Shown here one piece after another: positions 1 through 64,000 of a stretch of DNA of 64,000 nt. A program made the translations under genes and the position numbers. The notes under the pieces were generated by a model. The model did not search any database. It saw nothing but the letters and a program-made list of their open reading frames with translations, and was not told the DNA's origin. The first letter of the stretch is position 1, and each line of letters starts with the position of its first letter. The stretch covers positions 60,423 to 124,422 of the forward strand of contig JALWYX010000034.1 of the NCBI GenBank assembly GCA_027078415.1. Direction: 5' to 3'. Origin of the DNA: Thermoanaerobaculia bacterium (GTDB lineage Bacteria; Acidobacteriota; Thermoanaerobaculia; JALWYX01).

Positions 1-816
1 TCTTTATCTGGAGCCACCTTTAGTTCAAATAAAAATATCGCTCCTTTAGCTATAGGAAAAGTACTGGCTGATAAGATGCGAATATCTTTAGATGACGAGA
101 TAACAATTGTAGCAATAGTAAAAGGTACAAAACACAATTTTAAAGTGATATCAGCTAAAGTGGAAAAAATATTCTCAACCGGTCTGTACGAATTTGACTC
201 CGAGTGGATAACTACTTCTTCAACTTTTCTACCTAACGCTGCCTCCAAAATTTACGAGATCCACATCGACTCGCCTACACGCAAGAGCATAGAGAAAATG
301 CAACAATGGATAGATAACAGATTAGGAGATACCTACTTATCTTTTAACTGGTATACACTTAATACTCCCCTGTTCAACGCGTTAGAACTACAAGAAAAAA
401 CGCTATATTTCTTTCTTACCCTTATCATAACGGTAGCTCTTGCAAATTTATCTGCAACTCTACTCACCCTTATAAACAAAAAAATACCAGAGTTTGGCAT
501 ACTTTTAGCTATTGGAATAGATCCAGCTATTATCTATAGTTCGCTAATTTTAACAAATTTGCTATTTACCACTATAGGTATAACAATAGGTACAATAGTA
601 GGAATCGTTAGTACTATCTTAATAGAAAAGTTTGGCCTATTAAATCTACCTGAATCTTTGGCAGATATCTATTTTATAGCTCGTATTCCTATACATAACG
701 AAGTAGACACAGTTCTTCACATATTTGCAATAGCTTTAACGTCAGCTCTAATGTTATCTTCTATTCCAATTATCTATTTAAAACGAATTAAAATAACCCA
801 AATGATATCTTATTAA
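1..816 (+). CDS. FtsX-like ABC transporter permease (LolC/E- or MacB-type), 5'-truncated at the window edge
   Basis: Reading frame is open from base 1 (no stop before the ATG at 76). The C-terminal part has three hydrophobic helices typical of the FtsX domain (LAIGIDPAIIYSSLILTNLLFTTIGITIGTIVGIVS...). Confidence 0.65.
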   Translation, partial: SLSGATFSSNKNIAPLAIGKVLADKMRISLDDEITIVAIVKGTKHNFKVISAKVEKIFSTGLYEFDSEWITTSSTFLPNAASKIYEIHIDSPTRKSIEKMQQWIDNRLGDTYLSFNWYTLNTPLFNALELQEKTLYFFLTLIITVALANLSATLLTLINKKIPEFGILLAIGIDPAIIYSSLILTNLLFTTIGITIGTIVGIVSTILIEKFGLLNLPESLADIYFIARIPIHNEVDTVLHIFAIALTSALMLSSIPIIYLKRIKITQMISY

Positions 817-864
817 ATTATAATTGATTAACTACGATTAAAATTACTTAGCGAGGAGGAATTT

Positions 865-1107
865 ATGGAAAAACCGAAAGTAGCCGGTTTAAAACCAATA
901 GTTATAGAACTAGATGCTGGGGAATATTGGTGGTGTACATGTGGACTTTCCAACAACCAACCTTTCTGTGACGGATCTCATCGTGGAACAGGGTTTACCC
1001 CGTTAAAAATTGAGATTTCAGAGAAGAAAAAGTACGCCTTGTGTACTTGCAAATATACTAATAAACCTCCTTTGTGTGATGGAACGCACAAAAAGTTAAA
1101 GAAATAG
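865..1107 (+). CDS. CDGSH-type iron-sulfur domain protein (two CDGSH motifs)
   Basis: Motifs C-x-C-x...CDGSH and C-x-C-x...CDGTH. A GAGGAGG RBS lies 7 nt upstream of the ATG. Confidence 0.85.
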   Translation: MEKPKVAGLKPIVIELDAGEYWWCTCGLSNNQPFCDGSHRGTGFTPLKIEISEKKKYALCTCKYTNKPPLCDGTHKKLKK

Positions 1108-1113
1108 CAGAGA

Positions 1114-2778
1114 TTATTTATCAGCTAACGCTTTAATCCTCAAAAGTTCAAATTCGTCTCCTTTTTTCCACATAGGGAATGATTTTGAAGTAGCTAAAGA
1201 GTATCCTATATAAAATCCTAATTTAGCATCTTTAACCATTCCTGCAAAGTTCCATTCGTCGTTAAATTCATCGCTAGGCTGGTGGTAATGACTCTTTTCC
1301 CAATGTTCTATCATTTTAACACCCCATCCAGGCTCCCTACCTATAAACTCTGTACCTCCATCTAACCATATAGAAGGTACACCTGCTTTTGCAAAACTAA
1401 ATTGATCGGAGCGATAAAAAAAACCTTTATCAGGAAACTGATCTCCCTTAACCGCTCTCTTTTGAAAAGCTGCATATCCAATAACCAATTTATCTAAATC
1501 TGGTGACTTCCCGTAACCTACTGAGATCAGATCCGCTGTTTCTCCCCATACATTTCCACCATCATAATTTATATTAACAACCATCTTACTAACAGGCACT
1601 GTAGGATTGTGCACATAAAATTTAGATCCCAACAACCCTTGTTCCTCCGCATCTACAATAAGAAAGAGTATAGACCTTTCCAACAGATCTTTAACTTTAC
1701 TAAAAGCTTTAGCTATAGCTATAACTTGAGCAACACCTGTAGCATTATCCATTGCACCGTTATAGATCTTATCACCTTCCTGATCAGGCGTAGATATACC
1801 CAGATGATCGTAATGAGCCGTATATATAACCACTTCATCACTAGTTCCTTTAAGTAAGCCCACTACATTACTACCTTCCACTCTTCTAATTTTTGAACTA
1901 ATTTCAACACTTAATTTAGCCTTTAGTTCTATAGGATAAAAGTTTCTGCTTTTAGAAAGAGCTATAGCCTTCTCTAGAGAGAATCCGCTAGCTTCAAACA
2001 GCTCTTTAGCAGCATCGTAAGTCAACCATCCTTTTACTGCTACACCTTTTTCATCTTCTTTCTGAGGCAATTCAAACTGCTCTCCTGTCCATGAACGTTG
2101 TACAACCTGCCAAGGATAACCAGCAGATTCTGTAGTATGAATTATAAATGCAGCTACTGCACCTAACTCAGCTGCCTTTTCATATTTATAACTCCATCTA
2201 CCGTAATAAAGCCGCCTTTTACCTTCAAAAAGCTGCGGATCCCAGTCTGGATCGTTATTGAGAAATATAAGAACTTTTCCACTTAAATCTTTACCTTTAA
2301 AGTCATCCCAATTATATTCAGGTGCTTGGATACCGTAACCTACAAAAACAACATCTGCATTTTCTACAGCAAGTTTTTCTTTTTGTTTACCAGCAAAAAG
2401 TATAAACTGATCCCAATAGTTAAAAACAACTTTTCTAGTACCTGTAGTAAATTCCAATGTTTTAGGTGAAAAGGTATTAATTCCTACCAAAGTAAATTTT
2501 TGTTCCCACTTTCCCGCATTACCAGGAATAATTCCAACCTCTTTTAGTTTCCTTATTATAAACTCTCTAGCTTTTTTAGATCCTAGACTTCCTGGTGCCC
2601 TTCCCTCCATTTCGTCCGACGAAAGTGTTTTGATAATCTCTTTTAGATATTCAGCAGTAATCGTTTGACTCGCAGCTTTTACCACTTCCAGAGGAGGAGT
2701 ATAAACAAGCGGAGGTTCTGCAGCTTGTAAAACGGTCGTAAACCCTATAACAAAAAGAATTCTACCTTTCATAATCAA
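1114..2778 (-). CDS. M28 family zinc aminopeptidase with PA domain (secreted)
   Basis: N-terminal signal peptide. M28 motifs HYDHLG, NGAMDNATGVA, DAEEQGLLGS and a Zn-ligand HxD pattern. Confidence 0.8.
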   Translation of the reverse strand: MIMKGRILFVIGFTTVLQAAEPPLVYTPPLEVVKAASQTITAEYLKEIIKTLSSDEMEGRAPGSLGSKKAREFIIRKLKEVGIIPGNAGKWEQKFTLVGINTFSPKTLEFTTGTRKVVFNYWDQFILFAGKQKEKLAVENADVVFVGYGIQAPEYNWDDFKGKDLSGKVLIFLNNDPDWDPQLFEGKRRLYYGRWSYKYEKAAELGAVAAFIIHTTESAGYPWQVVQRSWTGEQFELPQKEDEKGVAVKGWLTYDAAKELFEASGFSLEKAIALSKSRNFYPIELKAKLSVEISSKIRRVEGSNVVGLLKGTSDEVVIYTAHYDHLGISTPDQEGDKIYNGAMDNATGVAQVIAIAKAFSKVKDLLERSILFLIVDAEEQGLLGSKFYVHNPTVPVSKMVVNINYDGGNVWGETADLISVGYGKSPDLDKLVIGYAAFQKRAVKGDQFPDKGFFYRSDQFSFAKAGVPSIWLDGGTEFIGREPGWGVKMIEHWEKSHYHQPSDEFNDEWNFAGMVKDAKLGFYIGYSLATSKSFPMWKKGDEFELLRIKALADK

Positions 2779-2889
2779 ACCTCAACTAAATAAGATTTTT
2801 ACATAAAATTTTCCGCCAATACATTAAGGTATACAAAATACAAATTATAATAAATAATAACTCTAAATAAACAAAGGAGGAAATCCGAA

Positions 2890-4629
2890 ATGAAAAGAGT
2901 ATTTTTTGCAGCGTTTCTTTTATCTTTTACCTTTCTTTACGCTCAGAAACAAGGACCTGAGTTATATCCAGAAGTAGAGGAGAAAACTGCACCAAAAGTT
3001 TTAAATCTCTATACCAGTTTAGGGTTAGAACCTGCAATAGTCCAGCAGAATGCTTTTGTATCTGAGAAAGAAAGGGTGGAGGAGATATACAAATGGAACA
3101 AGAAAAACAAACCTATAAAAATAGGGTTAGTAAGATTCTTAAAAAAAGACCTAAGTTTTAAGAAAGGAACCCCATTTTTTACAACCACTTTACCTTCGGG
3201 AGAAAAGGTAGTTACTTTCGGTATAAAGATAGAAAAAGCCAAAAGGTTAAGACTAAGGTTAGACAATGTCAAGGTGCCTAAAGGTACTATATTTACCGCG
3301 TTAAATCCATCGGGAGAAGAAGTAAGAAGCTTTGATACCAGTATAATAGATCATAAAGGAGGTATATGGACTCCCAGTATAGGAGGCGATCAATATATAC
3401 TAGAGATACACCTACCAAAAGAAGCAAATTTGGAAGACGTGGAGTTTACAATTTCTAGGTTCGCGGAGATTATATTCGATAGAGAAAATAATCTGGCTCC
3501 TCGCACGTCGCATACGAACTGTTTACAGGATGCTATGTGCTACGGAAATTCCACCCTTCAAGATATAGATCTGCTACGCGATGCAATAGGATGGTACGAT
3601 TTTGTATCTGGGGGAAGTATATATTACTGTTCTGGAGGGCTCATAAACGACCTCGACACAAGCTCTTATAGACCGCTGTTTCTTACTGCTAACCATTGCA
3701 TATCTACTCAGAGTGAAGCTTCTTCGGCAGAATTTTATTTCAAGGACTATACAGATAGTTGTAACGGTTCCTCAAAACCGTTAGGAAACCTAGACACAGT
3801 TGTAGGATCAACTCTTCTTGAAACAGGTGCTTACAGTGACGGCAAACCGGATTTTACCCTTTTAGAACTCAGTTCACTACCTCCAAACAGCGTTCTACTG
3901 GGTTGGGATGCTTCTACCGGCAATGTGACAGACAATATGAAACTTCACAGAATATCGCATCCTTTTCCAGACAATAATCTACTCCCAGAGCCCCAAACGT
4001 ACAACCAAATAGAATATGACGATTCTCCTTCTGGAACATGCACAGGGGTTCCTACATCTGTTTTCATGTACTCAGAGCCTAAAATAGGTGGCACTTACGG
4101 TGGTTCTTCAGGTGCTCCAGTTGTAAAAAGTGGGCTTATGATAGTAGGGCAATTATTAGGAGCATGTGGACCAACACCAGATACTCCATGCGATATGGAC
4201 GATTACGAAGTAGACGGTAGGTTTTCAGAAACCTATCAATATATCCAAAACCACTTAGCAGGTGGTGGCGGCGGCGGTGGAACATGCACCGCAGATACCT
4301 ATACACACTGTTTCCAAAGCGGTAGATTCCGAGTTACAGTGGATTGGAGAGACCAAAACAACAATACCGGACAAGGAAGAAGGGTAGACCTTACAGACGC
4401 ATCCGGCCTCTTCTGGTTTTTCTCTCCAGACAACATAGAAATGTTAGTAAAAGTATTGGACGGTTGTGCAATAAACAATTACTATTGGGTTCTATTCGCC
4501 GCAACTACAGACCAAGAGTTCACTCTAACCATAACAGATGTAGTTAGAGGCTCAACAAAAACCTACTTTAACCCATTAAAACATATGGCAGATGCTGTAA
4601 TAGACGTACAAGCCTTTAGATGCAATTAG
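2890..4629 (+). CDS. Secreted trypsin-like (S1/chymotrypsin-fold) serine protease with poly-Gly linker and Cys-containing C-terminal domain
   Basis: Signal peptide. Catalytic motifs TANHC (His), DFTLLEL (Asp) and GGSSGAPV (Ser). A GGGGGGG linker precedes a roughly 110-aa Cys-pair domain. AAGGAGG RBS upstream. Confidence 0.7.
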   Translation: MKRVFFAAFLLSFTFLYAQKQGPELYPEVEEKTAPKVLNLYTSLGLEPAIVQQNAFVSEKERVEEIYKWNKKNKPIKIGLVRFLKKDLSFKKGTPFFTTTLPSGEKVVTFGIKIEKAKRLRLRLDNVKVPKGTIFTALNPSGEEVRSFDTSIIDHKGGIWTPSIGGDQYILEIHLPKEANLEDVEFTISRFAEIIFDRENNLAPRTSHTNCLQDAMCYGNSTLQDIDLLRDAIGWYDFVSGGSIYYCSGGLINDLDTSSYRPLFLTANHCISTQSEASSAEFYFKDYTDSCNGSSKPLGNLDTVVGSTLLETGAYSDGKPDFTLLELSSLPPNSVLLGWDASTGNVTDNMKLHRISHPFPDNNLLPEPQTYNQIEYDDSPSGTCTGVPTSVFMYSEPKIGGTYGGSSGAPVVKSGLMIVGQLLGACGPTPDTPCDMDDYEVDGRFSETYQYIQNHLAGGGGGGGTCTADTYTHCFQSGRFRVTVDWRDQNNNTGQGRRVDLTDASGLFWFFSPDNIEMLVKVLDGCAINNYYWVLFAATTDQEFTLTITDVVRGSTKTYFNPLKHMADAVIDVQAFRCN

Positions 4630-4637
4630 ACCTAACT

Positions 4638-4680
4638 AAGGTGTTAGCCACGGAATTTACTTGGCTAACACCTTTTTTAT
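4638..4680 (+). terminator. Rho-independent terminator downstream of the protease gene
   Basis: Perfect 13-bp inverted repeat AAGGTGTTAGCCA / TGGCTAACACCTT with an 11-nt loop, followed by TTTTTT. Confidence 0.8.
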
Positions 4681-5495
4681 TACTAAATATTTCTACAACA
4701 GTTGAGTTAAAAAACTCCTTAAAATCTATACGCCTTAACCAGCAACTTTAAGAAGAAAACTAACCTTATCCACAAAACAACTACCAGAAAGTCAAAACAA
4801 CTTCTCAAAACTCTACAAATATAGACCTTTTACCGCTATATTTCACGTCTTTTGTTTGCCAAAATATAACTCTAAGCAGATACTATAAACGTTTTCAAAG
4901 GTAACAAACCAATATTATTAGAAGCTCCTTTCTTCTATGTATTACACGTAAAGATACGCCTTAATCTTAGAAACGTTTTTGTTTACTTTACATCTTTGAA
5001 ACTTACCATTAACCACATTAACCTTCCAAATTATCCTTAGATGAAACCATTAAAATTATCCAAATAGTTCATATCTAACAAGTCACCAACACACTAAAGA
5101 TAACATTTACTGAAAAAGCAGAGTATTTATAAATATAAACTGAGAATGTTTGAGATTTTTTAGAAAACAAGAGCAACACAATTTTTAAGTGCTAGAGAAG
5201 GTAACACTTCAACCAGAGGTAATACAAAACACACAATTACTCTATACTATTTCAAAAATATAAGTGAGTTAAAACTGCAAATTACCAATGTAGAAATATC
5301 TATTAGCTTAGATCAGACTTCAGTATATAAAGTGTACCCGTATAATAAAAATTTTTAAAATATATGGTGCTACTAATAACTTTATAACACATTATTAAGT
5401 CTTTTCTACCAACCCTTACTGTAATGTAGATTTTAGTTTCTTAAACTAATCCTAGCGACCTTTGAAGCTATATAAGTTTTATGCCAAAAATCTTT

Positions 5496-6506
5496 TTATT
5501 CTTTGTTCCATATAAAAGGTCCCACTTTTTCTTGCAAAGCTATTTCTTCTCGAGCAGCTTCTATATAAAGGAAATCTTTGAAAATTGTTTCTATCTTTGG
5601 GAAACGTTCTGTTATTTTTTCTTTTATCTCTACAGGTTCTGGAAACTGTTTCAACCCTTGTATCTCTTCAAGAAGTTGTAAAAAAAACGTTCTTCTACTT
5701 TCATTTGCCAACATAAAACTCACAAAAAATCCAGCTTGCGAATAAAGAAGATCTCTTTTTTCGGACATATCAAAACCGATCCAATCAAGCATAAGCATGT
5801 CATTTAAGCTCAACTCTCCTTTTTCCATCTCTCTTTTTAAAACAAAGATTGCTGCCAAGGGACCTTCCACAATAAAATCATTTTTTCCCGTTTTCCTAAC
5901 GATTCCCGGCACGCCGTTTATATTTCTAAACTTCGCTAGCATATATTGGGAAAAATCCACAGCTATACCCTCTTCTAGCCAAGGAGGAAGTTTGCGAACA
6001 AAAATTGTACTATTTAAGTAATGAGCAAATTCATGAGCCAAGGTAAGAAATATCATATCTAGTTTCTTATCAGCCGCATTAACGGCGATGATACTACCTG
6101 TTGTAAAACCTTCCATATTTGTATGTCTACAACTTTTGCACACTAGATTTGCAAAAGAGCGAAATTTTTCTCTATCCGCGAAAATGAAAACTTTCATGTT
6201 TTTATCGGGAACGTTAAAACCGTACCTTTTAAAATACTTAACCCGGAAGTCAGCTAAACCAGCACTCAGTATAGTCAGTTTATCGTTAGACAGATCACTC
6301 CAAGTCTCAAAACCAGCTACTTGACTCTTTTGGTGGTCTACAAAATTTTTCCCCACCTCGAGCAATTTTTCTTTTTCAGAAAAACGTCCATCTATTGTAG
6401 TAGACATGTAACTGAAGAAAAAGCTAGAATCCAATTTCTTCTCAGGAGCATTAAAGTAGAATATTCCTATAAGTAAACAAGCGATTACAATGAATACTCT
6501 AATCAT
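5496..6506 (-). CDS. Putative zinc metallopeptidase-like lipoprotein (HEXXH motif), function unknown
   Basis: Lipoprotein-type signal MIRVFIVIACLLIG. HEFAHY zinc-binding motif. The ORF-track extension to 6797 has junk-like composition and overlaps the divergent gene, so the start is set at the MIRVF methionine. Confidence 0.55.
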   Translation of the reverse strand: MIRVFIVIACLLIGIFYFNAPEKKLDSSFFFSYMSTTIDGRFSEKEKLLEVGKNFVDHQKSQVAGFETWSDLSNDKLTILSAGLADFRVKYFKRYGFNVPDKNMKVFIFADREKFRSFANLVCKSCRHTNMEGFTTGSIIAVNAADKKLDMIFLTLAHEFAHYLNSTIFVRKLPPWLEEGIAVDFSQYMLAKFRNINGVPGIVRKTGKNDFIVEGPLAAIFVLKREMEKGELSLNDMLMLDWIGFDMSEKRDLLYSQAGFFVSFMLANESRRTFFLQLLEEIQGLKQFPEPVEIKEKITERFPKIETIFKDFLYIEAAREEIALQEKVGPFIWNKE

Positions 6507-6521
6507 ATATACTATTTTAAA

Positions 6522-8129
6522 ATGTCGGTAGGAGTGTTGACTACGGAAAAATACGATTTTTACCAGAAGCCACCATCGATAGCAGATCCTATAGAGAGCG
6601 ATCCTTTTCTTAAAGAAATAGTATCTTTCCTTATCCCTCCAGAAATAATGGCTGAAATATGGGACGAGATTAAAGAGTTTGCAGAAAGGGTAAAAGAGAC
6701 AGAAAAGTGGGCAAGAGAGGCTGAAATCAATCAGCCAAAGTTGATCCACTACGATCCATGGGGTAAGAGAGTAGACAGGGTCGAATACTGCGAACAATGG
6801 TATAAGTTAAAGGCTTTTTCAGCTGAAGAAGAGCTAGTAAGAGCAGCTTATTTAGGTAGATTTGGAAAGTATAACAGGGTATACCAGAGTGTAAAACTGT
6901 ACCTGTTTCACCCCCGTTCCGCGTTTTATACCTGTCCGTTAGCTATGACAGACGGTGCAGCGGCACTCATATACACTGTGAACGATAGTAAGTTAATAGA
7001 AGAAGTAATACCACACCTGTTAAGCAACGATCCTAAGTCATTCTGGACCTCAGGTCAATGGATGACGGAAAAGACTGGAGGATCTGACGTTAGGAGTAGC
7101 AAAAGTGTAGCGATAGGTGACGGTAAAAGATGGAAATTGTATGGAATAAAATGGTTCACATCTGCTATAGAGTCTGAAGTAGCTTTCACGTTAGCAACCG
7201 TTGAAGGAAGCGATAAACTATCTTTATTTTTTGTAAAAACGAAGAAAGAAGACGGTTCATGGAACAATTTAAAGATTTTACGTTTAAAAGACAAACTAGG
7301 AACTAGGGCATTAGCAACAGCTGAAGTAGAGTTACTAGGGACTGAAGCTCTATTGGTAGGTACTCCCGATAGAGGAATAGCGCATATTGCTACAATACTC
7401 AATGTAACAAGGCTTTATAACGCTATAGGTTCTGTCGCTACCATGAGATACATAACTTCTCTTGCTGTAGATTATTCGTTAAAAAGAAAAGCGTTTGGTA
7501 AGTATATAATAGAGCACCCCTTGCATAGAAACACGCTTGCAGAGATGCAAGCACGTACAGTAGGAACAACTCTATTTACTTTCTGGTTAGTAAAACTGTT
7601 TGGAAATAGCAGTAGTTTGCATTTGGCACGTCTTCTTACACCATTAGCTAAACTATTTACGGCCAAAGAGGCAATTCAAGTAGTTTCTGAAGGTGTTGAA
7701 GCTATAGGTGGAGCAGGGTATATAGAGGATACCGATATTCCTCGATTTTACAGAGACACGCAAGTATTTTCTATATGGGAAGGAACAACTAACGTTTTGC
7801 TTCTAGACTTTCTTAGAGCTATGAAAAAAGAACCTGGAACTCTAGAGCAACTGTACAGTATCCTCTCCAACTCCATTGAATGTGTTAACGTTAAAGTAAC
7901 GTTACAAAACACTTTTGATAACATTAAGCTTCTACTCCAAGAGAAAATAACCCCAGTTTACCTTAAACATCTTTCATTTAAAGTAGCGGAACTGGTAATT
8001 TTTCACTTGATAGGTGCTATAAGTAACAGATCACCACGGTGGAAAGGTATAGAAGAATATTGGAAATTTAGGATTCTTAACCCTACACCTACTGCAAGAA
8101 TATTGAAATCTTTAGAAGATTTAGTATGA
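6522..8129 (+). CDS. AidB-like acyl-CoA dehydrogenase family protein
   Basis: Long N-terminal AidB/ACAD10-11-type region, then an ACAD core ending in the IWEGTTNVL-type C-terminal motif. Stop overlaps the next start (ATGA). Confidence 0.75.
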   Translation: MSVGVLTTEKYDFYQKPPSIADPIESDPFLKEIVSFLIPPEIMAEIWDEIKEFAERVKETEKWAREAEINQPKLIHYDPWGKRVDRVEYCEQWYKLKAFSAEEELVRAAYLGRFGKYNRVYQSVKLYLFHPRSAFYTCPLAMTDGAAALIYTVNDSKLIEEVIPHLLSNDPKSFWTSGQWMTEKTGGSDVRSSKSVAIGDGKRWKLYGIKWFTSAIESEVAFTLATVEGSDKLSLFFVKTKKEDGSWNNLKILRLKDKLGTRALATAEVELLGTEALLVGTPDRGIAHIATILNVTRLYNAIGSVATMRYITSLAVDYSLKRKAFGKYIIEHPLHRNTLAEMQARTVGTTLFTFWLVKLFGNSSSLHLARLLTPLAKLFTAKEAIQVVSEGVEAIGGAGYIEDTDIPRFYRDTQVFSIWEGTTNVLLLDFLRAMKKEPGTLEQLYSILSNSIECVNVKVTLQNTFDNIKLLLQEKITPVYLKHLSFKVAELVIFHLIGAISNRSPRWKGIEEYWKFRILNPTPTARILKSLEDLV

Positions 8130-9835
8130 ATACAGCTAAAATAAACAACAATTTAGAAAAGTATCCAGAATTAACTGTAACTGCAGTATTAGTAGGATAT
8201 TTAATAGGAGCTTTATTAGCTGTCAGCATTGGATACGCTAGTTTAATTCTCGGTTTTTCTATAGAAGGGTCAGAATTAGCTGCTATTCTCGGTTTTGGAA
8301 TACTACGTGGGCTACTAGGAAGAAAAAGCATTATAGAAAACAATATAAACCAGACTGTTGCTAGTGCTGTAAATGGGGCATCTGCTGGAATGATGTTCTC
8401 AGTACCGGCTATATTTATCCTAGGATTTAGTGAAAAAGATTTTTCTCTTCCTATTATGGTTTTAGGATGTATAGCTGGCGGGATTATGGGTATAGCGTTT
8501 ATAATACCTCTTCGCAAGCAGATGATAGATTTTGAAAGGCTAGCATTTCCTGGCGGAATAGCAGTAGCAACTATTTTAAAATCTCCCGGAGCAGGAATAA
8601 AAAAAGCGTATCTGCTATTAGGTGGAGCTTTAGTGTCTGCGTTAGTACATGCGATAGTACTTTACAACGGTTATACAAACTTTCCTCTAGGAGAAAAAAT
8701 AGGGTTACCTTGGTATATGAATGTAACTTTCTACATTTCTCTCCTTACCATAGGAGTAGCATTTTTAGCAGGTAAAGGAGGATTCTTTTTTATAATAGGA
8801 GGTTACACCTGTTATTTTATTCTCGCGCCTATTCTCAATCTAAGAGGCAAGTTAGCTAATCTTTCATCTGCAAGTGATCTACAACACCACCTTTTTAGAC
8901 CTATAGGTATAGGTATGTTAATAGGTGGAGCTTTAATGGGTATCGTCCTAGCACTTCCTCTTATAATAGGTGCAATACGTTCAATGTACCAAGCTAGCAA
9001 ATCGGGTAAAAGAGTAGCTCAAGATGAACTACCTATAGGTTTTCTAGGAGTAGGAATTATAGGGGCATTTGTAGTGCTCCTATATATGTCCTTGTATTCC
9101 GCACAAAACATGACCCTTGGTAGAGGAGTTCTTGTAGCGATACTCGGAACTATTTGGATATGGGTTGCAGGAGTTATCCTATCTGAGTGTATAGGACGTA
9201 CCAACTGGTCTCCCCTTTCTGGAATGACACTTATAGGAGTTACGCTTGCAGTTATGCTTACGTCGGGACTAGGCAACAAGGAATCGATTATAGCATCTAT
9301 TATGGTAGGAGCTGCAATGTGCGTAGCGATGTCACAAGCTACCGACCTCATGTTAGATCTAAAAACAGGTTATCTAGTAGGGGCCATCCCTCGTAAACAA
9401 CAAATAGCACAATTTCTAGGATCAGCACTAGGTCCAATCATAGTTATAACTTTAATAGTTGTACTCCATAAAGCTTATACCTTAGGCTCTCCCAGGCTTC
9501 CAGCTCCACAGGGACAAGCACTAGCATCTATGATAGAAGGGATATTAAACGAAGGTATACCAAAAGATAAATATATAGCAGGCGCGGGGATAGGTGCTCT
9601 CCTTTCAGCTACAGGGATAGGTGGTCTGGGAATTCTTGTAGGATTAGGTTTCTATCTGCCTTTCAATATAGTTCTAACATACACAATAGGCACTGTGTTA
9701 CGCATATGGAGTGATAAAAAAATGGGTAAAAACTGGAGCGATAACGTAGGGGTACCTATAGCGGCAGGAGCAATTGTAGGAGAAGCGTTGATAGGAGTAG
9801 GATTTGCAATATACCACGTTATAAAAGCCCTATGA
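8126..9835 (+). CDS. OPT family oligopeptide transporter
   Basis: About 570-aa polytopic membrane protein with 14-16 predicted TM helices and Gly-rich helices typical of the bacterial OPT family. Translationally coupled to neighbours on both sides. Confidence 0.75.
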   Translation: MNTAKINNNLEKYPELTVTAVLVGYLIGALLAVSIGYASLILGFSIEGSELAAILGFGILRGLLGRKSIIENNINQTVASAVNGASAGMMFSVPAIFILGFSEKDFSLPIMVLGCIAGGIMGIAFIIPLRKQMIDFERLAFPGGIAVATILKSPGAGIKKAYLLLGGALVSALVHAIVLYNGYTNFPLGEKIGLPWYMNVTFYISLLTIGVAFLAGKGGFFFIIGGYTCYFILAPILNLRGKLANLSSASDLQHHLFRPIGIGMLIGGALMGIVLALPLIIGAIRSMYQASKSGKRVAQDELPIGFLGVGIIGAFVVLLYMSLYSAQNMTLGRGVLVAILGTIWIWVAGVILSECIGRTNWSPLSGMTLIGVTLAVMLTSGLGNKESIIASIMVGAAMCVAMSQATDLMLDLKTGYLVGAIPRKQQIAQFLGSALGPIIVITLIVVLHKAYTLGSPRLPAPQGQALASMIEGILNEGIPKDKYIAGAGIGALLSATGIGGLGILVGLGFYLPFNIVLTYTIGTVLRIWSDKKMGKNWSDNVGVPIAAGAIVGEALIGVGFAIYHVIKAL

Positions 9836-10347
9836 AAACAAAAATAGGAATTATTATGGTAACAATTTCCTTTCTAGGTTCCTCATACGTTGCAGTAGAA
9901 TCTGAAAAGTTAGAGTGGGGGAAATGGATAACTCTTATAACAGTAGGTATAATAGGAATCTACTTGATCAAAAGAAGTTCAAAAGAAGAGATTTTAAAGG
10001 TATTAGAAGAAGACTTTTCTTTAGAAGATCTCAAGAAAGTATTGAAAAAAGCTACAAAAGAGGCGGAAAATATCCACTCTGTAGATCCCAAAAACTACCC
10101 CAAATTAATAGAAGAGAACCTCTCTCCTTTACTTTCCGAGTTCGCTTCTCACCGAGAACTGATAAAAGCAGAATTAGGAATCAAGAAATTTGGCGAAATT
10201 TTTTCCCATTTCGCTGCTGGAGAACGGTATGCAAATAGGGCATGGTCAGCAGCGGTAGATGAATACTACGAAGAAGCCAAACGTGCCCTGCAACTCTCAT
10301 TATCTGAACTTAAAGAAACACTTACCCTTCTCGAAACAGTAAACTGA
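9832..10347 (+). CDS. Hypothetical membrane-anchored protein (last gene of the AidB-OPT operon)
   Basis: Two N-terminal TM helices followed by a charged helical domain. ATGA start/stop overlap with the OPT gene. Confidence 0.5.
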   Translation: MKTKIGIIMVTISFLGSSYVAVESEKLEWGKWITLITVGIIGIYLIKRSSKEEILKVLEEDFSLEDLKKVLKKATKEAENIHSVDPKNYPKLIEENLSPLLSEFASHRELIKAELGIKKFGEIFSHFAAGERYANRAWSAAVDEYYEEAKRALQLSLSELKETLTLLETVN

Positions 10348-10445
10348 AAACTCCTCATAAGATGTGACGTTGCATCCAAACAATTCAACCCCTCCTCTCT
10401 AACAAAAAACAATTTTTATCCTTTCCAAAAAGTAGCACAAAAAAA

Positions 10446-10724
10446 TCAATTTTCCTTGGCAGCTGTTGTATTTGCCTTTTTCTCCTCAGTCTTTTTATCT
10501 TCTTTTTTATCAGAATTTTCCTCCGTTTTACCCTTCTTAGAATATTTGTCAGAATAATCTGTTACATACCAACCGCTACCTTTAAACTGTATAGCAGGTG
10601 GTGAAAGTACTTTACTCATTTCACCGCCACACTTTTCACATTTAGTAACAGGAGCATCATTGACAGATTGAATAAGTTCAACGCTTTCGCCGCACTCTTT
10701 ACACTTGTATTCATAGATAGGCAT
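10446..10724 (-). CDS. FmdB-family zinc-ribbon protein with K/E-rich tail
   Basis: Starts MPIYEYKCKECG with paired CxxC...CxxC. A GAAAGGAGG RBS lies just upstream. The ORF-track extension into the tRNA is spurious. Confidence 0.75.
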   Translation of the reverse strand: MPIYEYKCKECGESVELIQSVNDAPVTKCEKCGGEMSKVLSPPAIQFKGSGWYVTDYSDKYSKKGKTEENSDKKEDKKTEEKKANTTAAKEN

Positions 10725-10744
10725 CTCATACCCTCCTTTCCTAA

Positions 10745-10836
10745 TGGCGGAAGCGGATGGGAATCGAACCCACCTTCTTCTCTCGAAGAACATCGGTTTT
10801 GAAGACCGAGAGAGGCACCAGCCCCCTACCGCTTCC
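10745..10836 (-). tRNA. selC: tRNA-Sec (selenocysteine tRNA, anticodon UCA)
   Basis: Reverse complement reads GGAAGCGG-TA-GGGGGC-TGGT-GCCTCT-C-TCGGT-CTTCAAA-ACCGA-TGTTCTTCGAGAGAAGAAGG-TGGGTTCGATTCCCA-T-CCGCTTCC-G-CCA. This gives an 8-bp acceptor stem, a 6-bp D-stem with 4-nt loop, a UCA anticodon in a 7-nt loop, a long variable arm and encoded CCA; 92 nt in total. Confidence 0.85.
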
Positions 10837-11209
10837 TTCAGTTAAAAGTAACAGATAAATATAATAAAAAATTCCATAGCATCTATCCATTAAATTCTGA
10901 TAGTTTTTATAAAGAACTATCCTCATCTTCCTTCATCACAAATCAGTACGTAAAGCAATCGTTCAAAACTGTGAGAAATTATAGGCAATTTCCAATCCCC
11001 CTAAATAACGCAATGTTTTTTGCTTGCAAATCACACATCTAACCTTACTTTGATAACACCTGCTGTATAGATGCACCAGTTTATATCAAATTTTTACAGA
11101 TTTTATTTTTAAGTCACCCCAAGCTATTTAGTCCAAACACACAACAAATACACTCTTGTGTTCCAGCAAAAAACAATTTCATCTAAAAAAACAACGAGTC
11201 TAACAATTA

Positions 11210-12370
11210 CTAACCTGAATTGCGCTTATTGGCCATCTTATTGTTCCAATATATCACGTACCAAGCGAGAATAACGGGTGCAAATAAATTAGGTAACACA
11301 CCAATTACCTCCAATAGAGGAGGCAAAGTAGCAAATTTAAAGGAAGTTATACCTTCTACGAGAAGAGAAGCAGCAGTAGCTAGGGATAAAAGGGTAAACT
11401 CATATTTGAAACTTAGACCTTTTGTAAAATATATATTCCACGCCATAACTATAAGGGGTAAAGCTAGTAGATATGTATGTAACCAAGTTACAGGTGTTAC
11501 AAAAAGTGAAGAAGCTAAAGATATAGCAACTACAGAGTGTATATCTTTGGCAAATTTAGTTGAAATTATAAAAACAAATATAAATGAAATAAAAAGCACA
11601 GGTGTCATAAGGTAATGCAAATCTAGTGCATGTAAAATGCGATGAATTGAAGCACTTCCATCTGCTATATGGCTTTTTATTCGCTCTAATTTATAAAACC
11701 AGCTATCAAAATAAGGAAAAGGCACAGTCAGTAAAGCAGCTACAATTGAAGAGACTACGGAAACGATCACTCCATGTCTTGTAAAAGTTGCAAAAAGAAC
11801 TATCATAATAGGCACAACAAGAGGTTTTACAGCTATCGATAAACCCAATAGAATACCACAAATAAAAGGGTATTTTTTATGGAAGAATAGTACAACTATA
11901 CTAGCTCCAGCTGCAAAGAGTGTCAAATTTTGAAATTTTACCCCCATAGATACCGGAGGAGAAAGAAGTAGCAGAAGGGTGATATCTCGCCATCTTTGAG
12001 TAGCGTCACCTTTCGCCCATGCAGCGGTAAACCAACCGAATAAGGCTAAACCTACCATATTCAAAAATCTGTTAACAACAAGAACCCCAACTTCACCTCC
12101 TACCTTAAAAATTGCAGCTAATACAAACGCCAGCAGAGGAGGATACAAGTATCCCTTCTTACCTCTTCCTCCAACGTAAGGATCTTCACCTGCAGCTACT
12201 CTTTCAGCAGCCCATGCATAATGATATTCGTCTACATTTGGATAGGTTGAAAGTAAAGTATATTCGTACCAAGCAAACAGTAAAACACCAAATAAACTCA
12301 AGATAGCTAGGAAATGTACTTTAAGAGGAAAAGCTACCCATTGCGAGTAAGAATTATCAAGGGGCGTCAT
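11210..12370 (-). CDS. Polytopic membrane protein, possible GT-C/DUF2029-like glycosyltransferase
   Basis: About 10 TM helices. GEDPY...YPP motif in a loop, reminiscent of membrane glycosyltransferases. Weak assignment. Confidence 0.45.
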   Translation of the reverse strand: MTPLDNSYSQWVAFPLKVHFLAILSLFGVLLFAWYEYTLLSTYPNVDEYHYAWAAERVAAGEDPYVGGRGKKGYLYPPLLAFVLAAIFKVGGEVGVLVVNRFLNMVGLALFGWFTAAWAKGDATQRWRDITLLLLLSPPVSMGVKFQNLTLFAAGASIVVLFFHKKYPFICGILLGLSIAVKPLVVPIMIVLFATFTRHGVIVSVVSSIVAALLTVPFPYFDSWFYKLERIKSHIADGSASIHRILHALDLHYLMTPVLFISFIFVFIISTKFAKDIHSVVAISLASSLFVTPVTWLHTYLLALPLIVMAWNIYFTKGLSFKYEFTLLSLATAASLLVEGITSFKFATLPPLLEVIGVLPNLFAPVILAWYVIYWNNKMANKRNSG

Positions 12371-13047
12371 GTTACTCTTTTAAGTAATTTCTCTGATTTT
12401 ATAAGTTTGCTATACGCAACACCTGTATGATACCAATGAAGTAAAAATGCTTCTCGTATAGCTCTCCATACGTACTTAATCCCTTTCTCATCACTGTTGT
12501 AAGCTGGATACAAGAGACAATTCAAACCAAACCCTCTAGCAAAATCGCGTGCTCTAGCTAAATGCAAAGAATCACTTACTATAGCCAACTTCTTAAAAGA
12601 AAGTTTTCTTATTTTGTCTCTAGCATTTTTTAAATTCTCCAAAGTATGCCTCGATTTATCCTCGATCATTATATCGTTCTCTTTTACACCGCAATCAATT
12701 AAATATCTCTTACCAGCCTCAGCCTCACTTATAGTAGCATTACCAGTAAGTCCTCCACAGATAAATATCTTTTTCGCAACTCCTATCGAATATAGAAAAA
12801 AAGCAAAATCGAGCCGAGCTTTAAACACCCTAGAAATCTTATTATTCTCATCGAGAACGCGCCCTAAAACTATCACCACATCTACTTCTTCTATTTCATC
12901 ACCTTTAACACTTTTTAACACCCTCATTAGACACAAGAAAAAAGAGATTCCCATTCCCCCAGATATTACTAGTGAATTTAAAAAAAATGAAGTAATAGCT
13001 CCAGGACCTAAAAACTCAATAATATTCTCGCTTCTGTGCCGTGGCAT
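12367..13047 (-). CDS. DUF218/YdcF (SanA/ElyC-like) domain protein
   Basis: VIVLG ... ICGG.TG...SEAEA..YL...GV....I.E..S..T.EN pattern of DUF218. 4-bp overlap with the downstream gene. Confidence 0.7.
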   Translation of the reverse strand: MPRHRSENIIEFLGPGAITSFFLNSLVISGGMGISFFLCLMRVLKSVKGDEIEEVDVVIVLGRVLDENNKISRVFKARLDFAFFLYSIGVAKKIFICGGLTGNATISEAEAGKRYLIDCGVKENDIMIEDKSRHTLENLKNARDKIRKLSFKKLAIVSDSLHLARARDFARGFGLNCLLYPAYNSDEKGIKYVWRAIREAFLLHWYHTGVAYSKLIKSEKLLKRVT

Positions 13048-13435
13048 TATCGCTCTTTGATCTTTTATAAAGATTCAATAATATCAAAAACAAACCAGCT
13101 AAAACTAAAATCTCTGCCAAGAGAACAATAATCGAAAGCGCATAATTTAAATTCAACAGTAGAAGATTAGACGATCTAAAAAACAACACCCCTACAAACA
13201 AATTAACTATAGCGATAGCAATAACAACCTTTATATCTTTTTCTTTTCTCAACTTAGAAACTTCAAGAATACCGCCCACCAAACCAACAAAAACTAAAAT
13301 ACCTCCAACTAAAACAGAAAGTGTAAAATCTGCTTTCAAAAGGTTATAAAGCACAAAAAACAATATTACTCCGAAAAAAATAGCCGCAAATACAGATATA
13401 AAAATATCTCTCTCCTTCATCCCTTTTTCTCCCAT
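13016..13435 (-). CDS. Hypothetical small membrane protein
   Basis: Four hydrophobic helices, no recognisable motif. The start may be the internal Met at 13420. Confidence 0.45.
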   Translation of the reverse strand: MGEKGMKERDIFISVFAAIFFGVILFFVLYNLLKADFTLSVLVGGILVFVGLVGGILEVSKLRKEKDIKVVIAIAIVNLFVGVLFFRSSNLLLLNLNYALSIIVLLAEILVLAGLFLILLNLYKRSKSDNATAQKREYY

Positions 13436-14267
13436 TTAAGCTACACCCTTATAGCTGTTTATATCTTAAAATATAAACAAAGCAATAACATCCAGAAACT
13501 AAAAAAACGGTCCAACTTTCAAACCCTACAACTGTTCCATTTCTCAATAAACTTATAAAAAGCAAAACTCAAATCAAAATTTCAAACTCCAAAAAAGCGC
13601 CAAAACAGAATCTACCTGAAGAAGATATAAGTAATTCTATTTATTAAAAAGCAATCTTACATATCCTACCAGTTGTGGTTTAACATAAGCACTTAACAAC
13701 TCTGTTCTACAGAAGACAATACCAAAGGAAACCACTACAACACTTTATCATCTTATATGTCAACAGTTACAAACATTAGTAATAGTTTCCCATTTCAAAA
13801 GCATTACTTTTACTTAAAAAAGATCTTAATCGTTTCTTAAGATAAAGGAAAAGCACCTAAAAGTTACAAACAGAACTTTGTGAAAATATATAACACCGTT
13901 AAGAGTTAAAAAGCTGAATTACATCCTTGAGCTTGCTCTTGATTATACCTTTAACACAACAGGCATACACTATACGGAAAAAACCTAATACCTCGACTCT
14001 ATCATTCTCTTTCCAACAGAGCTAACAAACTATCATTCAATATAATAACTGTCCTTAAAAAATTACAGAAGCCTATTCTGTATTTACTCGATTGCTCAAA
14101 GTCTAATTTTATTTTTTGGCTGTAACGTTTATTTAGATACGGTAGATGGTAAATTACAGTTTCTAGAGAACACCTTACAAAGTACAACTCTATATAACCA
14201 ATTTTGTTTTATCGATGGTTATCAACCCTAGCTCTCTAATTTATACACCTATTATCTTTGAGATATT

Positions 14268-14483
14268 CTAAATACCGTCTCTCTTGGAGAAATCGTCATT
14301 TTCTCTTCTTGTAATAATAACTCCAGCGATACTTAAACCTATTCCCATTAATATCAAAATTGAACCAACCAAAGCAGAAATCATAAACCCAACTTCTGTC
14401 ATCTTATAAAGTATGAAGAATGCCCCTGCTCCAAAAACCAAATCTATCAATCCTACCACCATAAGTATTTGACCTTTGTTCAT
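14268..14483 (-). CDS. Hypothetical small membrane protein (2 TM)
   Basis: 71-aa ORF with two TM helices, 3 nt upstream of the following gene. Confidence 0.4.
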   Translation of the reverse strand: MNKGQILMVVGLIDLVFGAGAFFILYKMTEVGFMISALVGSILILMGIGLSIAGVIITRRENDDFSKRDGI

Positions 14484-14486
14484 ATA

Positions 14487-15245
14487 TTAACCTCCACGAA
14501 ATATAACTTTATCTCCGCTTTGCACGTCCATTATAGATGCAGCAGAATCTAAGTTCATAGATATTTCAGCAGTCCCAAGCGACCCTATCACTACAGCTAG
14601 TTCCCCTTTATCGATCTGTTGATAGTTATCAACAATCTTTTTAATCACTCGGTTTTTTATTTCAAAATACCCACCTCTTTGCACTAGAGATCCAGGGATG
14701 TTAGTAACTACATTTCCAAACCTATCTATATGCACTACTTCTCCAATAACCTGGTTCCCTTTATATTCCAAAATAGGTTGGGGTAACAATTTAGGATTAT
14801 CTATAGGATACCCCAGTTTTCTATAATCATTACCATTTAGCAGATACGCTGCCACAGGAGCAAAACGATCTCTTCCATGGAAAGTGTTACTACCTAAATC
14901 GAGAAAAATGTCTTCTTTGTCTACTGCGAAAACTTTCCCTTTACTTACAAAAGGTGTTAAAAGTCCATTATCGGGGGCAATGAACAAGTAACCATCATAT
15001 TCTGTTACTATTATTCTTCTATCTGTACCCACACCAGGGTCTACAATCGCTAAATGTATAGTGTTTGGTGGATACAGAGAGTAAAGAGCTTGCAAAAAAA
15101 ATGTAGCTTTTTTTACATTGCCAGGTTCTATCTCATGGGATATATCCACTATAGTACATTCAGATCTAGCCAAGATAACTCCTTTTACAGCAGCAACGTA
15201 CCAGTCGGCAGTTCCGAAATCCGATAAAAAAGTAAGCAATTTCAT
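14487..15245 (-). CDS. SAM hydrolase / SAM hydroxide adenosyltransferase family protein (DUF62)
   Basis: N-terminus MKLLTFLSDFGTADWYVAAVKGVI matches the DUF62 signature (LTDFG..D.YVG.mKGVI). About 250 aa. Confidence 0.8.
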   Translation of the reverse strand: MKLLTFLSDFGTADWYVAAVKGVILARSECTIVDISHEIEPGNVKKATFFLQALYSLYPPNTIHLAIVDPGVGTDRRIIVTEYDGYLFIAPDNGLLTPFVSKGKVFAVDKEDIFLDLGSNTFHGRDRFAPVAAYLLNGNDYRKLGYPIDNPKLLPQPILEYKGNQVIGEVVHIDRFGNVVTNIPGSLVQRGGYFEIKNRVIKKIVDNYQQIDKGELAVVIGSLGTAEISMNLDSAASIMDVQSGDKVIFRGG

Positions 15246-15321
15246 TTATACCACATCATAACATAACCTTACTTAATTCGTTTGTTTACCGTATAATAGA
15301 TTGAAAACAAGGAGAAAAAAA

Positions 15322-17094
15322 ATGATAAGGGTGGGTTATATAATGGTAGGTATCACTTTAATCACCTTAAAAGCACAAGGTGCAACAGAAGCTGTGTCGG
15401 TTTCGCCTACACAACTAAAGCTCAACTTAGATGTAAAGACTTTCACTCTTCCCAATGGTATGAGATTCCTACTGGTACAGAAAAAAGAACTACCCATGAT
15501 ACATGCAGGGTGGGTAGCACATGTAGGTTCTGCAAATGAAAGGCCAGGCATAACAGGTCTAGCGCATCTGTTTGAGCATATGATGTTCAAAGGTACAAAA
15601 GTAATAGGTACTAAAGATTACGAAAAAGAGAAAAGTATTATGGAGGAAAAAGAAAATCTACAAGAGCGAATAAGAGAGTTATATTCCCAGCAGAGGCAAA
15701 GATACTACAAAGGTGAAATAGAAGATCCTTTTGATCCAGATACATACCCTCAAGAATTAAAGCAACTCTTGGCCGAGTTTGAAGAGTTAGACAAGAAACA
15801 CAAAGAGCTAATAATAAAAGACGATTTCACACGCATATACAAAGAGGCTGGTGCTGCTAATTTTAACGCTTTCACAACTTACGATCTTACAGGGTATATA
15901 ATTTCTGTGCCAGCAAACAAATTGGAACTATGGTTCTGGATGGAATCTGAAAGGTTGCTTAATCCTGTGTTTAGGGAGTTCTATACAGAACGTGACGTTG
16001 TGCAGGAAGAGAGGAGACTACGGACGGAGAGTACTCCTACAGGTAAGTTTGATGAACTTATAGAAGCTGCGTTTTGGCAATCGCATCCTTACAAATGGCC
16101 CGTTATAGGCTGGCCTTCAGATCTCAAAATAATAAGTATGAAACAAGCTCAAAAATTTTACGACATGTATTACGCTCCCAACAATATAACAGCTGTTTTG
16201 GTAGGAAATTTTGATATAGAGAAGGTTAAAGAACTAGCTGATAAATACTTCGGAAGGCTCAAAAAAGCCGATGAAATAGAAGAAGTGGTCACTTTAGAAA
16301 TGCCTCAACTAGCATACAAAGAAATTGAAGGAGAATGCGATTGTCAACCTCAGATAAAGGTGATGTATCACACTGTACCTTTTATTCACAAAGATGCACC
16401 TGCATTTGAAGTGCTTGCCGAACTTCTAAATGGTTATACAGGAAGGTTATACAAAACTTTAGTTTTGGAAAAAAAGATTGCTTCTTCCGCTTTTTCCTAC
16501 AACTACCCTCGCAAATACGCCGGTAGTTTTATAATACAAGCTGAAACCTCCAAAGAAAGTACTCCTAAAGAACTGTATGAAGCGTGGCAAGAGATTTTAG
16601 AAGATCTAAAAGAGAATCCAGTCTCAGATAAAGAGTTGCAAAAGGTAAAAAATAAAGTAACAGCGGATTCTTTCAGAAGATTAGAAAACCCTTTTATGCT
16701 TATGTTGCAACTTGTTTATTACGACGGTTTAGGAGACTGGAAATATCTTCTTGAGTGGGGTGAAAGAGTAAACAAAGTAACGAAAGAGGATATTCAAAAA
16801 ATAGTTAAAAAGTATCTAACAAAAGAAAATACACTTGTAGCATTTTATTACCGTAAAAAAGACAGTGAATCTAGAGAATATCCCGCAGAAATTACAGAAC
16901 TACCTCCAGAGATACAAAGCCATTTTAAAAGACAATTAGACGCTATTCAAAATGAGACGGACAAAGAGAAGTTAGAAAAAATCTACACATCTTTATTAGC
17001 TCAAGAAGGAAATATTCCTCCCGAGATTCAAAAAGCTTTTGAAACTCTAAAGAAAACTATTGAAAATAGGATCCAAGAACTTGAAAATAGATAA
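15322..17094 (+). CDS. M16 family zinc peptidase (pitrilysin-like, catalytic subunit)
   Basis: Inverted zinc motif HLFEHMMFKGT (HxxEH). AAGGAG RBS 7 nt before the ATG at 15322. The ORF-track start at 15301 is a TTG extension. Confidence 0.85.
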   Translation: MIRVGYIMVGITLITLKAQGATEAVSVSPTQLKLNLDVKTFTLPNGMRFLLVQKKELPMIHAGWVAHVGSANERPGITGLAHLFEHMMFKGTKVIGTKDYEKEKSIMEEKENLQERIRELYSQQRQRYYKGEIEDPFDPDTYPQELKQLLAEFEELDKKHKELIIKDDFTRIYKEAGAANFNAFTTYDLTGYIISVPANKLELWFWMESERLLNPVFREFYTERDVVQEERRLRTESTPTGKFDELIEAAFWQSHPYKWPVIGWPSDLKIISMKQAQKFYDMYYAPNNITAVLVGNFDIEKVKELADKYFGRLKKADEIEEVVTLEMPQLAYKEIEGECDCQPQIKVMYHTVPFIHKDAPAFEVLAELLNGYTGRLYKTLVLEKKIASSAFSYNYPRKYAGSFIIQAETSKESTPKELYEAWQEILEDLKENPVSDKELQKVKNKVTADSFRRLENPFMLMLQLVYYDGLGDWKYLLEWGERVNKVTKEDIQKIVKKYLTKENTLVAFYYRKKDSESREYPAEITELPPEIQSHFKRQLDAIQNETDKEKLEKIYTSLLAQEGNIPPEIQKAFETLKKTIENRIQELENR

Positions 17095-17104
17095 GGAGTA
17101 TGTT

Positions 17105-18568
17105 ATGAAAAAAATCACTGTAACTCTTTTATTCTTAACAGGTGGTATTGTGATGGCTATTCCTCCGCACCCACAAAAGCTGGAATTTCCTGAATTACAA
17201 TTTTCTTTACCCAACCCAGATGATATTACATATACTATAGACAAGAATGTAAGCCTCCTTATAGCAGAAGATCATTCTTTACCGTTAGTACATCTTTCTT
17301 TGATTTTCAGAGGTGGCAGCTATTTAGATCCTGAAGGTAAAACTGGTTTAGCTACCCTTACAGCTAAAGTAATGCGTACTGGAGGTACAAAAAAGTTAAC
17401 TCCAGAAGAGTTTGATGAAAAAGCTGACTTTCTAGCGGCCAATATCTCAACATCTGTAGATAGTAGTTCTTTTAGAGCGTATCTAAATTGTTTATCTTCT
17501 GTTTTCGATGAGTGTTTAGAATTATTTTTTAAAATGCTGAAGGAACCTAGATTTGACAAAGAGAGATTAAAAATAGAAAAAACCAAGATGATAGAAGAGC
17601 TTAAACAACGCAACGATCATCCTCAATCTATACTGTGGAGAGAATGGAATTGGCTAGTATACGGTAAAAGTCATCCAGAAGCTCGGCAAACTACGAAAGC
17701 AGAGATCGAATCTATAACGCAAAATGATCTTTTTGAATTTTGGAAGAAGATAACACCAGAGAACGGTGTGATAGCAGTAGTAGGAGACATCGATGCAAGT
17801 AAAATAAAAGAAAAGATAGCCAAAATGATCTCTGACTGGCCAAACTCAGGAAATGTAAAATGGCCTCCTGAGGAAAAAACAAAACATTTATCAAAGCCTG
17901 GTATCTACGTTATAGAAAAAGAGATTCCTCAAACTGCAGTTGCAGCAGGCCATAGAACTTTCAAAATGGAGAATTGGCTTGATAAATCAAATTTCGCAAT
18001 AACGGTTATGAACGAAATTTTAGGAGGAGGGTTCAACTCTCGTCTATTTACCAGAATAAGGTCAGACGAAGGGTTAGCGTACGCTGTACGTTCGATATTC
18101 AGGCACAGTGTCTACTGGCCAGGCACATTTATAGCATTTTTCCAGTCAAAAAACGAAACTGCAGCCTATGCTACTAAACTGTTAATCGAAGAGCTAGAAA
18201 AAATGAGAACTGACAACGTAACATCCAAAGAATTAAAAGCTGCTAAACAAGGGATAATAGATAGGTTTCCTCAAAGATTTGAAACCCTAAAAGCTGCTAT
18301 ATGGGTTTTTGCCGAAGATAAATTTATAGGAAGACCTTTTTCGTTTTGGAAAAATTATCGTAACTACATAGAGGAAGTAACCGCAGACGCTGTAAAAAAA
18401 GCTGCAAACGATTTTATACATCCTGAAAAAAGCGTAATAGTGATGGTAGGTAAATGGAGTGAAATAGATAAATGGGCAAAAGATAAGAACATAGACTTAC
18501 GCCAATTCGGCCCTATAACTCACTTGCCGTTAAGAGATCCTTTAACACTTGAACCGGTGAAACAATAG
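17105..18568 (+). CDS. M16 family peptidase (second, partner subunit)
   Basis: M16-type domain architecture without a perfect HxxEH. AAGGAG RBS 6 nt before the ATG at 17105. The ORF-track start at 17060 is a TTG extension. Tandem to the first M16 gene. Confidence 0.8.
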   Translation: MKKITVTLLFLTGGIVMAIPPHPQKLEFPELQFSLPNPDDITYTIDKNVSLLIAEDHSLPLVHLSLIFRGGSYLDPEGKTGLATLTAKVMRTGGTKKLTPEEFDEKADFLAANISTSVDSSSFRAYLNCLSSVFDECLELFFKMLKEPRFDKERLKIEKTKMIEELKQRNDHPQSILWREWNWLVYGKSHPEARQTTKAEIESITQNDLFEFWKKITPENGVIAVVGDIDASKIKEKIAKMISDWPNSGNVKWPPEEKTKHLSKPGIYVIEKEIPQTAVAAGHRTFKMENWLDKSNFAITVMNEILGGGFNSRLFTRIRSDEGLAYAVRSIFRHSVYWPGTFIAFFQSKNETAAYATKLLIEELEKMRTDNVTSKELKAAKQGIIDRFPQRFETLKAAIWVFAEDKFIGRPFSFWKNYRNYIEEVTADAVKKAANDFIHPEKSVIVMVGKWSEIDKWAKDKNIDLRQFGPITHLPLRDPLTLEPVKQ

Positions 18569-18627
18569 AGATTTACTCGATAATTTAACACTTTAGAAAA
18601 CCAACTCTATTAGGCGTAAGGGGACAT

Positions 18628-20487
18628 TTAATCGAGCAAAGCCTGTAACCTAGCTATTATTCTATCGACAGTTTTTTCCACAGAATACTTATGAGCCACA
18701 AGTTTTGCAGCATTTGCTCCTTTACGTGCAGCTTCTTCTCTATTTTCATAAACTTCACGTAGCAAAAAACTTAAATGCTCACTGTCAGGATCCGCCCAAT
18801 TGAAACCTTTGTAATAAGGACACTTAGCCACAGCAGGTACTGTACCTTTTACCTTTACAGGATAGCCTACCTGTTCATTAAGATATTCCGTAACCCCTCC
18901 CCACAGTGGTGCTATAACCGGCTTCCCACATGCCATAGCTTCCATAAGAGGCATATCCCACCCTTCACCTCTAGACGCACTTACGTAACAATCACAACTA
19001 CGGTACAAAAGAGGCATCTGGTAATAAGGAAAATTTCTGTTAAAAATAAAATAAATCCTTCCTCCACTATCACGTAATCTTAACTTCCTTATCTCCTCTA
19101 AAACTTTAATAGAAGGGTCTCTGTTGTTAATTTTAGCTACAAGTCTAACAGGTTCTTTAGAGGAAAATGTCTGGTTAAAAGTAGATAGTAATGTCCAAGG
19201 ATTTTTTCGTTCCCCCCATTCAAATACAGAAAGAAAAACAAACTCAGAAGTATTAGGTACGGATTTTATATAAGGATTAAAATAGTTTGTATCAACTCCG
19301 AGAGGGATCTTATAAATCTGCTTCTTCAATCCTGAATTTAAAAAACCCTCCAAATTAAATTGAGATGGAACCCAAATTTCATCCATCTCATTGGCTTGTC
19401 TAACCCACTCTTTAGGAAAACCATCAACTTCCAGCATTGTAAATCCCACTTTCTTACCCTTAGAAGCTTTAAAAAAAACATCTCCTTGAGCGTATACTAC
19501 AGAAACCTTGGCTTTCCTGTCATCACGACTGGCCAATACGTTTAAGTAATAATCATTCATTTGATTAGGTTCATTTAAAGGAAACGGTGTTCCAGAACCG
19601 TACGCATACCTATAGATGACCTTAACCCCTTTCATATCAAGATTAGGTAAAATTTTCCTAGCAGTTTGTGCATAACCACCTGGAAAATTTAAAATTGTGT
19701 GGAAAACAACGTCATACTTATAACTCTTCTCCAAATATCTTTTCCATTTTTTAGAAAAAATTTTTTGACTTTCCCTAAAGAGTCTTTTTCTATAGGATGA
19801 AATATCATATGTAGAACCATGTTCGTCGTGTATAACTACAGATCTTCCATCAACAACCACTTTAAAACCTGCTTTTCTTGCCCTGATACAATAGTCAGTA
19901 TCCTCAAAATAAGAATGGTATTCAGGTGACAAAAAACCTATTTTATCTATAACAGTTCTCTTTACATACACACACGCAAATACCACTCCTTCAACTTCAC
20001 GAGGCATTAAATACTGGTATATATATTTTTCACCACTGCCTATCTGTTGACCCCAAATAGTGTCAGGCAATATATAAGTACCAGCATGAAGAAGTCTCTT
20101 TTCAGGAGTAAGTAGTACAGGACTCACTATACCAACCCTAGAATCAGTATATGCTGTAGCTCTAAGAAACCTTAACCAACTAGGTTCCTCAAAATATACA
20201 TCGTTGTTAACAAGCACCAGATCATCTTCACTATCTACAAAATCTAACGCTCTTATGTTACCTTTAGAAAAACCCAGATTGTTCTTAAATCTTATGTAGC
20301 TTATCCCTTTCTCAGCAGCAAAAGATGGCAGTTGTTCCTTCGTTAGATCTGTAGAGCCATTATCAACCACGAGTATTTTGGCGCCATCCAAGTGAGTATC
20401 CAGTAAAGTTTCTACACATTTCTTGGTAAGATCCCATCTATTCCAAGCAAGTATCACTATAGTTATTTCTTTCATACCATTTTCCAT
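18628..20487 (-). CDS. Bifunctional glycosyltransferase (N-terminal GT2 domain fused to C-terminal GT4/GT1-fold domain)
   Basis: N-terminus ITIVILAWNRWDLTKKCVETLL...VVDNGSTD (GT2). C-terminus EGWDMPLMEAMACGKPVIAP (GT4 E-x7-E-like motif). Confidence 0.75.
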   Translation of the reverse strand: MENGMKEITIVILAWNRWDLTKKCVETLLDTHLDGAKILVVDNGSTDLTKEQLPSFAAEKGISYIRFKNNLGFSKGNIRALDFVDSEDDLVLVNNDVYFEEPSWLRFLRATAYTDSRVGIVSPVLLTPEKRLLHAGTYILPDTIWGQQIGSGEKYIYQYLMPREVEGVVFACVYVKRTVIDKIGFLSPEYHSYFEDTDYCIRARKAGFKVVVDGRSVVIHDEHGSTYDISSYRKRLFRESQKIFSKKWKRYLEKSYKYDVVFHTILNFPGGYAQTARKILPNLDMKGVKVIYRYAYGSGTPFPLNEPNQMNDYYLNVLASRDDRKAKVSVVYAQGDVFFKASKGKKVGFTMLEVDGFPKEWVRQANEMDEIWVPSQFNLEGFLNSGLKKQIYKIPLGVDTNYFNPYIKSVPNTSEFVFLSVFEWGERKNPWTLLSTFNQTFSSKEPVRLVAKINNRDPSIKVLEEIRKLRLRDSGGRIYFIFNRNFPYYQMPLLYRSCDCYVSASRGEGWDMPLMEAMACGKPVIAPLWGGVTEYLNEQVGYPVKVKGTVPAVAKCPYYKGFNWADPDSEHLSFLLREVYENREEAARKGANAAKLVAHKYSVEKTVDRIIARLQALLD

Positions 20488-20780
20488 ATAGAAACCACAA
20501 CACGTTCTATATCATCCTCTATCTCAACACAAGCGTCATCTCTCCAATTAACCGGATAAGACTTGATAAGGTAACGACCTTCCAAGATAAAAAAAATCTT
20601 TTCTAATTCGGAGGGAGAAACAGAATTAATGATTTCAACAATTTGGTCAGACTTGCGTTGTAACTCTTTCTTTAAAGAATCTATAACTCTTTCCAATTTT
20701 TCTATTTTTCTTTTACATTCTTGTAAATCTTTTACCATTTCCTTCCCGTAACTGCGCGCAAAAATTGCAAAAACTTCCAT
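20472..20780 (-). CDS. Hypothetical coiled-coil protein
   Basis: ORF only. An alternative start at 20738 has a GGAAGG RBS. Confidence 0.4.
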   Translation of the reverse strand: MEVFAIFARSYGKEMVKDLQECKRKIEKLERVIDSLKKELQRKSDQIVEIINSVSPSELEKIFFILEGRYLIKSYPVNWRDDACVEIEDDIERVVVSIWKMV

Positions 20781-20992
20781 CCTTTAGAATTAAATAACTT
20801 CTGCTCAAACTCTTGATAATATTTTAGAACACTCTCCAACTCTCTTATCCTATGTCTATACCCAGCACACGGGTCTAAAGTTTCGTTTTCTACTTCGATC
20901 CTCGTACTAATAGCTCTTATCTCTCTCTCTTTAAGAGTTTGGATAAAGTCCATAACTTCTTTTTCTTCTTGCATAAAAGTTTCTACCATGTT
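20732..20992 (-). CDS. Hypothetical small protein
   Basis: AAGGAG RBS before the Met at 20992. The longer ORF-track form would run into the sucC start. Confidence 0.4.
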   Translation of the reverse strand, partial: NMVETFMQEEKEVMDFIQTLKEREIRAISTRIEVENETLDPCAGYRHRIRELESVLKYYQEFEQKLFNSKGWKFLQFLRAVTGRKW

Positions 20993-21051
20993 AATCTCCT
21001 TACCGAAAATATACCAAAAGGATTTTTTAAAAGTAAAGTTAGGGAGGATAT

Positions 21052-22212
21052 ATGAAGATTCATGAATATCAGGCAAAAGAAATATTTAAAAGATTTTCCA
21101 TACCCGTACCTATAGGATACGTGGTAGATGATTTAGAAAAAGTGAAGGAAGTTGTTGTAACGCTAGGAGTTCCCGTTGTAGTAAAAGCTCAGATACATGC
21201 AGGAGGTAGAGGGAAAGGGGGAGGAATCAAATTGGCTAAAATAGCAGCTGAAGCTATAACTGCTGCTAAATCGTTGTTGGGCAAAAAATTAGTTACTCCC
21301 CAAACGGGGCCAGATGGACAACCGGTAAACAAACTTCTTATAGAGAAAGCTGTAGATATAGAAAAAGAATACTACTTAGGAATTCTTCTAGACAGGTCAA
21401 AATCTCTTCCACTTGTTATGGCATCTGCTGCTGGAGGTATGGATATAGAAGAAGTCGCTGCAAAAGATCCTTCTCTTATAAAGCATACACACTTTGACCC
21501 TTTTCTAGGCTTATGGAGTTACCAAAGTAGAGAAATAGCTAAATTTCTAGGTATAGAAAGTAAGTTGCTCAGAAAGTTTGAACAGTTACTAAGATCCTTA
21601 GCAAAACTGTATCTTGAACTAGATGCTTCCCTAGTAGAGATAAATCCTCTGGTTTTAACTAAAGAAGGTGATTTTATCGCTTTAGATGCCAAGATAAACT
21701 TCGACGACAATGCTCTTTTTAGGCATCCAGAGATAATAGAATTGCGAGATTATTCCCAAGAAGATCCCTTAGAAACGGAAGCATCGAGATACAATCTCAA
21801 CTACATAAAATTGGATGGAAATATAGGATGTATGGTAAATGGTGCTGGTTTAGCTATGGCTACCATGGATATAATAAAACTGTATGGAGGAGAACCAGCA
21901 AATTTTCTCGATGTGGGTGGAGGAGCTACTCAAGACGCAGTTAAAAATGCATTTAGAATACTCATATCCGATCCATCTGTAAAGGCGGTGCTTATAAACA
22001 TATTTGGTGGAATTGCCAGAACAGACAGAATTGCTAGAGGAGTAGTTGCTGCTATAGAAGAATTAGGAGAGGTAAAAATACCTGTGGTTGTACGTTTAGA
22101 AGGCACTAACGTTGAAGAAGGAAGACGTATCCTAAGAGAAGCGAACTTCGACTTCATAGTGGCGGAGAATATGTCTGACGCAGCTGAAAAAGTAGTAAAG
22201 GCTGTCTTATAA
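21052..22212 (+). CDS. sucC: Succinyl-CoA synthetase (ADP-forming) beta subunit
   Basis: MKIHEYQAKEIFKRFSIPVP ATP-grasp N-terminus; full-length match to the SucC pattern. Confidence 0.95.
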   Translation: MKIHEYQAKEIFKRFSIPVPIGYVVDDLEKVKEVVVTLGVPVVVKAQIHAGGRGKGGGIKLAKIAAEAITAAKSLLGKKLVTPQTGPDGQPVNKLLIEKAVDIEKEYYLGILLDRSKSLPLVMASAAGGMDIEEVAAKDPSLIKHTHFDPFLGLWSYQSREIAKFLGIESKLLRKFEQLLRSLAKLYLELDASLVEINPLVLTKEGDFIALDAKINFDDNALFRHPEIIELRDYSQEDPLETEASRYNLNYIKLDGNIGCMVNGAGLAMATMDIIKLYGGEPANFLDVGGGATQDAVKNAFRILISDPSVKAVLINIFGGIARTDRIARGVVAAIEELGEVKIPVVVRLEGTNVEEGRRILREANFDFIVAENMSDAAEKVVKAVL

Positions 22213-22232
22213 CATAATTCAAAGGAGGGAGT

Positions 22233-23120
22233 ATGAGTATATGGTTAGATGAAAAGGCACGTGTTGTAGTGCAAGGAATAACTGGTAGAGAAGGTCGATT
22301 TCACGCTATAGCGTGTAAGGAATACGGTACAAATATAGTAGCTGGAGTAACACCCGGCAAAGGAGGACAAGAAGTAGAAGGAATCCCGGTTTTTGATACT
22401 GTAAGAGAAGCTACAGAAAAAACAGGATGTAACGTATCTTTGATATTTGTTCCTCCTCCATTTGCAGCAGACGCTATAATAGAAGCAGCAGATTGTGGTA
22501 TGGAACTTATAGTATGTATAACTGAAGGAATACCTATACGAGACATGTTATATGTAAAAGATTTTCTTCAAAAATCTAACTCTCGTTTGATAGGCCCAAA
22601 TTGTCCAGGAATCATAACTCCCGGTAAAGCAAAAGTAGGTATAATGCCAGGACATATACATAAAGCTGGTAATATAGGAATCGTTAGTAGATCTGGAACT
22701 CTTACATACGAAGCTGTATGGCAACTTACCAATCTGGGTCTTGGGCAAAGCACATGTGTGGGTATAGGAGGTGACCCTGTAAACGGTACAAACTTTATCG
22801 ACGTTCTTAAAGCCTTTGAGGAAGATGAAGAAACAGTAGCGGCTGTTATGATAGGAGAGATAGGAGGAAGTGCAGAAGAAGAAGCTGCTGAATGGATTAA
22901 AAATAACTTTTCAAAACCTGTAGTAGCTTACATAGCCGGAATAACCGCTCCTCCAGGGCGTAGGATGGGACACGCAGGAGCCATTATAATGGGAGGAAAA
23001 GGTACAGCTGAAGGAAAGATGCAAGCTCTTAGACAAGCCGGTGTAACTGTAGTTGAATCACCTGCCCAGATAGGTGAAGCAGTTGCAGAAGTATTAAAAA
23101 AGAGAGAAGTAAAACCCTAA
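22233..23120 (+). CDS. sucD: Succinyl-CoA synthetase alpha subunit
   Basis: [15 protein letters not shown] CoA-binding motif. Active-site His region GHAGAII. Confidence 0.95.
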
Positions 23121-23134
23121 AGACGGGAGGAGAA

Positions 23135-23551
23135 ATGAAAGAGAGGACCCTAGCCATTATAAAACCAGACAGCTTTAAAAAAGGAAGAGTAGGAGAAATT
23201 CTCTCTTTTCTTGAAAAAAAAGGTTTCAACATTCTAGCACTTAAAAGTAGATTACTTTCTCGCAAAACAGCGGCGGAGTTCTATAAAGTCCATGCAGATA
23301 AACCGTTTTTCGATAGCTTGCTTAACTTTATGACTGAAGAAAAATGCGTAGTAGTTGCACTCGAGAGAGAAAATGCAGTAGAGTATCTACGTGAAGTTAT
23401 GGGAGCTACAGATCCAGCAAAAGCAGAAAAAGGTACTATAAGAGCTTTATACGGAGAAAACATAGAAAGAAACGCTATTCACGGCAGCGACTCTATAGAA
23501 AATGCTAAACGTGAGCTGAATTTCTTTTTCTCGGAGGAAGAATTGATATAA
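23135..23551 (+). CDS. ndk: Nucleoside diphosphate kinase
   Basis: LAIIKPDSF ... NAIHGSDS (active-site His). Confidence 0.95.
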   Translation: MKERTLAIIKPDSFKKGRVGEILSFLEKKGFNILALKSRLLSRKTAAEFYKVHADKPFFDSLLNFMTEEKCVVVALERENAVEYLREVMGATDPAKAEKGTIRALYGENIERNAIHGSDSIENAKRELNFFFSEEELI

Positions 23552-23552
23552 A

Positions 23553-23801
23553 ATGTTTAGGGCAATTTACGCCATACCAGAATCGCAAATAATATCTCCA
23601 GACAAGAAAACAAAACGCGTCGCGAAATTTTGTAAAATATGTTACGAGTTTTTTCCGCTATATGCGTTAACTCATAAACATTATACGCTACTAGGTAAAG
23701 ATCACGTACAGGTTACCTGTAGCTGTGAAGGATCTGAGTTTACAGAAGGTGCCGAATGGTGGGAGTACGCAGTCGTAGAAATAATCTCAGATGAGCAGTG
23801 A
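23553..23801 (+). CDS. Hypothetical small Cys-rich protein
   Basis: 82-aa ORF starting 2 nt after ndk. CKIC...CSC cysteines could form a Zn site. Confidence 0.4.
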   Translation: MFRAIYAIPESQIISPDKKTKRVAKFCKICYEFFPLYALTHKHYTLLGKDHVQVTCSCEGSEFTEGAEWWEYAVVEIISDEQ

Positions 23802-24429
23802 AAAAGATATTTCTATAGATCCACAAAGATTGAAAAGAGCGTATAAGGTACAAGCAAGTTTCTACGATAAAATATTTAACAGCCGTGTTTTTGTAGAGGG
23901 ACGTAAAAGGGCAATAGAACTACTAGCACCATCTAACGAGGACAGTATAATAGATGTTGGAGCAGGGACAGGGTTAAACTTGCTTTATTTTCGCAATTAT
24001 AAAAGTATAGTAGAAACAGATTTTTCCTACGAAATGTTATCTAAAGCTTACAAAAGAGCCCAGATACTCGGTATTAACGCAGAGTTTATAATAGCAGATG
24101 CGTGTGCATTACCCTTTGAAAACGGCAGTTTTGACTGTGCTATAGCAAGTTACGTAATAAGTGCAGTTCCCAAACCGATTCAAGTATTAAAAGAGATGAA
24201 ACGAGTGGTTAAAAAAGGAGGAAGAATTGTAATAATAAACCACTTTAGAAGCGAAAATAATGTAATAGCTTTTTTTGAAGATCTTGTCGAAGGTGTATGT
24301 TCCTATCTAGGGTGGAAAAGTAATCTTCCATTTGAAGAAACTATTCATAAAGCTGGGCTTATTCCCATATATACCGAAAAGGTGAATTTCCTAAACGGAT
24401 GGACGCTGGCTCTATTCATAGTAGATTAA
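23791..24429 (+). CDS. Class I SAM-dependent methyltransferase (Methyltransf_11-like)
   Basis: Motif I IDVGAGTGLN and post-I acidic residue. About 210 aa. Confidence 0.8.
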   Translation: MSSEKDISIDPQRLKRAYKVQASFYDKIFNSRVFVEGRKRAIELLAPSNEDSIIDVGAGTGLNLLYFRNYKSIVETDFSYEMLSKAYKRAQILGINAEFIIADACALPFENGSFDCAIASYVISAVPKPIQVLKEMKRVVKKGGRIVIINHFRSENNVIAFFEDLVEGVCSYLGWKSNLPFEETIHKAGLIPIYTEKVNFLNGWTLALFIVD

Positions 24430-25895
24430 TGCGCCCCTTTGCCACTTAAAATTGCCGGTACAGTCCTAATCATTATCTTCAAATCGAGCCATAAAGACCA
24501 GGAGTCTATATACTTCATATCAAGCGCCATCCACTCGTTAAAATCGAGTTCCGATCTACCGCTTACTTGCCATAAACCTGTAATACCAGGTTTCATAGAT
24601 AACCTGCGTTTTTGCCATCTCTTATACCTCTTAACCTCATCTGGAATAGGAGGACGAGGACCTACCAGAGACATGTCACCTTTCAAAACGTTCCACAATT
24701 GGGGCAACTCGTCCAAACTATAACGACGTAAAAATTTACCAATAGAAGTGACTCTAGGATCATCTTTAGCTTTAAACGCTGGACCGTTAACCGTGTTCAG
24801 ATGTCTAACTTCTTCCAACCTCTTTTCAGCATCTTCTACCATAGTTCTAAACTTATACAGAGTAAATTCTCTGCCGTTTAAACCGCATCTCCGCTGTTTA
24901 AAAAATACAGGTCCTCTAGAAGTGATTTTTATAAGAATCGCTACTGCCATTATAATAGGTGCCAACATAACCAATAACAAAATAGAAACAACTATATCTA
25001 TAACTCTTTTTAAAAATAGCTGTACAGCAGTAGCAGGAGTATTAGAAAATGTTATAACAGGTACTTGGGCAAAAGAGGAAATTTCTACCCAAGCTCTATT
25101 ATGGGGAAAAATATCTAGTGAAAATAGGGTTCTTATTCCCAACTCTTCAAGAGCAAGTATTTTATTTGCAAGTCTACCTAGTTCCTTAGCATTCACCGCA
25201 AACAACACGTCATCAACAACGTTTTCTTCCACAATCCTATTTAAATCATCTATATCTCCTAATACAGGATAACCAGCAAAAGTTCTACTCTTACTAGAAC
25301 TATTAGGAGCTAAAACTCCTACAACTTTAAACCCCCAGTGAGGATTACGTCGTAAATTTATAAGAAACTTACGCGCTGTTTCTCCTATACCAACTATTAA
25401 AATGGTTCTGTAGTTATAACCTCTACTACGTAGATAGCGCGATAGAGTACGAATAAAAAGCTTCTCTCCAGATATAAGTAAAGTGAGAAACAATATGAAC
25501 AAAGCTAACAAGCTACGAGGAAATCTATGATAAGTAAGTATCTCATCTATCCTGGAAAGAAATATTAATACACCAAAAGTTAACATCGTATAAAAACTGA
25601 TTTTTATAACAGTCTTGACCTCTTCTCTTATAGAGAGAGTTCTCCAAGACCTGTACAAACCCAACTTTATAGCATAAAAACTCCATATTATTATTAAAAT
25701 CAGAAGTAATATTAGATAATCTTTAAATTCAAGAATTGGAGTAGGAAAAGAGGAAGGGAAAAAAGCAGGTAGAAAAGAGTTTCTTATAACATAAGAGATA
25801 GCAAACGCTAAAATTAGGAAAAACAGATCTAATATATAGAAAGCAATAGTAATAATTTTTCCTTGTTCTTTAAGCATTTGTACACAATTTAACAA
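24426..25895 (-). CDS. Polyprenyl-phosphate sugar phosphotransferase (WbaP / exopolysaccharide priming glycosylphosphotransferase family)
   Basis: Four to five N-terminal TM helices. C-terminal bacterial sugar transferase domain KRVIDIVVS...GPVFFKQRRCG...LDELPQLWNVLKGDMSLVGPRP. Confidence 0.85.
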   Translation of the reverse strand: MLNCVQMLKEQGKIITIAFYILDLFFLILAFAISYVIRNSFLPAFFPSSFPTPILEFKDYLILLLILIIIWSFYAIKLGLYRSWRTLSIREEVKTVIKISFYTMLTFGVLIFLSRIDEILTYHRFPRSLLALFILFLTLLISGEKLFIRTLSRYLRSRGYNYRTILIVGIGETARKFLINLRRNPHWGFKVVGVLAPNSSSKSRTFAGYPVLGDIDDLNRIVEENVVDDVLFAVNAKELGRLANKILALEELGIRTLFSLDIFPHNRAWVEISSFAQVPVITFSNTPATAVQLFLKRVIDIVVSILLLVMLAPIIMAVAILIKITSRGPVFFKQRRCGLNGREFTLYKFRTMVEDAEKRLEEVRHLNTVNGPAFKAKDDPRVTSIGKFLRRYSLDELPQLWNVLKGDMSLVGPRPPIPDEVKRYKRWQKRRLSMKPGITGLWQVSGRSELDFNEWMALDMKYIDSWSLWLDLKIMIRTVPAILSGKGAH

Positions 25896-26976
25896 ACAAA
25901 TCGGAATATAAAGTGGCGATTTTTTCCCATCTAAACAGTTTCAATGCTCTTTTTCGAGCCATTTGCCCCATTACTTCTGCCACTGAACGATTTTCATCTA
26001 TTTTATAAAACAGTTCACTCAACGAGTCAATTTTGTCAAGTTTAAAAAAAAACGCAGTATTACCAGCAGCTTCTCTATTCTCTGGAATATCGCTGAGCAA
26101 TAACGCCCTACCTGCCCCCATAGCTTCGATAACAGCAGGATGTACTCCTCCTAACTCATATGCATGTACTGTAGCCAACGCATTACACACAAGTTCTTTA
26201 TAGTACCTATCGTAAATAGCGCCTGTAAACAAAACTCTGTCATCCGCTAAACTTTTTACGTACTCTTTGTACTTCGAAGCGTAAGGTGCATCACCAACTA
26301 ATACTAAAGGAATATTACCTCTATACTCACGATAAGCCGATACAACAAAATCCGCATTGTTTTCCGGTTCCAGCCTAGCTACATATAGGAAATAGTTATT
26401 TTTTTTTAATCCATAACTAGCCAACATTTTTCCAGGCGGCGTATAGTCAAAATCAGCACCGTAATAAATCACTTCAGCCTGCACGTCAAATTGCTCCAAC
26501 CAACGTGCATTGTAAGTAGAATCTGTTACAACCTTATCTGCTAGTTTACAACCTAAAGGTACAGATGCCTTATGAATACTCCTTCCAACAAAACCCCATT
26601 TCCTACGCATATACTCTCTACCATCCACATGAAGAACAACCGGAATTTTATAAACAGATATAAGAGGAATAACAAAAGAGTTTGCTGAATTTACCAAAAA
26701 AACTATATCAGGTTTTACTAGAGGAAGATGTATAGTTGATAACAAAGTATGAAAGGGTGTATCTAAATATTTATTACGAATCGTCGGAAGCCATATTATA
26801 GACGCACCCTTGTAAAACCTAGGAGTTCTGTGAAAAAAATAGTTTCTGGAATAGACGTAAACGGAAAATTGTCCTTTAGAAAGAATAGGTACTATATTAT
26901 CGATCAAAGTTTCATAACCCCCATATCTAGCTGGGATTCCTCTAGAACCTAAAATAGCTAACGAATACTTCTTCAT
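25870..26976 (-). CDS. Glycosyltransferase family 4 (GT-B fold)
   Basis: N-terminus LAILGSRGIPARYGGYETL (DUF1972-like GT4 N-domain). C-terminal GGVHPAVIEAMGAGRALL E-x7-E motif. The start is set at the MKKYS Met because the longer form overlaps the divergent GT2 gene. Confidence 0.7.
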   Translation of the reverse strand: MKKYSLAILGSRGIPARYGGYETLIDNIVPILSKGQFSVYVYSRNYFFHRTPRFYKGASIIWLPTIRNKYLDTPFHTLLSTIHLPLVKPDIVFLVNSANSFVIPLISVYKIPVVLHVDGREYMRRKWGFVGRSIHKASVPLGCKLADKVVTDSTYNARWLEQFDVQAEVIYYGADFDYTPPGKMLASYGLKKNNYFLYVARLEPENNADFVVSAYREYRGNIPLVLVGDAPYASKYKEYVKSLADDRVLFTGAIYDRYYKELVCNALATVHAYELGGVHPAVIEAMGAGRALLLSDIPENREAAGNTAFFFKLDKIDSLSELFYKIDENRSVAEVMGQMARKRALKLFRWEKIATLYSDLFVKLCTNA

Positions 26977-27010
26977 TTTCACCGGGTGAAGTAATATTAT
27001 AGCTAAATCT

Positions 27011-27916
27011 ATGATGAGTAAATCCGAGAAGATAACAGTAGTTATCATATATTACGGAAAAGCTAAACAACTAGAAGAAAACTTAAAAAAATGGAATACA
27101 TCAGATCAATTAGAAATATATTTAATAGACAATCTCGGTGATCTCAGAAACAGGTATAATAAACTGCCCGATACAATAACCATAATTGCTCCACCCTATA
27201 ACCTGGGATTTGCCGGTTCTATAAATCTAGTAACTTCAATAGCAAAAAACAACAACATATTAGTAGCAAACAGCGATGTTTACCCACTTGATAGGACAAC
27301 AATCACCTATTTGTCAAAAGCGTTTAAAATCTATCCAGATGCGGATATAGTAGTACCTAAATTACTGTTTCCCAGTCTAAAAGAGCAAACAGGTTGGCAA
27401 ATAAAAAAAGGATTAAACTTCCTACACCTCCTCTCGTTTCTCTTCTTTTTCGATACGCGTAAAAGTACTTATCCTCTTGCCGGTAAAATATACTCTCAAC
27501 CCGCAGGAGCTGCTCTCCTTTTCAAAAGGTCCGCTCTTGAAAAATTGGGAGGACTTGATGCGACATTCTATCCAGCTTGGTTTGAAGACGTAGATCTATA
27601 TATCCGTAGTTGTAAAAAACAGATAAATATCGTATACTACCCCTACTCTATTTTTATACATAAACTAGGTGAATCAATAGATACAATAGGATTTAAAACT
27701 TTTACTTACACATTTATGATCAACTTTTTCAGATTGATCAAAAAATTTTATCCTAAATACTCTCTACTTTTAGCAATTTTACTTCCGATAGCAATGCTAA
27801 TACGTGCCGCTATTGCCTTAATATATCTCCCTAAGAAAGCCAAAAACGTAAAAGAAGCTGTAACAACGTTTCTTAAAGTACCTATTAAAGTATGGAAAGA
27901 GATTATTCTGTCGTAA
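27011..27916 (+). CDS. Glycosyltransferase family 2
   Basis: ITVVIIYYG...D-rich GT2 N-domain, with C-terminal TM helices. Confidence 0.6.
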   Translation: MMSKSEKITVVIIYYGKAKQLEENLKKWNTSDQLEIYLIDNLGDLRNRYNKLPDTITIIAPPYNLGFAGSINLVTSIAKNNNILVANSDVYPLDRTTITYLSKAFKIYPDADIVVPKLLFPSLKEQTGWQIKKGLNFLHLLSFLFFFDTRKSTYPLAGKIYSQPAGAALLFKRSALEKLGGLDATFYPAWFEDVDLYIRSCKKQINIVYYPYSIFIHKLGESIDTIGFKTFTYTFMINFFRLIKKFYPKYSLLLAILLPIAMLIRAAIALIYLPKKAKNVKEAVTTFLKVPIKVWKEIILS

Positions 27917-28863
27917 TAGTTACCCACAATTCAGCTCCAGATATTGCTAAAGCTCTACAACATCTATATTCGCAAACTCTAAAGCCCAAAACTACTGTAA
28001 TTGTGGATTCGGGCAGTAAAGATAACACTATACCTATTGTGAAAACTCTTCAATATACCAACTTGAAGGTAATAGAACTACAGAATAATGTAGGTTTTGC
28101 TTCGGCACTTAATATAGGAATAGAAAATACAGATTCTCCATGGATACTTTCTTTGAATCCTGATACTCGTATGGAGATACTATACAGCGAGAATATACTA
28201 AATGCGCTTAGCTATTATAGATACGACAGAATCGCATCTGGTACTGGTAGACTAGTTAGATTGGAACAAACCAACATCTTAGACTCTTGCGGAATATACA
28301 TAAATCCAACTTGGCGTCACTTCGACAGAGGTAGCAATAAGGTTATATCTCACTCTTATATACAACCTGGATTTGTATTCGGTGCCACTGGTGCAGCCAG
28401 TTTTTACAATAGAGAAGCGTTAGAAGACGTACAGCTTGAAAAGAGTAAATTTGACCCTTTGTTTCATTCATACAGAGAAGACGCTGAAATAGCCTTTAGG
28501 TTGCAACAGAGAGGGTGGAAAACTGTATATATTCCCTACGCTGTATGTTACCACCGCAGGCAAGTACTACCTGAAAAAAGATCTAAATTATCAAAACATA
28601 TAAACTATCACTCCTTAAAAAACAGGTACCTTCTACGCTTATATCACCAAACCTTTACAAACCTGATTTTAACTTTGCCTATAATCTTACCGCGTGAAAT
28701 AGGGATTGTACTATATTTAATATTCAAAGAGCGCAACAGCTTAAAAGCTTATAGATGGTTATGGAACAACAGAAAGTTGATAATAGAGAGAAGAAAAGAG
28801 ATAAAGAGCAAAAAGCTAATTTCCTTTAACAAATGGTTTTTCAGACGCATATTACCTACTTAA
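27892..28863 (+). CDS. Glycosyltransferase family 2
   Basis: YSVVIVTHNSAPDI...VIVDSGSKDNT...DxD-type region. Confidence 0.75.
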   Translation: MERDYSVVIVTHNSAPDIAKALQHLYSQTLKPKTTVIVDSGSKDNTIPIVKTLQYTNLKVIELQNNVGFASALNIGIENTDSPWILSLNPDTRMEILYSENILNALSYYRYDRIASGTGRLVRLEQTNILDSCGIYINPTWRHFDRGSNKVISHSYIQPGFVFGATGAASFYNREALEDVQLEKSKFDPLFHSYREDAEIAFRLQQRGWKTVYIPYAVCYHRRQVLPEKRSKLSKHINYHSLKNRYLLRLYHQTFTNLILTLPIILPREIGIVLYLIFKERNSLKAYRWLWNNRKLIIERRKEIKSKKLISFNKWFFRRILPT

Positions 28864-30198
28864 AACATTGCTATTAACAACTCTTTTCTTAAAATTGTTA
28901 TTTATTGCAGTCTGCTTATTAAGATTTTCAAACATTTCGTTACACTTAGAAGAAAGCACTTCACACAAGTTTCTATTCTCATCAAAATCGTTTCTCAAAT
29001 CGTAAAGTTCCTTCTCTAAACCACCTATAAATTTCCAGTTTCCTACAATCAGAGAAGCACTATAGTTACTTACGCTTCTAGACTCTGCTAATATAAAACG
29101 ATCACTATCAGAAAAACTTACAATAGTTGGGATTAAAGAGATTCCTTGAAAAACTATCTCTTTTTTATCTATTCCTAAAATATCTAACAAAGTAGGTGTA
29201 ACATCTATAAGAGAAACATTTGTAGGTATCTTTTTAGTTCCAACTTTAGGTATATAGATAAACAGAGGAACATGTAACGTTTCATTGTAAAGTTGAGAAT
29301 GTAAAAAGTTACCATGTTCACCAAATTCTTCACCATGGTCCGAAGTAAAAACTACTACCGTTTTAGGAAATTTATCGATAACTTCTTTAAGTAAAGGCGC
29401 AATTTTCTCAAGGGTATATCTGACTAGAGCATCGTATAAAGAAATAAGTCTGCGTACATCAAGTTCGTTAGACAGATTAAATTGGTTCCAAAACCTATCT
29501 CGTATCTCAGGAAAACTGATAATCGATGAATTCAATTTTCTGAATTCTTTCCAGCTTACCACGAAATTGTTTTTATCTTTCCAAAAGATATCTAACCCAT
29601 CCTCCGGTAAAAGGTAAGGATCGTGCGGACCGTAAGTATGGAAAAAAAGAAAAAAAGGTTCCTTTGCATCGTTTAACCATGCTAAAGCTTCTTTTACATA
29701 ACCCCATCTATCGTAACGTTTAGAAGGTTGTCCTTTATTCAGATAAAAGTCAAAACCTCTGTTAAAGCCAAAAATGCCTGATACGTTTCCTCCGCCGTGA
29801 AATCCTACCGTAGTATACCCTGCATCTTTAAGTATCTCTGCTATAGTGGGTAGGTTACCGTTTATAACTGTTTGTTTACGAAAGTAACGTGTTATATTTC
29901 TAACTCCATGTATTTCAGGATAAACACCTGTAAACAAAGACGCGTGGGAAGGAGCTGTAAAGGGTGATGGTGCAAAAGCTCTTTCGAAAATTACACTTTT
30001 TTTTACAAAAAAATCTATCACAGAAGAAGTATCTCTAAAGTAGCCATATTGCGACATATGCTTCGCTGCAAGGGTATCTACAGATACTATAACTACATTG
30101 CATCTTCTACATTCTATTTCCTCGGAACTTCTACAATTCCACAAAAGAAAACTAAAGATAACCAAGAACTTCCAGCTCTTTTTTAAGATCATCGTCAA
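28852..30198 (-). CDS. Sulfatase-family (alkaline-phosphatase superfamily) lipoprotein S1, non-canonical nucleophile
   Basis: VIVSVDTLAAKH metal-site motif. FTAPSHASLFTGVYPEIHG in place of CxPxRxxxLxTGxYPxxHG. TSDHGEEFGEHG metal motif. Signal peptide. Confidence 0.75.
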   Translation of the reverse strand: MTMILKKSWKFLVIFSFLLWNCRSSEEIECRRCNVVIVSVDTLAAKHMSQYGYFRDTSSVIDFFVKKSVIFERAFAPSPFTAPSHASLFTGVYPEIHGVRNITRYFRKQTVINGNLPTIAEILKDAGYTTVGFHGGGNVSGIFGFNRGFDFYLNKGQPSKRYDRWGYVKEALAWLNDAKEPFFLFFHTYGPHDPYLLPEDGLDIFWKDKNNFVVSWKEFRKLNSSIISFPEIRDRFWNQFNLSNELDVRRLISLYDALVRYTLEKIAPLLKEVIDKFPKTVVVFTSDHGEEFGEHGNFLHSQLYNETLHVPLFIYIPKVGTKKIPTNVSLIDVTPTLLDILGIDKKEIVFQGISLIPTIVSFSDSDRFILAESRSVSNYSASLIVGNWKFIGGLEKELYDLRNDFDENRNLCEVLSSKCNEMFENLNKQTAINNNFKKRVVNSNVLSR

Positions 30199-31588
30199 TC
30201 TCTAAAACTTTTCCTTTACCACCACCGCTAACGCTACTCAATATCTCTTTTAGCATCTCTTGCAGTAAATCAACAATCCCCGGGTGTATAGAACTTACAT
30301 CTTTTTTTTCTTTAGGGTCGGTTTTTAGGTTGAAAAGTAGGCGTTTATCCTCACCCCTAAGGATAAACTTAAACAAGCTTTTGTCCACTACAGCTACAGA
30401 ATCTGGACCGTAAGCAGGTGATTCTATGAAGACTAACTCTTTTTTTTCGCAAAACCCCTCCTCTAAAAAATTCGCACCTCTCCATCTACCAACTTTAGGC
30501 AGGTTCAAAATTGCGGCCAATGTAGGCATTATATCTATGTGACTTACTATGCAGTTTACATTTCTTCTGTTTATACCTTTCCCACCAATCACTATAACAC
30601 TACGGACAAGCTCTTCGAACATAGTATGCCCGTGACCTATACCGTAAATATTCCGCGGATCGTCTTTCCAACGCCACTGTAGATCTACATGATCCCAAAA
30701 TTCTTCTCCATGGTCTGTAGTAATTAAAAAGATAAAATTATCAGCTATTTTACTTCTCAAAAATAGGAAGAGACGCCTTATTTCACTGTCTACATACCTA
30801 AGTGTAGCATCGTAAAGCTTTATTTTATTACTCTTGTATTCGATAAACTCTTGGTCCGCAAAGTTAAAAATCTCACCAAACCTCCAACCAGCATACTTTT
30901 TGGCGTCATCTATTGCAAAAAGCTTCACAAACTCCTGAGGTGGTTCCAAAGGATGGTGTGGATCCATATACTGAATGTACAGGAAAAACGGTTGCTCAAC
31001 CTTATCAACAGCATCTATAGCAAGATCTGTGAGTTTCCTAGCGGAGACTCTTTTAGAAAAGTGAAAATCCGTAGCAGGAGCAAAATTTTTATTCAAATAG
31101 GGATTAGCGGAAAAAAATAGTGAACTGTAACCGTATTTTTTAAAATACTCGGTTGCTAAAACCACCTCTTCCAAAGGTTGTCTACTCTTATCTTTTATAC
31201 CCAACCAGCGCATCTTCCCTCTCTCACCAACACCTGCTCCATGTTCCGAAGGATACAGAGAAGATAGTATAGAAGCAACAGACGGAACTGTCCAATTAGA
31301 ATGGGAATATACACGTTCAACTATCACAGAATTGGCGGCGATAAAATCTATATTGGGAGTCGTATCTCTCATATAGCCCATAAAAGAAAAATGATCGTAC
31401 CTAGCAGTATCTATTACAACAACTATTACATTTGAAGGTCCCTCTTTCTCTTTACTACTTTCGGAGGGTTTGTGGCAGGATAGTAAAAAAAATGGAAAAA
31501 ATAAATAGAAAAGGAGGTGGAAAAATCCACCTCCTTTCCTAAGAACTTTTCTAGATCTTTTACGGCATTCTATAAGCCTCAAATTCAT
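30152..31588 (-). CDS. Sulfatase-family lipoprotein S2, non-canonical nucleophile
   Basis: Lipobox LLSC. VVVIDTARYDHF. WTVPSVASILSSLYPSEHG. TTDHGEEFWDH. C-terminal tail ...LKKELEVLGYL. Confidence 0.75.
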   Translation of the reverse strand: MNLRLIECRKRSRKVLRKGGGFFHLLFYLFFPFFLLSCHKPSESSKEKEGPSNVIVVVIDTARYDHFSFMGYMRDTTPNIDFIAANSVIVERVYSHSNWTVPSVASILSSLYPSEHGAGVGERGKMRWLGIKDKSRQPLEEVVLATEYFKKYGYSSLFFSANPYLNKNFAPATDFHFSKRVSARKLTDLAIDAVDKVEQPFFLYIQYMDPHHPLEPPQEFVKLFAIDDAKKYAGWRFGEIFNFADQEFIEYKSNKIKLYDATLRYVDSEIRRLFLFLRSKIADNFIFLITTDHGEEFWDHVDLQWRWKDDPRNIYGIGHGHTMFEELVRSVIVIGGKGINRRNVNCIVSHIDIMPTLAAILNLPKVGRWRGANFLEEGFCEKKELVFIESPAYGPDSVAVVDKSLFKFILRGEDKRLLFNLKTDPKEKKDVSSIHPGIVDLLQEMLKEILSSVSGGGKGKVLEIDDDLKKELEVLGYL

Positions 31589-32201
31589 CCAGATAGTACG
31601 TTACAGCTCCATTGACCTGTGCTGCTGGATTTTGTACAAGGCCAAATCTAAAGTAATCTATGTCGAATGCGCTCGTTGCTAAATTGTTTTTACAAACCTC
31701 TTTATAACTTGGGGTAAGCCTACGCACACATACAAATCCATCTCCATTTCCAGCTCTCCACTCTACTTCAAGCTGATGAGTCTTTGGTGAATTATCAAAA
31801 GACAACCAAACACCACCTACAAAAGTAAAATTACCACTATTCTGTCTAGCCCAAACGTTAAATCTATACGTTCTGTCACCGTCATTTTCTAGATCATGCC
31901 TAAGAAAACCCACTAAAAATACAGCAGGTGCTACATCACGTGCAAAATAAAGTATTCTTAAAGAGCTATCATCTTTTATATTAGTAGCATTTTCAGCACG
32001 TAACATAAATCTAACCTTTACGTGCGTTTCGTTGTTAGGAGCATTTGTTTCCACATACGCTTTATCAGAGGAAGTCCCATCCAGATTAATCTCCAAACCA
32101 TAATTGCCTTCCAACGCAGAGGTATTCGTAACACTTAAAGTGTTTTGCGCCCCTAGAGGCAAAGTAAACAACGCTATCATACCTCCTACCTTTTTCCACA
32201 T
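31560..32201 (-). CDS. Hypothetical secreted protein embedded in the hydrolase cluster
   Basis: Signal peptide MIALFTLPLGAQN. Beta-rich composition. No motif recognised. Confidence 0.5.
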   Translation of the reverse strand: MWKKVGGMIALFTLPLGAQNTLSVTNTSALEGNYGLEINLDGTSSDKAYVETNAPNNETHVKVRFMLRAENATNIKDDSSLRILYFARDVAPAVFLVGFLRHDLENDGDRTYRFNVWARQNSGNFTFVGGVWLSFDNSPKTHQLEVEWRAGNGDGFVCVRRLTPSYKEVCKNNLATSAFDIDYFRFGLVQNPAAQVNGAVTYYLDEFEAYRMP

Positions 32202-32266
32202 AACCTTACTTACCTCCTCTTTTTAGGTACTTTCACATTATAATACATAACTCTTCACCAGCGCAA

Positions 32267-33658
32267 TTAAGAATGCTCGTCTAATATCTTATCTGCTTTG
32301 TTTATAGCTTCTTTTAACTCCTCACTTTTCAAAGACGCTTCTTTCTTAATAATCTCTAGAAGATCTTTTTTAAGAGAATCTATAATACCTTTTCTATCCT
32401 CCAACGTAACCGATCTATCCAACTTGTAGAGATTACTCTTACCAGAAGAGAACGAAAAACTTAGGAAAAAAGGCAAATTAATTATAACAAACCTATCAAA
32501 TAGAGTGGAATCATATTCAATACCAACGACTTTTCGTGCAGCAAAAGCTGAAAGTGCACTTCGTTCATCCCTTAAAAGTGGAAGGAAACTTTTTCCATCT
32601 ATATCGGAAAATAGATCTACTCCTAAATAATCTTCTATAAAAGCGGCAATATCTGCATGAGACACCAGAGCATCTACTTTTTTACCCTTAAATTCAGCGT
32701 TTGGGAACCTTATAACCAAAGGAATTTTAGCAACAGACGGAGACAATTGATAATGACTTAAACTTCCGTACTCACCAAACTCTTCCCCATAATCGGCTGT
32801 AAAAATAACAACAAATTTCTCTAACCAACCATCTTCCCTCAACCACCCAAAAAAATCTCCCAATCTCTTATCTAAATAGTCCACCTGGGCCTTGTAAACA
32901 GTTTTCAGAGCAGCAAGAGCATCTTTAGAAAGTTTTCTTGTCCTGTAAAATTGAAGCCATTTATCCGCACACATACCTTTGAAACAAAACATATCCTCTT
33001 TGATTTTCAATTTCTCCTTTAACGATGGAGGTAAAAAATAAGGTAATTTATTACCATTAGCTGGCGGATCAGGAGCGAGATCACTAATTTGCATAAATAT
33101 GAACAAAGGATCGCTTCTATTTTCATGGAAATCGATTATCCTGACAGTTCTATCAACTATTGAGTCCACATGTATAAACTCACGTTCAGAATCCCTGTAA
33201 ACCGTAAAACCACCTATAAGACCAGATTCTGGACTCAAAAAAGGAGTCGAATAAAAACCGACTGTTTTATACTGAAGATCTAAAAGTTTATGAAAAAACT
33301 GTCTCACATAATTGTTCGATCCCTCAGGAATAGAATTTATAATGCCATGGCGCAAAGGACTAAGTCCAGTAAATAAAGTTACATGTACAGGTAAAACATG
33401 ATTAATTTGAGTATAGAAGTTAGTAAACTCCACACCTTCACTAACCAAAGACTTATATACAAAAGTATTCTTGGCATAATCGAAACTGAACGAGCTAACA
33501 GAAATAAGCAATATATTAGGGTACTCTTCTACTTTTCCAAAAACGTCTAATGATGAAGGAATTACAGTAGATGAACTATTTTCCTTGCTATCTTGGGGAA
33601 AAATGTTACAACCGCTCAAAAATATTAAACTAATGAGAAATAAGCCTTTCAATTTCAT
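32267..33658 (-). CDS. Sulfatase-family lipoprotein S3 with degenerate active site (probable pseudo-enzyme)
   Basis: Lipobox LSGC. Metal motifs degraded (ISVSSFSFD instead of DTxRxD; TADYGEEFGEYG instead of DHGEEFGEHG). Val at the nucleophile position (HVLPVHVTLFTG). Confidence 0.65.
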   Translation of the reverse strand: MKLKGLFLISLIFLSGCNIFPQDSKENSSSTVIPSSLDVFGKVEEYPNILLISVSSFSFDYAKNTFVYKSLVSEGVEFTNFYTQINHVLPVHVTLFTGLSPLRHGIINSIPEGSNNYVRQFFHKLLDLQYKTVGFYSTPFLSPESGLIGGFTVYRDSEREFIHVDSIVDRTVRIIDFHENRSDPLFIFMQISDLAPDPPANGNKLPYFLPPSLKEKLKIKEDMFCFKGMCADKWLQFYRTRKLSKDALAALKTVYKAQVDYLDKRLGDFFGWLREDGWLEKFVVIFTADYGEEFGEYGSLSHYQLSPSVAKIPLVIRFPNAEFKGKKVDALVSHADIAAFIEDYLGVDLFSDIDGKSFLPLLRDERSALSAFAARKVVGIEYDSTLFDRFVIINLPFFLSFSFSSGKSNLYKLDRSVTLEDRKGIIDSLKKDLLEIIKKEASLKSEELKEAINKADKILDEHS

Positions 33659-35099
33659 TTATAAAACACTCCACCCCCAATCCTTTATCGGTGACATCTA
33701 GTAGTACTTCTTGTAAAGTTGCAGCTCCTCGAGAATGAACCTTTTTCCTTAGCCAATCGAGCAGAACGGAAAACTTTCCCTCCTGAAAAGTTTCTTCCAA
33801 ATCGGTTATTTCTTTACGAGCCTGATTATAAAACTGAGCAGCGGACAAAGATCCTAGGGTGTATGTAGGAAAGTAACCAAACAAACCTGCAGCCCAATGA
33901 ATATCCTGTAATACCCCTTCACTTACGTTCCCGGGAACAACACCAACTATCTCTTTGTATAGTTCATTCCATCGCGTAGGTAATTCTTTTACTGTCAAAT
34001 TTTCGTTTATAAGCTCTTTTTCCAGGAGATAACGAACAAAAACGTGTAAATTGTAACTTACAATATCAGCTTCCACTCTTATAAGAGAACGTTTAATCTG
34101 ATTTACATACTTAACCCATTCTTCTATTCCTCCTTCCAGAAAAGGAAAAAGTTCTTTTAATTTATAGAATCCCCAACTCCAGAATTCTTTTCGTCTTCCC
34201 ACGAAATTTTCCCATAGTCTAGACTGTGACTCATGTAATCCTAAAGATATAATCTTACCCAAGGGAGTATAAAACAGAGACTCATCTATGCCCAGCTCGT
34301 ATAAGGCATGTCCAGCTTCGTGTAAAACACCAAATACTGATGACCTGAAATCGTTTTTCCTGTATCTAAAAGTTATACGAACATCGCAAGGGGTAACCGC
34401 TATACACATAGGATGAGTAGATAAATCTAATCTGCTGTCTGTCTCTAATCTTAAGCCAACAGCGCTAGCAAAAAAGGCAGCTGCCTCCCATTGCTTATCT
34501 GGAGAATATTCAAAAACAGAATATTTATCTGAAGCAAAATTAGTTTCATATTTATCAAGCAAACTGTAAGTCTTGGGAATAAGTCTTTCAAAGACTGAAT
34601 CTATAACCTTTTCTGTAATTCCAGGCTCAAATAAATTAAGCAGAGCTTCGTATAAAGAAGTATCATCTTGTTTAAGACAACTAGCTTCCTCTTTTTTAAG
34701 TTTCAGTAAATTGTCTAGCTCTTTTTCAAAAATAGAAAAATCGCCTTCTTTTCTTGCTAATTTCCAAGCTTCTACGGCTAAAGTGGTAGAATAGGCTAAC
34801 GATGTACGTACTTTAGCAGGAACCTTAAAATATCTATCAACCACAATACGAGCCACTCGAGCATGCCTAGCAAACTCTTTACCTTCTTCCTCTATACTGT
34901 CCAAAAGTTCAACAAAATAAGGATCTGTCACAAGCGTATACAAAACACTGTTTAAATGTGCAATTATTTCTGCACGTTGGGAAACAGCTCCTTTAGGCAT
35001 ATATGTCTCTTGATCCCACGCAAAAAGTGCTAGAGCAGATTCTAAAGAGGATATCTTTTTCCACCTTCTAAAGAACTCTTCTCTTAACTCTTTTGTCAT
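33630..35099 (-). CDS. M32 family carboxypeptidase (carboxypeptidase Taq-like)
   Basis: HEAGHALYE zinc motif and full-length M32 architecture. HESQS and IRVEAD family motifs. Confidence 0.9.
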   Translation of the reverse strand: MTKELREEFFRRWKKISSLESALALFAWDQETYMPKGAVSQRAEIIAHLNSVLYTLVTDPYFVELLDSIEEEGKEFARHARVARIVVDRYFKVPAKVRTSLAYSTTLAVEAWKLARKEGDFSIFEKELDNLLKLKKEEASCLKQDDTSLYEALLNLFEPGITEKVIDSVFERLIPKTYSLLDKYETNFASDKYSVFEYSPDKQWEAAAFFASAVGLRLETDSRLDLSTHPMCIAVTPCDVRITFRYRKNDFRSSVFGVLHEAGHALYELGIDESLFYTPLGKIISLGLHESQSRLWENFVGRRKEFWSWGFYKLKELFPFLEGGIEEWVKYVNQIKRSLIRVEADIVSYNLHVFVRYLLEKELINENLTVKELPTRWNELYKEIVGVVPGNVSEGVLQDIHWAAGLFGYFPTYTLGSLSAAQFYNQARKEITDLEETFQEGKFSVLLDWLRKKVHSRGAATLQEVLLDVTDKGLGVECFINEIERLISH

Positions 35100-36488
35100 T
35101 TACAAATACCCCAAGGCTTTTAACTCTTCTTCTACATCTCTATCGAAAGAGTAAAATCTAGCTCTAGGCCAAGCACCATAAATTCTGTCTCTTTTTATCA
35201 TAAGTCTAATAAGTTCTTCTTTTACAGAATTTTTCAACATAGCAGCGTTTCTCTTATCTATCTCGGCAATGTCATGCAACTCCTTAGGATCCTTCATAAG
35301 GTTAAATACCTTAACCCTATCAGTCCTAGGATCGTATTTAACAGAGTAAGGAAAATCTATTATAAAAAAACTCCACCTGTTGTATACATGGGCAGTACCT
35401 ACAATTTTCCTTTTAACCTGATTTTTACTGAGAAGTGAAAATAGAGAAAGTCCATCAAAGGCAACCGGGTATTGCAAACCTAAATAATCTAAGAAAGTAG
35501 GAACTATATCAGGTAGCCAAACCGGTGTATCTACTATCTTAGGAGCATCGTTGTCAGGAGTTATAAGCATCATGGGTATAGCTATTGTTTCGATGAATGG
35601 TTGTGAATGACCAAAATATTTATGTTCCTTAAACTCCTCACCATGATCCGAAAAGATAATAATTATAGAGTTTGAGAATAGATTCCATTTCTCAAACAAA
35701 TCGAAAAGCTTCGCTAACTGGCTGTCAAGAAAGCGTACACCTCTTCTATAGATTTCTTCCACCAATTCAACCTTTTCCGGTTTAAGTGGAATAGCTTCTT
35801 CCCTTACAAGCCGTAACCAGCTATCAGCACATCTGTTGTACCTACAAAAGGTACCTTCTTTTATAGGTAGATCCTTTCTATATGAAGGAGGAGAGTAGTA
35901 AGGTAACGTGTTCCCGTCTCTTCCTTGAGGATCAGAATGAGCATCCATAAAATGGATAAAGGCAAAGAAAGGAACTTTTTCCTCAACTGCTGCTCCCAGA
36001 TAATTGGAAACCTCCTCTAATATAGCTTCCGAAGGAACAAGTTTAAACCGTATTGGAATAAAAACGTCAAATCCTTTGTGGAATCCACCTTCTCGACCCA
36101 AAAGAGCATTAGAATGTATAGCAATGGTTGTGTAACCTTTACTTTTTAAAATTTCAGCTATAGTAGGTATGGAAGGCGGTAAAGCTCCAACTTTTACTTC
36201 CAATATAGAATGTACAATCGAAGACATACCAGTAAAAGCAGACATATGCGAAGGAACCGAGTAATGAGCTGTTGAGAATGCATTCCTGAAAACTATCCCT
36301 TTACGTTCCTCAAAAATTCTCTTTATATTGGGCATATCCAAACGAGGACTCCCTACAAGCTCACCCCAGCAATCACGCCTTACAGTATCCAAAGATATCA
36401 ATATAACGTTCTTCTTTATCTCAGACCTACATCCAAATAACAAAACCAAAAATAACAAAACCACTTTCCTTCTCATCACGCGATCCAA
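35100..36488 (-). CDS. Sulfatase-family lipoprotein S4, non-canonical nucleophile
   Basis: Lipobox LLFGC. ILISLDTVRRD. YSVPSHMSAFTG. FSDHGEEFKEH. C-terminal tail ...EEELKALGYL. Confidence 0.75.
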   Translation of the reverse strand: MDRVMRRKVVLLFLVLLFGCRSEIKKNVILISLDTVRRDCWGELVGSPRLDMPNIKRIFEERKGIVFRNAFSTAHYSVPSHMSAFTGMSSIVHSILEVKVGALPPSIPTIAEILKSKGYTTIAIHSNALLGREGGFHKGFDVFIPIRFKLVPSEAILEEVSNYLGAAVEEKVPFFAFIHFMDAHSDPQGRDGNTLPYYSPPSYRKDLPIKEGTFCRYNRCADSWLRLVREEAIPLKPEKVELVEEIYRRGVRFLDSQLAKLFDLFEKWNLFSNSIIIIFSDHGEEFKEHKYFGHSQPFIETIAIPMMLITPDNDAPKIVDTPVWLPDIVPTFLDYLGLQYPVAFDGLSLFSLLSKNQVKRKIVGTAHVYNRWSFFIIDFPYSVKYDPRTDRVKVFNLMKDPKELHDIAEIDKRNAAMLKNSVKEELIRLMIKRDRIYGAWPRARFYSFDRDVEEELKALGYL

Positions 36489-36712
36489 AAAATATTACTA
36501 CAACACCAAATACCCGGCAACCAAGTAAGTATTAAAGGCAATTATAATTCTAAAACCGGATTTTAAAAATAAGCTTCGCTTACCAATACAACTAAAAAAC
36601 ACGCAAGATGACTTAAAAACAATAATAATGGTACACTTAAAAATCAAAATAGAGCAATTATTTGCCCTATCTTAAAACATTCTAAATATCCCTTCCCAGT
36701 ATTAGCCAACAG

Positions 36713-38161
36713 TTATTTATATCCTAACGCCTCTATAGCTCTCTTTTCCATCCTATCCAGTTCATCCAAAAATTGAGGTTCAGTGACAGCAAGTAACTTT
36801 TTACGCTTCTCTAGTTTAACACTTATCTCAAGATCCAATCTTTTTTTCAAGTTATCAAGCAAATCCTTAAAAGATTTGTCGCTAGCCAAATTATTCTGTT
36901 CCATTCTATCGCTACTCAAGTCAAAAAGTTCTACCAACCCATCATCTTTAATAATCAGATGATAAGGATAAACAATCATAGATCTAAAGTTCAAATTTTC
37001 CTTTTTATGTCCTAGAATAGCAACATCGCGTTTGGGCGTTATACTCTCTATCCAAGGTATCAAACTTTCCCCATCCAACTTTAGGGGAAAATCGTATGTA
37101 ATATTTAGGTAATCCAATATGGTAGGCAAAATATCTTCATGCCCTACAGGTATCTCTATCACCTTTCCTGCCCATCTATTTTTAGGAAACTTTATCAAAA
37201 GAGGAACATGAATATTTTCTACGTAAGGTCTATTGTGTAAAAAAGAACCGTGCTCACCAAACTCTTCACCGTGATCGGCTGTTATTATTACAAACATATC
37301 ATCCAATAAACCTTCAGCATTCAAATATCCAAACAGATCTCCTAACCTCTCGTCTAAATAAACAGCTTGCGCTTCGTATAAACGTTTCATTTTTACAACA
37401 GTACTTTTAGGCAACTTAATGCCTTTTTTTACAACTTCTAACAACCATCTACTAGCACACAGCTCTTTCCAACAAAACTCGGACCTATCAACTTTTATAT
37501 CTTTTCTGTAGGGAAAATAAGAATAATAGGGCAGAAAATTTTCAACTCCCACCATATCTTTATCGAAATCTGAGTGCAGATCCATATAATGTGCAAAAAT
37601 AAATAGTGGACTATCTCCGTACCCCAACCGTGATCTTTCAGATAGAAGATAGGAGATAGAATCGTTTATTCTTTGAGCAAAAGTAAGTCCTCTACCTATA
37701 TCCATGTAAAAGTCAAATCCCTTAGCAAAACCATATCTAGGTCTTAGAAAATAGTTGTGGTAAAACCCAAATGTCCTATAACCGTGTGTTTTCAAAATTT
37801 GAGCGATAGTTGGTATATTTTGCAACAAAGCAGGACCTCGCTCAGCATAAATAACTCCATGAACATAAAAAGACAACCCTGTAAACATGGACATATGAGT
37901 TGGAAGTGTAAAACCTGTAGCAGCATAGACGTTTAAAAAATTTACACTCATATTACTGATATCTTGCAATCTAGGCATAAGAGAATTATCACGGAAAAAA
38001 TGCCACAGATCGGCTCTCATCGTATCTATGGAGATAAACAGAATATCGGGGAGTTTTCCACGAGTACTCTCTATCTCTTCTAATTGTTGCTCATTCATAT
38101 GCTCCGCAAAACATCCGTAAAAAAGAACCACAAAAACTAACAAACACCTCCGAACTCTCAT
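36713..38161 (-). CDS. Sulfatase-family lipoprotein S5, non-canonical nucleophile
   Basis: Lipobox LFYGC. LFISIDTMRAD. FTLPTHMSMFTG. TADHGEEFGEHG. C-terminal tail ...AIEALGYK. Confidence 0.75.
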   Translation of the reverse strand: MRVRRCLLVFVVLFYGCFAEHMNEQQLEEIESTRGKLPDILFISIDTMRADLWHFFRDNSLMPRLQDISNMSVNFLNVYAATGFTLPTHMSMFTGLSFYVHGVIYAERGPALLQNIPTIAQILKTHGYRTFGFYHNYFLRPRYGFAKGFDFYMDIGRGLTFAQRINDSISYLLSERSRLGYGDSPLFIFAHYMDLHSDFDKDMVGVENFLPYYSYFPYRKDIKVDRSEFCWKELCASRWLLEVVKKGIKLPKSTVVKMKRLYEAQAVYLDERLGDLFGYLNAEGLLDDMFVIITADHGEEFGEHGSFLHNRPYVENIHVPLLIKFPKNRWAGKVIEIPVGHEDILPTILDYLNITYDFPLKLDGESLIPWIESITPKRDVAILGHKKENLNFRSMIVYPYHLIIKDDGLVELFDLSSDRMEQNNLASDKSFKDLLDNLKKRLDLEISVKLEKRKKLLAVTEPQFLDELDRMEKRAIEALGYK

Positions 38162-38502
38162 CTACCAATAACCCCGGTACAGATAGCTTTATAATAACTT
38201 AACAAAGTAGCTCCGATCATCTACAGAACAAAATGTTTATAAACCACAGAGAGCGTAAAGAGCAAAGTCCCATTAATACTTGTCACCTTTCTAAAAGCTA
38301 CCCGTAGATCTCATTTATCTTTACACAACTATTATCTTAACTAACTTGTTGTTTTATCAACTTATCCCTTTTTATTGCAGAAGATATTAAGTGTAGCTAT
38401 TCTTCTCAATTTAATATTTATCATGTAAACCAAAAAGTATTTAATAATATTTCTTTTAAAACTCAACTGAAAAATACGCATAACCTTAGAGCAAAATATA
38501 AA

Positions 38503-39816
38503 TCACTCTTTCAACGTAGCAGCAGTGTAAACAACCGTAGCGTAGAAAGCGGTTATATTTTGTAAGTTTTCTTGTTGTACTTTATCAAAAGTATCATTTT
38601 CGGTATGGTGATAATCGAAATAGAAAGTTGAGTCAGGTGTTATATCAATAAATTGAACACCTCTATCTCTAAAGAAGGATATATCTGCACCACCTCTTCC
38701 TTTCTCTTCAACCCATTTTACGTTGTATCTTTTAAGAATACGTCTTATAGACTTTAGCACCTTACCTACTAAGCCTTTTTTTTCACCTCTTATTTTAAAT
38801 ACTTTCCCCAATCCAAAATCAGCTTCAAGAGCTAAGATATGAGGATCATCCTTGTGCCTATCAAAGTAATCGCGAGCCCCATCCAACCCAAATTCTTCGT
38901 TGTTAAAAAGCACGAATCTAACGGTCCTATTTAGTGAATAATTAGCAATATAACACGCAGTAGCCAAAACTGTTGCTACTCCTATACCATCATCTATAGC
39001 TCCTTCTCCCACATCCCAAGAGTCTAAATGAGCACCCAACAAAATAATCTCTCTACTTTTCCCTTCTATCTCTCCTAGCACATTGTAAGCAGTTACAGGA
39101 GCAAGTTGCCGTGAAGAGGAAAATATTTTTACACGCGGTATACTATCTTTCAACCTTCTTAGAAGATCTGCGTCAGCAGGTGCAAGTGCTATTGCAGGTA
39201 ATCCGTCTGAATAACTAATTGCAGTTATACCTGTATGTGGAAAACGATCATAACCGGTACCTGCTGACCTCATAAGATAGGCTATAGCGCCTTTTTCCAA
39301 AGCTATTTTTGGCCCCAGCCATCTCGTGCGAGAACCTTCCCTATAATCGGCACCGTTTCTTTTTCTTCTCATAACAAAATCTACAAAAACTATCTTTCCC
39401 GATATAGCATGCTCGGGAGCCTCTTTTAGCTTTTCCAAAGAGTCAAAATAGACCACCTCACCTTCTATACCTTCTTTTGGGGTACCACTACTACCTCCCA
39501 ATTCTATAGCTATAAGTTTTCTTTCAACCGGAGCTATTAGAGCAACTTCTAGTTTTCCCCTTACCCATCGTGGAGCTATAAAATCTTCTTTCCAAACTTT
39601 TACTCCACAATCTTTAAAGACCTTTTCAGCCCATAAAACAGCTTCTACATTCCCTTGGCTTCCAATGAATCTAGGGCCTATCCTTGTCAATTGCTCAAGG
39701 AAAATGAAAGATTTGTTGTCATTTACAACTGTGTAGAAAAATTTCTCTATCTCTTTTTGCAAACCATATACGTTAAATGATAAAAATAAGATAAAAGCTA
39801 AAAAAAACGCTCGCAT
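38503..39816 (-). CDS. M28 family peptidase (second copy, with PA-like insert)
   Basis: GAHLDSWDVGEGAIDDGIGVA and NNEEFGLDGA M28 motifs. Start set at the MRAFFLAFILFLS signal-peptide Met; the ORF-track start at 39879 would overlap the divergent gene. Confidence 0.75.
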   Translation of the reverse strand: MRAFFLAFILFLSFNVYGLQKEIEKFFYTVVNDNKSFIFLEQLTRIGPRFIGSQGNVEAVLWAEKVFKDCGVKVWKEDFIAPRWVRGKLEVALIAPVERKLIAIELGGSSGTPKEGIEGEVVYFDSLEKLKEAPEHAISGKIVFVDFVMRRKRNGADYREGSRTRWLGPKIALEKGAIAYLMRSAGTGYDRFPHTGITAISYSDGLPAIALAPADADLLRRLKDSIPRVKIFSSSRQLAPVTAYNVLGEIEGKSREIILLGAHLDSWDVGEGAIDDGIGVATVLATACYIANYSLNRTVRFVLFNNEEFGLDGARDYFDRHKDDPHILALEADFGLGKVFKIRGEKKGLVGKVLKSIRRILKRYNVKWVEEKGRGGADISFFRDRGVQFIDITPDSTFYFDYHHTENDTFDKVQQENLQNITAFYATVVYTAATLKE

Positions 39817-39840
39817 TTTCTCAATTATAGGTGATAAACG

Positions 39841-40959
39841 ATGATAGAAAAAGTGGAAAAAGTGCTCGAAGAACTTCAAAAAATAGCTTTAGAAAAAATA
39901 AAAATCTTAGGTAAACCGATACCCAAAGGCGAACTATTTCTCACATTAAATATTGCACTTTCAGGATCACGTGAACACCTTCACAACGAAGCAATCAACT
40001 TAACAAAAATTATAGACGCTGAGATAAACGATCTTATAGCACATATGGAAATGCTTCCTGTGGGTAGGATACACTGCTTGAAGTGTAACACAGCCACCTG
40101 TGAACACTCTGCACCTACTAAAAGAAGAGAAGTGTTTGTAGGATATAAACCCAATGGTACTCCAGAGTTTAGAGACCTCACCCAAGCACTCCTAGATAAA
40201 GGGCATCCGCAGACCCACAGACTATTTGAAAAAAAACCACCTATTTTGGCTCTTGCTATAAAACCACAAAATTTATTCTCAAACTTGCTACCGGGCTTTA
40301 AACCGTGGGAATCTATGAGAATACACGGTGCTGTTATATGTGGATGGTTCATAGACAAAGAAGGAGAGAAAAACGGGATTACTTTCCTGCTGGTTTCCTC
40401 AGGTACCAAAAGATCGAGAAGAAAATTTTACTTGCATACTATAAACCTCCTAGCAGCAAAAGCGGAGTTAGATAAGTTGTTGCTTACAAACGGCACTTTC
40501 AGATGGGACCAACCTCTTCAATGGAGTAAGAAAATGTTAAAAATCATAGAAGCTGATCTAAGAAGCAATACTCTAACCAAAGCTTTTATCAAAAAGATCG
40601 AAGCTAGACTGAACGGTGTTCTTGACAACTTAGCGTTACGGTTAGAAAAAATAACTGAGAAGGAAACACATTATACAAAACATGCAGTAGAACGCAAATC
40701 GGCTAACAGACCTGTATCCCAAGCATTTTTGGACCTCAAAAGTGCAACTGTCGACTGGAGTTTCTACGATGATACTGAGAAAAGCATAGTAATAGTAGGA
40801 CCTAAGTCGAGAGTACACATATTTTCTCCCAACGGTAAACTGATAACTTCAATACGATACTCATCTGAAGCTATTCAGAGAAAGATAAGAAGCGGAAAAT
40901 GGCAAAGGATTTCTCTACAACAACTGAACGAATTAAAGAAAAATGCAATTAGGAATTAA
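39841..40959 (+). CDS. Hypothetical protein translationally coupled to a UbiB/ABC1 kinase
   Basis: 372-aa ORF with no recognised motif apart from a C-x2-C-x4-C-x-H cluster. TAATG overlap with the next gene. Confidence 0.5.
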   Translation: MIEKVEKVLEELQKIALEKIKILGKPIPKGELFLTLNIALSGSREHLHNEAINLTKIIDAEINDLIAHMEMLPVGRIHCLKCNTATCEHSAPTKRREVFVGYKPNGTPEFRDLTQALLDKGHPQTHRLFEKKPPILALAIKPQNLFSNLLPGFKPWESMRIHGAVICGWFIDKEGEKNGITFLLVSSGTKRSRRKFYLHTINLLAAKAELDKLLLTNGTFRWDQPLQWSKKMLKIIEADLRSNTLTKAFIKKIEARLNGVLDNLALRLEKITEKETHYTKHAVERKSANRPVSQAFLDLKSATVDWSFYDDTEKSIVIVGPKSRVHIFSPNGKLITSIRYSSEAIQRKIRSGKWQRISLQQLNELKKNAIRN

Positions 40960-42626
40960 TGTTCAAGACAACTCAAGATGCCACAGTAAAAAGACGATTC
41001 AGAAGAGTTTTTGTCTTCTTACGTAGAGTCATACTGTCGGTTTTTATATGGGACATACTTATACCGAGATTAAGACTTCATTTTCTCCGTAAAGATCCTA
41101 AAAAACGTTGGCAAAGACTAGCTCGCGAGTTCAGAGAACTAGCTGAAAAAGAAGGTGCTTTACTGATAAAACTGGGACAATTCTTAAGTACAAGGGTTGA
41201 TATATTACCTGTAGAAGTAACTTCAGAACTGCAGAAATTGCAAGATGAATTACCACCAGCACCCTTTGAAGAAATAAAAAAAATTATTACAGAAGAGTTT
41301 GGCAAAGAGAGGTTCGAACAGCTGTTCTCTAAAATAGATCCTAAAGTGCTAGGATCCGCATCTTTAGCTCAAGTGCATAAAGCGTATCTAAAAAACGGTG
41401 AAACAGTGGTGGTAAAAGTTTTAAGACCTAGAATAGAAGAACTAGTAACTACCGATTTAGCCGCTATAAAAAAAGCATTAAATTACCTTAAAAAATGGAA
41501 ATTCTTAACAAAAAGGGTAAACATAGACAAACTTTATAACGAGTTTGAGACAACTTCCTTAAAAGAACTTAACCTTATAGAAGAAGCAAAAAACCTATTA
41601 AAATTCAAAGAACTTTTTAAAGACAACCCCAAAGTAAAAATACCTGATGTAGATAGAATCAGAACTCGAAAGAAAGTTCTAACCTTAGAATACGTGGAAG
41701 GAATAAAAATAGACGATATAGAACAACTAGAAAAAACCAACGTAGACCTCTACGAAGTAGCAAAATTGTTTCAATCTTTACTGCTGGAACAGCTGTTTAT
41801 CCATAGATTTGTCCACGCAGATCCCCATCCTGGAAATATCCTAATCCAAGTAGATAACAGTGCTAGTAACAAATTCAAAATAGTATATTTAGATTTCGGT
41901 ATGATGGCGCATATACCCAAACATATATACAAGGCTATGGTTATGTATCTACAAGGTTTAGCTTACAAAGATGCTAGATTAATAGTTTCAGCTTATCTAG
42001 AGGCTAATATAGTACTCCCAGGTACAGACATACCTTCCCTTATAAGGGCACATCAGTTACTGCTAGACAAAGTATGGGGGATATCTGTGATAGAACTAAG
42101 CTCTATATCTTTCTCTATGATCAACGAACTCTTTAGAGAATACAGAGAGTTGATGTTATCTATGCCGCTTCAATATCCAACAGATTTACTGTACGCTTGG
42201 AGAGCAGTAGGAATAGTAGCAGGATTGACAGTAAAATTAGCACCAAACTTCAACCCATGGAACGAACTTATACCTTACGCGAAAATGACTGCAAACGTAG
42301 ATCCACTAGAAACCTGGGAAAATCTAAAAGAAGAACTGTATTTCTCTATGCTACACGGATGGAAAATTCCCAGAAAAGCTTACAACTTTTTTAAAGAGTG
42401 GGAACTTATAAACAAATCTAAGCCAGTAACTTTACACGAAATTAACAGGAAAATAGAGAGTATAGAAAACAATATTTCAAAACTTAACCTTTACCTTATA
42501 TCCCTTATTCTTCTCTCCTTATCACTTTTCCTAGACAACTATCCAACATTAGAAACAACTCTTACAACTCTAGCACTTGTTATAATTCTAAAAACAGTTT
42601 TAAAAAATTTAAACGTATTCAATTAG
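40959..42626 (+). CDS. ABC1/UbiB family atypical protein kinase with C-terminal TM region
   Basis: LGSASLAQVHKA (Lys region). HADPHPGNIL catalytic motif. DFG-like segment. C-terminal hydrophobic segment. Confidence 0.85.
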   Translation: MFKTTQDATVKRRFRRVFVFLRRVILSVFIWDILIPRLRLHFLRKDPKKRWQRLAREFRELAEKEGALLIKLGQFLSTRVDILPVEVTSELQKLQDELPPAPFEEIKKIITEEFGKERFEQLFSKIDPKVLGSASLAQVHKAYLKNGETVVVKVLRPRIEELVTTDLAAIKKALNYLKKWKFLTKRVNIDKLYNEFETTSLKELNLIEEAKNLLKFKELFKDNPKVKIPDVDRIRTRKKVLTLEYVEGIKIDDIEQLEKTNVDLYEVAKLFQSLLLEQLFIHRFVHADPHPGNILIQVDNSASNKFKIVYLDFGMMAHIPKHIYKAMVMYLQGLAYKDARLIVSAYLEANIVLPGTDIPSLIRAHQLLLDKVWGISVIELSSISFSMINELFREYRELMLSMPLQYPTDLLYAWRAVGIVAGLTVKLAPNFNPWNELIPYAKMTANVDPLETWENLKEELYFSMLHGWKIPRKAYNFFKEWELINKSKPVTLHEINRKIESIENNISKLNLYLISLILLSLSLFLDNYPTLETTLTTLALVIILKTVLKNLNVFN

Positions 42627-43073
42627 CAAAGTACTTTTAATACTAAAAATTTTGCACCTATTCTAGACACGCAACTTATGCGACAAAAATTCTCAACACA
42701 AATACAAAAAGTTTTTATACCTACTTATAAGAACTACTTATTCTAATAAATAACATAGAATGTGCAATCTACATTATACTTTTGCAAGCAAAATCCTTCT
42801 AAAAGCAATACTTTACAATAGTAAATGAGCAGTTACTTACACGAAATCCAATATATACCGCAATAGTTCCTTCCATACTTTACAGCACATAATAGATCAT
42901 CCAACACAAACAAATTTTAATAAGAAACAAATAACTACCACCTCAAGTCTTTCTTTATTAAAAAACTAAATCCTCGATAAACACGGATTTTTAGGTATTT
43001 TAAAAATTATCCAATACTTTAAGTAACTGGAAACTTACCGATAATGGGAATATATAAGTTGATTTTTACACCT

Positions 43074-44309
43074 TTATTTAGAACTCTTTGCATTACTTGT
43101 AAAAAAATTCTTTATTTTATCCCAAACACTCTTTGCTTTAAAAAATTTGCTGTTATAAACAGCTGACAACCTAGCTTCTAAGCAAAACTTATCCCATCCC
43201 AAAGACTCATACTCTTTGACAAGTTTCTCATATTGACTTCTATAATACTCAGCTTCTCTACTCTTTTCTCTTAGCTTTAGGTTCAATATATAAGTCAAAT
43301 AGCTACCTACATATCCTCCAACTATAGGAAACATCTCGTTTTCTACCTTAGCTACAATTAGGAATGGATCATCCAACGCTAAAGAATTTTTGGGTAATAA
43401 AAGACGAAACATTTTACTTTTTTCGATGCCTGTAAAAAGTATCACATCTTCTCTCCCTTCGTACAATCTGAAAGGAACATCAAATTTTTGTGTAACGAAA
43501 ATCAAATTTTTTATCTTTCCTCTACCTACTGTTATCCAACCGTCTATTATTAAGTTACCTTCTTCGTTTGTTTGCAGTTTCTCAACAAAATAGATCGGTT
43601 CAGGTAGTATATTAATTTCTCTTGGCTCTTTACTAACTACCCATAAATCCTGATACCCCCCTAAGGCACGTGGTATAAAATGGGCGTTACCGCCTAATGA
43701 TTTTATAAAATCCAATAAAAATCCATATTCAAACCAGGTGGTACCGTATTCATTGGGAGACAAGGACTCATCTTCGCTGTAAGGTTTGAAACAATACTTA
43801 CTCAACTTCTCTTGGCAACTAATTACATTATTTGTAGAAAAAACAAAAACACCGTTTTCAGCTAAAGAATTAACAATTTTTTCAATAGTATTTAATGCAA
43901 TTTCAGGTGGCAGATGAGTAAACAACGATATAGCTGTTACAAAACTTACCCTATCCATCCTAAGAGGTGGTATAGCGGTAGTAACACCAAAGGTACTTTT
44001 CTGGAAATCTAAAGCTTCCTCTTTTATATCAAGAGCTACAACTTTAAAACCTTCACCTATGAGAAAACGTGTAACTCTACCAAACCCTGAACCGTAATCT
44101 ATTATTTTTCTTTCGTTACATACAGATCGTGCAATGTAAGATAGGATTTTAGCTATGCAGTAGCCAGATCTAAGATACTCAAAAGCAGCTAAATCTTTTA
44201 CACCTATCTCCTTTAAATAAAAACGGTATATAGGATCTTGATGTGGTATAGTAAAGATACAGTTCATCAAACCAAATCTATTCCTAAACAACTCAACTAA
44301 AGTGCTCAT
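43074..44309 (-). CDS. SAM-dependent methyltransferase domain protein with unknown C-terminal domain
   Basis: Motif I DYGSGFGRVTRFL. Acidic residue LDIKEE. About 200-aa C-terminal extension of unknown function. Confidence 0.6.
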   Translation of the reverse strand: MSTLVELFRNRFGLMNCIFTIPHQDPIYRFYLKEIGVKDLAAFEYLRSGYCIAKILSYIARSVCNERKIIDYGSGFGRVTRFLIGEGFKVVALDIKEEALDFQKSTFGVTTAIPPLRMDRVSFVTAISLFTHLPPEIALNTIEKIVNSLAENGVFVFSTNNVISCQEKLSKYCFKPYSEDESLSPNEYGTTWFEYGFLLDFIKSLGGNAHFIPRALGGYQDLWVVSKEPREINILPEPIYFVEKLQTNEEGNLIIDGWITVGRGKIKNLIFVTQKFDVPFRLYEGREDVILFTGIEKSKMFRLLLPKNSLALDDPFLIVAKVENEMFPIVGGYVGSYLTYILNLKLREKSREAEYYRSQYEKLVKEYESLGWDKFCLEARLSAVYNSKFFKAKSVWDKIKNFFTSNAKSSK

Positions 44310-45102
44310 CTAACCATCCTTTTGTCATATATACAGCAACTAAAAATGCCCATGAAGATGCTATATAAGGGTTGTCTATTGAATAGTTATGATCACCAGT
44401 TAGTAAACTAACAGCTCTTAAAGTTTTACAAACAGATAATAATTCTTTTATCTCTTCTTCTGTTACAATTTGGTCATTTTTACAATAGAGGAGTAACCAG
44501 GGAACGTGAATTTTTCTAGCTTTTTCCACTACATTCAACTCTTCGTTTGCATAGAACAACTTATCTATCACTTCTTTATATAAAAACAACTTCTCACCGG
44601 TTGAGTCATCTCGCAAGCACAGTTTATTATCTTTTATTTTTTTATAGATCTCCTTCTTTTGCCATCTTACAAAAGTTGCTCCTGGCGACCATGTGACTAA
44701 TGCTTCTACGTTATATTCGCATGCCATAATAATTGCCAAACTACCTCCACCAGAGTGTCCAAACAGAATCACTTTTTCATTCAATTTGCTGAAATGCTCA
44801 ACAACTCGTCTAGCATCATAAAGATTATCCAGAATGGATGTCTTAGCAAAGATTTCCCTGTTTGTTATTCTGGTAGATCCAATACAATATCCCGTACCAC
44901 TGAAAGTAACTTGTACAGCTTGATATCCCCACATAGTAAAAAAAGTTGCTACTTGAGGGAAAAAACCCCACCATCCTGAACATCTGAACCCTGGAAGCAT
45001 TACAACTATACCTTTATAGGAGATATTTGGCACAGTACAATGCATAAGTATCTCGCCTCTGCTTCCCTTCAATTTACTGACGGTGTTACTATTTTTCACC
45101 AT
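44293..45102 (-). CDS. Alpha/beta hydrolase fold protein
   Basis: GHSGGGS nucleophile elbow (GxSxG). About 270 aa. 17-bp overlap with the downstream methyltransferase gene. Confidence 0.7.
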   Translation of the reverse strand: MVKNSNTVSKLKGSRGEILMHCTVPNISYKGIVVMLPGFRCSGWWGFFPQVATFFTMWGYQAVQVTFSGTGYCIGSTRITNREIFAKTSILDNLYDARRVVEHFSKLNEKVILFGHSGGGSLAIIMACEYNVEALVTWSPGATFVRWQKKEIYKKIKDNKLCLRDDSTGEKLFLYKEVIDKLFYANEELNVVEKARKIHVPWLLLYCKNDQIVTEEEIKELLSVCKTLRAVSLLTGDHNYSIDNPYIASSWAFLVAVYMTKGWLDEHFS

Positions 45103-45137
45103 CTGTGTACCGATTTGTTATAAAATCACAACTAACA

Positions 45138-45734
45138 ATGATTGAAGTAAACGATTTAAAACCACCTTTTTTTTTGGTAGCAACACCTGCGGTACTTGAT
45201 ACATTTTTTAAACATTCTGTAGTCTTAATGGTACATCATGACTCTGAGGGGAGTCTAGGATTTATAGTAAACAAGCCTACAAATATAGATTTATCCTTCG
45301 TTGTTAAAGACCTAGGAATATCTAACGGTTACAGTGGCATGGAGAAAATATTTTTTGGAGGCCCTGTTGCTCCTCAAACAGGTACTATAATATTTAGTTC
45401 CCCTAAAATACCGGAAGAAACCGGCTTAGCTGGACTTCCTATAGCACAGATATCTGAGCAGCTTTACCTAAGTCAAGATCGCTCTGTATTTGAAAAAATA
45501 TTTGTAGATCCTCCCGAAAACTTTATAGTACTGATGGGATATTCTGGGTGGGGTCCAGGACAGTTAGAATCTGAAATGTCTAGAAACGATTGGCTAATTG
45601 TCCCTTATAAAGATCACAAACTAGTATTCGATGGTAAAGAGGAAGAGACGTGGAAGAAAGCGATAGAAGAAATAGGTATAGATCCTCTAGGATTTGAATT
45701 ATGGGGCACCAGTGGTTCTCCAAGTACTCACTGA
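45138..45734 (+). CDS. YqgE/AlgH family protein (UPF0301)
   Basis: FLVATPAVLDTFFKHSVVLMVHHDSEGSLGFIVNKP matches the AlgH family. Start moved to the first ATG; the ORF-track start is GTG. Confidence 0.75.
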   Translation: MIEVNDLKPPFFLVATPAVLDTFFKHSVVLMVHHDSEGSLGFIVNKPTNIDLSFVVKDLGISNGYSGMEKIFFGGPVAPQTGTIIFSSPKIPEETGLAGLPIAQISEQLYLSQDRSVFEKIFVDPPENFIVLMGYSGWGPGQLESEMSRNDWLIVPYKDHKLVFDGKEEETWKKAIEEIGIDPLGFELWGTSGSPSTH

Positions 45735-46327
45735 CTCCAGATATACATCCAGTAGATAACCCATTAAAATTGTTCACTTCTCTATGGTACGGTGCTAAAA
45801 AGCTTGAAAAGTACGATCCAACCGCTGCAGCACTAGCTACCTCAGGTAAAAAAGGGCCAAGTGTCAGGATAGTACTTATAAAAGAGATTGTGGAAGAGGG
45901 AATTATATTTTACACGAATTACAACAGCAGAAAAGCGAAAGAGCTGCTTAGAGACCCTCGTTGCGCGCTGGTTTTATGGTGGCCTATTACAGGAATACAA
46001 ATAAGGATAGAAGGGAAGGCAGAAAAAATTGCTCCTGAACTTAACGATTCCTATTTTGTATCCCGTCCTAAAAGAAGTCAAGCAGCCGCTATAGTTTCAA
46101 AACAGAGCGAAATACTACACGACTATAACAACTTTGTACGTGAGGTAGAAAAAGTATATGAAGATATAAAAAATAAAGATATCAAAGCACCCTCCTATTG
46201 GGGAGGATTTGTAGTGATACCTGAGAGAATAGAGTTTTTCTACCATCACAGTTTCAGATTACATAAAAGATTCCTATACAGCAAAAGATCTGGAATTTGG
46301 CAATTTGAAGGAATGTTGTACCCTTAA
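45701..46327 (+). CDS. pdxH: Pyridoxamine 5'-phosphate oxidase
   Basis: RIVLIKEI...FYTNYNSRKAKEL...IEGKAEKI...SRPKRSQ...WGGFVVIPERIEFF, the classic PNPOx pattern. Confidence 0.85.
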   Translation: MGHQWFSKYSLTPDIHPVDNPLKLFTSLWYGAKKLEKYDPTAAALATSGKKGPSVRIVLIKEIVEEGIIFYTNYNSRKAKELLRDPRCALVLWWPITGIQIRIEGKAEKIAPELNDSYFVSRPKRSQAAAIVSKQSEILHDYNNFVREVEKVYEDIKNKDIKAPSYWGGFVVIPERIEFFYHHSFRLHKRFLYSKRSGIWQFEGMLYP

Positions 46328-47223
46328 ATCACCACACCCAAAGGTTTTCTTAAAACAATAATAAAAACTATCGTCCAAACGAAAAACACTATCAGCCAAT
46401 GAGTAGAAAAGAGATAAAAGTATCCTCCAAACAGAGAACTTCTATCTCCAAACTCTAGCAAAGGTATATACTTAGGCTCATAGTGTACTTTAACAAATCT
46501 AACAGGTACATTTTTTTCTATTGGGAACTCACTTGCATATAAAAGCATTTGACCTACATATAAACCAGGTTTAACAGTTGATAGAACGGCGTATTTATTA
46601 GGCAAATAGCTGATGCTTTTATCGATCTCATAAGGTCCCAACTTAATTTTTAAACCAAAAACTCCCTCTCTCTCAAACTCTACCCTAGTAAACAAAGTAT
46701 TACTTCGAGCCACCCATACCCAAGGAGTACCTTGCCTGATCCCTTCAGGTAAAACGAGAGATATTTCAGGTTTCCCTGTGGCAGGATCTAACTCTATCCC
46801 TGCAGCTTCCCAACCATCTTTAAGAACCACCTCTAAAGTAAGTTTTTTACCACTGAGATAGCCGTATCTTGAATCAAGATGAGGAAGCAAAAGCAGAAGA
46901 ATAGGAATTATAAAAATCATTGGAGGAAGGGAATAAAGTAAATACTTACCATTCGCTTTAAAAACGTTTAACTGTGCTCGCAATATTCTACTAAAGCTAT
47001 GATTATAAAGTCGCATTTCAAAAAGAGAAGCCCAGATAAGATCTTTAGTTTTCTCTAAAGCTTTTTGGTTGGAAGTCTTTTTAAAAATAATCAGCATAAC
47101 TCCAGATATAAAAGCAGTAAAAATCAGTAAAGTAACAAACGGAAACCTGCTAGCTAAAGGATCGTAAAGATACACAAAGCAGTACTCTACAATCAAATTT
47201 ATATAAGATAATACGGTTAGCAT
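46324..47223 (-). CDS. Hypothetical membrane protein (distal gene of the NPP operon)
   Basis: N-terminal and C-terminal TM helices with a large soluble middle. No motif recognised. Confidence 0.5.
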   Translation of the reverse strand: MLTVLSYINLIVEYCFVYLYDPLASRFPFVTLLIFTAFISGVMLIIFKKTSNQKALEKTKDLIWASLFEMRLYNHSFSRILRAQLNVFKANGKYLLYSLPPMIFIIPILLLLLPHLDSRYGYLSGKKLTLEVVLKDGWEAAGIELDPATGKPEISLVLPEGIRQGTPWVWVARSNTLFTRVEFEREGVFGLKIKLGPYEIDKSISYLPNKYAVLSTVKPGLYVGQMLLYASEFPIEKNVPVRFVKVHYEPKYIPLLEFGDRSSLFGGYFYLFSTHWLIVFFVWTIVFIIVLRKPLGVVI

Positions 47224-47421
47224 CTAAGATATATATCCCAACCCTTTTAATCTCTTCTTTATCTCTTCTTCGTCTTTAGCATCATCAAACTTGGCCAGTT
47301 CCTTTTCAAGTGCATGGGTAATAAACTCTTCCACCGACGCATAACCAGCCACCTCGGCTATTTTCTTTAATTTTTCAACAAGAGCTTTATCCAATTTAAC
47401 TTTCACTTTCCTACCGAACAT
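47224..47421 (-). CDS. Small ribbon-helix-helix (CopG/Arc-like) protein carrying the LGY C-terminal tail
   Basis: KVKVKLDKALVEKLKKIAE fits the RHH beta-alpha pattern. Ends ...EEEIKKRLKGLGYIS, matching the tails of S2, S4, S5 and NPP-C. Confidence 0.55.
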   Translation of the reverse strand: MFGRKVKVKLDKALVEKLKKIAEVAGYASVEEFITHALEKELAKFDDAKDEEEIKKRLKGLGYIS

Positions 47422-47423
47422 CT

Positions 47424-49346
47424 CTATTCACCTCCTCGTCTCTTATAAAGCGAGATTATAAAAGAAGACACTTCTTCCAAAGATTTGGGATACTCTTTCA
47501 TCTTTTTATTTGAAAAGAACACTCCAGGTACACTACCAGGATCCATACAATGATCTCCACTCCACTCATCCCTATTTATCTCTACCACTTCCTTACCAAA
47601 CCCTCCAATAGCAGTTTTATCGGAAGATCTATAGGTTTTAGCGTACCCAACTATCATATCTGGTCCTTTAGCAAGATACTCTCTATTAAACGTTCTCTCC
47701 GTTATATCGACTCTTGTAACAACTCGTTCTCCATTAAGAGGGTTCTCAAAAGCGAGTAACTTTTGCTTTATCTCTTCTAGAATCTTCATCTTCTCTTCGG
47801 GAGGAACTATACCGTGCTTTTCTCTACCTTTTACATTTATGTACAAACCGTTGAGACCTAAAGAGTAGGCCTTAGTTCCATTCCAATCTACATTAACAAA
47901 GTATCCGGGATCTCTAGCAAGAACGCTTTTATTTTTAACCTTTAGATAACCTTCCTCAAGCAACCAATTGTTAAGATTAACAGCGTACCTCCAACTGGTA
48001 AAACCGTGGTCAGAAAGGACTATCAAAGTATCATTCTCTTTCAAATTTTCCAACACAAACCCTATAAGTTCGTCAAACTTCCTGTAAAGGTCTGGAATAA
48101 CATGAGCATATTTACTATCTATTTTCTCGTTGTAAGCCGGATGTTCTGTATCTATAGCTCTCCACATTATATGAGATACCTGATCCAAGTTACCAAAGTA
48201 GTAAAAAAAGAAACCACCTTTAACTTGCGGCAAAATAATTTTGAACTGCTCTATAAGTTCATCTCCAGCGACCTTTGCTTGCTTTAAAAACTCATCTCGT
48301 GTAAATACACCTTCGGTTATAGCCTTGGTATCTTCAGGCATACCTTGCGTATAGAACCTACCTGTAACTCTCGCCAAATTTACAGAAAATTTCTCAGGTG
48401 TAGATATAGGTAAGATAGGATTGTAGGGATCGATGTTTACAGGTGAAGCGTAAAGCTCTAGCTCCGGACGCACGCTCCTTAAGTAAAAACGCACCATAGC
48501 AGGGAGCTTCTGGAGAGGAAGCAAATCAAAACTAAACGGAATCCACTCACTGAATTCACCAGGTTTAAGCACTACCGCAACGTTATCTATAACAACTGTA
48601 ACAACATCATCTATAGGATCTGGATATATAACAAATTTTTTCTTTACTGTAGGATCGTCTGTTAGTTCCGGGTCCAAAAAAGGATTTGGTGGACCGTAAA
48701 GATAAGCTTCTATTTTACCGTCCTCCTCGTAAACTTCGTATACCTCTCCTCCAGAGATCTCTTTACCTGCAAAAGCGAATAACCTAGTTGTATAAAAAGA
48801 GAAAGTTCCATAAGTACCAATCACATCGGGAGTCCCCATTCCCGATAACTCGAAAGAAGCAGTAGATGAAGGAGGAAAATTTGCAGGCATACGTAGTATA
48901 AAAGTCTTTATACCCGAGTTCTCAAGTTTTTCCCAAAATGGAACCCCATATCGTAGAAGTTCAACCTTACCAGAAGAGATAGGTAACCTGTATTTACCTA
49001 TAGAGAAATATTTACCCTCTACACTACGGCTAGTAGAAAGATAGGGAGTCATAGTATCAGGATTTCTATGGATAAAATCAAATATACCATGTCCACCAGG
49101 ATCTAGGCCGGTTATTACACTAGACCAAGCAACTGGGCTTTGAGGTGGAATTGAAGTAGCTAACGAAGAGAAACTACCCTCCTTAGCCAACCTCGCAAAA
49201 TTTGGCAGTTCACCAGTTTCCATAAGCTGCTTGGTTAAAGAATAATCCATACCATCAATTCCTATCACTATAACCCGTTTATATCTCTCCTTCACACAAC
49301 CAAAAATAACAAATAAGCAAGTAAAAAGAACGTACCTTCTTATCAT
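47424..49346 (-). CDS. NPP / type I phosphodiesterase-nucleotide pyrophosphatase-like lipoprotein (AP superfamily) A
   Basis: Lipobox IFGC. VIVIGIDGMD. SPVAWSSVITGLDPGGHGIFDF (NPP-like nucleophile loop). SDHGF. WSGDHCMD. Confidence 0.75.
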   Translation of the reverse strand: MIRRYVLFTCLFVIFGCVKERYKRVIVIGIDGMDYSLTKQLMETGELPNFARLAKEGSFSSLATSIPPQSPVAWSSVITGLDPGGHGIFDFIHRNPDTMTPYLSTSRSVEGKYFSIGKYRLPISSGKVELLRYGVPFWEKLENSGIKTFILRMPANFPPSSTASFELSGMGTPDVIGTYGTFSFYTTRLFAFAGKEISGGEVYEVYEEDGKIEAYLYGPPNPFLDPELTDDPTVKKKFVIYPDPIDDVVTVVIDNVAVVLKPGEFSEWIPFSFDLLPLQKLPAMVRFYLRSVRPELELYASPVNIDPYNPILPISTPEKFSVNLARVTGRFYTQGMPEDTKAITEGVFTRDEFLKQAKVAGDELIEQFKIILPQVKGGFFFYYFGNLDQVSHIMWRAIDTEHPAYNEKIDSKYAHVIPDLYRKFDELIGFVLENLKENDTLIVLSDHGFTSWRYAVNLNNWLLEEGYLKVKNKSVLARDPGYFVNVDWNGTKAYSLGLNGLYINVKGREKHGIVPPEEKMKILEEIKQKLLAFENPLNGERVVTRVDITERTFNREYLAKGPDMIVGYAKTYRSSDKTAIGGFGKEVVEINRDEWSGDHCMDPGSVPGVFFSNKKMKEYPKSLEEVSSFIISLYKRRGGE

Positions 49347-51343
49347 TGCTTCAACAAACTTTTACCATCTATAAACGCAGGAATAGGCACAGCGAACATA
49401 TCTAGTATAGTAGGAGCTAAATCGATTATATTGCACTCCTTACTCTGGAGTTTTAAATTTGTCAACATAATACCAGGAATAAGTTTAGGATCTATACAAT
49501 GATCACCGCTCCAGGCTTTCACATTATCTTCTACAATATCTCCTTTAACCACCCCTCTAGCACCATTCCAAGAAACACGGTAGCCTTTGTTATATCCAAC
49601 TATCAAATCTGGAGCATTATCAACATATCCACCCCAGTAACACTCGGAAGTATCGTAAACTTTGCTAATAACTTTCTCACCTTCATATTCTAAGTTCTCC
49701 AACTTCTTTATTATCTCTTTTTTGATCTTCTTAGCTTCATCTCCGGGATCTACTATTCCATGTGCTTCTCGACCTTTGATATTTAGATATATACCCGCTA
49801 ATCCAAGAGAGTAAGCAACCGTTCGAGACCAATCAACATCTCTAAGCCACTCCCTTTCACCGCTATATTTCTCTTTGACACACAGATAACCTTCCTGCAA
49901 CAGCCACGCGTTAAGGTTTATACCCTTTCTAAACGAGTTAAAGCCGTGATCTGAGATGACAAACACAAAATCCCCCTCCTTCATCTTTGCAAGGAGCTTA
50001 CCCAATATGCGGTCGTTATTACGGTATAACCTTTCTATAGCATCACTTTTTTTTCCTTTCGGATTTGCTGGATGATTATAATCTATATAACGCCAAAACA
50101 TATGTTGTATCCTATCGGTAGCATCGAAAACGGCAACCAATACTCCTTGATCCAAATCATCTAAAAGAGAAAAGAACTGCTCTTCTCTCTCTTTATCTAT
50201 ATCAAACACCATTTGCAAGAATGTATCGTCATCTATAACCTTCTCATTCAACGCCCAGGTATCCTCAGCTAAACCTAAAGTAGCGTATTTACCCAATTTA
50301 TAGCGTAAATAAGGAGCAAAATAATTTGGATGCGAAATAGGCATAGCAGGCCTTTCAGGATCTATATTCAAAGGAGTAGAGTAGAGAAATATATCATCTC
50401 CTTCCCTAAAGAAAAGAAGACGAGTTATCGCAGACACTTTAACACCGGGCAGAAGTCTATACCTAATATCAACCCATTCGCTCAACTTACCTTCCTTTAG
50501 AAACAGAGACTCCCTATTGAAATGTATGTAACAACCTTCATCGTACAGTTCTAACGTAAAAGGCAACTTAACCTCTTCTTGAGAGACCTTAAATATATTA
50601 GGTACTCCAGGAAACTCACCTCTGTACAAACCGTTCTTTACCTTTATAAGTCTCTTACGTATACCTCCTTCTTCAAATTTTCCATCTTCCTCGCTTGAGG
50701 AAAATAATATAAATGTACCCTGTGTTCCAAGAATATCAGGAACACTCATAGCGGAAAGTTCTACTCCAAAAAATTGATCCGGTGGAAAAGTAATAGGGAC
50801 CCTTAATATAGAACTCCATACACCGTACTCACCCAACGTTACCCAGAACGGCTTTGACTTACGCAACAATTTCAATTCAGGCTTACCTAGAGGAATCCTA
50901 TATTTTCCCACTCTTAAAAATCTACTAATATTACCTATTTTCGAAGAAGATATAACAGGAAGATAGCTCTTAGGATCTCTAGATAGAAAATCGTATATAT
51001 TATGTTTGCCCGGATTTGTTCCTGTGGAAAAGGAAGACCATGCAACAGGAGAAATAGCAGGTATGGTAGTCCCTAGTTCAACAAAACAACCTTCCTTAGC
51101 TAACTTAGAAAAATTGGGTAATATACCTTGATCCATAAATTTACGAGTAAGTTCAGGGTCTTGACCATCGAACCCTAAAACTATAACCCTTCTAGCTAAA
51201 GGTTTACCCTTTCTCTTTGGAAGGGTAAAATATCTATATAGTTTTTTAAATGGCCAGATAAGCAGCGACAAAATGGCAACTATGAGAGTTATAACAACCG
51301 CGAAAAGAGAAGAAACTAGGGCAAAGCCTGCCCCAGGTCCCAC
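49343..51343 (-). CDS. NPP / type I phosphodiesterase-like membrane-anchored protein B (start uncertain; ORF is open up to 51667)
   Basis: RVIVLGFDGQD. SPVAWSSFSTGTNPGKHNIYDF. SDHGF. WSGDHCID. One or two N-terminal TM helices. Candidate starts are GTG 51343 and ATG 51499/51559/51667; the longer forms overlap the divergent sulfotransferase gene. Confidence 0.65.
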   Translation of the reverse strand: MGPGAGFALVSSLFAVVITLIVAILSLLIWPFKKLYRYFTLPKRKGKPLARRVIVLGFDGQDPELTRKFMDQGILPNFSKLAKEGCFVELGTTIPAISPVAWSSFSTGTNPGKHNIYDFLSRDPKSYLPVISSSKIGNISRFLRVGKYRIPLGKPELKLLRKSKPFWVTLGEYGVWSSILRVPITFPPDQFFGVELSAMSVPDILGTQGTFILFSSSEEDGKFEEGGIRKRLIKVKNGLYRGEFPGVPNIFKVSQEEVKLPFTLELYDEGCYIHFNRESLFLKEGKLSEWVDIRYRLLPGVKVSAITRLLFFREGDDIFLYSTPLNIDPERPAMPISHPNYFAPYLRYKLGKYATLGLAEDTWALNEKVIDDDTFLQMVFDIDKEREEQFFSLLDDLDQGVLVAVFDATDRIQHMFWRYIDYNHPANPKGKKSDAIERLYRNNDRILGKLLAKMKEGDFVFVISDHGFNSFRKGINLNAWLLQEGYLCVKEKYSGEREWLRDVDWSRTVAYSLGLAGIYLNIKGREAHGIVDPGDEAKKIKKEIIKKLENLEYEGEKVISKVYDTSECYWGGYVDNAPDLIVGYNKGYRVSWNGARGVVKGDIVEDNVKAWSGDHCIDPKLIPGIMLTNLKLQSKECNIIDLAPTILDMFAVPIPAFIDGKSLLKQ

Positions 51344-51386
51344 GTAAGCAAAAGAAACGTTAGGAAAAAGGAGAAAAATAAACAAA

Positions 51387-52043
51387 ATGAACAGAACAAA
51401 AGAATATACACGCCCATTTTCGTTAACCAGAAAGCTACTTTTCGGGAAACCTATAATAGTGGTATCAGGATTACCCCGCTCAGGAACTTCAATGGCCATG
51501 AAAATGCTTCGTGATGGGGGATTAGAAGTAGTATCGGACAACAAGCGTAAAGCTGACATAGATAATCCAAAAGGATACTTCGAATATGAACCTGTCAAAG
51601 ATATCCACAGATCGGGGCAAAACCTGAAATGGCTAAAAAAAATACGAGGCAAAGGTATCAAAATCATCTCCTTCCTCTTACGTTATCTACCCGATAATAA
51701 CAATTACAACATAATATTTATGCAACGCGATCTCAACGAGATCTTAGTTTCTCAAGCCAAAATGCTTCATCGTAGGGGCGAAGAACACTCTATCCCTGAC
51801 GAAAAAATGATGGTTTTCTGGAAAGAACACCTCGAACAGATATTCTTTATAATGCACCATCGCCCCTCTTTTCGCTTTATAGTACTAGATTACCTAGACG
51901 TTATTCAAGACCCTCGAAGCGCAGCTAAAAAAATAGAATCTTTCCTCAATATAGACCTAGACATAGACAAAATGGCAGAAGCAGTTTCACCAGAACTTTA
52001 CCGAAACAGAAAAGAAAATTTAATAAAAAGCACAAAAGGTTAA
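51387..52043 (+). CDS. Small sulfotransferase-family protein (PAPS-dependent, Sulfotransfer_3/Stf0-like)
   Basis: 5'-PSB-like loop VVSGLPRSGTSM near the N-terminus. 3'-PB-like IIFMQRDLNEILVSQ. AGGAG RBS upstream of the ATG. Confidence 0.6.
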   Translation: MNRTKEYTRPFSLTRKLLFGKPIIVVSGLPRSGTSMAMKMLRDGGLEVVSDNKRKADIDNPKGYFEYEPVKDIHRSGQNLKWLKKIRGKGIKIISFLLRYLPDNNNYNIIFMQRDLNEILVSQAKMLHRRGEEHSIPDEKMMVFWKEHLEQIFFIMHHRPSFRFIVLDYLDVIQDPRSAAKKIESFLNIDLDIDKMAEAVSPELYRNRKENLIKSTKG

Positions 52044-52501
52044 AGCGATATATCAAAACTTTTAGATTAAACCAACTACACTCTAAAGTAGAAAAAACGC
52101 TGTACAATCTTAATACTCAAAATCACGATAAAAATTACAAAAACACAACTCCTTAGTAGATCTCCAAAACTTAGAAAAATAAAACTTTTTCTCAACACAA
52201 TATTTTTATCTCCTAAAGCTAATAACCCTTTAAATTAAAAAATAGACTTTACACCATCTATTAAACGCTTTTATACTCCTAATTCATCGCAACATCAAAA
52301 ATCAAATTGCCAATATCAGGCAAACAACTTATTCATATAAAAAGTTTCAATAAAGTAACAACACTCTTTACACACTTATGTACCTTACAACTAGCAGGTA
52401 AACACACATATAACAAATAAGAATTGTAAAAAGATGCAAAACAGATCTACCAAAAGTATTTTTCACAAAAAAACAGTAAAAAAAAGAGAAGAACAAAAGT
52501 T

Positions 52502-54046
52502 TTACGGAAGGTATCCCAAGCTTTTTAAAACCTTGAGGGTACTTTCATCTAGGTATTTATTACTTTTTTCCGTCTTTACTCTAAGAGGATAGCTATCTAT
52601 AAATCTAGGAGGGTATTTTTTTATAAAGTGATCATTTATAACCGATAAAAAACCTTTACCATTTTTTTTAGGCACTGGATATCCTTGCAAATATAAAATA
52701 AGGGGATTTAAATCCAATATGGATAATGTGACGTTTCCCTTTTTAAAAGGGGGCCCTACAGCCAAAAATACTCCCGGAGGAGCACTGATATGGTGGAGGT
52801 TATCAAAATCGAATCCATGATCTGAAACTACTATAACAGCTACATTTGACAAACCTTCTACAACTTCCTTTAGAAATCTTTCGAAATCCTTATAACGTTT
52901 AATTATAGGTTCTTTGATACCTCTTCTATAGTCTCTACCACAGTAGTGGTGAAATTTATCTACAGAAACAAACTCTGTAGCTAAAAGATCATAGTCACCA
53001 GTCAGAAAAACCTGCCACAAAAGATCTTCTTCATAAGAAGATAAAAAATCCCTACACTTATCTGAAATAGCACTTTTACTCGACAGGTCATTTAACCTAT
53101 ACTTGTAAACATCATAATTTTCAGTTTCCAAGTTTAGATGAAAATTGGTAATAATAGTTCTGTTAGTTAGTAACCATTTAACAACTGCATAACTACGAGT
53201 AGATCCTACAATCTCCCAAAATGGCGGATACAAACTGTTTTCCAAATTTGAAAGTCTAACAATTTCTTGTTTGAAAATCATCTTTATAAAAGGAACTACA
53301 AAAAAATTGAGCCCTACATGTAAAGGAAAAGAAGATATATGCGATTGCAAACCTGGCAAATCGAAAAATATAAAATGTTCTATTCCATGTTTATCCGGTG
53401 TTACACCAGTAGCCATAGAACTCCAAACTGCTGCAGAAAGAGCAGGATAAACGGTTGTTAGTTCTCCGTAAGTAGCGTTTTGTAGAAGAGATCTTATAAA
53501 CGTGAGTTCTCCCGAGAGTGCAAGGTTAAAGAGCAGATGAGGGTCTAACCCATCACTTACAAGTAGAATAGTTCTAACTGGTACTCTGCTTTCTACCTCA
53601 AAATGCACTTCTGAAACTCTTTCTGTCTGTGTCACATAAGGAAACAGTAAACCTCTTATTACAATAAGAGAAGCTACAACTCCTAAAACATAGCTAATAT
53701 ACTTGAATCTACTTATAAAAAAAGCGATAACCAGCGCTGCACAAATAAACACAACTAGGTATCCGATTTTACGAGAAAAAAGTAAATTACTAAGGAAGTA
53801 AGTGTTTATTTTTAATTCGGGTAAGAGCAAAGTGTATACCAATACAAATGCTCCAATTATATAGTGGACAAAGCCATCTTTTCTTAAAAATTTTCGTAAT
53901 GAACTTTCTATTATCGCTATAACAAGTAGAGGAATAAACAGGTAGAGCAAAAACAGTACTCTATCTTTGATAGTTAACCAAGAATTTAACGAAATAGTTA
54001 GAAAAAATACTACACTTATAAAGAGATAAACCGTTGAAGTTATCAC
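52502..54046 (-). CDS. NPP / type I phosphodiesterase-like protein C with about 5-TM N-terminal membrane domain
   Basis: About 150-aa polytopic N-terminus. ILLVSDGLD. LSAAVWSSMATGVTPDKHGIEHF. VSDHGFD. C-terminal tail ...LKVLKSLGYLP. Confidence 0.7.
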   Translation of the reverse strand: MITSTVYLFISVVFFLTISLNSWLTIKDRVLFLLYLFIPLLVIAIIESSLRKFLRKDGFVHYIIGAFVLVYTLLLPELKINTYFLSNLLFSRKIGYLVVFICAALVIAFFISRFKYISYVLGVVASLIVIRGLLFPYVTQTERVSEVHFEVESRVPVRTILLVSDGLDPHLLFNLALSGELTFIRSLLQNATYGELTTVYPALSAAVWSSMATGVTPDKHGIEHFIFFDLPGLQSHISSFPLHVGLNFFVVPFIKMIFKQEIVRLSNLENSLYPPFWEIVGSTRSYAVVKWLLTNRTIITNFHLNLETENYDVYKYRLNDLSSKSAISDKCRDFLSSYEEDLLWQVFLTGDYDLLATEFVSVDKFHHYCGRDYRRGIKEPIIKRYKDFERFLKEVVEGLSNVAVIVVSDHGFDFDNLHHISAPPGVFLAVGPPFKKGNVTLSILDLNPLILYLQGYPVPKKNGKGFLSVINDHFIKKYPPRFIDSYPLRVKTEKSNKYLDESTLKVLKSLGYLP

Positions 54047-54051
54047 TTTTC

Positions 54052-54357
54052 TTATCTATTACTATTTTCAATATACTCCTCTATTGAAATTCCAGTTATA
54101 TTTAGAAATCTCTGATAGTAACTAATTCCCACAACTTGATCGCGGTCAAAATCTATTCTTTCTATCCTACGCATAGGAAAAAAAACGGTTGATAATCCTA
54201 GCGTTGGTGAACCTCTTACTATTTCTCTTACCCATTCATCAAAGAAATCTAAACTTATAGCTTTAACAAGTACTCCTTCACTTCCCAACTTAAGAAGTTT
54301 GCCCCACATCTTTTCTCTAGGGTTTACCAGATGCAATACTACGAATTCCCCTTCCAT
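54052..54357 (-). CDS. Hypothetical protein
   Basis: 101-aa ORF between the epimerase and NPP-C genes in the same operon. No motif recognised. Confidence 0.45.
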   Translation of the reverse strand: MEGEFVVLHLVNPREKMWGKLLKLGSEGVLVKAISLDFFDEWVREIVRGSPTLGLSTVFFPMRRIERIDFDRDQVVGISYYQRFLNITGISIEEYIENSNR

Positions 54358-54752
54358 AAAGAAACCAGTTCTACTAGTACACCACCCATAGAGTTAGGAT
54401 GTATAAATTGTACAGCTTTGCCGTCTGCTCCCTTACTTATAGGTTTTTTTAAAGTACATACACCTTTATCTTCGAGATGTTCACTAAATGATTTTAGATC
54501 TCCTTCGAAAAACAGTGCTATATGGTGAATACCTTCACCTTTTTTTTTAATAAATCTCCATATAGGAGATTCTTTAGATGTGGGTTCCAGGAGTTCTATC
54601 TTAGTTTCTCCACATGGTATAAAAGCAACACGTACTTTCTCTGTGTGCACCTCTTCTATCTTAGTAATTCTCAAGCCCAGAGTTTTATACTTTTCTATAG
54701 CTTCTTCTAAAGATTTTACAGCTATTCCAATGTGATCTATTTTAGTTATCAT
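54339..54752 (-). CDS. Methylmalonyl-CoA epimerase / VOC (glyoxalase) family protein
   Basis: [15 protein letters not shown]...HIALFFEGD...GGVLVELV, the MCE pattern. About 135 aa. Confidence 0.8.
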
Positions 54753-55915
54753 TGGTTGAACAACCTCTTAGCTATAACAAGTCTTTGAATTTCAGAAGTT
54801 CCTTCACCTATAGTACATATTTTCGCATCTCTGTAAAACTTTTCCGCCTTGTAATCTTTAATAAATCCATATCCTCCATGTATTTGCACAGCCCTCTCGG
54901 AACAGAAAACCGCGGTCTCTCCTGCATACAACTTAGCCTCTGAAGCTAGTAAAGTTATAGGTTCACCTTTATCCTTTTTAGCAGCTGCGGCAAAGGTAAG
55001 AGCCTCTGCAGCTGCTATTCTGGTTGCCATTTCTGCTAAGGTAAACTGGATAGCTTGGAAAGATGCTATCGGTTTACCAAACTGCTCACGTTCTTTAGCG
55101 TATTTTATAGATATATCAAACGCACCTTTAGCGATACCTACACCTAAAGACGCTATAGAAATTCTACCTCCATCAAGTATAGTCATAGCTTGTTTAAAGC
55201 CGGTATTTACTTCCCCTAAAACGTTATCATCAGGAACAAAACAGTTTTCCAATATAATCTCTGTAGTTTCAGAAGCCCTGACTCCCAATTTGTTTTCTTT
55301 TTTTCCAGCTTTAAGCCCCTCGGTTCCCTTCTCTATAACAAAAGCAGAAATATTTCTACCTTTACGACCTCCCGGATCAGTAACCGCCATAACAACGTAT
55401 ATATCGCCACTATATCCGTGTGTTATAAAAACTTTACTACCGTTTATCAGCCATCCACCGTCTACTTTTGCAGCCAATGTTTTCATGCTTGCAGCATCCG
55501 ACCCAGAACCAGGTTCTGTAAGAGCCCACGCACCTATCTTCCTACCAGAGGCGAGATCCGGTAACCATCTATTCTTCTGTTCTTCGTTACCAAAAGTAAA
55601 TATGTGATTAGAGCATAATGAGGTGTGAGCCGCCACACTCAACGCGACAGAAGGCTCTATTCTAGCTAACTCTATTATAGTTGTAGCGTACGCTTTATAA
55701 TCAAAATCCGCACCACCGTACTTCTCAGGAAAAATCACACCCATAAACCCTAGTTCCCCCAACCTACGCAAGATATCTACAGGGAAAATCTGTTTCTCAT
55801 CTATCTCGTCGATCCTAGGATATATCTCATTCAAAGCAAAAGTACGCACAGTTTCAGCAATCTGTTCCAGTTCCAAACTTTTGCTAAAATCAACCATACC
55901 CTCTCCCTGTCTCAT
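54749..55915 (-). CDS. Acyl-CoA dehydrogenase (short/branched-chain type)
   Basis: Full ACAD architecture. [15 protein letters not shown]-terminal motif. [13 protein letters not shown]. Confidence 0.9.
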
Positions 55916-56799
55916 GAAATATATTGCATCAAGGATACAATCTCTTTACTCCATTCATCCTTAGAACATTCCCTAGAAAAACCCAACGATCTATAACGCA
56001 CAACACCTTTCTTGTCTGTTATCCAATTTGTAGGAATACCTTTCTGTAAAACCCATTTAAACTCTCTATAAGCATAAAGAGACAGAACCTTCATTTTTGT
56101 TTTGTAAACAAAACGTCTACCTCTACTTATATCATGGTCAAGATTAAAACTCAAAACTTGGTAACGTCTCATCTTTTTACTCTTCAAAAAATCATGCAAA
56201 TACTCAATGTAAGGCATCTCACTCTTACAAGGCGAACACCAACTAGCCCACAGGTTAATAAAAGAAACCTTACCGTACAACCTACCTTTATACCAAGGCA
56301 AACCGGTCTTTATCTTTGGGAGTTTGATAAAAGAAAAAGATTTTTTTGTTTTATACCATTTTTTACCACAAATCTCTAAAAAATCACTCTTTCCCCTACT
56401 ATCTTTGTCCTCTACAAGCTCAAGACTATCTTTTTCTGTCTTATCTTTATCGCGATCGATCTCTTTTTCCACTTTCTCATTATCACTCTCTTTAGAGTTG
56501 CTAATATCTACTGCGACTTTATCTTTACCCTCAAAACCACTTGTATTTCTGTTCTCTTCAACCTCTTTAGGTAGAACTTGTCTAGTTATCTGGGGAGTAG
56601 GTAAATCTTCCGTGTCACCCGGTATATAAAATGTTGAGTAAAACAGATGTTTAACGTCTTTCAAAAAACCTTTCTTGTCACTTTTATAAATAACAAGGAA
56701 GAAAAGAGCAACTATCAATAAAACGAACATTCCTACCAACGATTTTAATGAGACAATGACTATCTTTGGCCGGTTTCTTTTCACGTTATTAGAGGTCAT
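55912..56799 (-). CDS. Membrane-anchored TlpA/redoxin-like thiol-disulfide oxidoreductase with D/K-rich low-complexity linker
   Basis: N-terminal TM helix. [13 protein letters not shown] CxxC thioredoxin-fold motif. Confidence 0.75.
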
Positions 56800-56802
56800 A
56801 AG

Positions 56803-57813
56803 CTACCCTACAGACACAACTATTTTTCCAAAGTGTTTTCCTTCTTTAAGAGCATAAAAAGCGTGCTTAACATCTTCAAAAGGAAAGATTTCGTATATAA
56901 CTGGTTTTAAGTCGTTAGTTATTACAGCTTTTACAAGATCTTTCAGATCTTTTTTACTACCTACAAAAATCCCATAAATTTTAAGCATATTCATAAGGAT
57001 TGCCAATATGGGGAAACCTGCTTCTACGCCACTTAGTACTCCTATTAAAGCTACTCTACCACCGGGATTAAGAGTCTTAACTGTCTGGGAAAACGTTTTA
57101 GCGCCTCCAACTTCTATAGCAAGATCTACTCCTCCAGTTATCTCTCTTACAACTTTTCCCCAATTAGGGTTAGAAATGTAATTAATAGTAAAGTCTGCAC
57201 CTAACTTTTTAGCACGCTCCAATTTATCATAGCTTTTGGAAGTGATTATCACTCTTGCACCGATTATCTTAGCCAGCTGTAGAGAAAATATAGACACCCC
57301 TCCTGTTCCCAATGTAAGAACAGTGTCTCCAGGTTTAAGTCCTCCAGTTTTCCAAATAGCTGACCAAGCAGTAACACCCGCGCAAGGTAAAGTTGCTGCA
57401 TTTTCAAAGCTTAACTCCTCAGGAATTTTAAGAACGGCTTCTCTAGGTAAAACTACATATTCACTCAAAACTCCAGGTAGAGGCGCTCCTAAAACTTGTC
57501 GTAAAAATCTCTTTGTAGGATCACCATCTTCCCAAAACGGAGAAAAAACTGTAACTACTCTATCTCCAGCTTTAAGTTCCTTAACAGCAGAACCTACCTC
57601 TACAATCTCTCCAGCCGCGTCACTACAAGGGGTTATAGGTAAAGGCTGATTAGGATTATACAAACCCTCTATCATAAGTAAGTCTCTATAATTAAGAGAT
57701 ACATTATGGACCTTTAACAACACATCATTTTCAGAAGGTGAGGGGATATCTTTTGACTGCAATTCAAGACTATCTATACCGCCGAAACTATTTATAATCC
57801 AACTTCTGTTCAT
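56803..57813 (-). CDS. Zinc-type alcohol dehydrogenase / MDR superfamily NAD(P)-dependent oxidoreductase
   Basis: GroES-like N-domain. GTGGVSIFSLQLAKIIGARV Rossmann motif. Confidence 0.85.
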   Translation of the reverse strand: MNRSWIINSFGGIDSLELQSKDIPSPSENDVLLKVHNVSLNYRDLLMIEGLYNPNQPLPITPCSDAAGEIVEVGSAVKELKAGDRVVTVFSPFWEDGDPTKRFLRQVLGAPLPGVLSEYVVLPREAVLKIPEELSFENAATLPCAGVTAWSAIWKTGGLKPGDTVLTLGTGGVSIFSLQLAKIIGARVIITSKSYDKLERAKKLGADFTINYISNPNWGKVVREITGGVDLAIEVGGAKTFSQTVKTLNPGGRVALIGVLSGVEAGFPILAILMNMLKIYGIFVGSKKDLKDLVKAVITNDLKPVIYEIFPFEDVKHAFYALKEGKHFGKIVVSVG

Positions 57814-58220
57814 AACCTTTCTTTAATTTTTTCCAAAAGATCTTCAGCTTCCTCTTCCAATAATCTATGAGGATTCCAACCTATAATAAGTCCAGAATCT
57901 TTAAATTTGGGAATAATATGAAAATGAACGTGAAATACTGCTTGATGAGCCAAGGAACCGTTATTTTGCAGAATATTATAAGCCTCAGCTCCTGTAGCTT
58001 CCATAATAGCCCTAGCTATACGAGGTAAAACCCTTCCTATAGCAGCAGCGTAATCATCGGGCAACTGATGTAAATAAGCCACTTCTATCTTAGGTATAAC
58101 TAAGGTGTGACCTCTAGATAAAGGATTGATATCGAGAAACGCTAAAACTTTTTCATCTTCATACACTTTATAACAAGGAATTTCACCTCTTATAATTTTT
58201 GAGAACACACTCTCAACCAT
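57810..58220 (-). CDS. HIT family hydrolase
   Basis: HTLVIPK...HVHFHIIP histidine triad. Confidence 0.85.
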   Translation of the reverse strand: MVESVFSKIIRGEIPCYKVYEDEKVLAFLDINPLSRGHTLVIPKIEVAYLHQLPDDYAAAIGRVLPRIARAIMEATGAEAYNILQNNGSLAHQAVFHVHFHIIPKFKDSGLIIGWNPHRLLEEEAEDLLEKIKERL

Positions 58221-58251
58221 AGTTCAATTTTACACCTTGAAAAAGAGGAGT

Positions 58252-58953
58252 TCAAAAACTACTGTACATACTTAAAAACGCGAACCAACCGAAGATAAAA
58301 ATAACTTTATCGCACAAAATGTGGCTCACCCAAGGATAGACTATACTACCTGTAGCTACATAAAGCCAGTTCCACCAACTAAATCCTAGAATAATTGCAA
58401 CCCACGCCAAAGCAACCACAAAATAGTTGTTATCGCCAGCCAATTCTATAATAACTACAAGATGATGCAAACTGAAAAAGAGAGACGAAAAGAAAGAAGA
58501 TTTTAAAAATGTGAAAGAATTTCGCAACAAGTTGAAAAAAACGATTCTCCAATAAAACTCTTCCATAAAAGAATGTAAAAAAGAAATAACAGTTGCAAAT
58601 ACAAAATATATATACCAGTTGTGCAAAGAAAATAGATAGATCTTTTCCACTATTGCTCTCTGAACATTTTCCCAACTTTGTGTATAAGAAAACACCAAGA
58701 TAGCCAGAAAAAGTAGTAAGGGAGGAAATACAGTAGAGGTTATAGTTAGCGAGACCGAAATTTTGTTGAACGATTTAACTCTTGGTAACCCTCTAAAACG
58801 CAGAAATACCCATATAGCAATTATAAGCTGAACGATTTTGCTAATAACGTAAAATGGAAGAGGGTTATAGTCAAGGTAAAGATAGTAGTAAAGAGCTGCA
58901 ATAGTAGGGTACAAAGCCATCAAAGATAAGGTAAAATAAAATTTTTTGTCCAC
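58252..58953 (-). CDS. CPBP (CAAX protease / Abi) family intramembrane metalloprotease
   Basis: Polytopic. EEFYWR (motif 1), FSLHH (motif 2) and a downstream His. Confidence 0.7.
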   Translation of the reverse strand: MDKKFYFTLSLMALYPTIAALYYYLYLDYNPLPFYVISKIVQLIIAIWVFLRFRGLPRVKSFNKISVSLTITSTVFPPLLLFLAILVFSYTQSWENVQRAIVEKIYLFSLHNWYIYFVFATVISFLHSFMEEFYWRIVFFNLLRNSFTFLKSSFFSSLFFSLHHLVVIIELAGDNNYFVVALAWVAIILGFSWWNWLYVATGSIVYPWVSHILCDKVIFIFGWFAFLSMYSSF

Positions 58954-58983
58954 GTCGGTTAAAATATTATAAGATCAACCGTT

Positions 58984-61269
58984 ATGGTAGAAGACAAAAC
59001 CACCAATATTAGTATCTCGCATATTAGAATAAATCTTCTTAGAGAATTTCAAGCTCCTCCTGTGGCTCCCCCTAAAGTTACTGGGATAGAAGATGTGATA
59101 GACCTTTTAGAAAAAATCGGAATACCTCACGATAAAAAACAGATATATAGAGCTTACCAATTTGCAAAAGAAAAGCACAAAAAACAAACACGCAAAGACG
59201 GCACACCGTATATAACTCATCCCTTAAATGTATCTTACATAGTTGCTTCCATGAAGCTCGATACAACATCGATAGTGTCCGCTTTGCTTCACGACGTTGT
59301 AGAAGACACAGAAGCAACTTTAGACGAGATAGAAAGGTTGTTTGGTAGTGAAGTAGCACTGATAGTAGATGGGGTTAGCAAAATAGGAAGACATTCAAGC
59401 AAATACACATACAAAGATGCTATACAAGCTGAAAATTTTAGAAAGTTATTACTTAGTACGGCAAAAGACATAAGAGTGATCTTGATCAAACTTGCCGATA
59501 GATTACACAATATGACAACTTTGGGGTGGCTTCCCAGAGAAAAACAGATAAGAAAAGCTCGAGAGACGTTAGACATATACGCTCCTATTGCTCACAGACT
59601 GGGGATATCGCATTTATGGGGAGATTTATCAGATCTCTCATTCTATTTTCTAAAGCCTGAAAAATGTTTTGACCTACGGGTACAACTATACTTTTATCTT
59701 AGAGAACGAGCAGAGCTGTTGGACGAGATTCTTGAAGCACTAAATAAACTACTTGCAAACTATGATGTAACTATAAACTATAGGGTAAAACGTCTATGGT
59801 CTATCTACAAAAAGATGGAACAGAAAAAAATATCGAACATAAATAACTTGTATGACTACGTAGCTTTCCGCGTCTTAACCAACACTAAAGAAGAAGCCTA
59901 CGCTATATTAGGCTTAGTTCACGGTAAATGGCAACATGTTCCTGGCACTATAAAAGATTATATAGGGACTCCAAAAGAGAATTTATACCAATCTTTGCAC
60001 ACTACAATTCTTTATAAAGGTAAACCGTACGAAATTCAAATACGAACTTATGAAATGGATAAAATTGCTGAAGAAGGAATAGCCGCACACTGGGCATATA
60101 AAGAGAAAGGATCAAAAATAAAAGCTATAGACAAAGATGTAATGAAATTAAGATCACGATGGAACAGTTGGATCAGCAGTTTTCTCGACTTAAAAGATGA
60201 GCTCACCGATCCTAAAGAGTTTTTTAACTTATTGAAAATAGATCTTTACACAGATCAAGTATACGTTTTATCTCCTAAAGGAGAAGTGTTTGCATTTCCT
60301 GTAGGAGCAACACCTATAGATTTTGCATACAGAATCCATACAGAAGTTGGTAATCACTGTAGTGGTGCACGAGTAAACAACGTTTTAGTACCACTAAATT
60401 ACAAACTTAAAACTGGAGATACAGTTGAAATACTGACAAGCCAAAAAGCTTCCCCCAAGCGCCATTGGTTAAACCTAGTTGTAACTTCAAAAGCAAAATC
60501 TAAGATAAAGCAATGGCTTCTAAGAGAAGAAAAAGAAAAAGCCAAAGCAATAGGAAAGCATTTACTCGAAAAAGAGCTGGAAAATTACAATTTATCTTTA
60601 GAAAATATAAAAAGCGACGAACGTTTCCCAGAATACCTTAAGAGTAAAGGATTATCAACACTAGAAGATCTATTTGTCCATATAGGATTTGGGAAGATAT
60701 CAACACAATCGATAATCAAACATTTTCACAAAGAAGAAAAAAAGCTAAGTAAGATATTACAGAAAGCCTGGGGAATAGTAGAAAAAAGCTTTAAAAAAAG
60801 CAATCAAATTATTTTGGTGGATGAAGAAACAAACTTTCTAACCTACTTTGCCAAATGTTGCGCTCCTATACCTGGAGATAAAATTATAGGTTATATAACA
60901 AGAGGTAGAGGTATATCTATTCACAGAATAGAGTGTAAAAATATCAGAAACAACCTATTTCCAAGTGAAAAATTCATAAAAGTATATTGGAATCAGGAAT
61001 ACAATAAAAAATCTCTATTTCCGGTAAAACTGCATCTAGAACTTATAGACAAAAGAGGGATAATAGCATCTGTTACCTCTATATTGGATAAACATCATAT
61101 AAATATAGGAAAACTTAATGCTGATGCTATGCGCAAAAACGTTCCGCCCGGCAGAGGGTACGCTGAAATAGTAATATTCGTTAAAAACACACAGCAACTC
61201 ACCGATGTGATAAAAAATATAAAAAAGGTAAAAGGAGTTATAAAGGTTAAACGGCTGAGTGGCTCATAG
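58984..61269 (+). CDS. Bifunctional (p)ppGpp synthetase/hydrolase RelA/SpoT family
   Basis: HD domain HDVVEDT. Synthetase domain. C-terminal TGS and ACT regions. 761 aa. Confidence 0.9.
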   Translation: MVEDKTTNISISHIRINLLREFQAPPVAPPKVTGIEDVIDLLEKIGIPHDKKQIYRAYQFAKEKHKKQTRKDGTPYITHPLNVSYIVASMKLDTTSIVSALLHDVVEDTEATLDEIERLFGSEVALIVDGVSKIGRHSSKYTYKDAIQAENFRKLLLSTAKDIRVILIKLADRLHNMTTLGWLPREKQIRKARETLDIYAPIAHRLGISHLWGDLSDLSFYFLKPEKCFDLRVQLYFYLRERAELLDEILEALNKLLANYDVTINYRVKRLWSIYKKMEQKKISNINNLYDYVAFRVLTNTKEEAYAILGLVHGKWQHVPGTIKDYIGTPKENLYQSLHTTILYKGKPYEIQIRTYEMDKIAEEGIAAHWAYKEKGSKIKAIDKDVMKLRSRWNSWISSFLDLKDELTDPKEFFNLLKIDLYTDQVYVLSPKGEVFAFPVGATPIDFAYRIHTEVGNHCSGARVNNVLVPLNYKLKTGDTVEILTSQKASPKRHWLNLVVTSKAKSKIKQWLLREEKEKAKAIGKHLLEKELENYNLSLENIKSDERFPEYLKSKGLSTLEDLFVHIGFGKISTQSIIKHFHKEEKKLSKILQKAWGIVEKSFKKSNQIILVDEETNFLTYFAKCCAPIPGDKIIGYITRGRGISIHRIECKNIRNNLFPSEKFIKVYWNQEYNKKSLFPVKLHLELIDKRGIIASVTSILDKHHINIGKLNADAMRKNVPPGRGYAEIVIFVKNTQQLTDVIKNIKKVKGVIKVKRLSGS

Positions 61270-61465
61270 TTGATAAAGGAGGCTTTTTAACTTTACCCAT
61301 CTTTATACAGGTAGTACATACTTTGATTCTCTTCACTTGTCCATCTATAAGAGCTCTAACTCTTTGTAAATTAGGGCGGAACTTTCTTCTGGTCACATTA
61401 TGAGCGTGACTTATCTGCCTACCAGCAACTGTCTTTTTACCACAAAAATAACATCTGTACGCCAT
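61247..61465 (-). CDS. rpmB: 50S ribosomal protein L28
   Basis: MAYRCYFCGKKTVAGRQISHAHNVTRRKFRPNLQ. GGAGG RBS 6 nt before the Met at 61465; the ORF-track start lies further upstream. Confidence 0.9.
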   Translation of the reverse strand: MAYRCYFCGKKTVAGRQISHAHNVTRRKFRPNLQRVRALIDGQVKRIKVCTTCIKMGKVKKPPLSTMSHSAV

Positions 61466-61520
61466 TTTAGCCTCCACTTTAGAAATCGCTTTCGGGAGTT
61501 TTTATTGTATCATCTTTGTT

Positions 61521-62873
61521 GTGAAATATAAAAAACTTTTACACAAATTAACACCAATTATCCTATACCCCCCCATAACTCTAATAATAAGTTTCAGCAT
61601 ACTCATATCGATAGGAACAGTGCTACTCTCAACAAAAGCAGCTGTAAAAGGCGAAACACTTTCTCTTACAGATGCTCTATTCACCGCTACAAGCGCAAGT
61701 TGCGTAACAGGGTTAACTGTTGTAAACACAGGGGATAAATTCACCCTTTTTGGGCAACTGGTCATCCTGCTCCTGATTCAATTAGGTGGACTAGGGATTA
61801 TGACTTTCTCTTTCATAATATTAGGTATACTTGGGAAAAAAATAGGATTCAGAGGCAGACATATAGTAGAAAAAACTTTAATAGGTCCGGAAAAGCCTGT
61901 AGATGTAAAAGACATTCTGAAAACAATTGTTATTTTCACTTTAACTATAGAAAGTATAGGTGCATTTTTTCTATGGTTAGCGTGGATCCCTGAGATGGGG
62001 ATAAAACAAAGTGTATATTACGCAATATTTCACAGTATATCCGCATTTTGCAACGCTGGTTTCTCACTTTTTACCAACAGTTTAGAAGGCTATTCAACAC
62101 ACATAACTTTAAATATCATAGTAATGCTTTTGATATTTCTAGGAGGCATAGGTTTTATAGTAGTGTACGAAGTTTTAGAACTATTTAGAAAGAACACCAA
62201 ACTATCCCTTCACTCCAAAATAGTACTTAGCGCATACTGTGTACTGTACCTTATAGGTTCTATCCTCTTCTACATTTCTGAAAAAGAACTGTTAAAAGAA
62301 AACAATATTTTAGAAAAAATAGTAATATCGATATTTCAAAGTGTAACTACACGAACAGCAGGATTTAACACTGTAGAAATAGGAGCGCTTTCTCCAACTA
62401 CACTGTTTGTTCTTATCTTACTTATGGCTATAGGTGGAGCACCAGGTTCAACTGCAGGAGGATTAAAAGTAACAACTTTTACAGTACTTATAGCAGCAAG
62501 TCTAACACGTATAAGAGGACATAGAAACGTCAACATATTTTACCGCACTTTGCCACGCGAAGTAGTATACGAAGCAGTTATGCTTTCCATAATAGGTTTT
62601 CTCCTAGCTACAAGCGCTACAGTTGTATTTATGCTCAATGCAGGCACCAGAGAACACTCTTTTTTTATACAAGGCTTTTTTGAAGTTGTATCAGCTCTTG
62701 GAACCGTAGGACTTTCCACCGGGATAACTCCTTTCCTAAGCGATAGTAACAAATTACTCATAGCAGCACTCATGTTTATAGGAAGACTCGGACCTTTAAC
62801 GTTAGCAGGAGCATTAGCATTAAAACAGGATTTTGATATACGATACGCAAAAGAACCTGTAATAATAGGGTGA
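61521..62873 (+). CDS. trkH: TrkH/KtrB family potassium uptake membrane protein
   Basis: Fourfold M1-P-M2 repeats with selectivity-filter Gly residues (CVTGLTVV, NAGFS, RTAGFN, STGIT). Confidence 0.9.
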   Translation: MKYKKLLHKLTPIILYPPITLIISFSILISIGTVLLSTKAAVKGETLSLTDALFTATSASCVTGLTVVNTGDKFTLFGQLVILLLIQLGGLGIMTFSFIILGILGKKIGFRGRHIVEKTLIGPEKPVDVKDILKTIVIFTLTIESIGAFFLWLAWIPEMGIKQSVYYAIFHSISAFCNAGFSLFTNSLEGYSTHITLNIIVMLLIFLGGIGFIVVYEVLELFRKNTKLSLHSKIVLSAYCVLYLIGSILFYISEKELLKENNILEKIVISIFQSVTTRTAGFNTVEIGALSPTTLFVLILLMAIGGAPGSTAGGLKVTTFTVLIAASLTRIRGHRNVNIFYRTLPREVVYEAVMLSIIGFLLATSATVVFMLNAGTREHSFFIQGFFEVVSALGTVGLSTGITPFLSDSNKLLIAALMFIGRLGPLTLAGALALKQDFDIRYAKEPVIIG

Positions 62874-62877
62874 TAAT

Positions 62878-63534
62878 ATGGCAAGTGTACTGGTTATAGG
62901 ATTAGGAAGATTCGGCTCACACGTAGTTAAATATCTAAATGAGGAAGGACACCAAGTTGTAGCTGTAGATATAAATCCAGAAAATGTAGATAGAGTAAAA
63001 GATGTTTGCGACAAAGCTATCCTAATGGATGCTCAAGACAAAGAAGCGCTAGAAGCTATAGGAACAGATAGTATAGATGTAGCTATAGTATCTCTAGGAG
63101 AACGAGTAGACGTATCCTGCCTAGTTTCTTTACATCTTAAAGACTTAGGAGTTCCACGTATAATAACAAAAGCTGGTTCATACGAACACCAACGGCTGCT
63201 ATCTCTTATAGGAGTAGATGAAATAGTATTTCCTGAAATGGAAGCAGCAGAAAGATTAGCAAAAAAGATATCTGGAACTTCGCTCATAGATATAATACCT
63301 TTAGCCGTAGGATACGGAATACACGAGATCGCTCCACCTCCTTCTTTCATAGGCCATTCATTGGCAGAATTGAGAATACGAAACCGCTTCAACGTTCAAG
63401 TTATAGGTATTAGAGATCTACTAAAACAAGAACTCCTACTTAACCCTCCACCAGATATTAAAATAAAAGACTCCGATTCGCTACTTATTTTAGGGAAAGA
63501 TGAGGACCTTGAAAGACTAGAAAAACTAGAATAA
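62878..63534 (+). CDS. trkA: TrkA/KtrA potassium uptake regulatory protein (RCK N and C domains)
   Basis: VLVIGLGRFGSHV Rossmann motif. Adjacent to trkH. Confidence 0.9.
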   Translation: MASVLVIGLGRFGSHVVKYLNEEGHQVVAVDINPENVDRVKDVCDKAILMDAQDKEALEAIGTDSIDVAIVSLGERVDVSCLVSLHLKDLGVPRIITKAGSYEHQRLLSLIGVDEIVFPEMEAAERLAKKISGTSLIDIIPLAVGYGIHEIAPPPSFIGHSLAELRIRNRFNVQVIGIRDLLKQELLLNPPPDIKIKDSDSLLILGKDEDLERLEKLE

Positions 63535-63548
63535 ATCAATATATAAAC

Positions 63549-64000
63549 TCATAACTCTTCATGTCGCAACCTATTTATCTTGGAAATGAGTTTTTTTCGA
63601 ATCAAATCTACATGCATATGGAGGTGATACAGCTCTTCCATATAAGACAAAGGAACCTTAACCTTCGACGTTTCCTGCTCTATCTTCTCCACCTCTTTAA
63701 GAAGTTCCTCAAATTTCTTAAGCTCTTTGTCCTTCCTCATAGAAAGCTCGATCTCTCGTAGAACCTTATACCATTTATATATCCTTCTTCTTATACCCCA
63801 CCTATAAAGAGGAGGAATAACTTTAAAAAGGGGAAACATAAGTGTTAACAAAGGTATAAACAATATTTTAAGTCTGTCAATCAGTGAAGCTAACCAAAAA
63901 GAAGGAATTATCCTGTATAGCAAACCAGGGCCTCTTTCTAAATAAATACGTGCAGTCTTAGGTTGAGGAAAATCTAACAACCGCGAAGAAGGGAATTCCT
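63549..64000 (-). CDS. Hypothetical protein, 5' end beyond the window (partial)
   Basis: Frame stays open to base 64000; the ORF-track start is a TTG. Hydrophobic N-part and charged helical C-part. Confidence 0.4.
   Translation of the reverse strand, partial: EFPSSRLLDFPQPKTARIYLERGPGLLYRIIPSFWLASLIDRLKILFIPLLTLMFPLFKVIPPLYRWGIRRRIYKWYKVLREIELSMRKDKELKKFEELLKEVEKIEQETSKVKVPLSYMEELYHLHMHVDLIRKKLISKINRLRHEEL

Follow-up and report, generated by a model that had tools for sequence, protein, structure and literature searches.

A widespread gene cassette of paired NPP-type enzymes, a ribbon-helix-helix protein, and an Oxa1-like membrane protein, often linked to a sulfotransferase, as a candidate envelope module

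Results

The window, i.e., the whole 64,000-nucleotide stretch of DNA analyzed, contains all six ORFs reported in the initial annotation: three NPP/type-I phosphodiesterase-like proteins, a 218-aa sulfotransferase (ST), a ribbon-helix-helix (RHH) protein, and a membrane protein. The core operon is nppB-nppA-rhh-mem on the reverse strand, which encodes NPP-B (49343..51499, with an ORF extending to 51667), its paralog NPP-A (47424..49346; a predicted lipoprotein of 640 aa), the 65-aa RHH65 (47224..47421), and the 299-aa MEM299 (46324..47223). NPP-B and NPP-A had been described as translationally adjacent and followed by the RHH and membrane protein genes; indeed, the first two overlap by 4 nt, NPP-A and RHH65 are 2 nt apart, and RHH65 and MEM299 abut. 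ST218 (51387..52043, forward strand) is divergent from NPP-B and overlaps its 5′ end. The first ~56-85 codons of the NPP-B ORF run antisense to the ST gene, and the true NPP-B start is probably ATG 51499 or later. NPP-C (52502..54046, reverse strand; 514 aa) lies outside the conserved core and is an accessory protein.

Pfam searches assigned PF01663 to NPP-A (E 2.8e-35), NPP-B (E 2.5e-31; ORF 49343-51667), and NPP-C (E 3.2e-23), consistent with the proposed identity of all three. NPP-A belongs to the NPP/PhnA/PafA clade of the alkaline phosphatase (AlkP) superfamily, has a beta-rich insertion of ~200 aa, and is 39% identical to NPP-B across 615 aa (BLASTP). All three proteins have the annotated SxxxWSSxxTG..H nucleophile loop and DHGF motif, but the HGI ending attributed to this loop is HNI in NPP-B, and the GDHC motif, also attributed to all three, is present in NPP-A and NPP-B and absent from NPP-C. 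NPP-B looks like an active two-metal phosphodiesterase or phosphotransferase of the NPP type; its residues D167, S206, D518, H522, D573, H574, D722, and H723 are invariant. Searching solved structures by sequence gave no match for the NPP enzymes; among the nearest solved folds are Xac NPP, ENPP1, and ENPP4, together with two phosphatases (PafA and PhoK) and two lipid phosphodiesterases (NPP6 and NPP7). In the NPP-A model, confidence is low for the active-site loop (residues 67-92). NPP-C is no more than distantly related to NPP-A and NPP-B, with ~33% identity confined to the N-terminal 82-133 aa. The five N-terminal transmembrane (TM) helices annotated for it correspond to five hydropathy peaks within residues 1-135, and the protein ends in an LGY tail (...LKVLKSLGYLP, 52505-52537). 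This architecture, including the tail, recurs directly upstream of the cassette in a Spirochaetia MAG (locus L046).

The N-terminal anchor of NPP-B (~51251-51412) starts with a signal-peptide-like segment ending in AxA and continues with the motif Y[IVA]GPGAG, a TM helix, and a linker rich in K/R. The AxA/Y[IVA]GPGAG junction was found in 69 of 70 NPP-B homologs, and the stretch joining the TM helix to the catalytic domain has medians of 8 K/R and 0 D/E per 25 residues. A lipobox is present in 52 of 68 NPP-A homologs, with its Cys 13-22 residues from the catalytic core. By sequence rules only, namely the positive-inside rule and lipoboxes, we predict a cytoplasmic location for the NPP-B catalytic domain and a periplasmic one for NPP-A as a lipoprotein. 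The lipoprotein assignment of the initial annotation thus stands, as does the membrane anchor of NPP-B, but the catalytic domain of the latter is predicted on the cytoplasmic rather than the periplasmic side. The short tethers of both enzymes argue for membrane-borne substrates.

RHH65 matches Pfam RHH_1 (3e-5; 24.2 bits against a cut-off of 20.5), in agreement with its annotation, and its family profile matches the RHH domain of NikR (E 0.01). Its N-terminal half is basic; beyond an acidic linker, the protein ends in an invariant tail (...RLxGLGY[IL]x, ~47227-47271), in which G60, L61, G62, and Y63 are invariant among 32 diverse representatives. The family forms 419 clusters at 50% identity. 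RHH65 is present in 72 of 80 loci and is the most conserved component of the cassette, with a median identity to the window protein of 64% compared to 47-50% for the enzymes; one fusion to NPP-B was also found (P0367). LGY tails occur on co-encoded AlkP-family enzymes as well, and one is appended to CysC. However, LGY-like C-termini are native to some APS kinases and to yeast uL13, such that the tail may be a generic helix-capping motif.

No Pfam family, including PF01956, was matched by MEM299. What had been annotated simply as a membrane protein has an Oxa1-superfamily (DUF106/TMCO1-like) fold, in which a three-TM core with a cytosolic coiled coil has TMCO1 as its best structural match and an Ig-like beta domain of ~150 aa (~46414-46863) lies within the TM2-TM3 periplasmic loop.

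ST218 scored above the cut-offs for both PF13469 (1.9e-10) and PF00685 (5.1e-8). Its 5′-PSB loop (GLPRSGTS, 51468-51491) and R..S-type 3′-PB motif (RDLNEILVS, 51726-51752) support the annotated sulfotransferase and mark the protein as one of the PAPS type, of minimal size (about 200 aa). Its invariant motifs are GLPRSGTS, R114..S122, N60, P61, G63, Y64, E66, and LYRNR.

The arrangement is conserved in most of 80 NPP-anchored genome loci, far beyond chance. Approximately half have the divergent ST followed by NPP-B, NPP-A, RHH, and membrane protein genes (32 exact and ~7 variant copies), 20 have the order NPPA-RHH-MEM-NPPB, and 10 have the cassette without ST. In total, ST218 is linked to the cassette in ~40 loci, and the core has no ST within 10 kb in ~30. 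When ST served as the query in an independent retrieval, 46 of the 53 metagenome loci that were informative (87%) had the cassette. The carriers belong to at least seven phylum-level groups, including Acidobacteriota, Gemmatimonadota, Myxococcota, Dadabacteria, Nitrospirae, Eiseniibacteriota, and Spirochaetia; the core is permuted in Terriglobia.

The suggested link to sulfation is supported by sat-cysC, cysNC, or cysQ immediately adjoining the cassette in 17 of the 80 loci, and independent gene calls placed PAPS genes beside it in three others (L083-L085). The PAP phosphatase CysQ is co-encoded in at least 10 loci. In L069 and L082, one co-directional operon contains cysQ, an RHH-LGY paralog, sat, cysC, an NPP-like gene, nppB, nppA, rhh, and mem, with no ST within 10 kb. 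Given the ~30 loci that lack a nearby ST, sulfation may supplement the core chemistry rather than constitute it. No consistent linkage to genes for glycosyltransferases, lipid synthesis, flippases, or the Pho regulon was seen among the 80 loci. The ST-nppB intergenic region contains candidate -10 elements and no conserved operator-like repeat. Our literature search found no paper that mentions the cassette or its function, substrate, product, or phenotype.

Discussion

This locus is best explained as a copy of an envelope module that is widespread and uncharacterised. Our tentative reading, to which we assign a probability of roughly 0.4, is a two-sided membrane machine for making or processing an envelope molecule, lipid or lipid-linked, that is sulfated and contains a phosphodiester. 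Beyond the observed domain identities, catalytic-residue conservation, synteny, PAPS-gene linkage, and folds, we infer the topology, substrate class, order of steps, and RHH65 role as follows. The cleaved-signal-peptide/TM anchor would keep NPP-B at the cytoplasmic face of the inner membrane, and a short tether would keep NPP-A at a periplasmic membrane face. ST218 would be a dedicated cytoplasmic PAPS-dependent sulfotransferase and the usual partner of the core. A membrane-embedded substrate (a lipid head group or lipid-linked glycan/phosphodiester) may be sulfated and phosphodiester-processed in the inner leaflet by ST218 and NPP-B, cross the bilayer with the help of MEM299, a putative groove protein with a periplasmic Ig-like domain, and then be cleaved or transferred in the periplasm by NPP-A and accessory LGY-tailed AlkP enzymes such as NPP-C. 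RHH65, presumably dimeric, would have a scaffolding or feedback-regulatory role, with its LGY tail most likely docking onto a partner, for which NPP-B is the prime candidate. This reading is close to the processing of a phosphodiester-containing surface molecule that the initial annotation offered as an alternative; the opposite-side topology, the Oxa1-like fold of MEM299, and the LGY tail go beyond it.

Among the alternatives, an unlikely one is a loose grouping in which NPP-A and NPP-B are phosphodiesterases that scavenge phosphate or act on phospholipid head groups, and in which the product of ST is an unrelated sulfated metabolite or a sulfated lipid substitute free of phosphorus. The PafA, PhoK, NPP6, and NPP7 folds are compatible with such enzymes, but Pho-regulon genes are not consistently adjacent and the 87% linkage in informative ST-anchored loci argues against such a grouping. 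Here, and as a caveat to our preferred reading too, MEM299 could be simply a dedicated insertase for the unusual N-out anchor of NPP-B; insertion of short segments that are N-out or tail-anchored is a known activity of the Oxa1 family (PMC5868721). RHH65 would be a conventional autorepressor; its basic N-terminal half and NikR likeness mean that, under the preferred reading as well, it may be an ordinary DNA-binding repressor. The candidate -10 elements agree with the loose grouping. However, RHH65 is more conserved than the enzymes, is once fused to NPP-B, and has no conserved operator-like repeat in the ST-nppB intergenic region.

Protein tyrosine sulfation appears less probable still. Here, ST218 would sulfate the invariant LGY Tyr of RHH65, and possibly other tail-bearing proteins, with AlkP-superfamily enzymes reading, removing, or passing on the aryl sulfate. 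The best solved-structure matches of the ST profile are the tyrosylprotein sulfotransferases TPST2 and TPST1 (E ~5e-4), Y63 follows an acidic stretch, arylsulfatases belong to the AlkP superfamily, and LGY-bearing AlkP enzymes recur as partners of this ST family, with sulfatase-TPR proteins in L156 among them. Nevertheless, the match to TPSTs is confined to the region of the PAPS-binding loop, and their C-terminal third has no counterpart in ST218. Moreover, the six residues preceding the Tyr (-1 to -6) are basic or Gly, which departs from typical sulfation sites, exported lipoproteins carry many of the LGY tails, and the RHH tail is equally conserved where no ST is nearby.

NPP-clade enzymes cleave nucleotide phosphodiester and phosphoanhydride bonds. 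The main idea of the initial annotation was a nucleotide-recycling module; in such a module, the NPPs would hydrolyze PAP, PAPS, APS, or other nucleotide by-products in support of ST. Although the Xac NPP, ENPP1, and ENPP4 folds, the compartment that the predicted cytoplasmic NPP-B domain shares with PAPS and PAP, and the joint PAPS/NPP operons of L069 and L082 speak for it, we regard it as very improbable because exported NPP-A has no access to cytoplasmic PAP, a dedicated PAP phosphatase (CysQ) is co-encoded in at least 10 loci, the core occurs without ST in ~30, and soluble nucleotide turnover needs no anchor, Oxa1-like partner, or periplasmic paralog.

Compared with known systems, the preferred envelope module resembles bacterial PAPS-dependent sulfation clusters, for example, rhizobial nodPQ/nodH, in which a sulfotransferase is found with PAPS synthase and CysQ; likewise, some of the genomes here encode a PAPS-type ST next to sat/cysC and cysQ. 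However, no acceptor-biosynthesis genes are linked here, and the constant partners are two NPPs, the RHH-LGY protein, and the Oxa1-like membrane protein, none of which is known from a described sulfation cluster. Relative to other members of the NPP/PhnA/PafA clade (PF01663), the cassette enzymes have Ser rather than the usual Thr as the nucleophile, have the ~200-aa beta-rich insertion, and form an obligate paralog pair predicted on opposite sides of the membrane; the AxA/YIGPGAG-TM anchor is unique to NPP-B. Membrane-tethered AlkP-fold catalytic domains with a Thr/Ser nucleophile are shared with LtaS, EptA, OpgB, and PbgA, which act on lipid head-group phosphodiesters and have the same five-TM plus catalytic-domain layout as NPP-C. 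Those proteins belong to PF00884 and their catalytic domains are all extracytoplasmic, whereas all three NPPs belong to PF01663, a cytoplasmic location is predicted for the NPP-B domain, and NPP-A, a predicted lipoprotein, has no TM helices. DUF106 has been described as an archaeal and eukaryotic family (PMC5868721). MEM299 differs from this Oxa1-superfamily branch (archaeal Ylp1 and eukaryotic TMCO1/EMC3/GET1) in being bacterial, in its ~150-aa Ig-like periplasmic insertion and extra N-terminal helix, and in being encoded within an enzyme operon rather than as a general insertase. Finally, RHH65 shares the strand-helix-helix pattern and conserved GY turn of NikR/CopG domains, but has an acidic linker and the invariant LGY peptide in place of an effector domain, and its conservation across phyla is unusual for a repressor.

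Gene organization of the cassette

The data support a conserved module that is linked to sulfation and associated with membranes, hereafter the cassette, in which a sulfotransferase (ST) gene is divergent from a four-gene nppB-nppA-rhh-mem core. All six ORFs named in the initial annotation are present in the window, which has a GC content of ~36% and derives from a metagenome assembly. The core genes, all on the minus strand, encode NPP-B (ORF at 49343-51667), NPP-A (47424-49346), the small RHH protein RHH65 (47224-47421), and the membrane protein MEM299 (46324-47223); the gene borders include one 4-nt overlap, one 2-nt gap, and one direct abutment. The ST gene, encoding ST218 (51387-52043), is on the plus strand, and NPP-C (52502-54046, minus strand) is accessory. 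The family assignments proposed earlier agree with the Pfam HMMs: the three NPPs match PF01663, ST218 matches both PF13469 and PF00685, and RHH65 matches RHH_1. MEM299 has no Pfam match.

Over its first 56-85 codons, the NPP-B ORF reads the region for the conserved ST N-terminus in antisense, and this shadow ORF antisense to the ST P-loop region was seen in other loci too. The true start of NPP-B is probably the ATG at 51499 or later, and the two genes lie head-to-head, probably with overlapping 5' ends (51387-51499). In three related loci (L083-L085), they are separated by 56-77 bp.

Three other candidates, namely, pdxH, algH, and the 101-aa ORF P101 (54052-54357, minus strand; between a glyoxalase/epimerase-like gene and NPP-C, with no family match), were left out of the module because they have no counterparts in the 80 related loci described below. 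The sole tRNA in the window is a tRNA-Sec (anticodon TCA; 10745-10836, minus strand), so the organism probably makes selenoproteins.

Conservation among related loci

Searching species-representative genomes with a profile of NPP-A homologs yielded 80 loci and at least 579 confirmed relatives. Based on phmmer comparisons between the window proteins and every ORF at these loci, the exact order <ST-NPPB-NPPA-RHH-MEM was found in 32, trivial variants that include the ST in ~7, and a Terriglobia-type order NPPA-RHH-MEM-NPPB in 17 (plus three with an ST nearby). A further 10 loci have NPPB-NPPA-RHH-MEM without an ST, and five have an NPP-A-like gene alone. The cassette order recurs in several phyla, with hosts labelled as Acidobacteriota (Thermoanaerobaculia, Vicinamibacteria, and Terriglobia), Gemmatimonadota, Myxococcota, Dadabacteria, Nitrospirae, Eiseniibacteriota, and Spirochaetia. 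A protein identical to the window NPP-A occurs on ENA and Logan contigs, and the next closest homologs are ~55% identical. Median identity to the window protein is highest for RHH65 (64%), followed by the enzymes (47-50%) and MEM299 (28%).

In a reciprocal test, an ST profile was searched against metagenome contigs and the best 80 ST relatives were scored. Cassette genes were found within the available flank in 46, the flanks were too short to judge in 27, and the cassette was absent in seven, each with flanks of 3 kb or more on either side. From these counts, the ST family is a dedicated partner of the cassette, yet the core is also found without a nearby ST. All-vs-all clustering of neighbouring ORFs was noisy due to shadow ORFs in high-GC genomes, and no universally linked families beyond PAPS genes, cysQ, and sulfatase-like genes emerged from it. 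A defence-system origin was rejected: PADLOC models gave no match for seven proteins, and a defence role is not indicated.

Paired NPP paralogs

All three NPPs score well above the PF01663 cut-off of 23 bits (NPP-A, 122.9; NPP-B, 110; NPP-C, 83.3). The two-metal ligand set and the Ser nucleophile are complete and invariant in the NPP-A family (D31, S70, D388, H392, D446, H447, and H599) and the NPP-B family (D167, S206, D518, H522, D573, H574, D722, and H723). The initial annotation had given all three proteins a nucleophile loop followed by HGI and a GDHC metal motif; the loop description needs amending for NPP-B, which reads HNI after it, and the GDHC motif was not found in NPP-C. NPP-A and NPP-B share 39% identity over 615 residues, together with a beta-rich insertion of ~200 residues, and NPP-C is related only distantly. 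Structures of the NPP clade are nearest to their AlkP core fold. A PDB sequence search with NPP-A returned no matches, and NCBIfam gave just sub-threshold PhnA matches and nothing specific. The three NPPs are candidate phosphodiesterases or pyrophosphatases.

The two paralogs differ in their N-termini. In 69 of 70 homologs, NPP-B starts with a signal-peptide-like segment and a small-x-small site, followed by an invariant Y[IVA]GPGAGFA motif and a TM helix. Because the 25-residue linker before the catalytic GFDG motif is rich in Lys/Arg (median of eight, with 0 acidic residues), the positive-inside rule would place the catalytic domain in the cytoplasm. NPP-A has a short hydrophobic leader, ending in ...LFVIFGC in the window protein, and is predicted to be an exported lipoprotein since the leader ends in a lipobox-like Cys in 52 of 68 homologs. 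This Cys (C17, with a conservation of 90% or more) is 13-22 residues from the catalytic core. NPP-A and NPP-B are thus predicted to sit on short tethers at opposite faces of a membrane system, which suggests that their substrates are membrane-borne. In NPP-C, alternate loops carry six and five Lys/Arg residues, a charge balance that favours neither orientation.

The sulfotransferase and its link to sulfate activation

ST218, which had been described as sulfotransferase-like, belongs among the sulfotransferases. It scores 41.8 bits for PF13469 and 33.1 bits for PF00685 (cut-offs 27 and 22), and the GLPRSGTS loop (5'-PSB), R114, and S122 are invariant in 13-43 homologs. The spacing of this Arg...Ser pair is what we take to be typical of the 3'-phosphate-binding motif of known sulfotransferases. 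The motifs DNPKGY.E and LYRNR are conserved among ST218 and 42 homologs. No export signal was found in ST218 or RHH65.

The nearest solved relatives of the ST profile are TPST2 and TPST1 (E ~5e-4), followed by cytosolic SULTs. The alignment to TPST2/1 is limited to profile positions 11-38, i.e., the PSB/PAPS-loop region, and ST218 is ~100 aa shorter than the TPSTs. Full-length similarity to TPST/RaxST-type tyrosylprotein sulfotransferases, with their peptide-binding and C-terminal elements, was not found. A PDB sequence search with ST218 returned a single spurious designed protein.

At one locus (L156, 5213-9616), two sulfatase-like proteins with TPRs are encoded after an ST218 relative that has no NPP cassette beside it. 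Both proteins have a TLPAH nucleophile motif and an internal ...RRLESLGYIAGK element at the end of the catalytic domain. Based on this locus, the ST family pairs with Thr-nucleophile AlkP enzymes more generally.

In 17 of the 80 loci, ORF clustering, targeted phmmer searches, and Pfam identified PAPS-related genes as immediate neighbours of the cassette. These neighbours are a bifunctional ATP-sulfurylase/APS-kinase, a CysN-CysC fusion or separate Sat and CysC, and CysQ of the inositol-monophosphatase family. On the three long contigs of L083-L085, independent database gene calls give the order PAPS synthase - CysQ - <ST - NPP-B - NPP-A - 63 aa - 277 aa. Two other loci (L082 and L069) have a single co-directional operon of cysQ, a gene for a second small RHH protein, sat, cysC, a soluble NPP-like gene, nppB, nppA, rhh, and mem, and no recognisable ST was found within 10 kb. 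No sat, cysC, or cysQ was found in the 64-kb window. The presence of CysQ argues for a conventional route of PAP removal rather than one through the NPPs.

In L083-L085 (contigs of 2.3-9.2 Mb), genes for c-di-GMP signalling (GGDEF, EAL, and PatA_N+PilZ; at about 900-4500) are located directly upstream of the block formed by PAPS synthase, CysQ, the ST, and the cassette. In this lineage, such a neighbourhood hints at regulation of the biofilm or exopolysaccharide type.

RHH65 and the LGY tail

RHH65 homologs were found at 72 of the 80 loci. RHH65 shows the strand-helix-helix pattern, its RHH_1 match scores 24.2 bits (cut-off 20.5), and the family profile aligns to residues 2-43 of NikR, with a fold that fits the NikR RHH domain. 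Across 32 diverse representatives, M1, a GY turn, and a C-terminal G-L-G-Y are invariant. The family comprises 419 clusters at 50% identity, nearly all of stand-alone proteins of ~65 aa, with one tandem-RHH member. Sequence-specific DNA binding by RHH65 is putative; no conserved RHH operator was evident in 41 ST-nppB intergenic regions, in which only -10-like elements were seen. One 817-aa protein (P0367) consists of a full NPP-B, with signal peptide, YVGPGAG anchor, and catalytic domain, joined by a ~30-aa linker to an RHH65 domain ending in GLGYLS; this could be either a true gene fusion or two genes merged during gene calling.

The C-terminal tail of RHH65 (...RLxGLGY[IL]x) has similar ends on other proteins, with the pattern of an acidic stretch followed by L..L.xLGY[ILV]x-COOH. 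This LGY tail is also present on NPP-C, on three of the window's five sulfatase-like lipoproteins, on membrane-anchored sulfatase-like proteins encoded beside the cassette in Gemmatimonadota, Vicinamibacteria, Dadabacteria, and one Spirochaetia MAG, and on the second RHH paralog and an appended APS kinase extension in L069 and L082. In the L156 sulfatase-TPR proteins beside the ST, the element is found at the end of the catalytic domain and not at the C-terminus. NPP-A and NPP-B have no LGY tail, and LGY-like C-termini are native on APS kinases and yeast uL13. The shared tail suggests a short linear docking motif. The distribution is compatible with a tail that would dock onto AlkP-type domains: the sulfatase-like proteins would use it in cis, and RHH65 would supply it in trans.

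The gene for the second, divergent RHH-LGY protein (MSDRVSIKIPRPLYNRL...IRKKLENLGYL) lies between those for CysQ and Sat (L082, 4171-4479; L069, 4346-4615). The APS kinase of these two loci has its native ...LELLGYV end, followed by an acidic linker and a second tail, ...RLQALGYL.

Within the window, five genes for PF00884 sulfatase-like lipoproteins lie in a row at 28852-38161 (minus strand), with an unknown 213-aa ORF and an M32 carboxypeptidase gene intervening. Their nucleophile motifs (TAPSH, TVPSV, SVPSH, and TLPTH) follow T/S-x-P-x-H/V; a formylglycine sulfatase identity was rejected in the absence of the C/S-x-P-x-R motif. The three tailed proteins end in ...EVLGYL, ...KALGYL, and ...EALGYK. 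Together with the three NPPs, they make eight AlkP-superfamily genes in a 25-kb part of the window. Upstream of the sulfatase-like cluster, polysaccharide-synthesis genes for an initiating sugar-phosphate transferase (Bac_transf and CoA_binding_3) and a GT4 glycosyltransferase (24426-27048, minus strand) indicate a possible link to a surface glycan.

MEM299

An AF2 model of MEM299 built with database homologs (pLDDT 84.5) predicts TM1, a two-helix coiled coil, TM2, a beta domain of ~120 residues, and TM3. From the charges, the coiled coil and C-terminus are probably cytoplasmic and the Ig-like domain periplasmic. Many homologs are labelled as "DUF106 family" by JGI. PF01956 (EMC3_TMCO1) gave weak matches in three of 17 homologs (best E 0.002) and none for the window protein. 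The fold resembles that of the Oxa1 superfamily and DUF106. MEM299 is a candidate insertase or scramblase.

Proposed function and comparison with known systems

Our preferred reading, to which we give a probability of roughly 40%, is that the cassette processes, on both sides of the membrane, a lipid or lipid-linked molecule that is sulfated and contains a phosphodiester. MEM299 would aid transbilayer movement of the substrate, and RHH65 would serve as an adaptor or regulator with its LGY tail.

Two further possible explanations, both less probable, are tyrosine sulfation of the LGY tail and a loose grouping in which phosphate-scavenging enzymes are encoded with a dedicated insertase and a conventional repressor. 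Also unlikely is a trans-membrane relay for activated sulfate or a sulfated head group. In such a relay, cytoplasmic ST218 and NPP-B would load PAPS sulfate onto a lipid carrier (e.g., a polyprenyl or lipid phosphosulfate, or a sulfated phosphodiester), and MEM299, as a DUF106-type Oxa1 protein that bacteria have co-opted for transport of small molecules or lipids, would carry the loaded lipid across the bilayer. Periplasmic NPP-A and the LGY-tailed Thr-nucleophile "sulfatase-like" enzymes would then modify envelope targets with sulfate, and the RHH-LGY protein would be a docking or regulatory subunit of a new kind. If true, this would represent bacterial periplasmic sulfation without a PAPS transporter. 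The proposal of the initial annotation, drawn from the placement of NPPs beside a sulfotransferase, that the NPPs recycle nucleotides is disfavoured because the predicted NPP topology, the co-encoded CysQ, and the cores that occur without an ST speak against it.

If the preferred reading is true, the cassette represents an undescribed envelope-modification pathway tied to sulfate activation in hundreds of species, with carriers in phyla dominant in soils and sediments (Acidobacteriota, Gemmatimonadota, Myxococcota, Nitrospirota, Dadabacteria, and some Spirochaetes). It would also offer several handles, namely, NPP paralogs paired across opposite faces of one membrane, a DUF106/TMCO1-type Oxa1-superfamily protein inside a bacterial enzyme operon, a hyper-conserved RHH protein with a tail common to AlkP-family enzymes and APS kinase, and a minimal sulfotransferase family. 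Should the substrate guess prove wrong, the cassette is still a well-defined and testable unit.

Literature searches found no publications on the cassette. The modelled layout of MEM299 agrees with the Oxa1-superfamily core, which consists of three TMDs and a cytosolic coiled coil, and DUF106 has been presented as an archaeal and eukaryotic family (PMC5868721). A bacterial DUF106-type protein would bear on the debate of whether insertases also move lipids. Every component of the cassette comes from a known superfamily, and what is without a described counterpart is their combination: an NPP paralog pair predicted to act on opposite sides, a DUF106/TMCO1-like protein that is bacterial and carries an Ig-like insert, an RHH-LGY protein that is hyper-conserved, and a minimal sulfotransferase.
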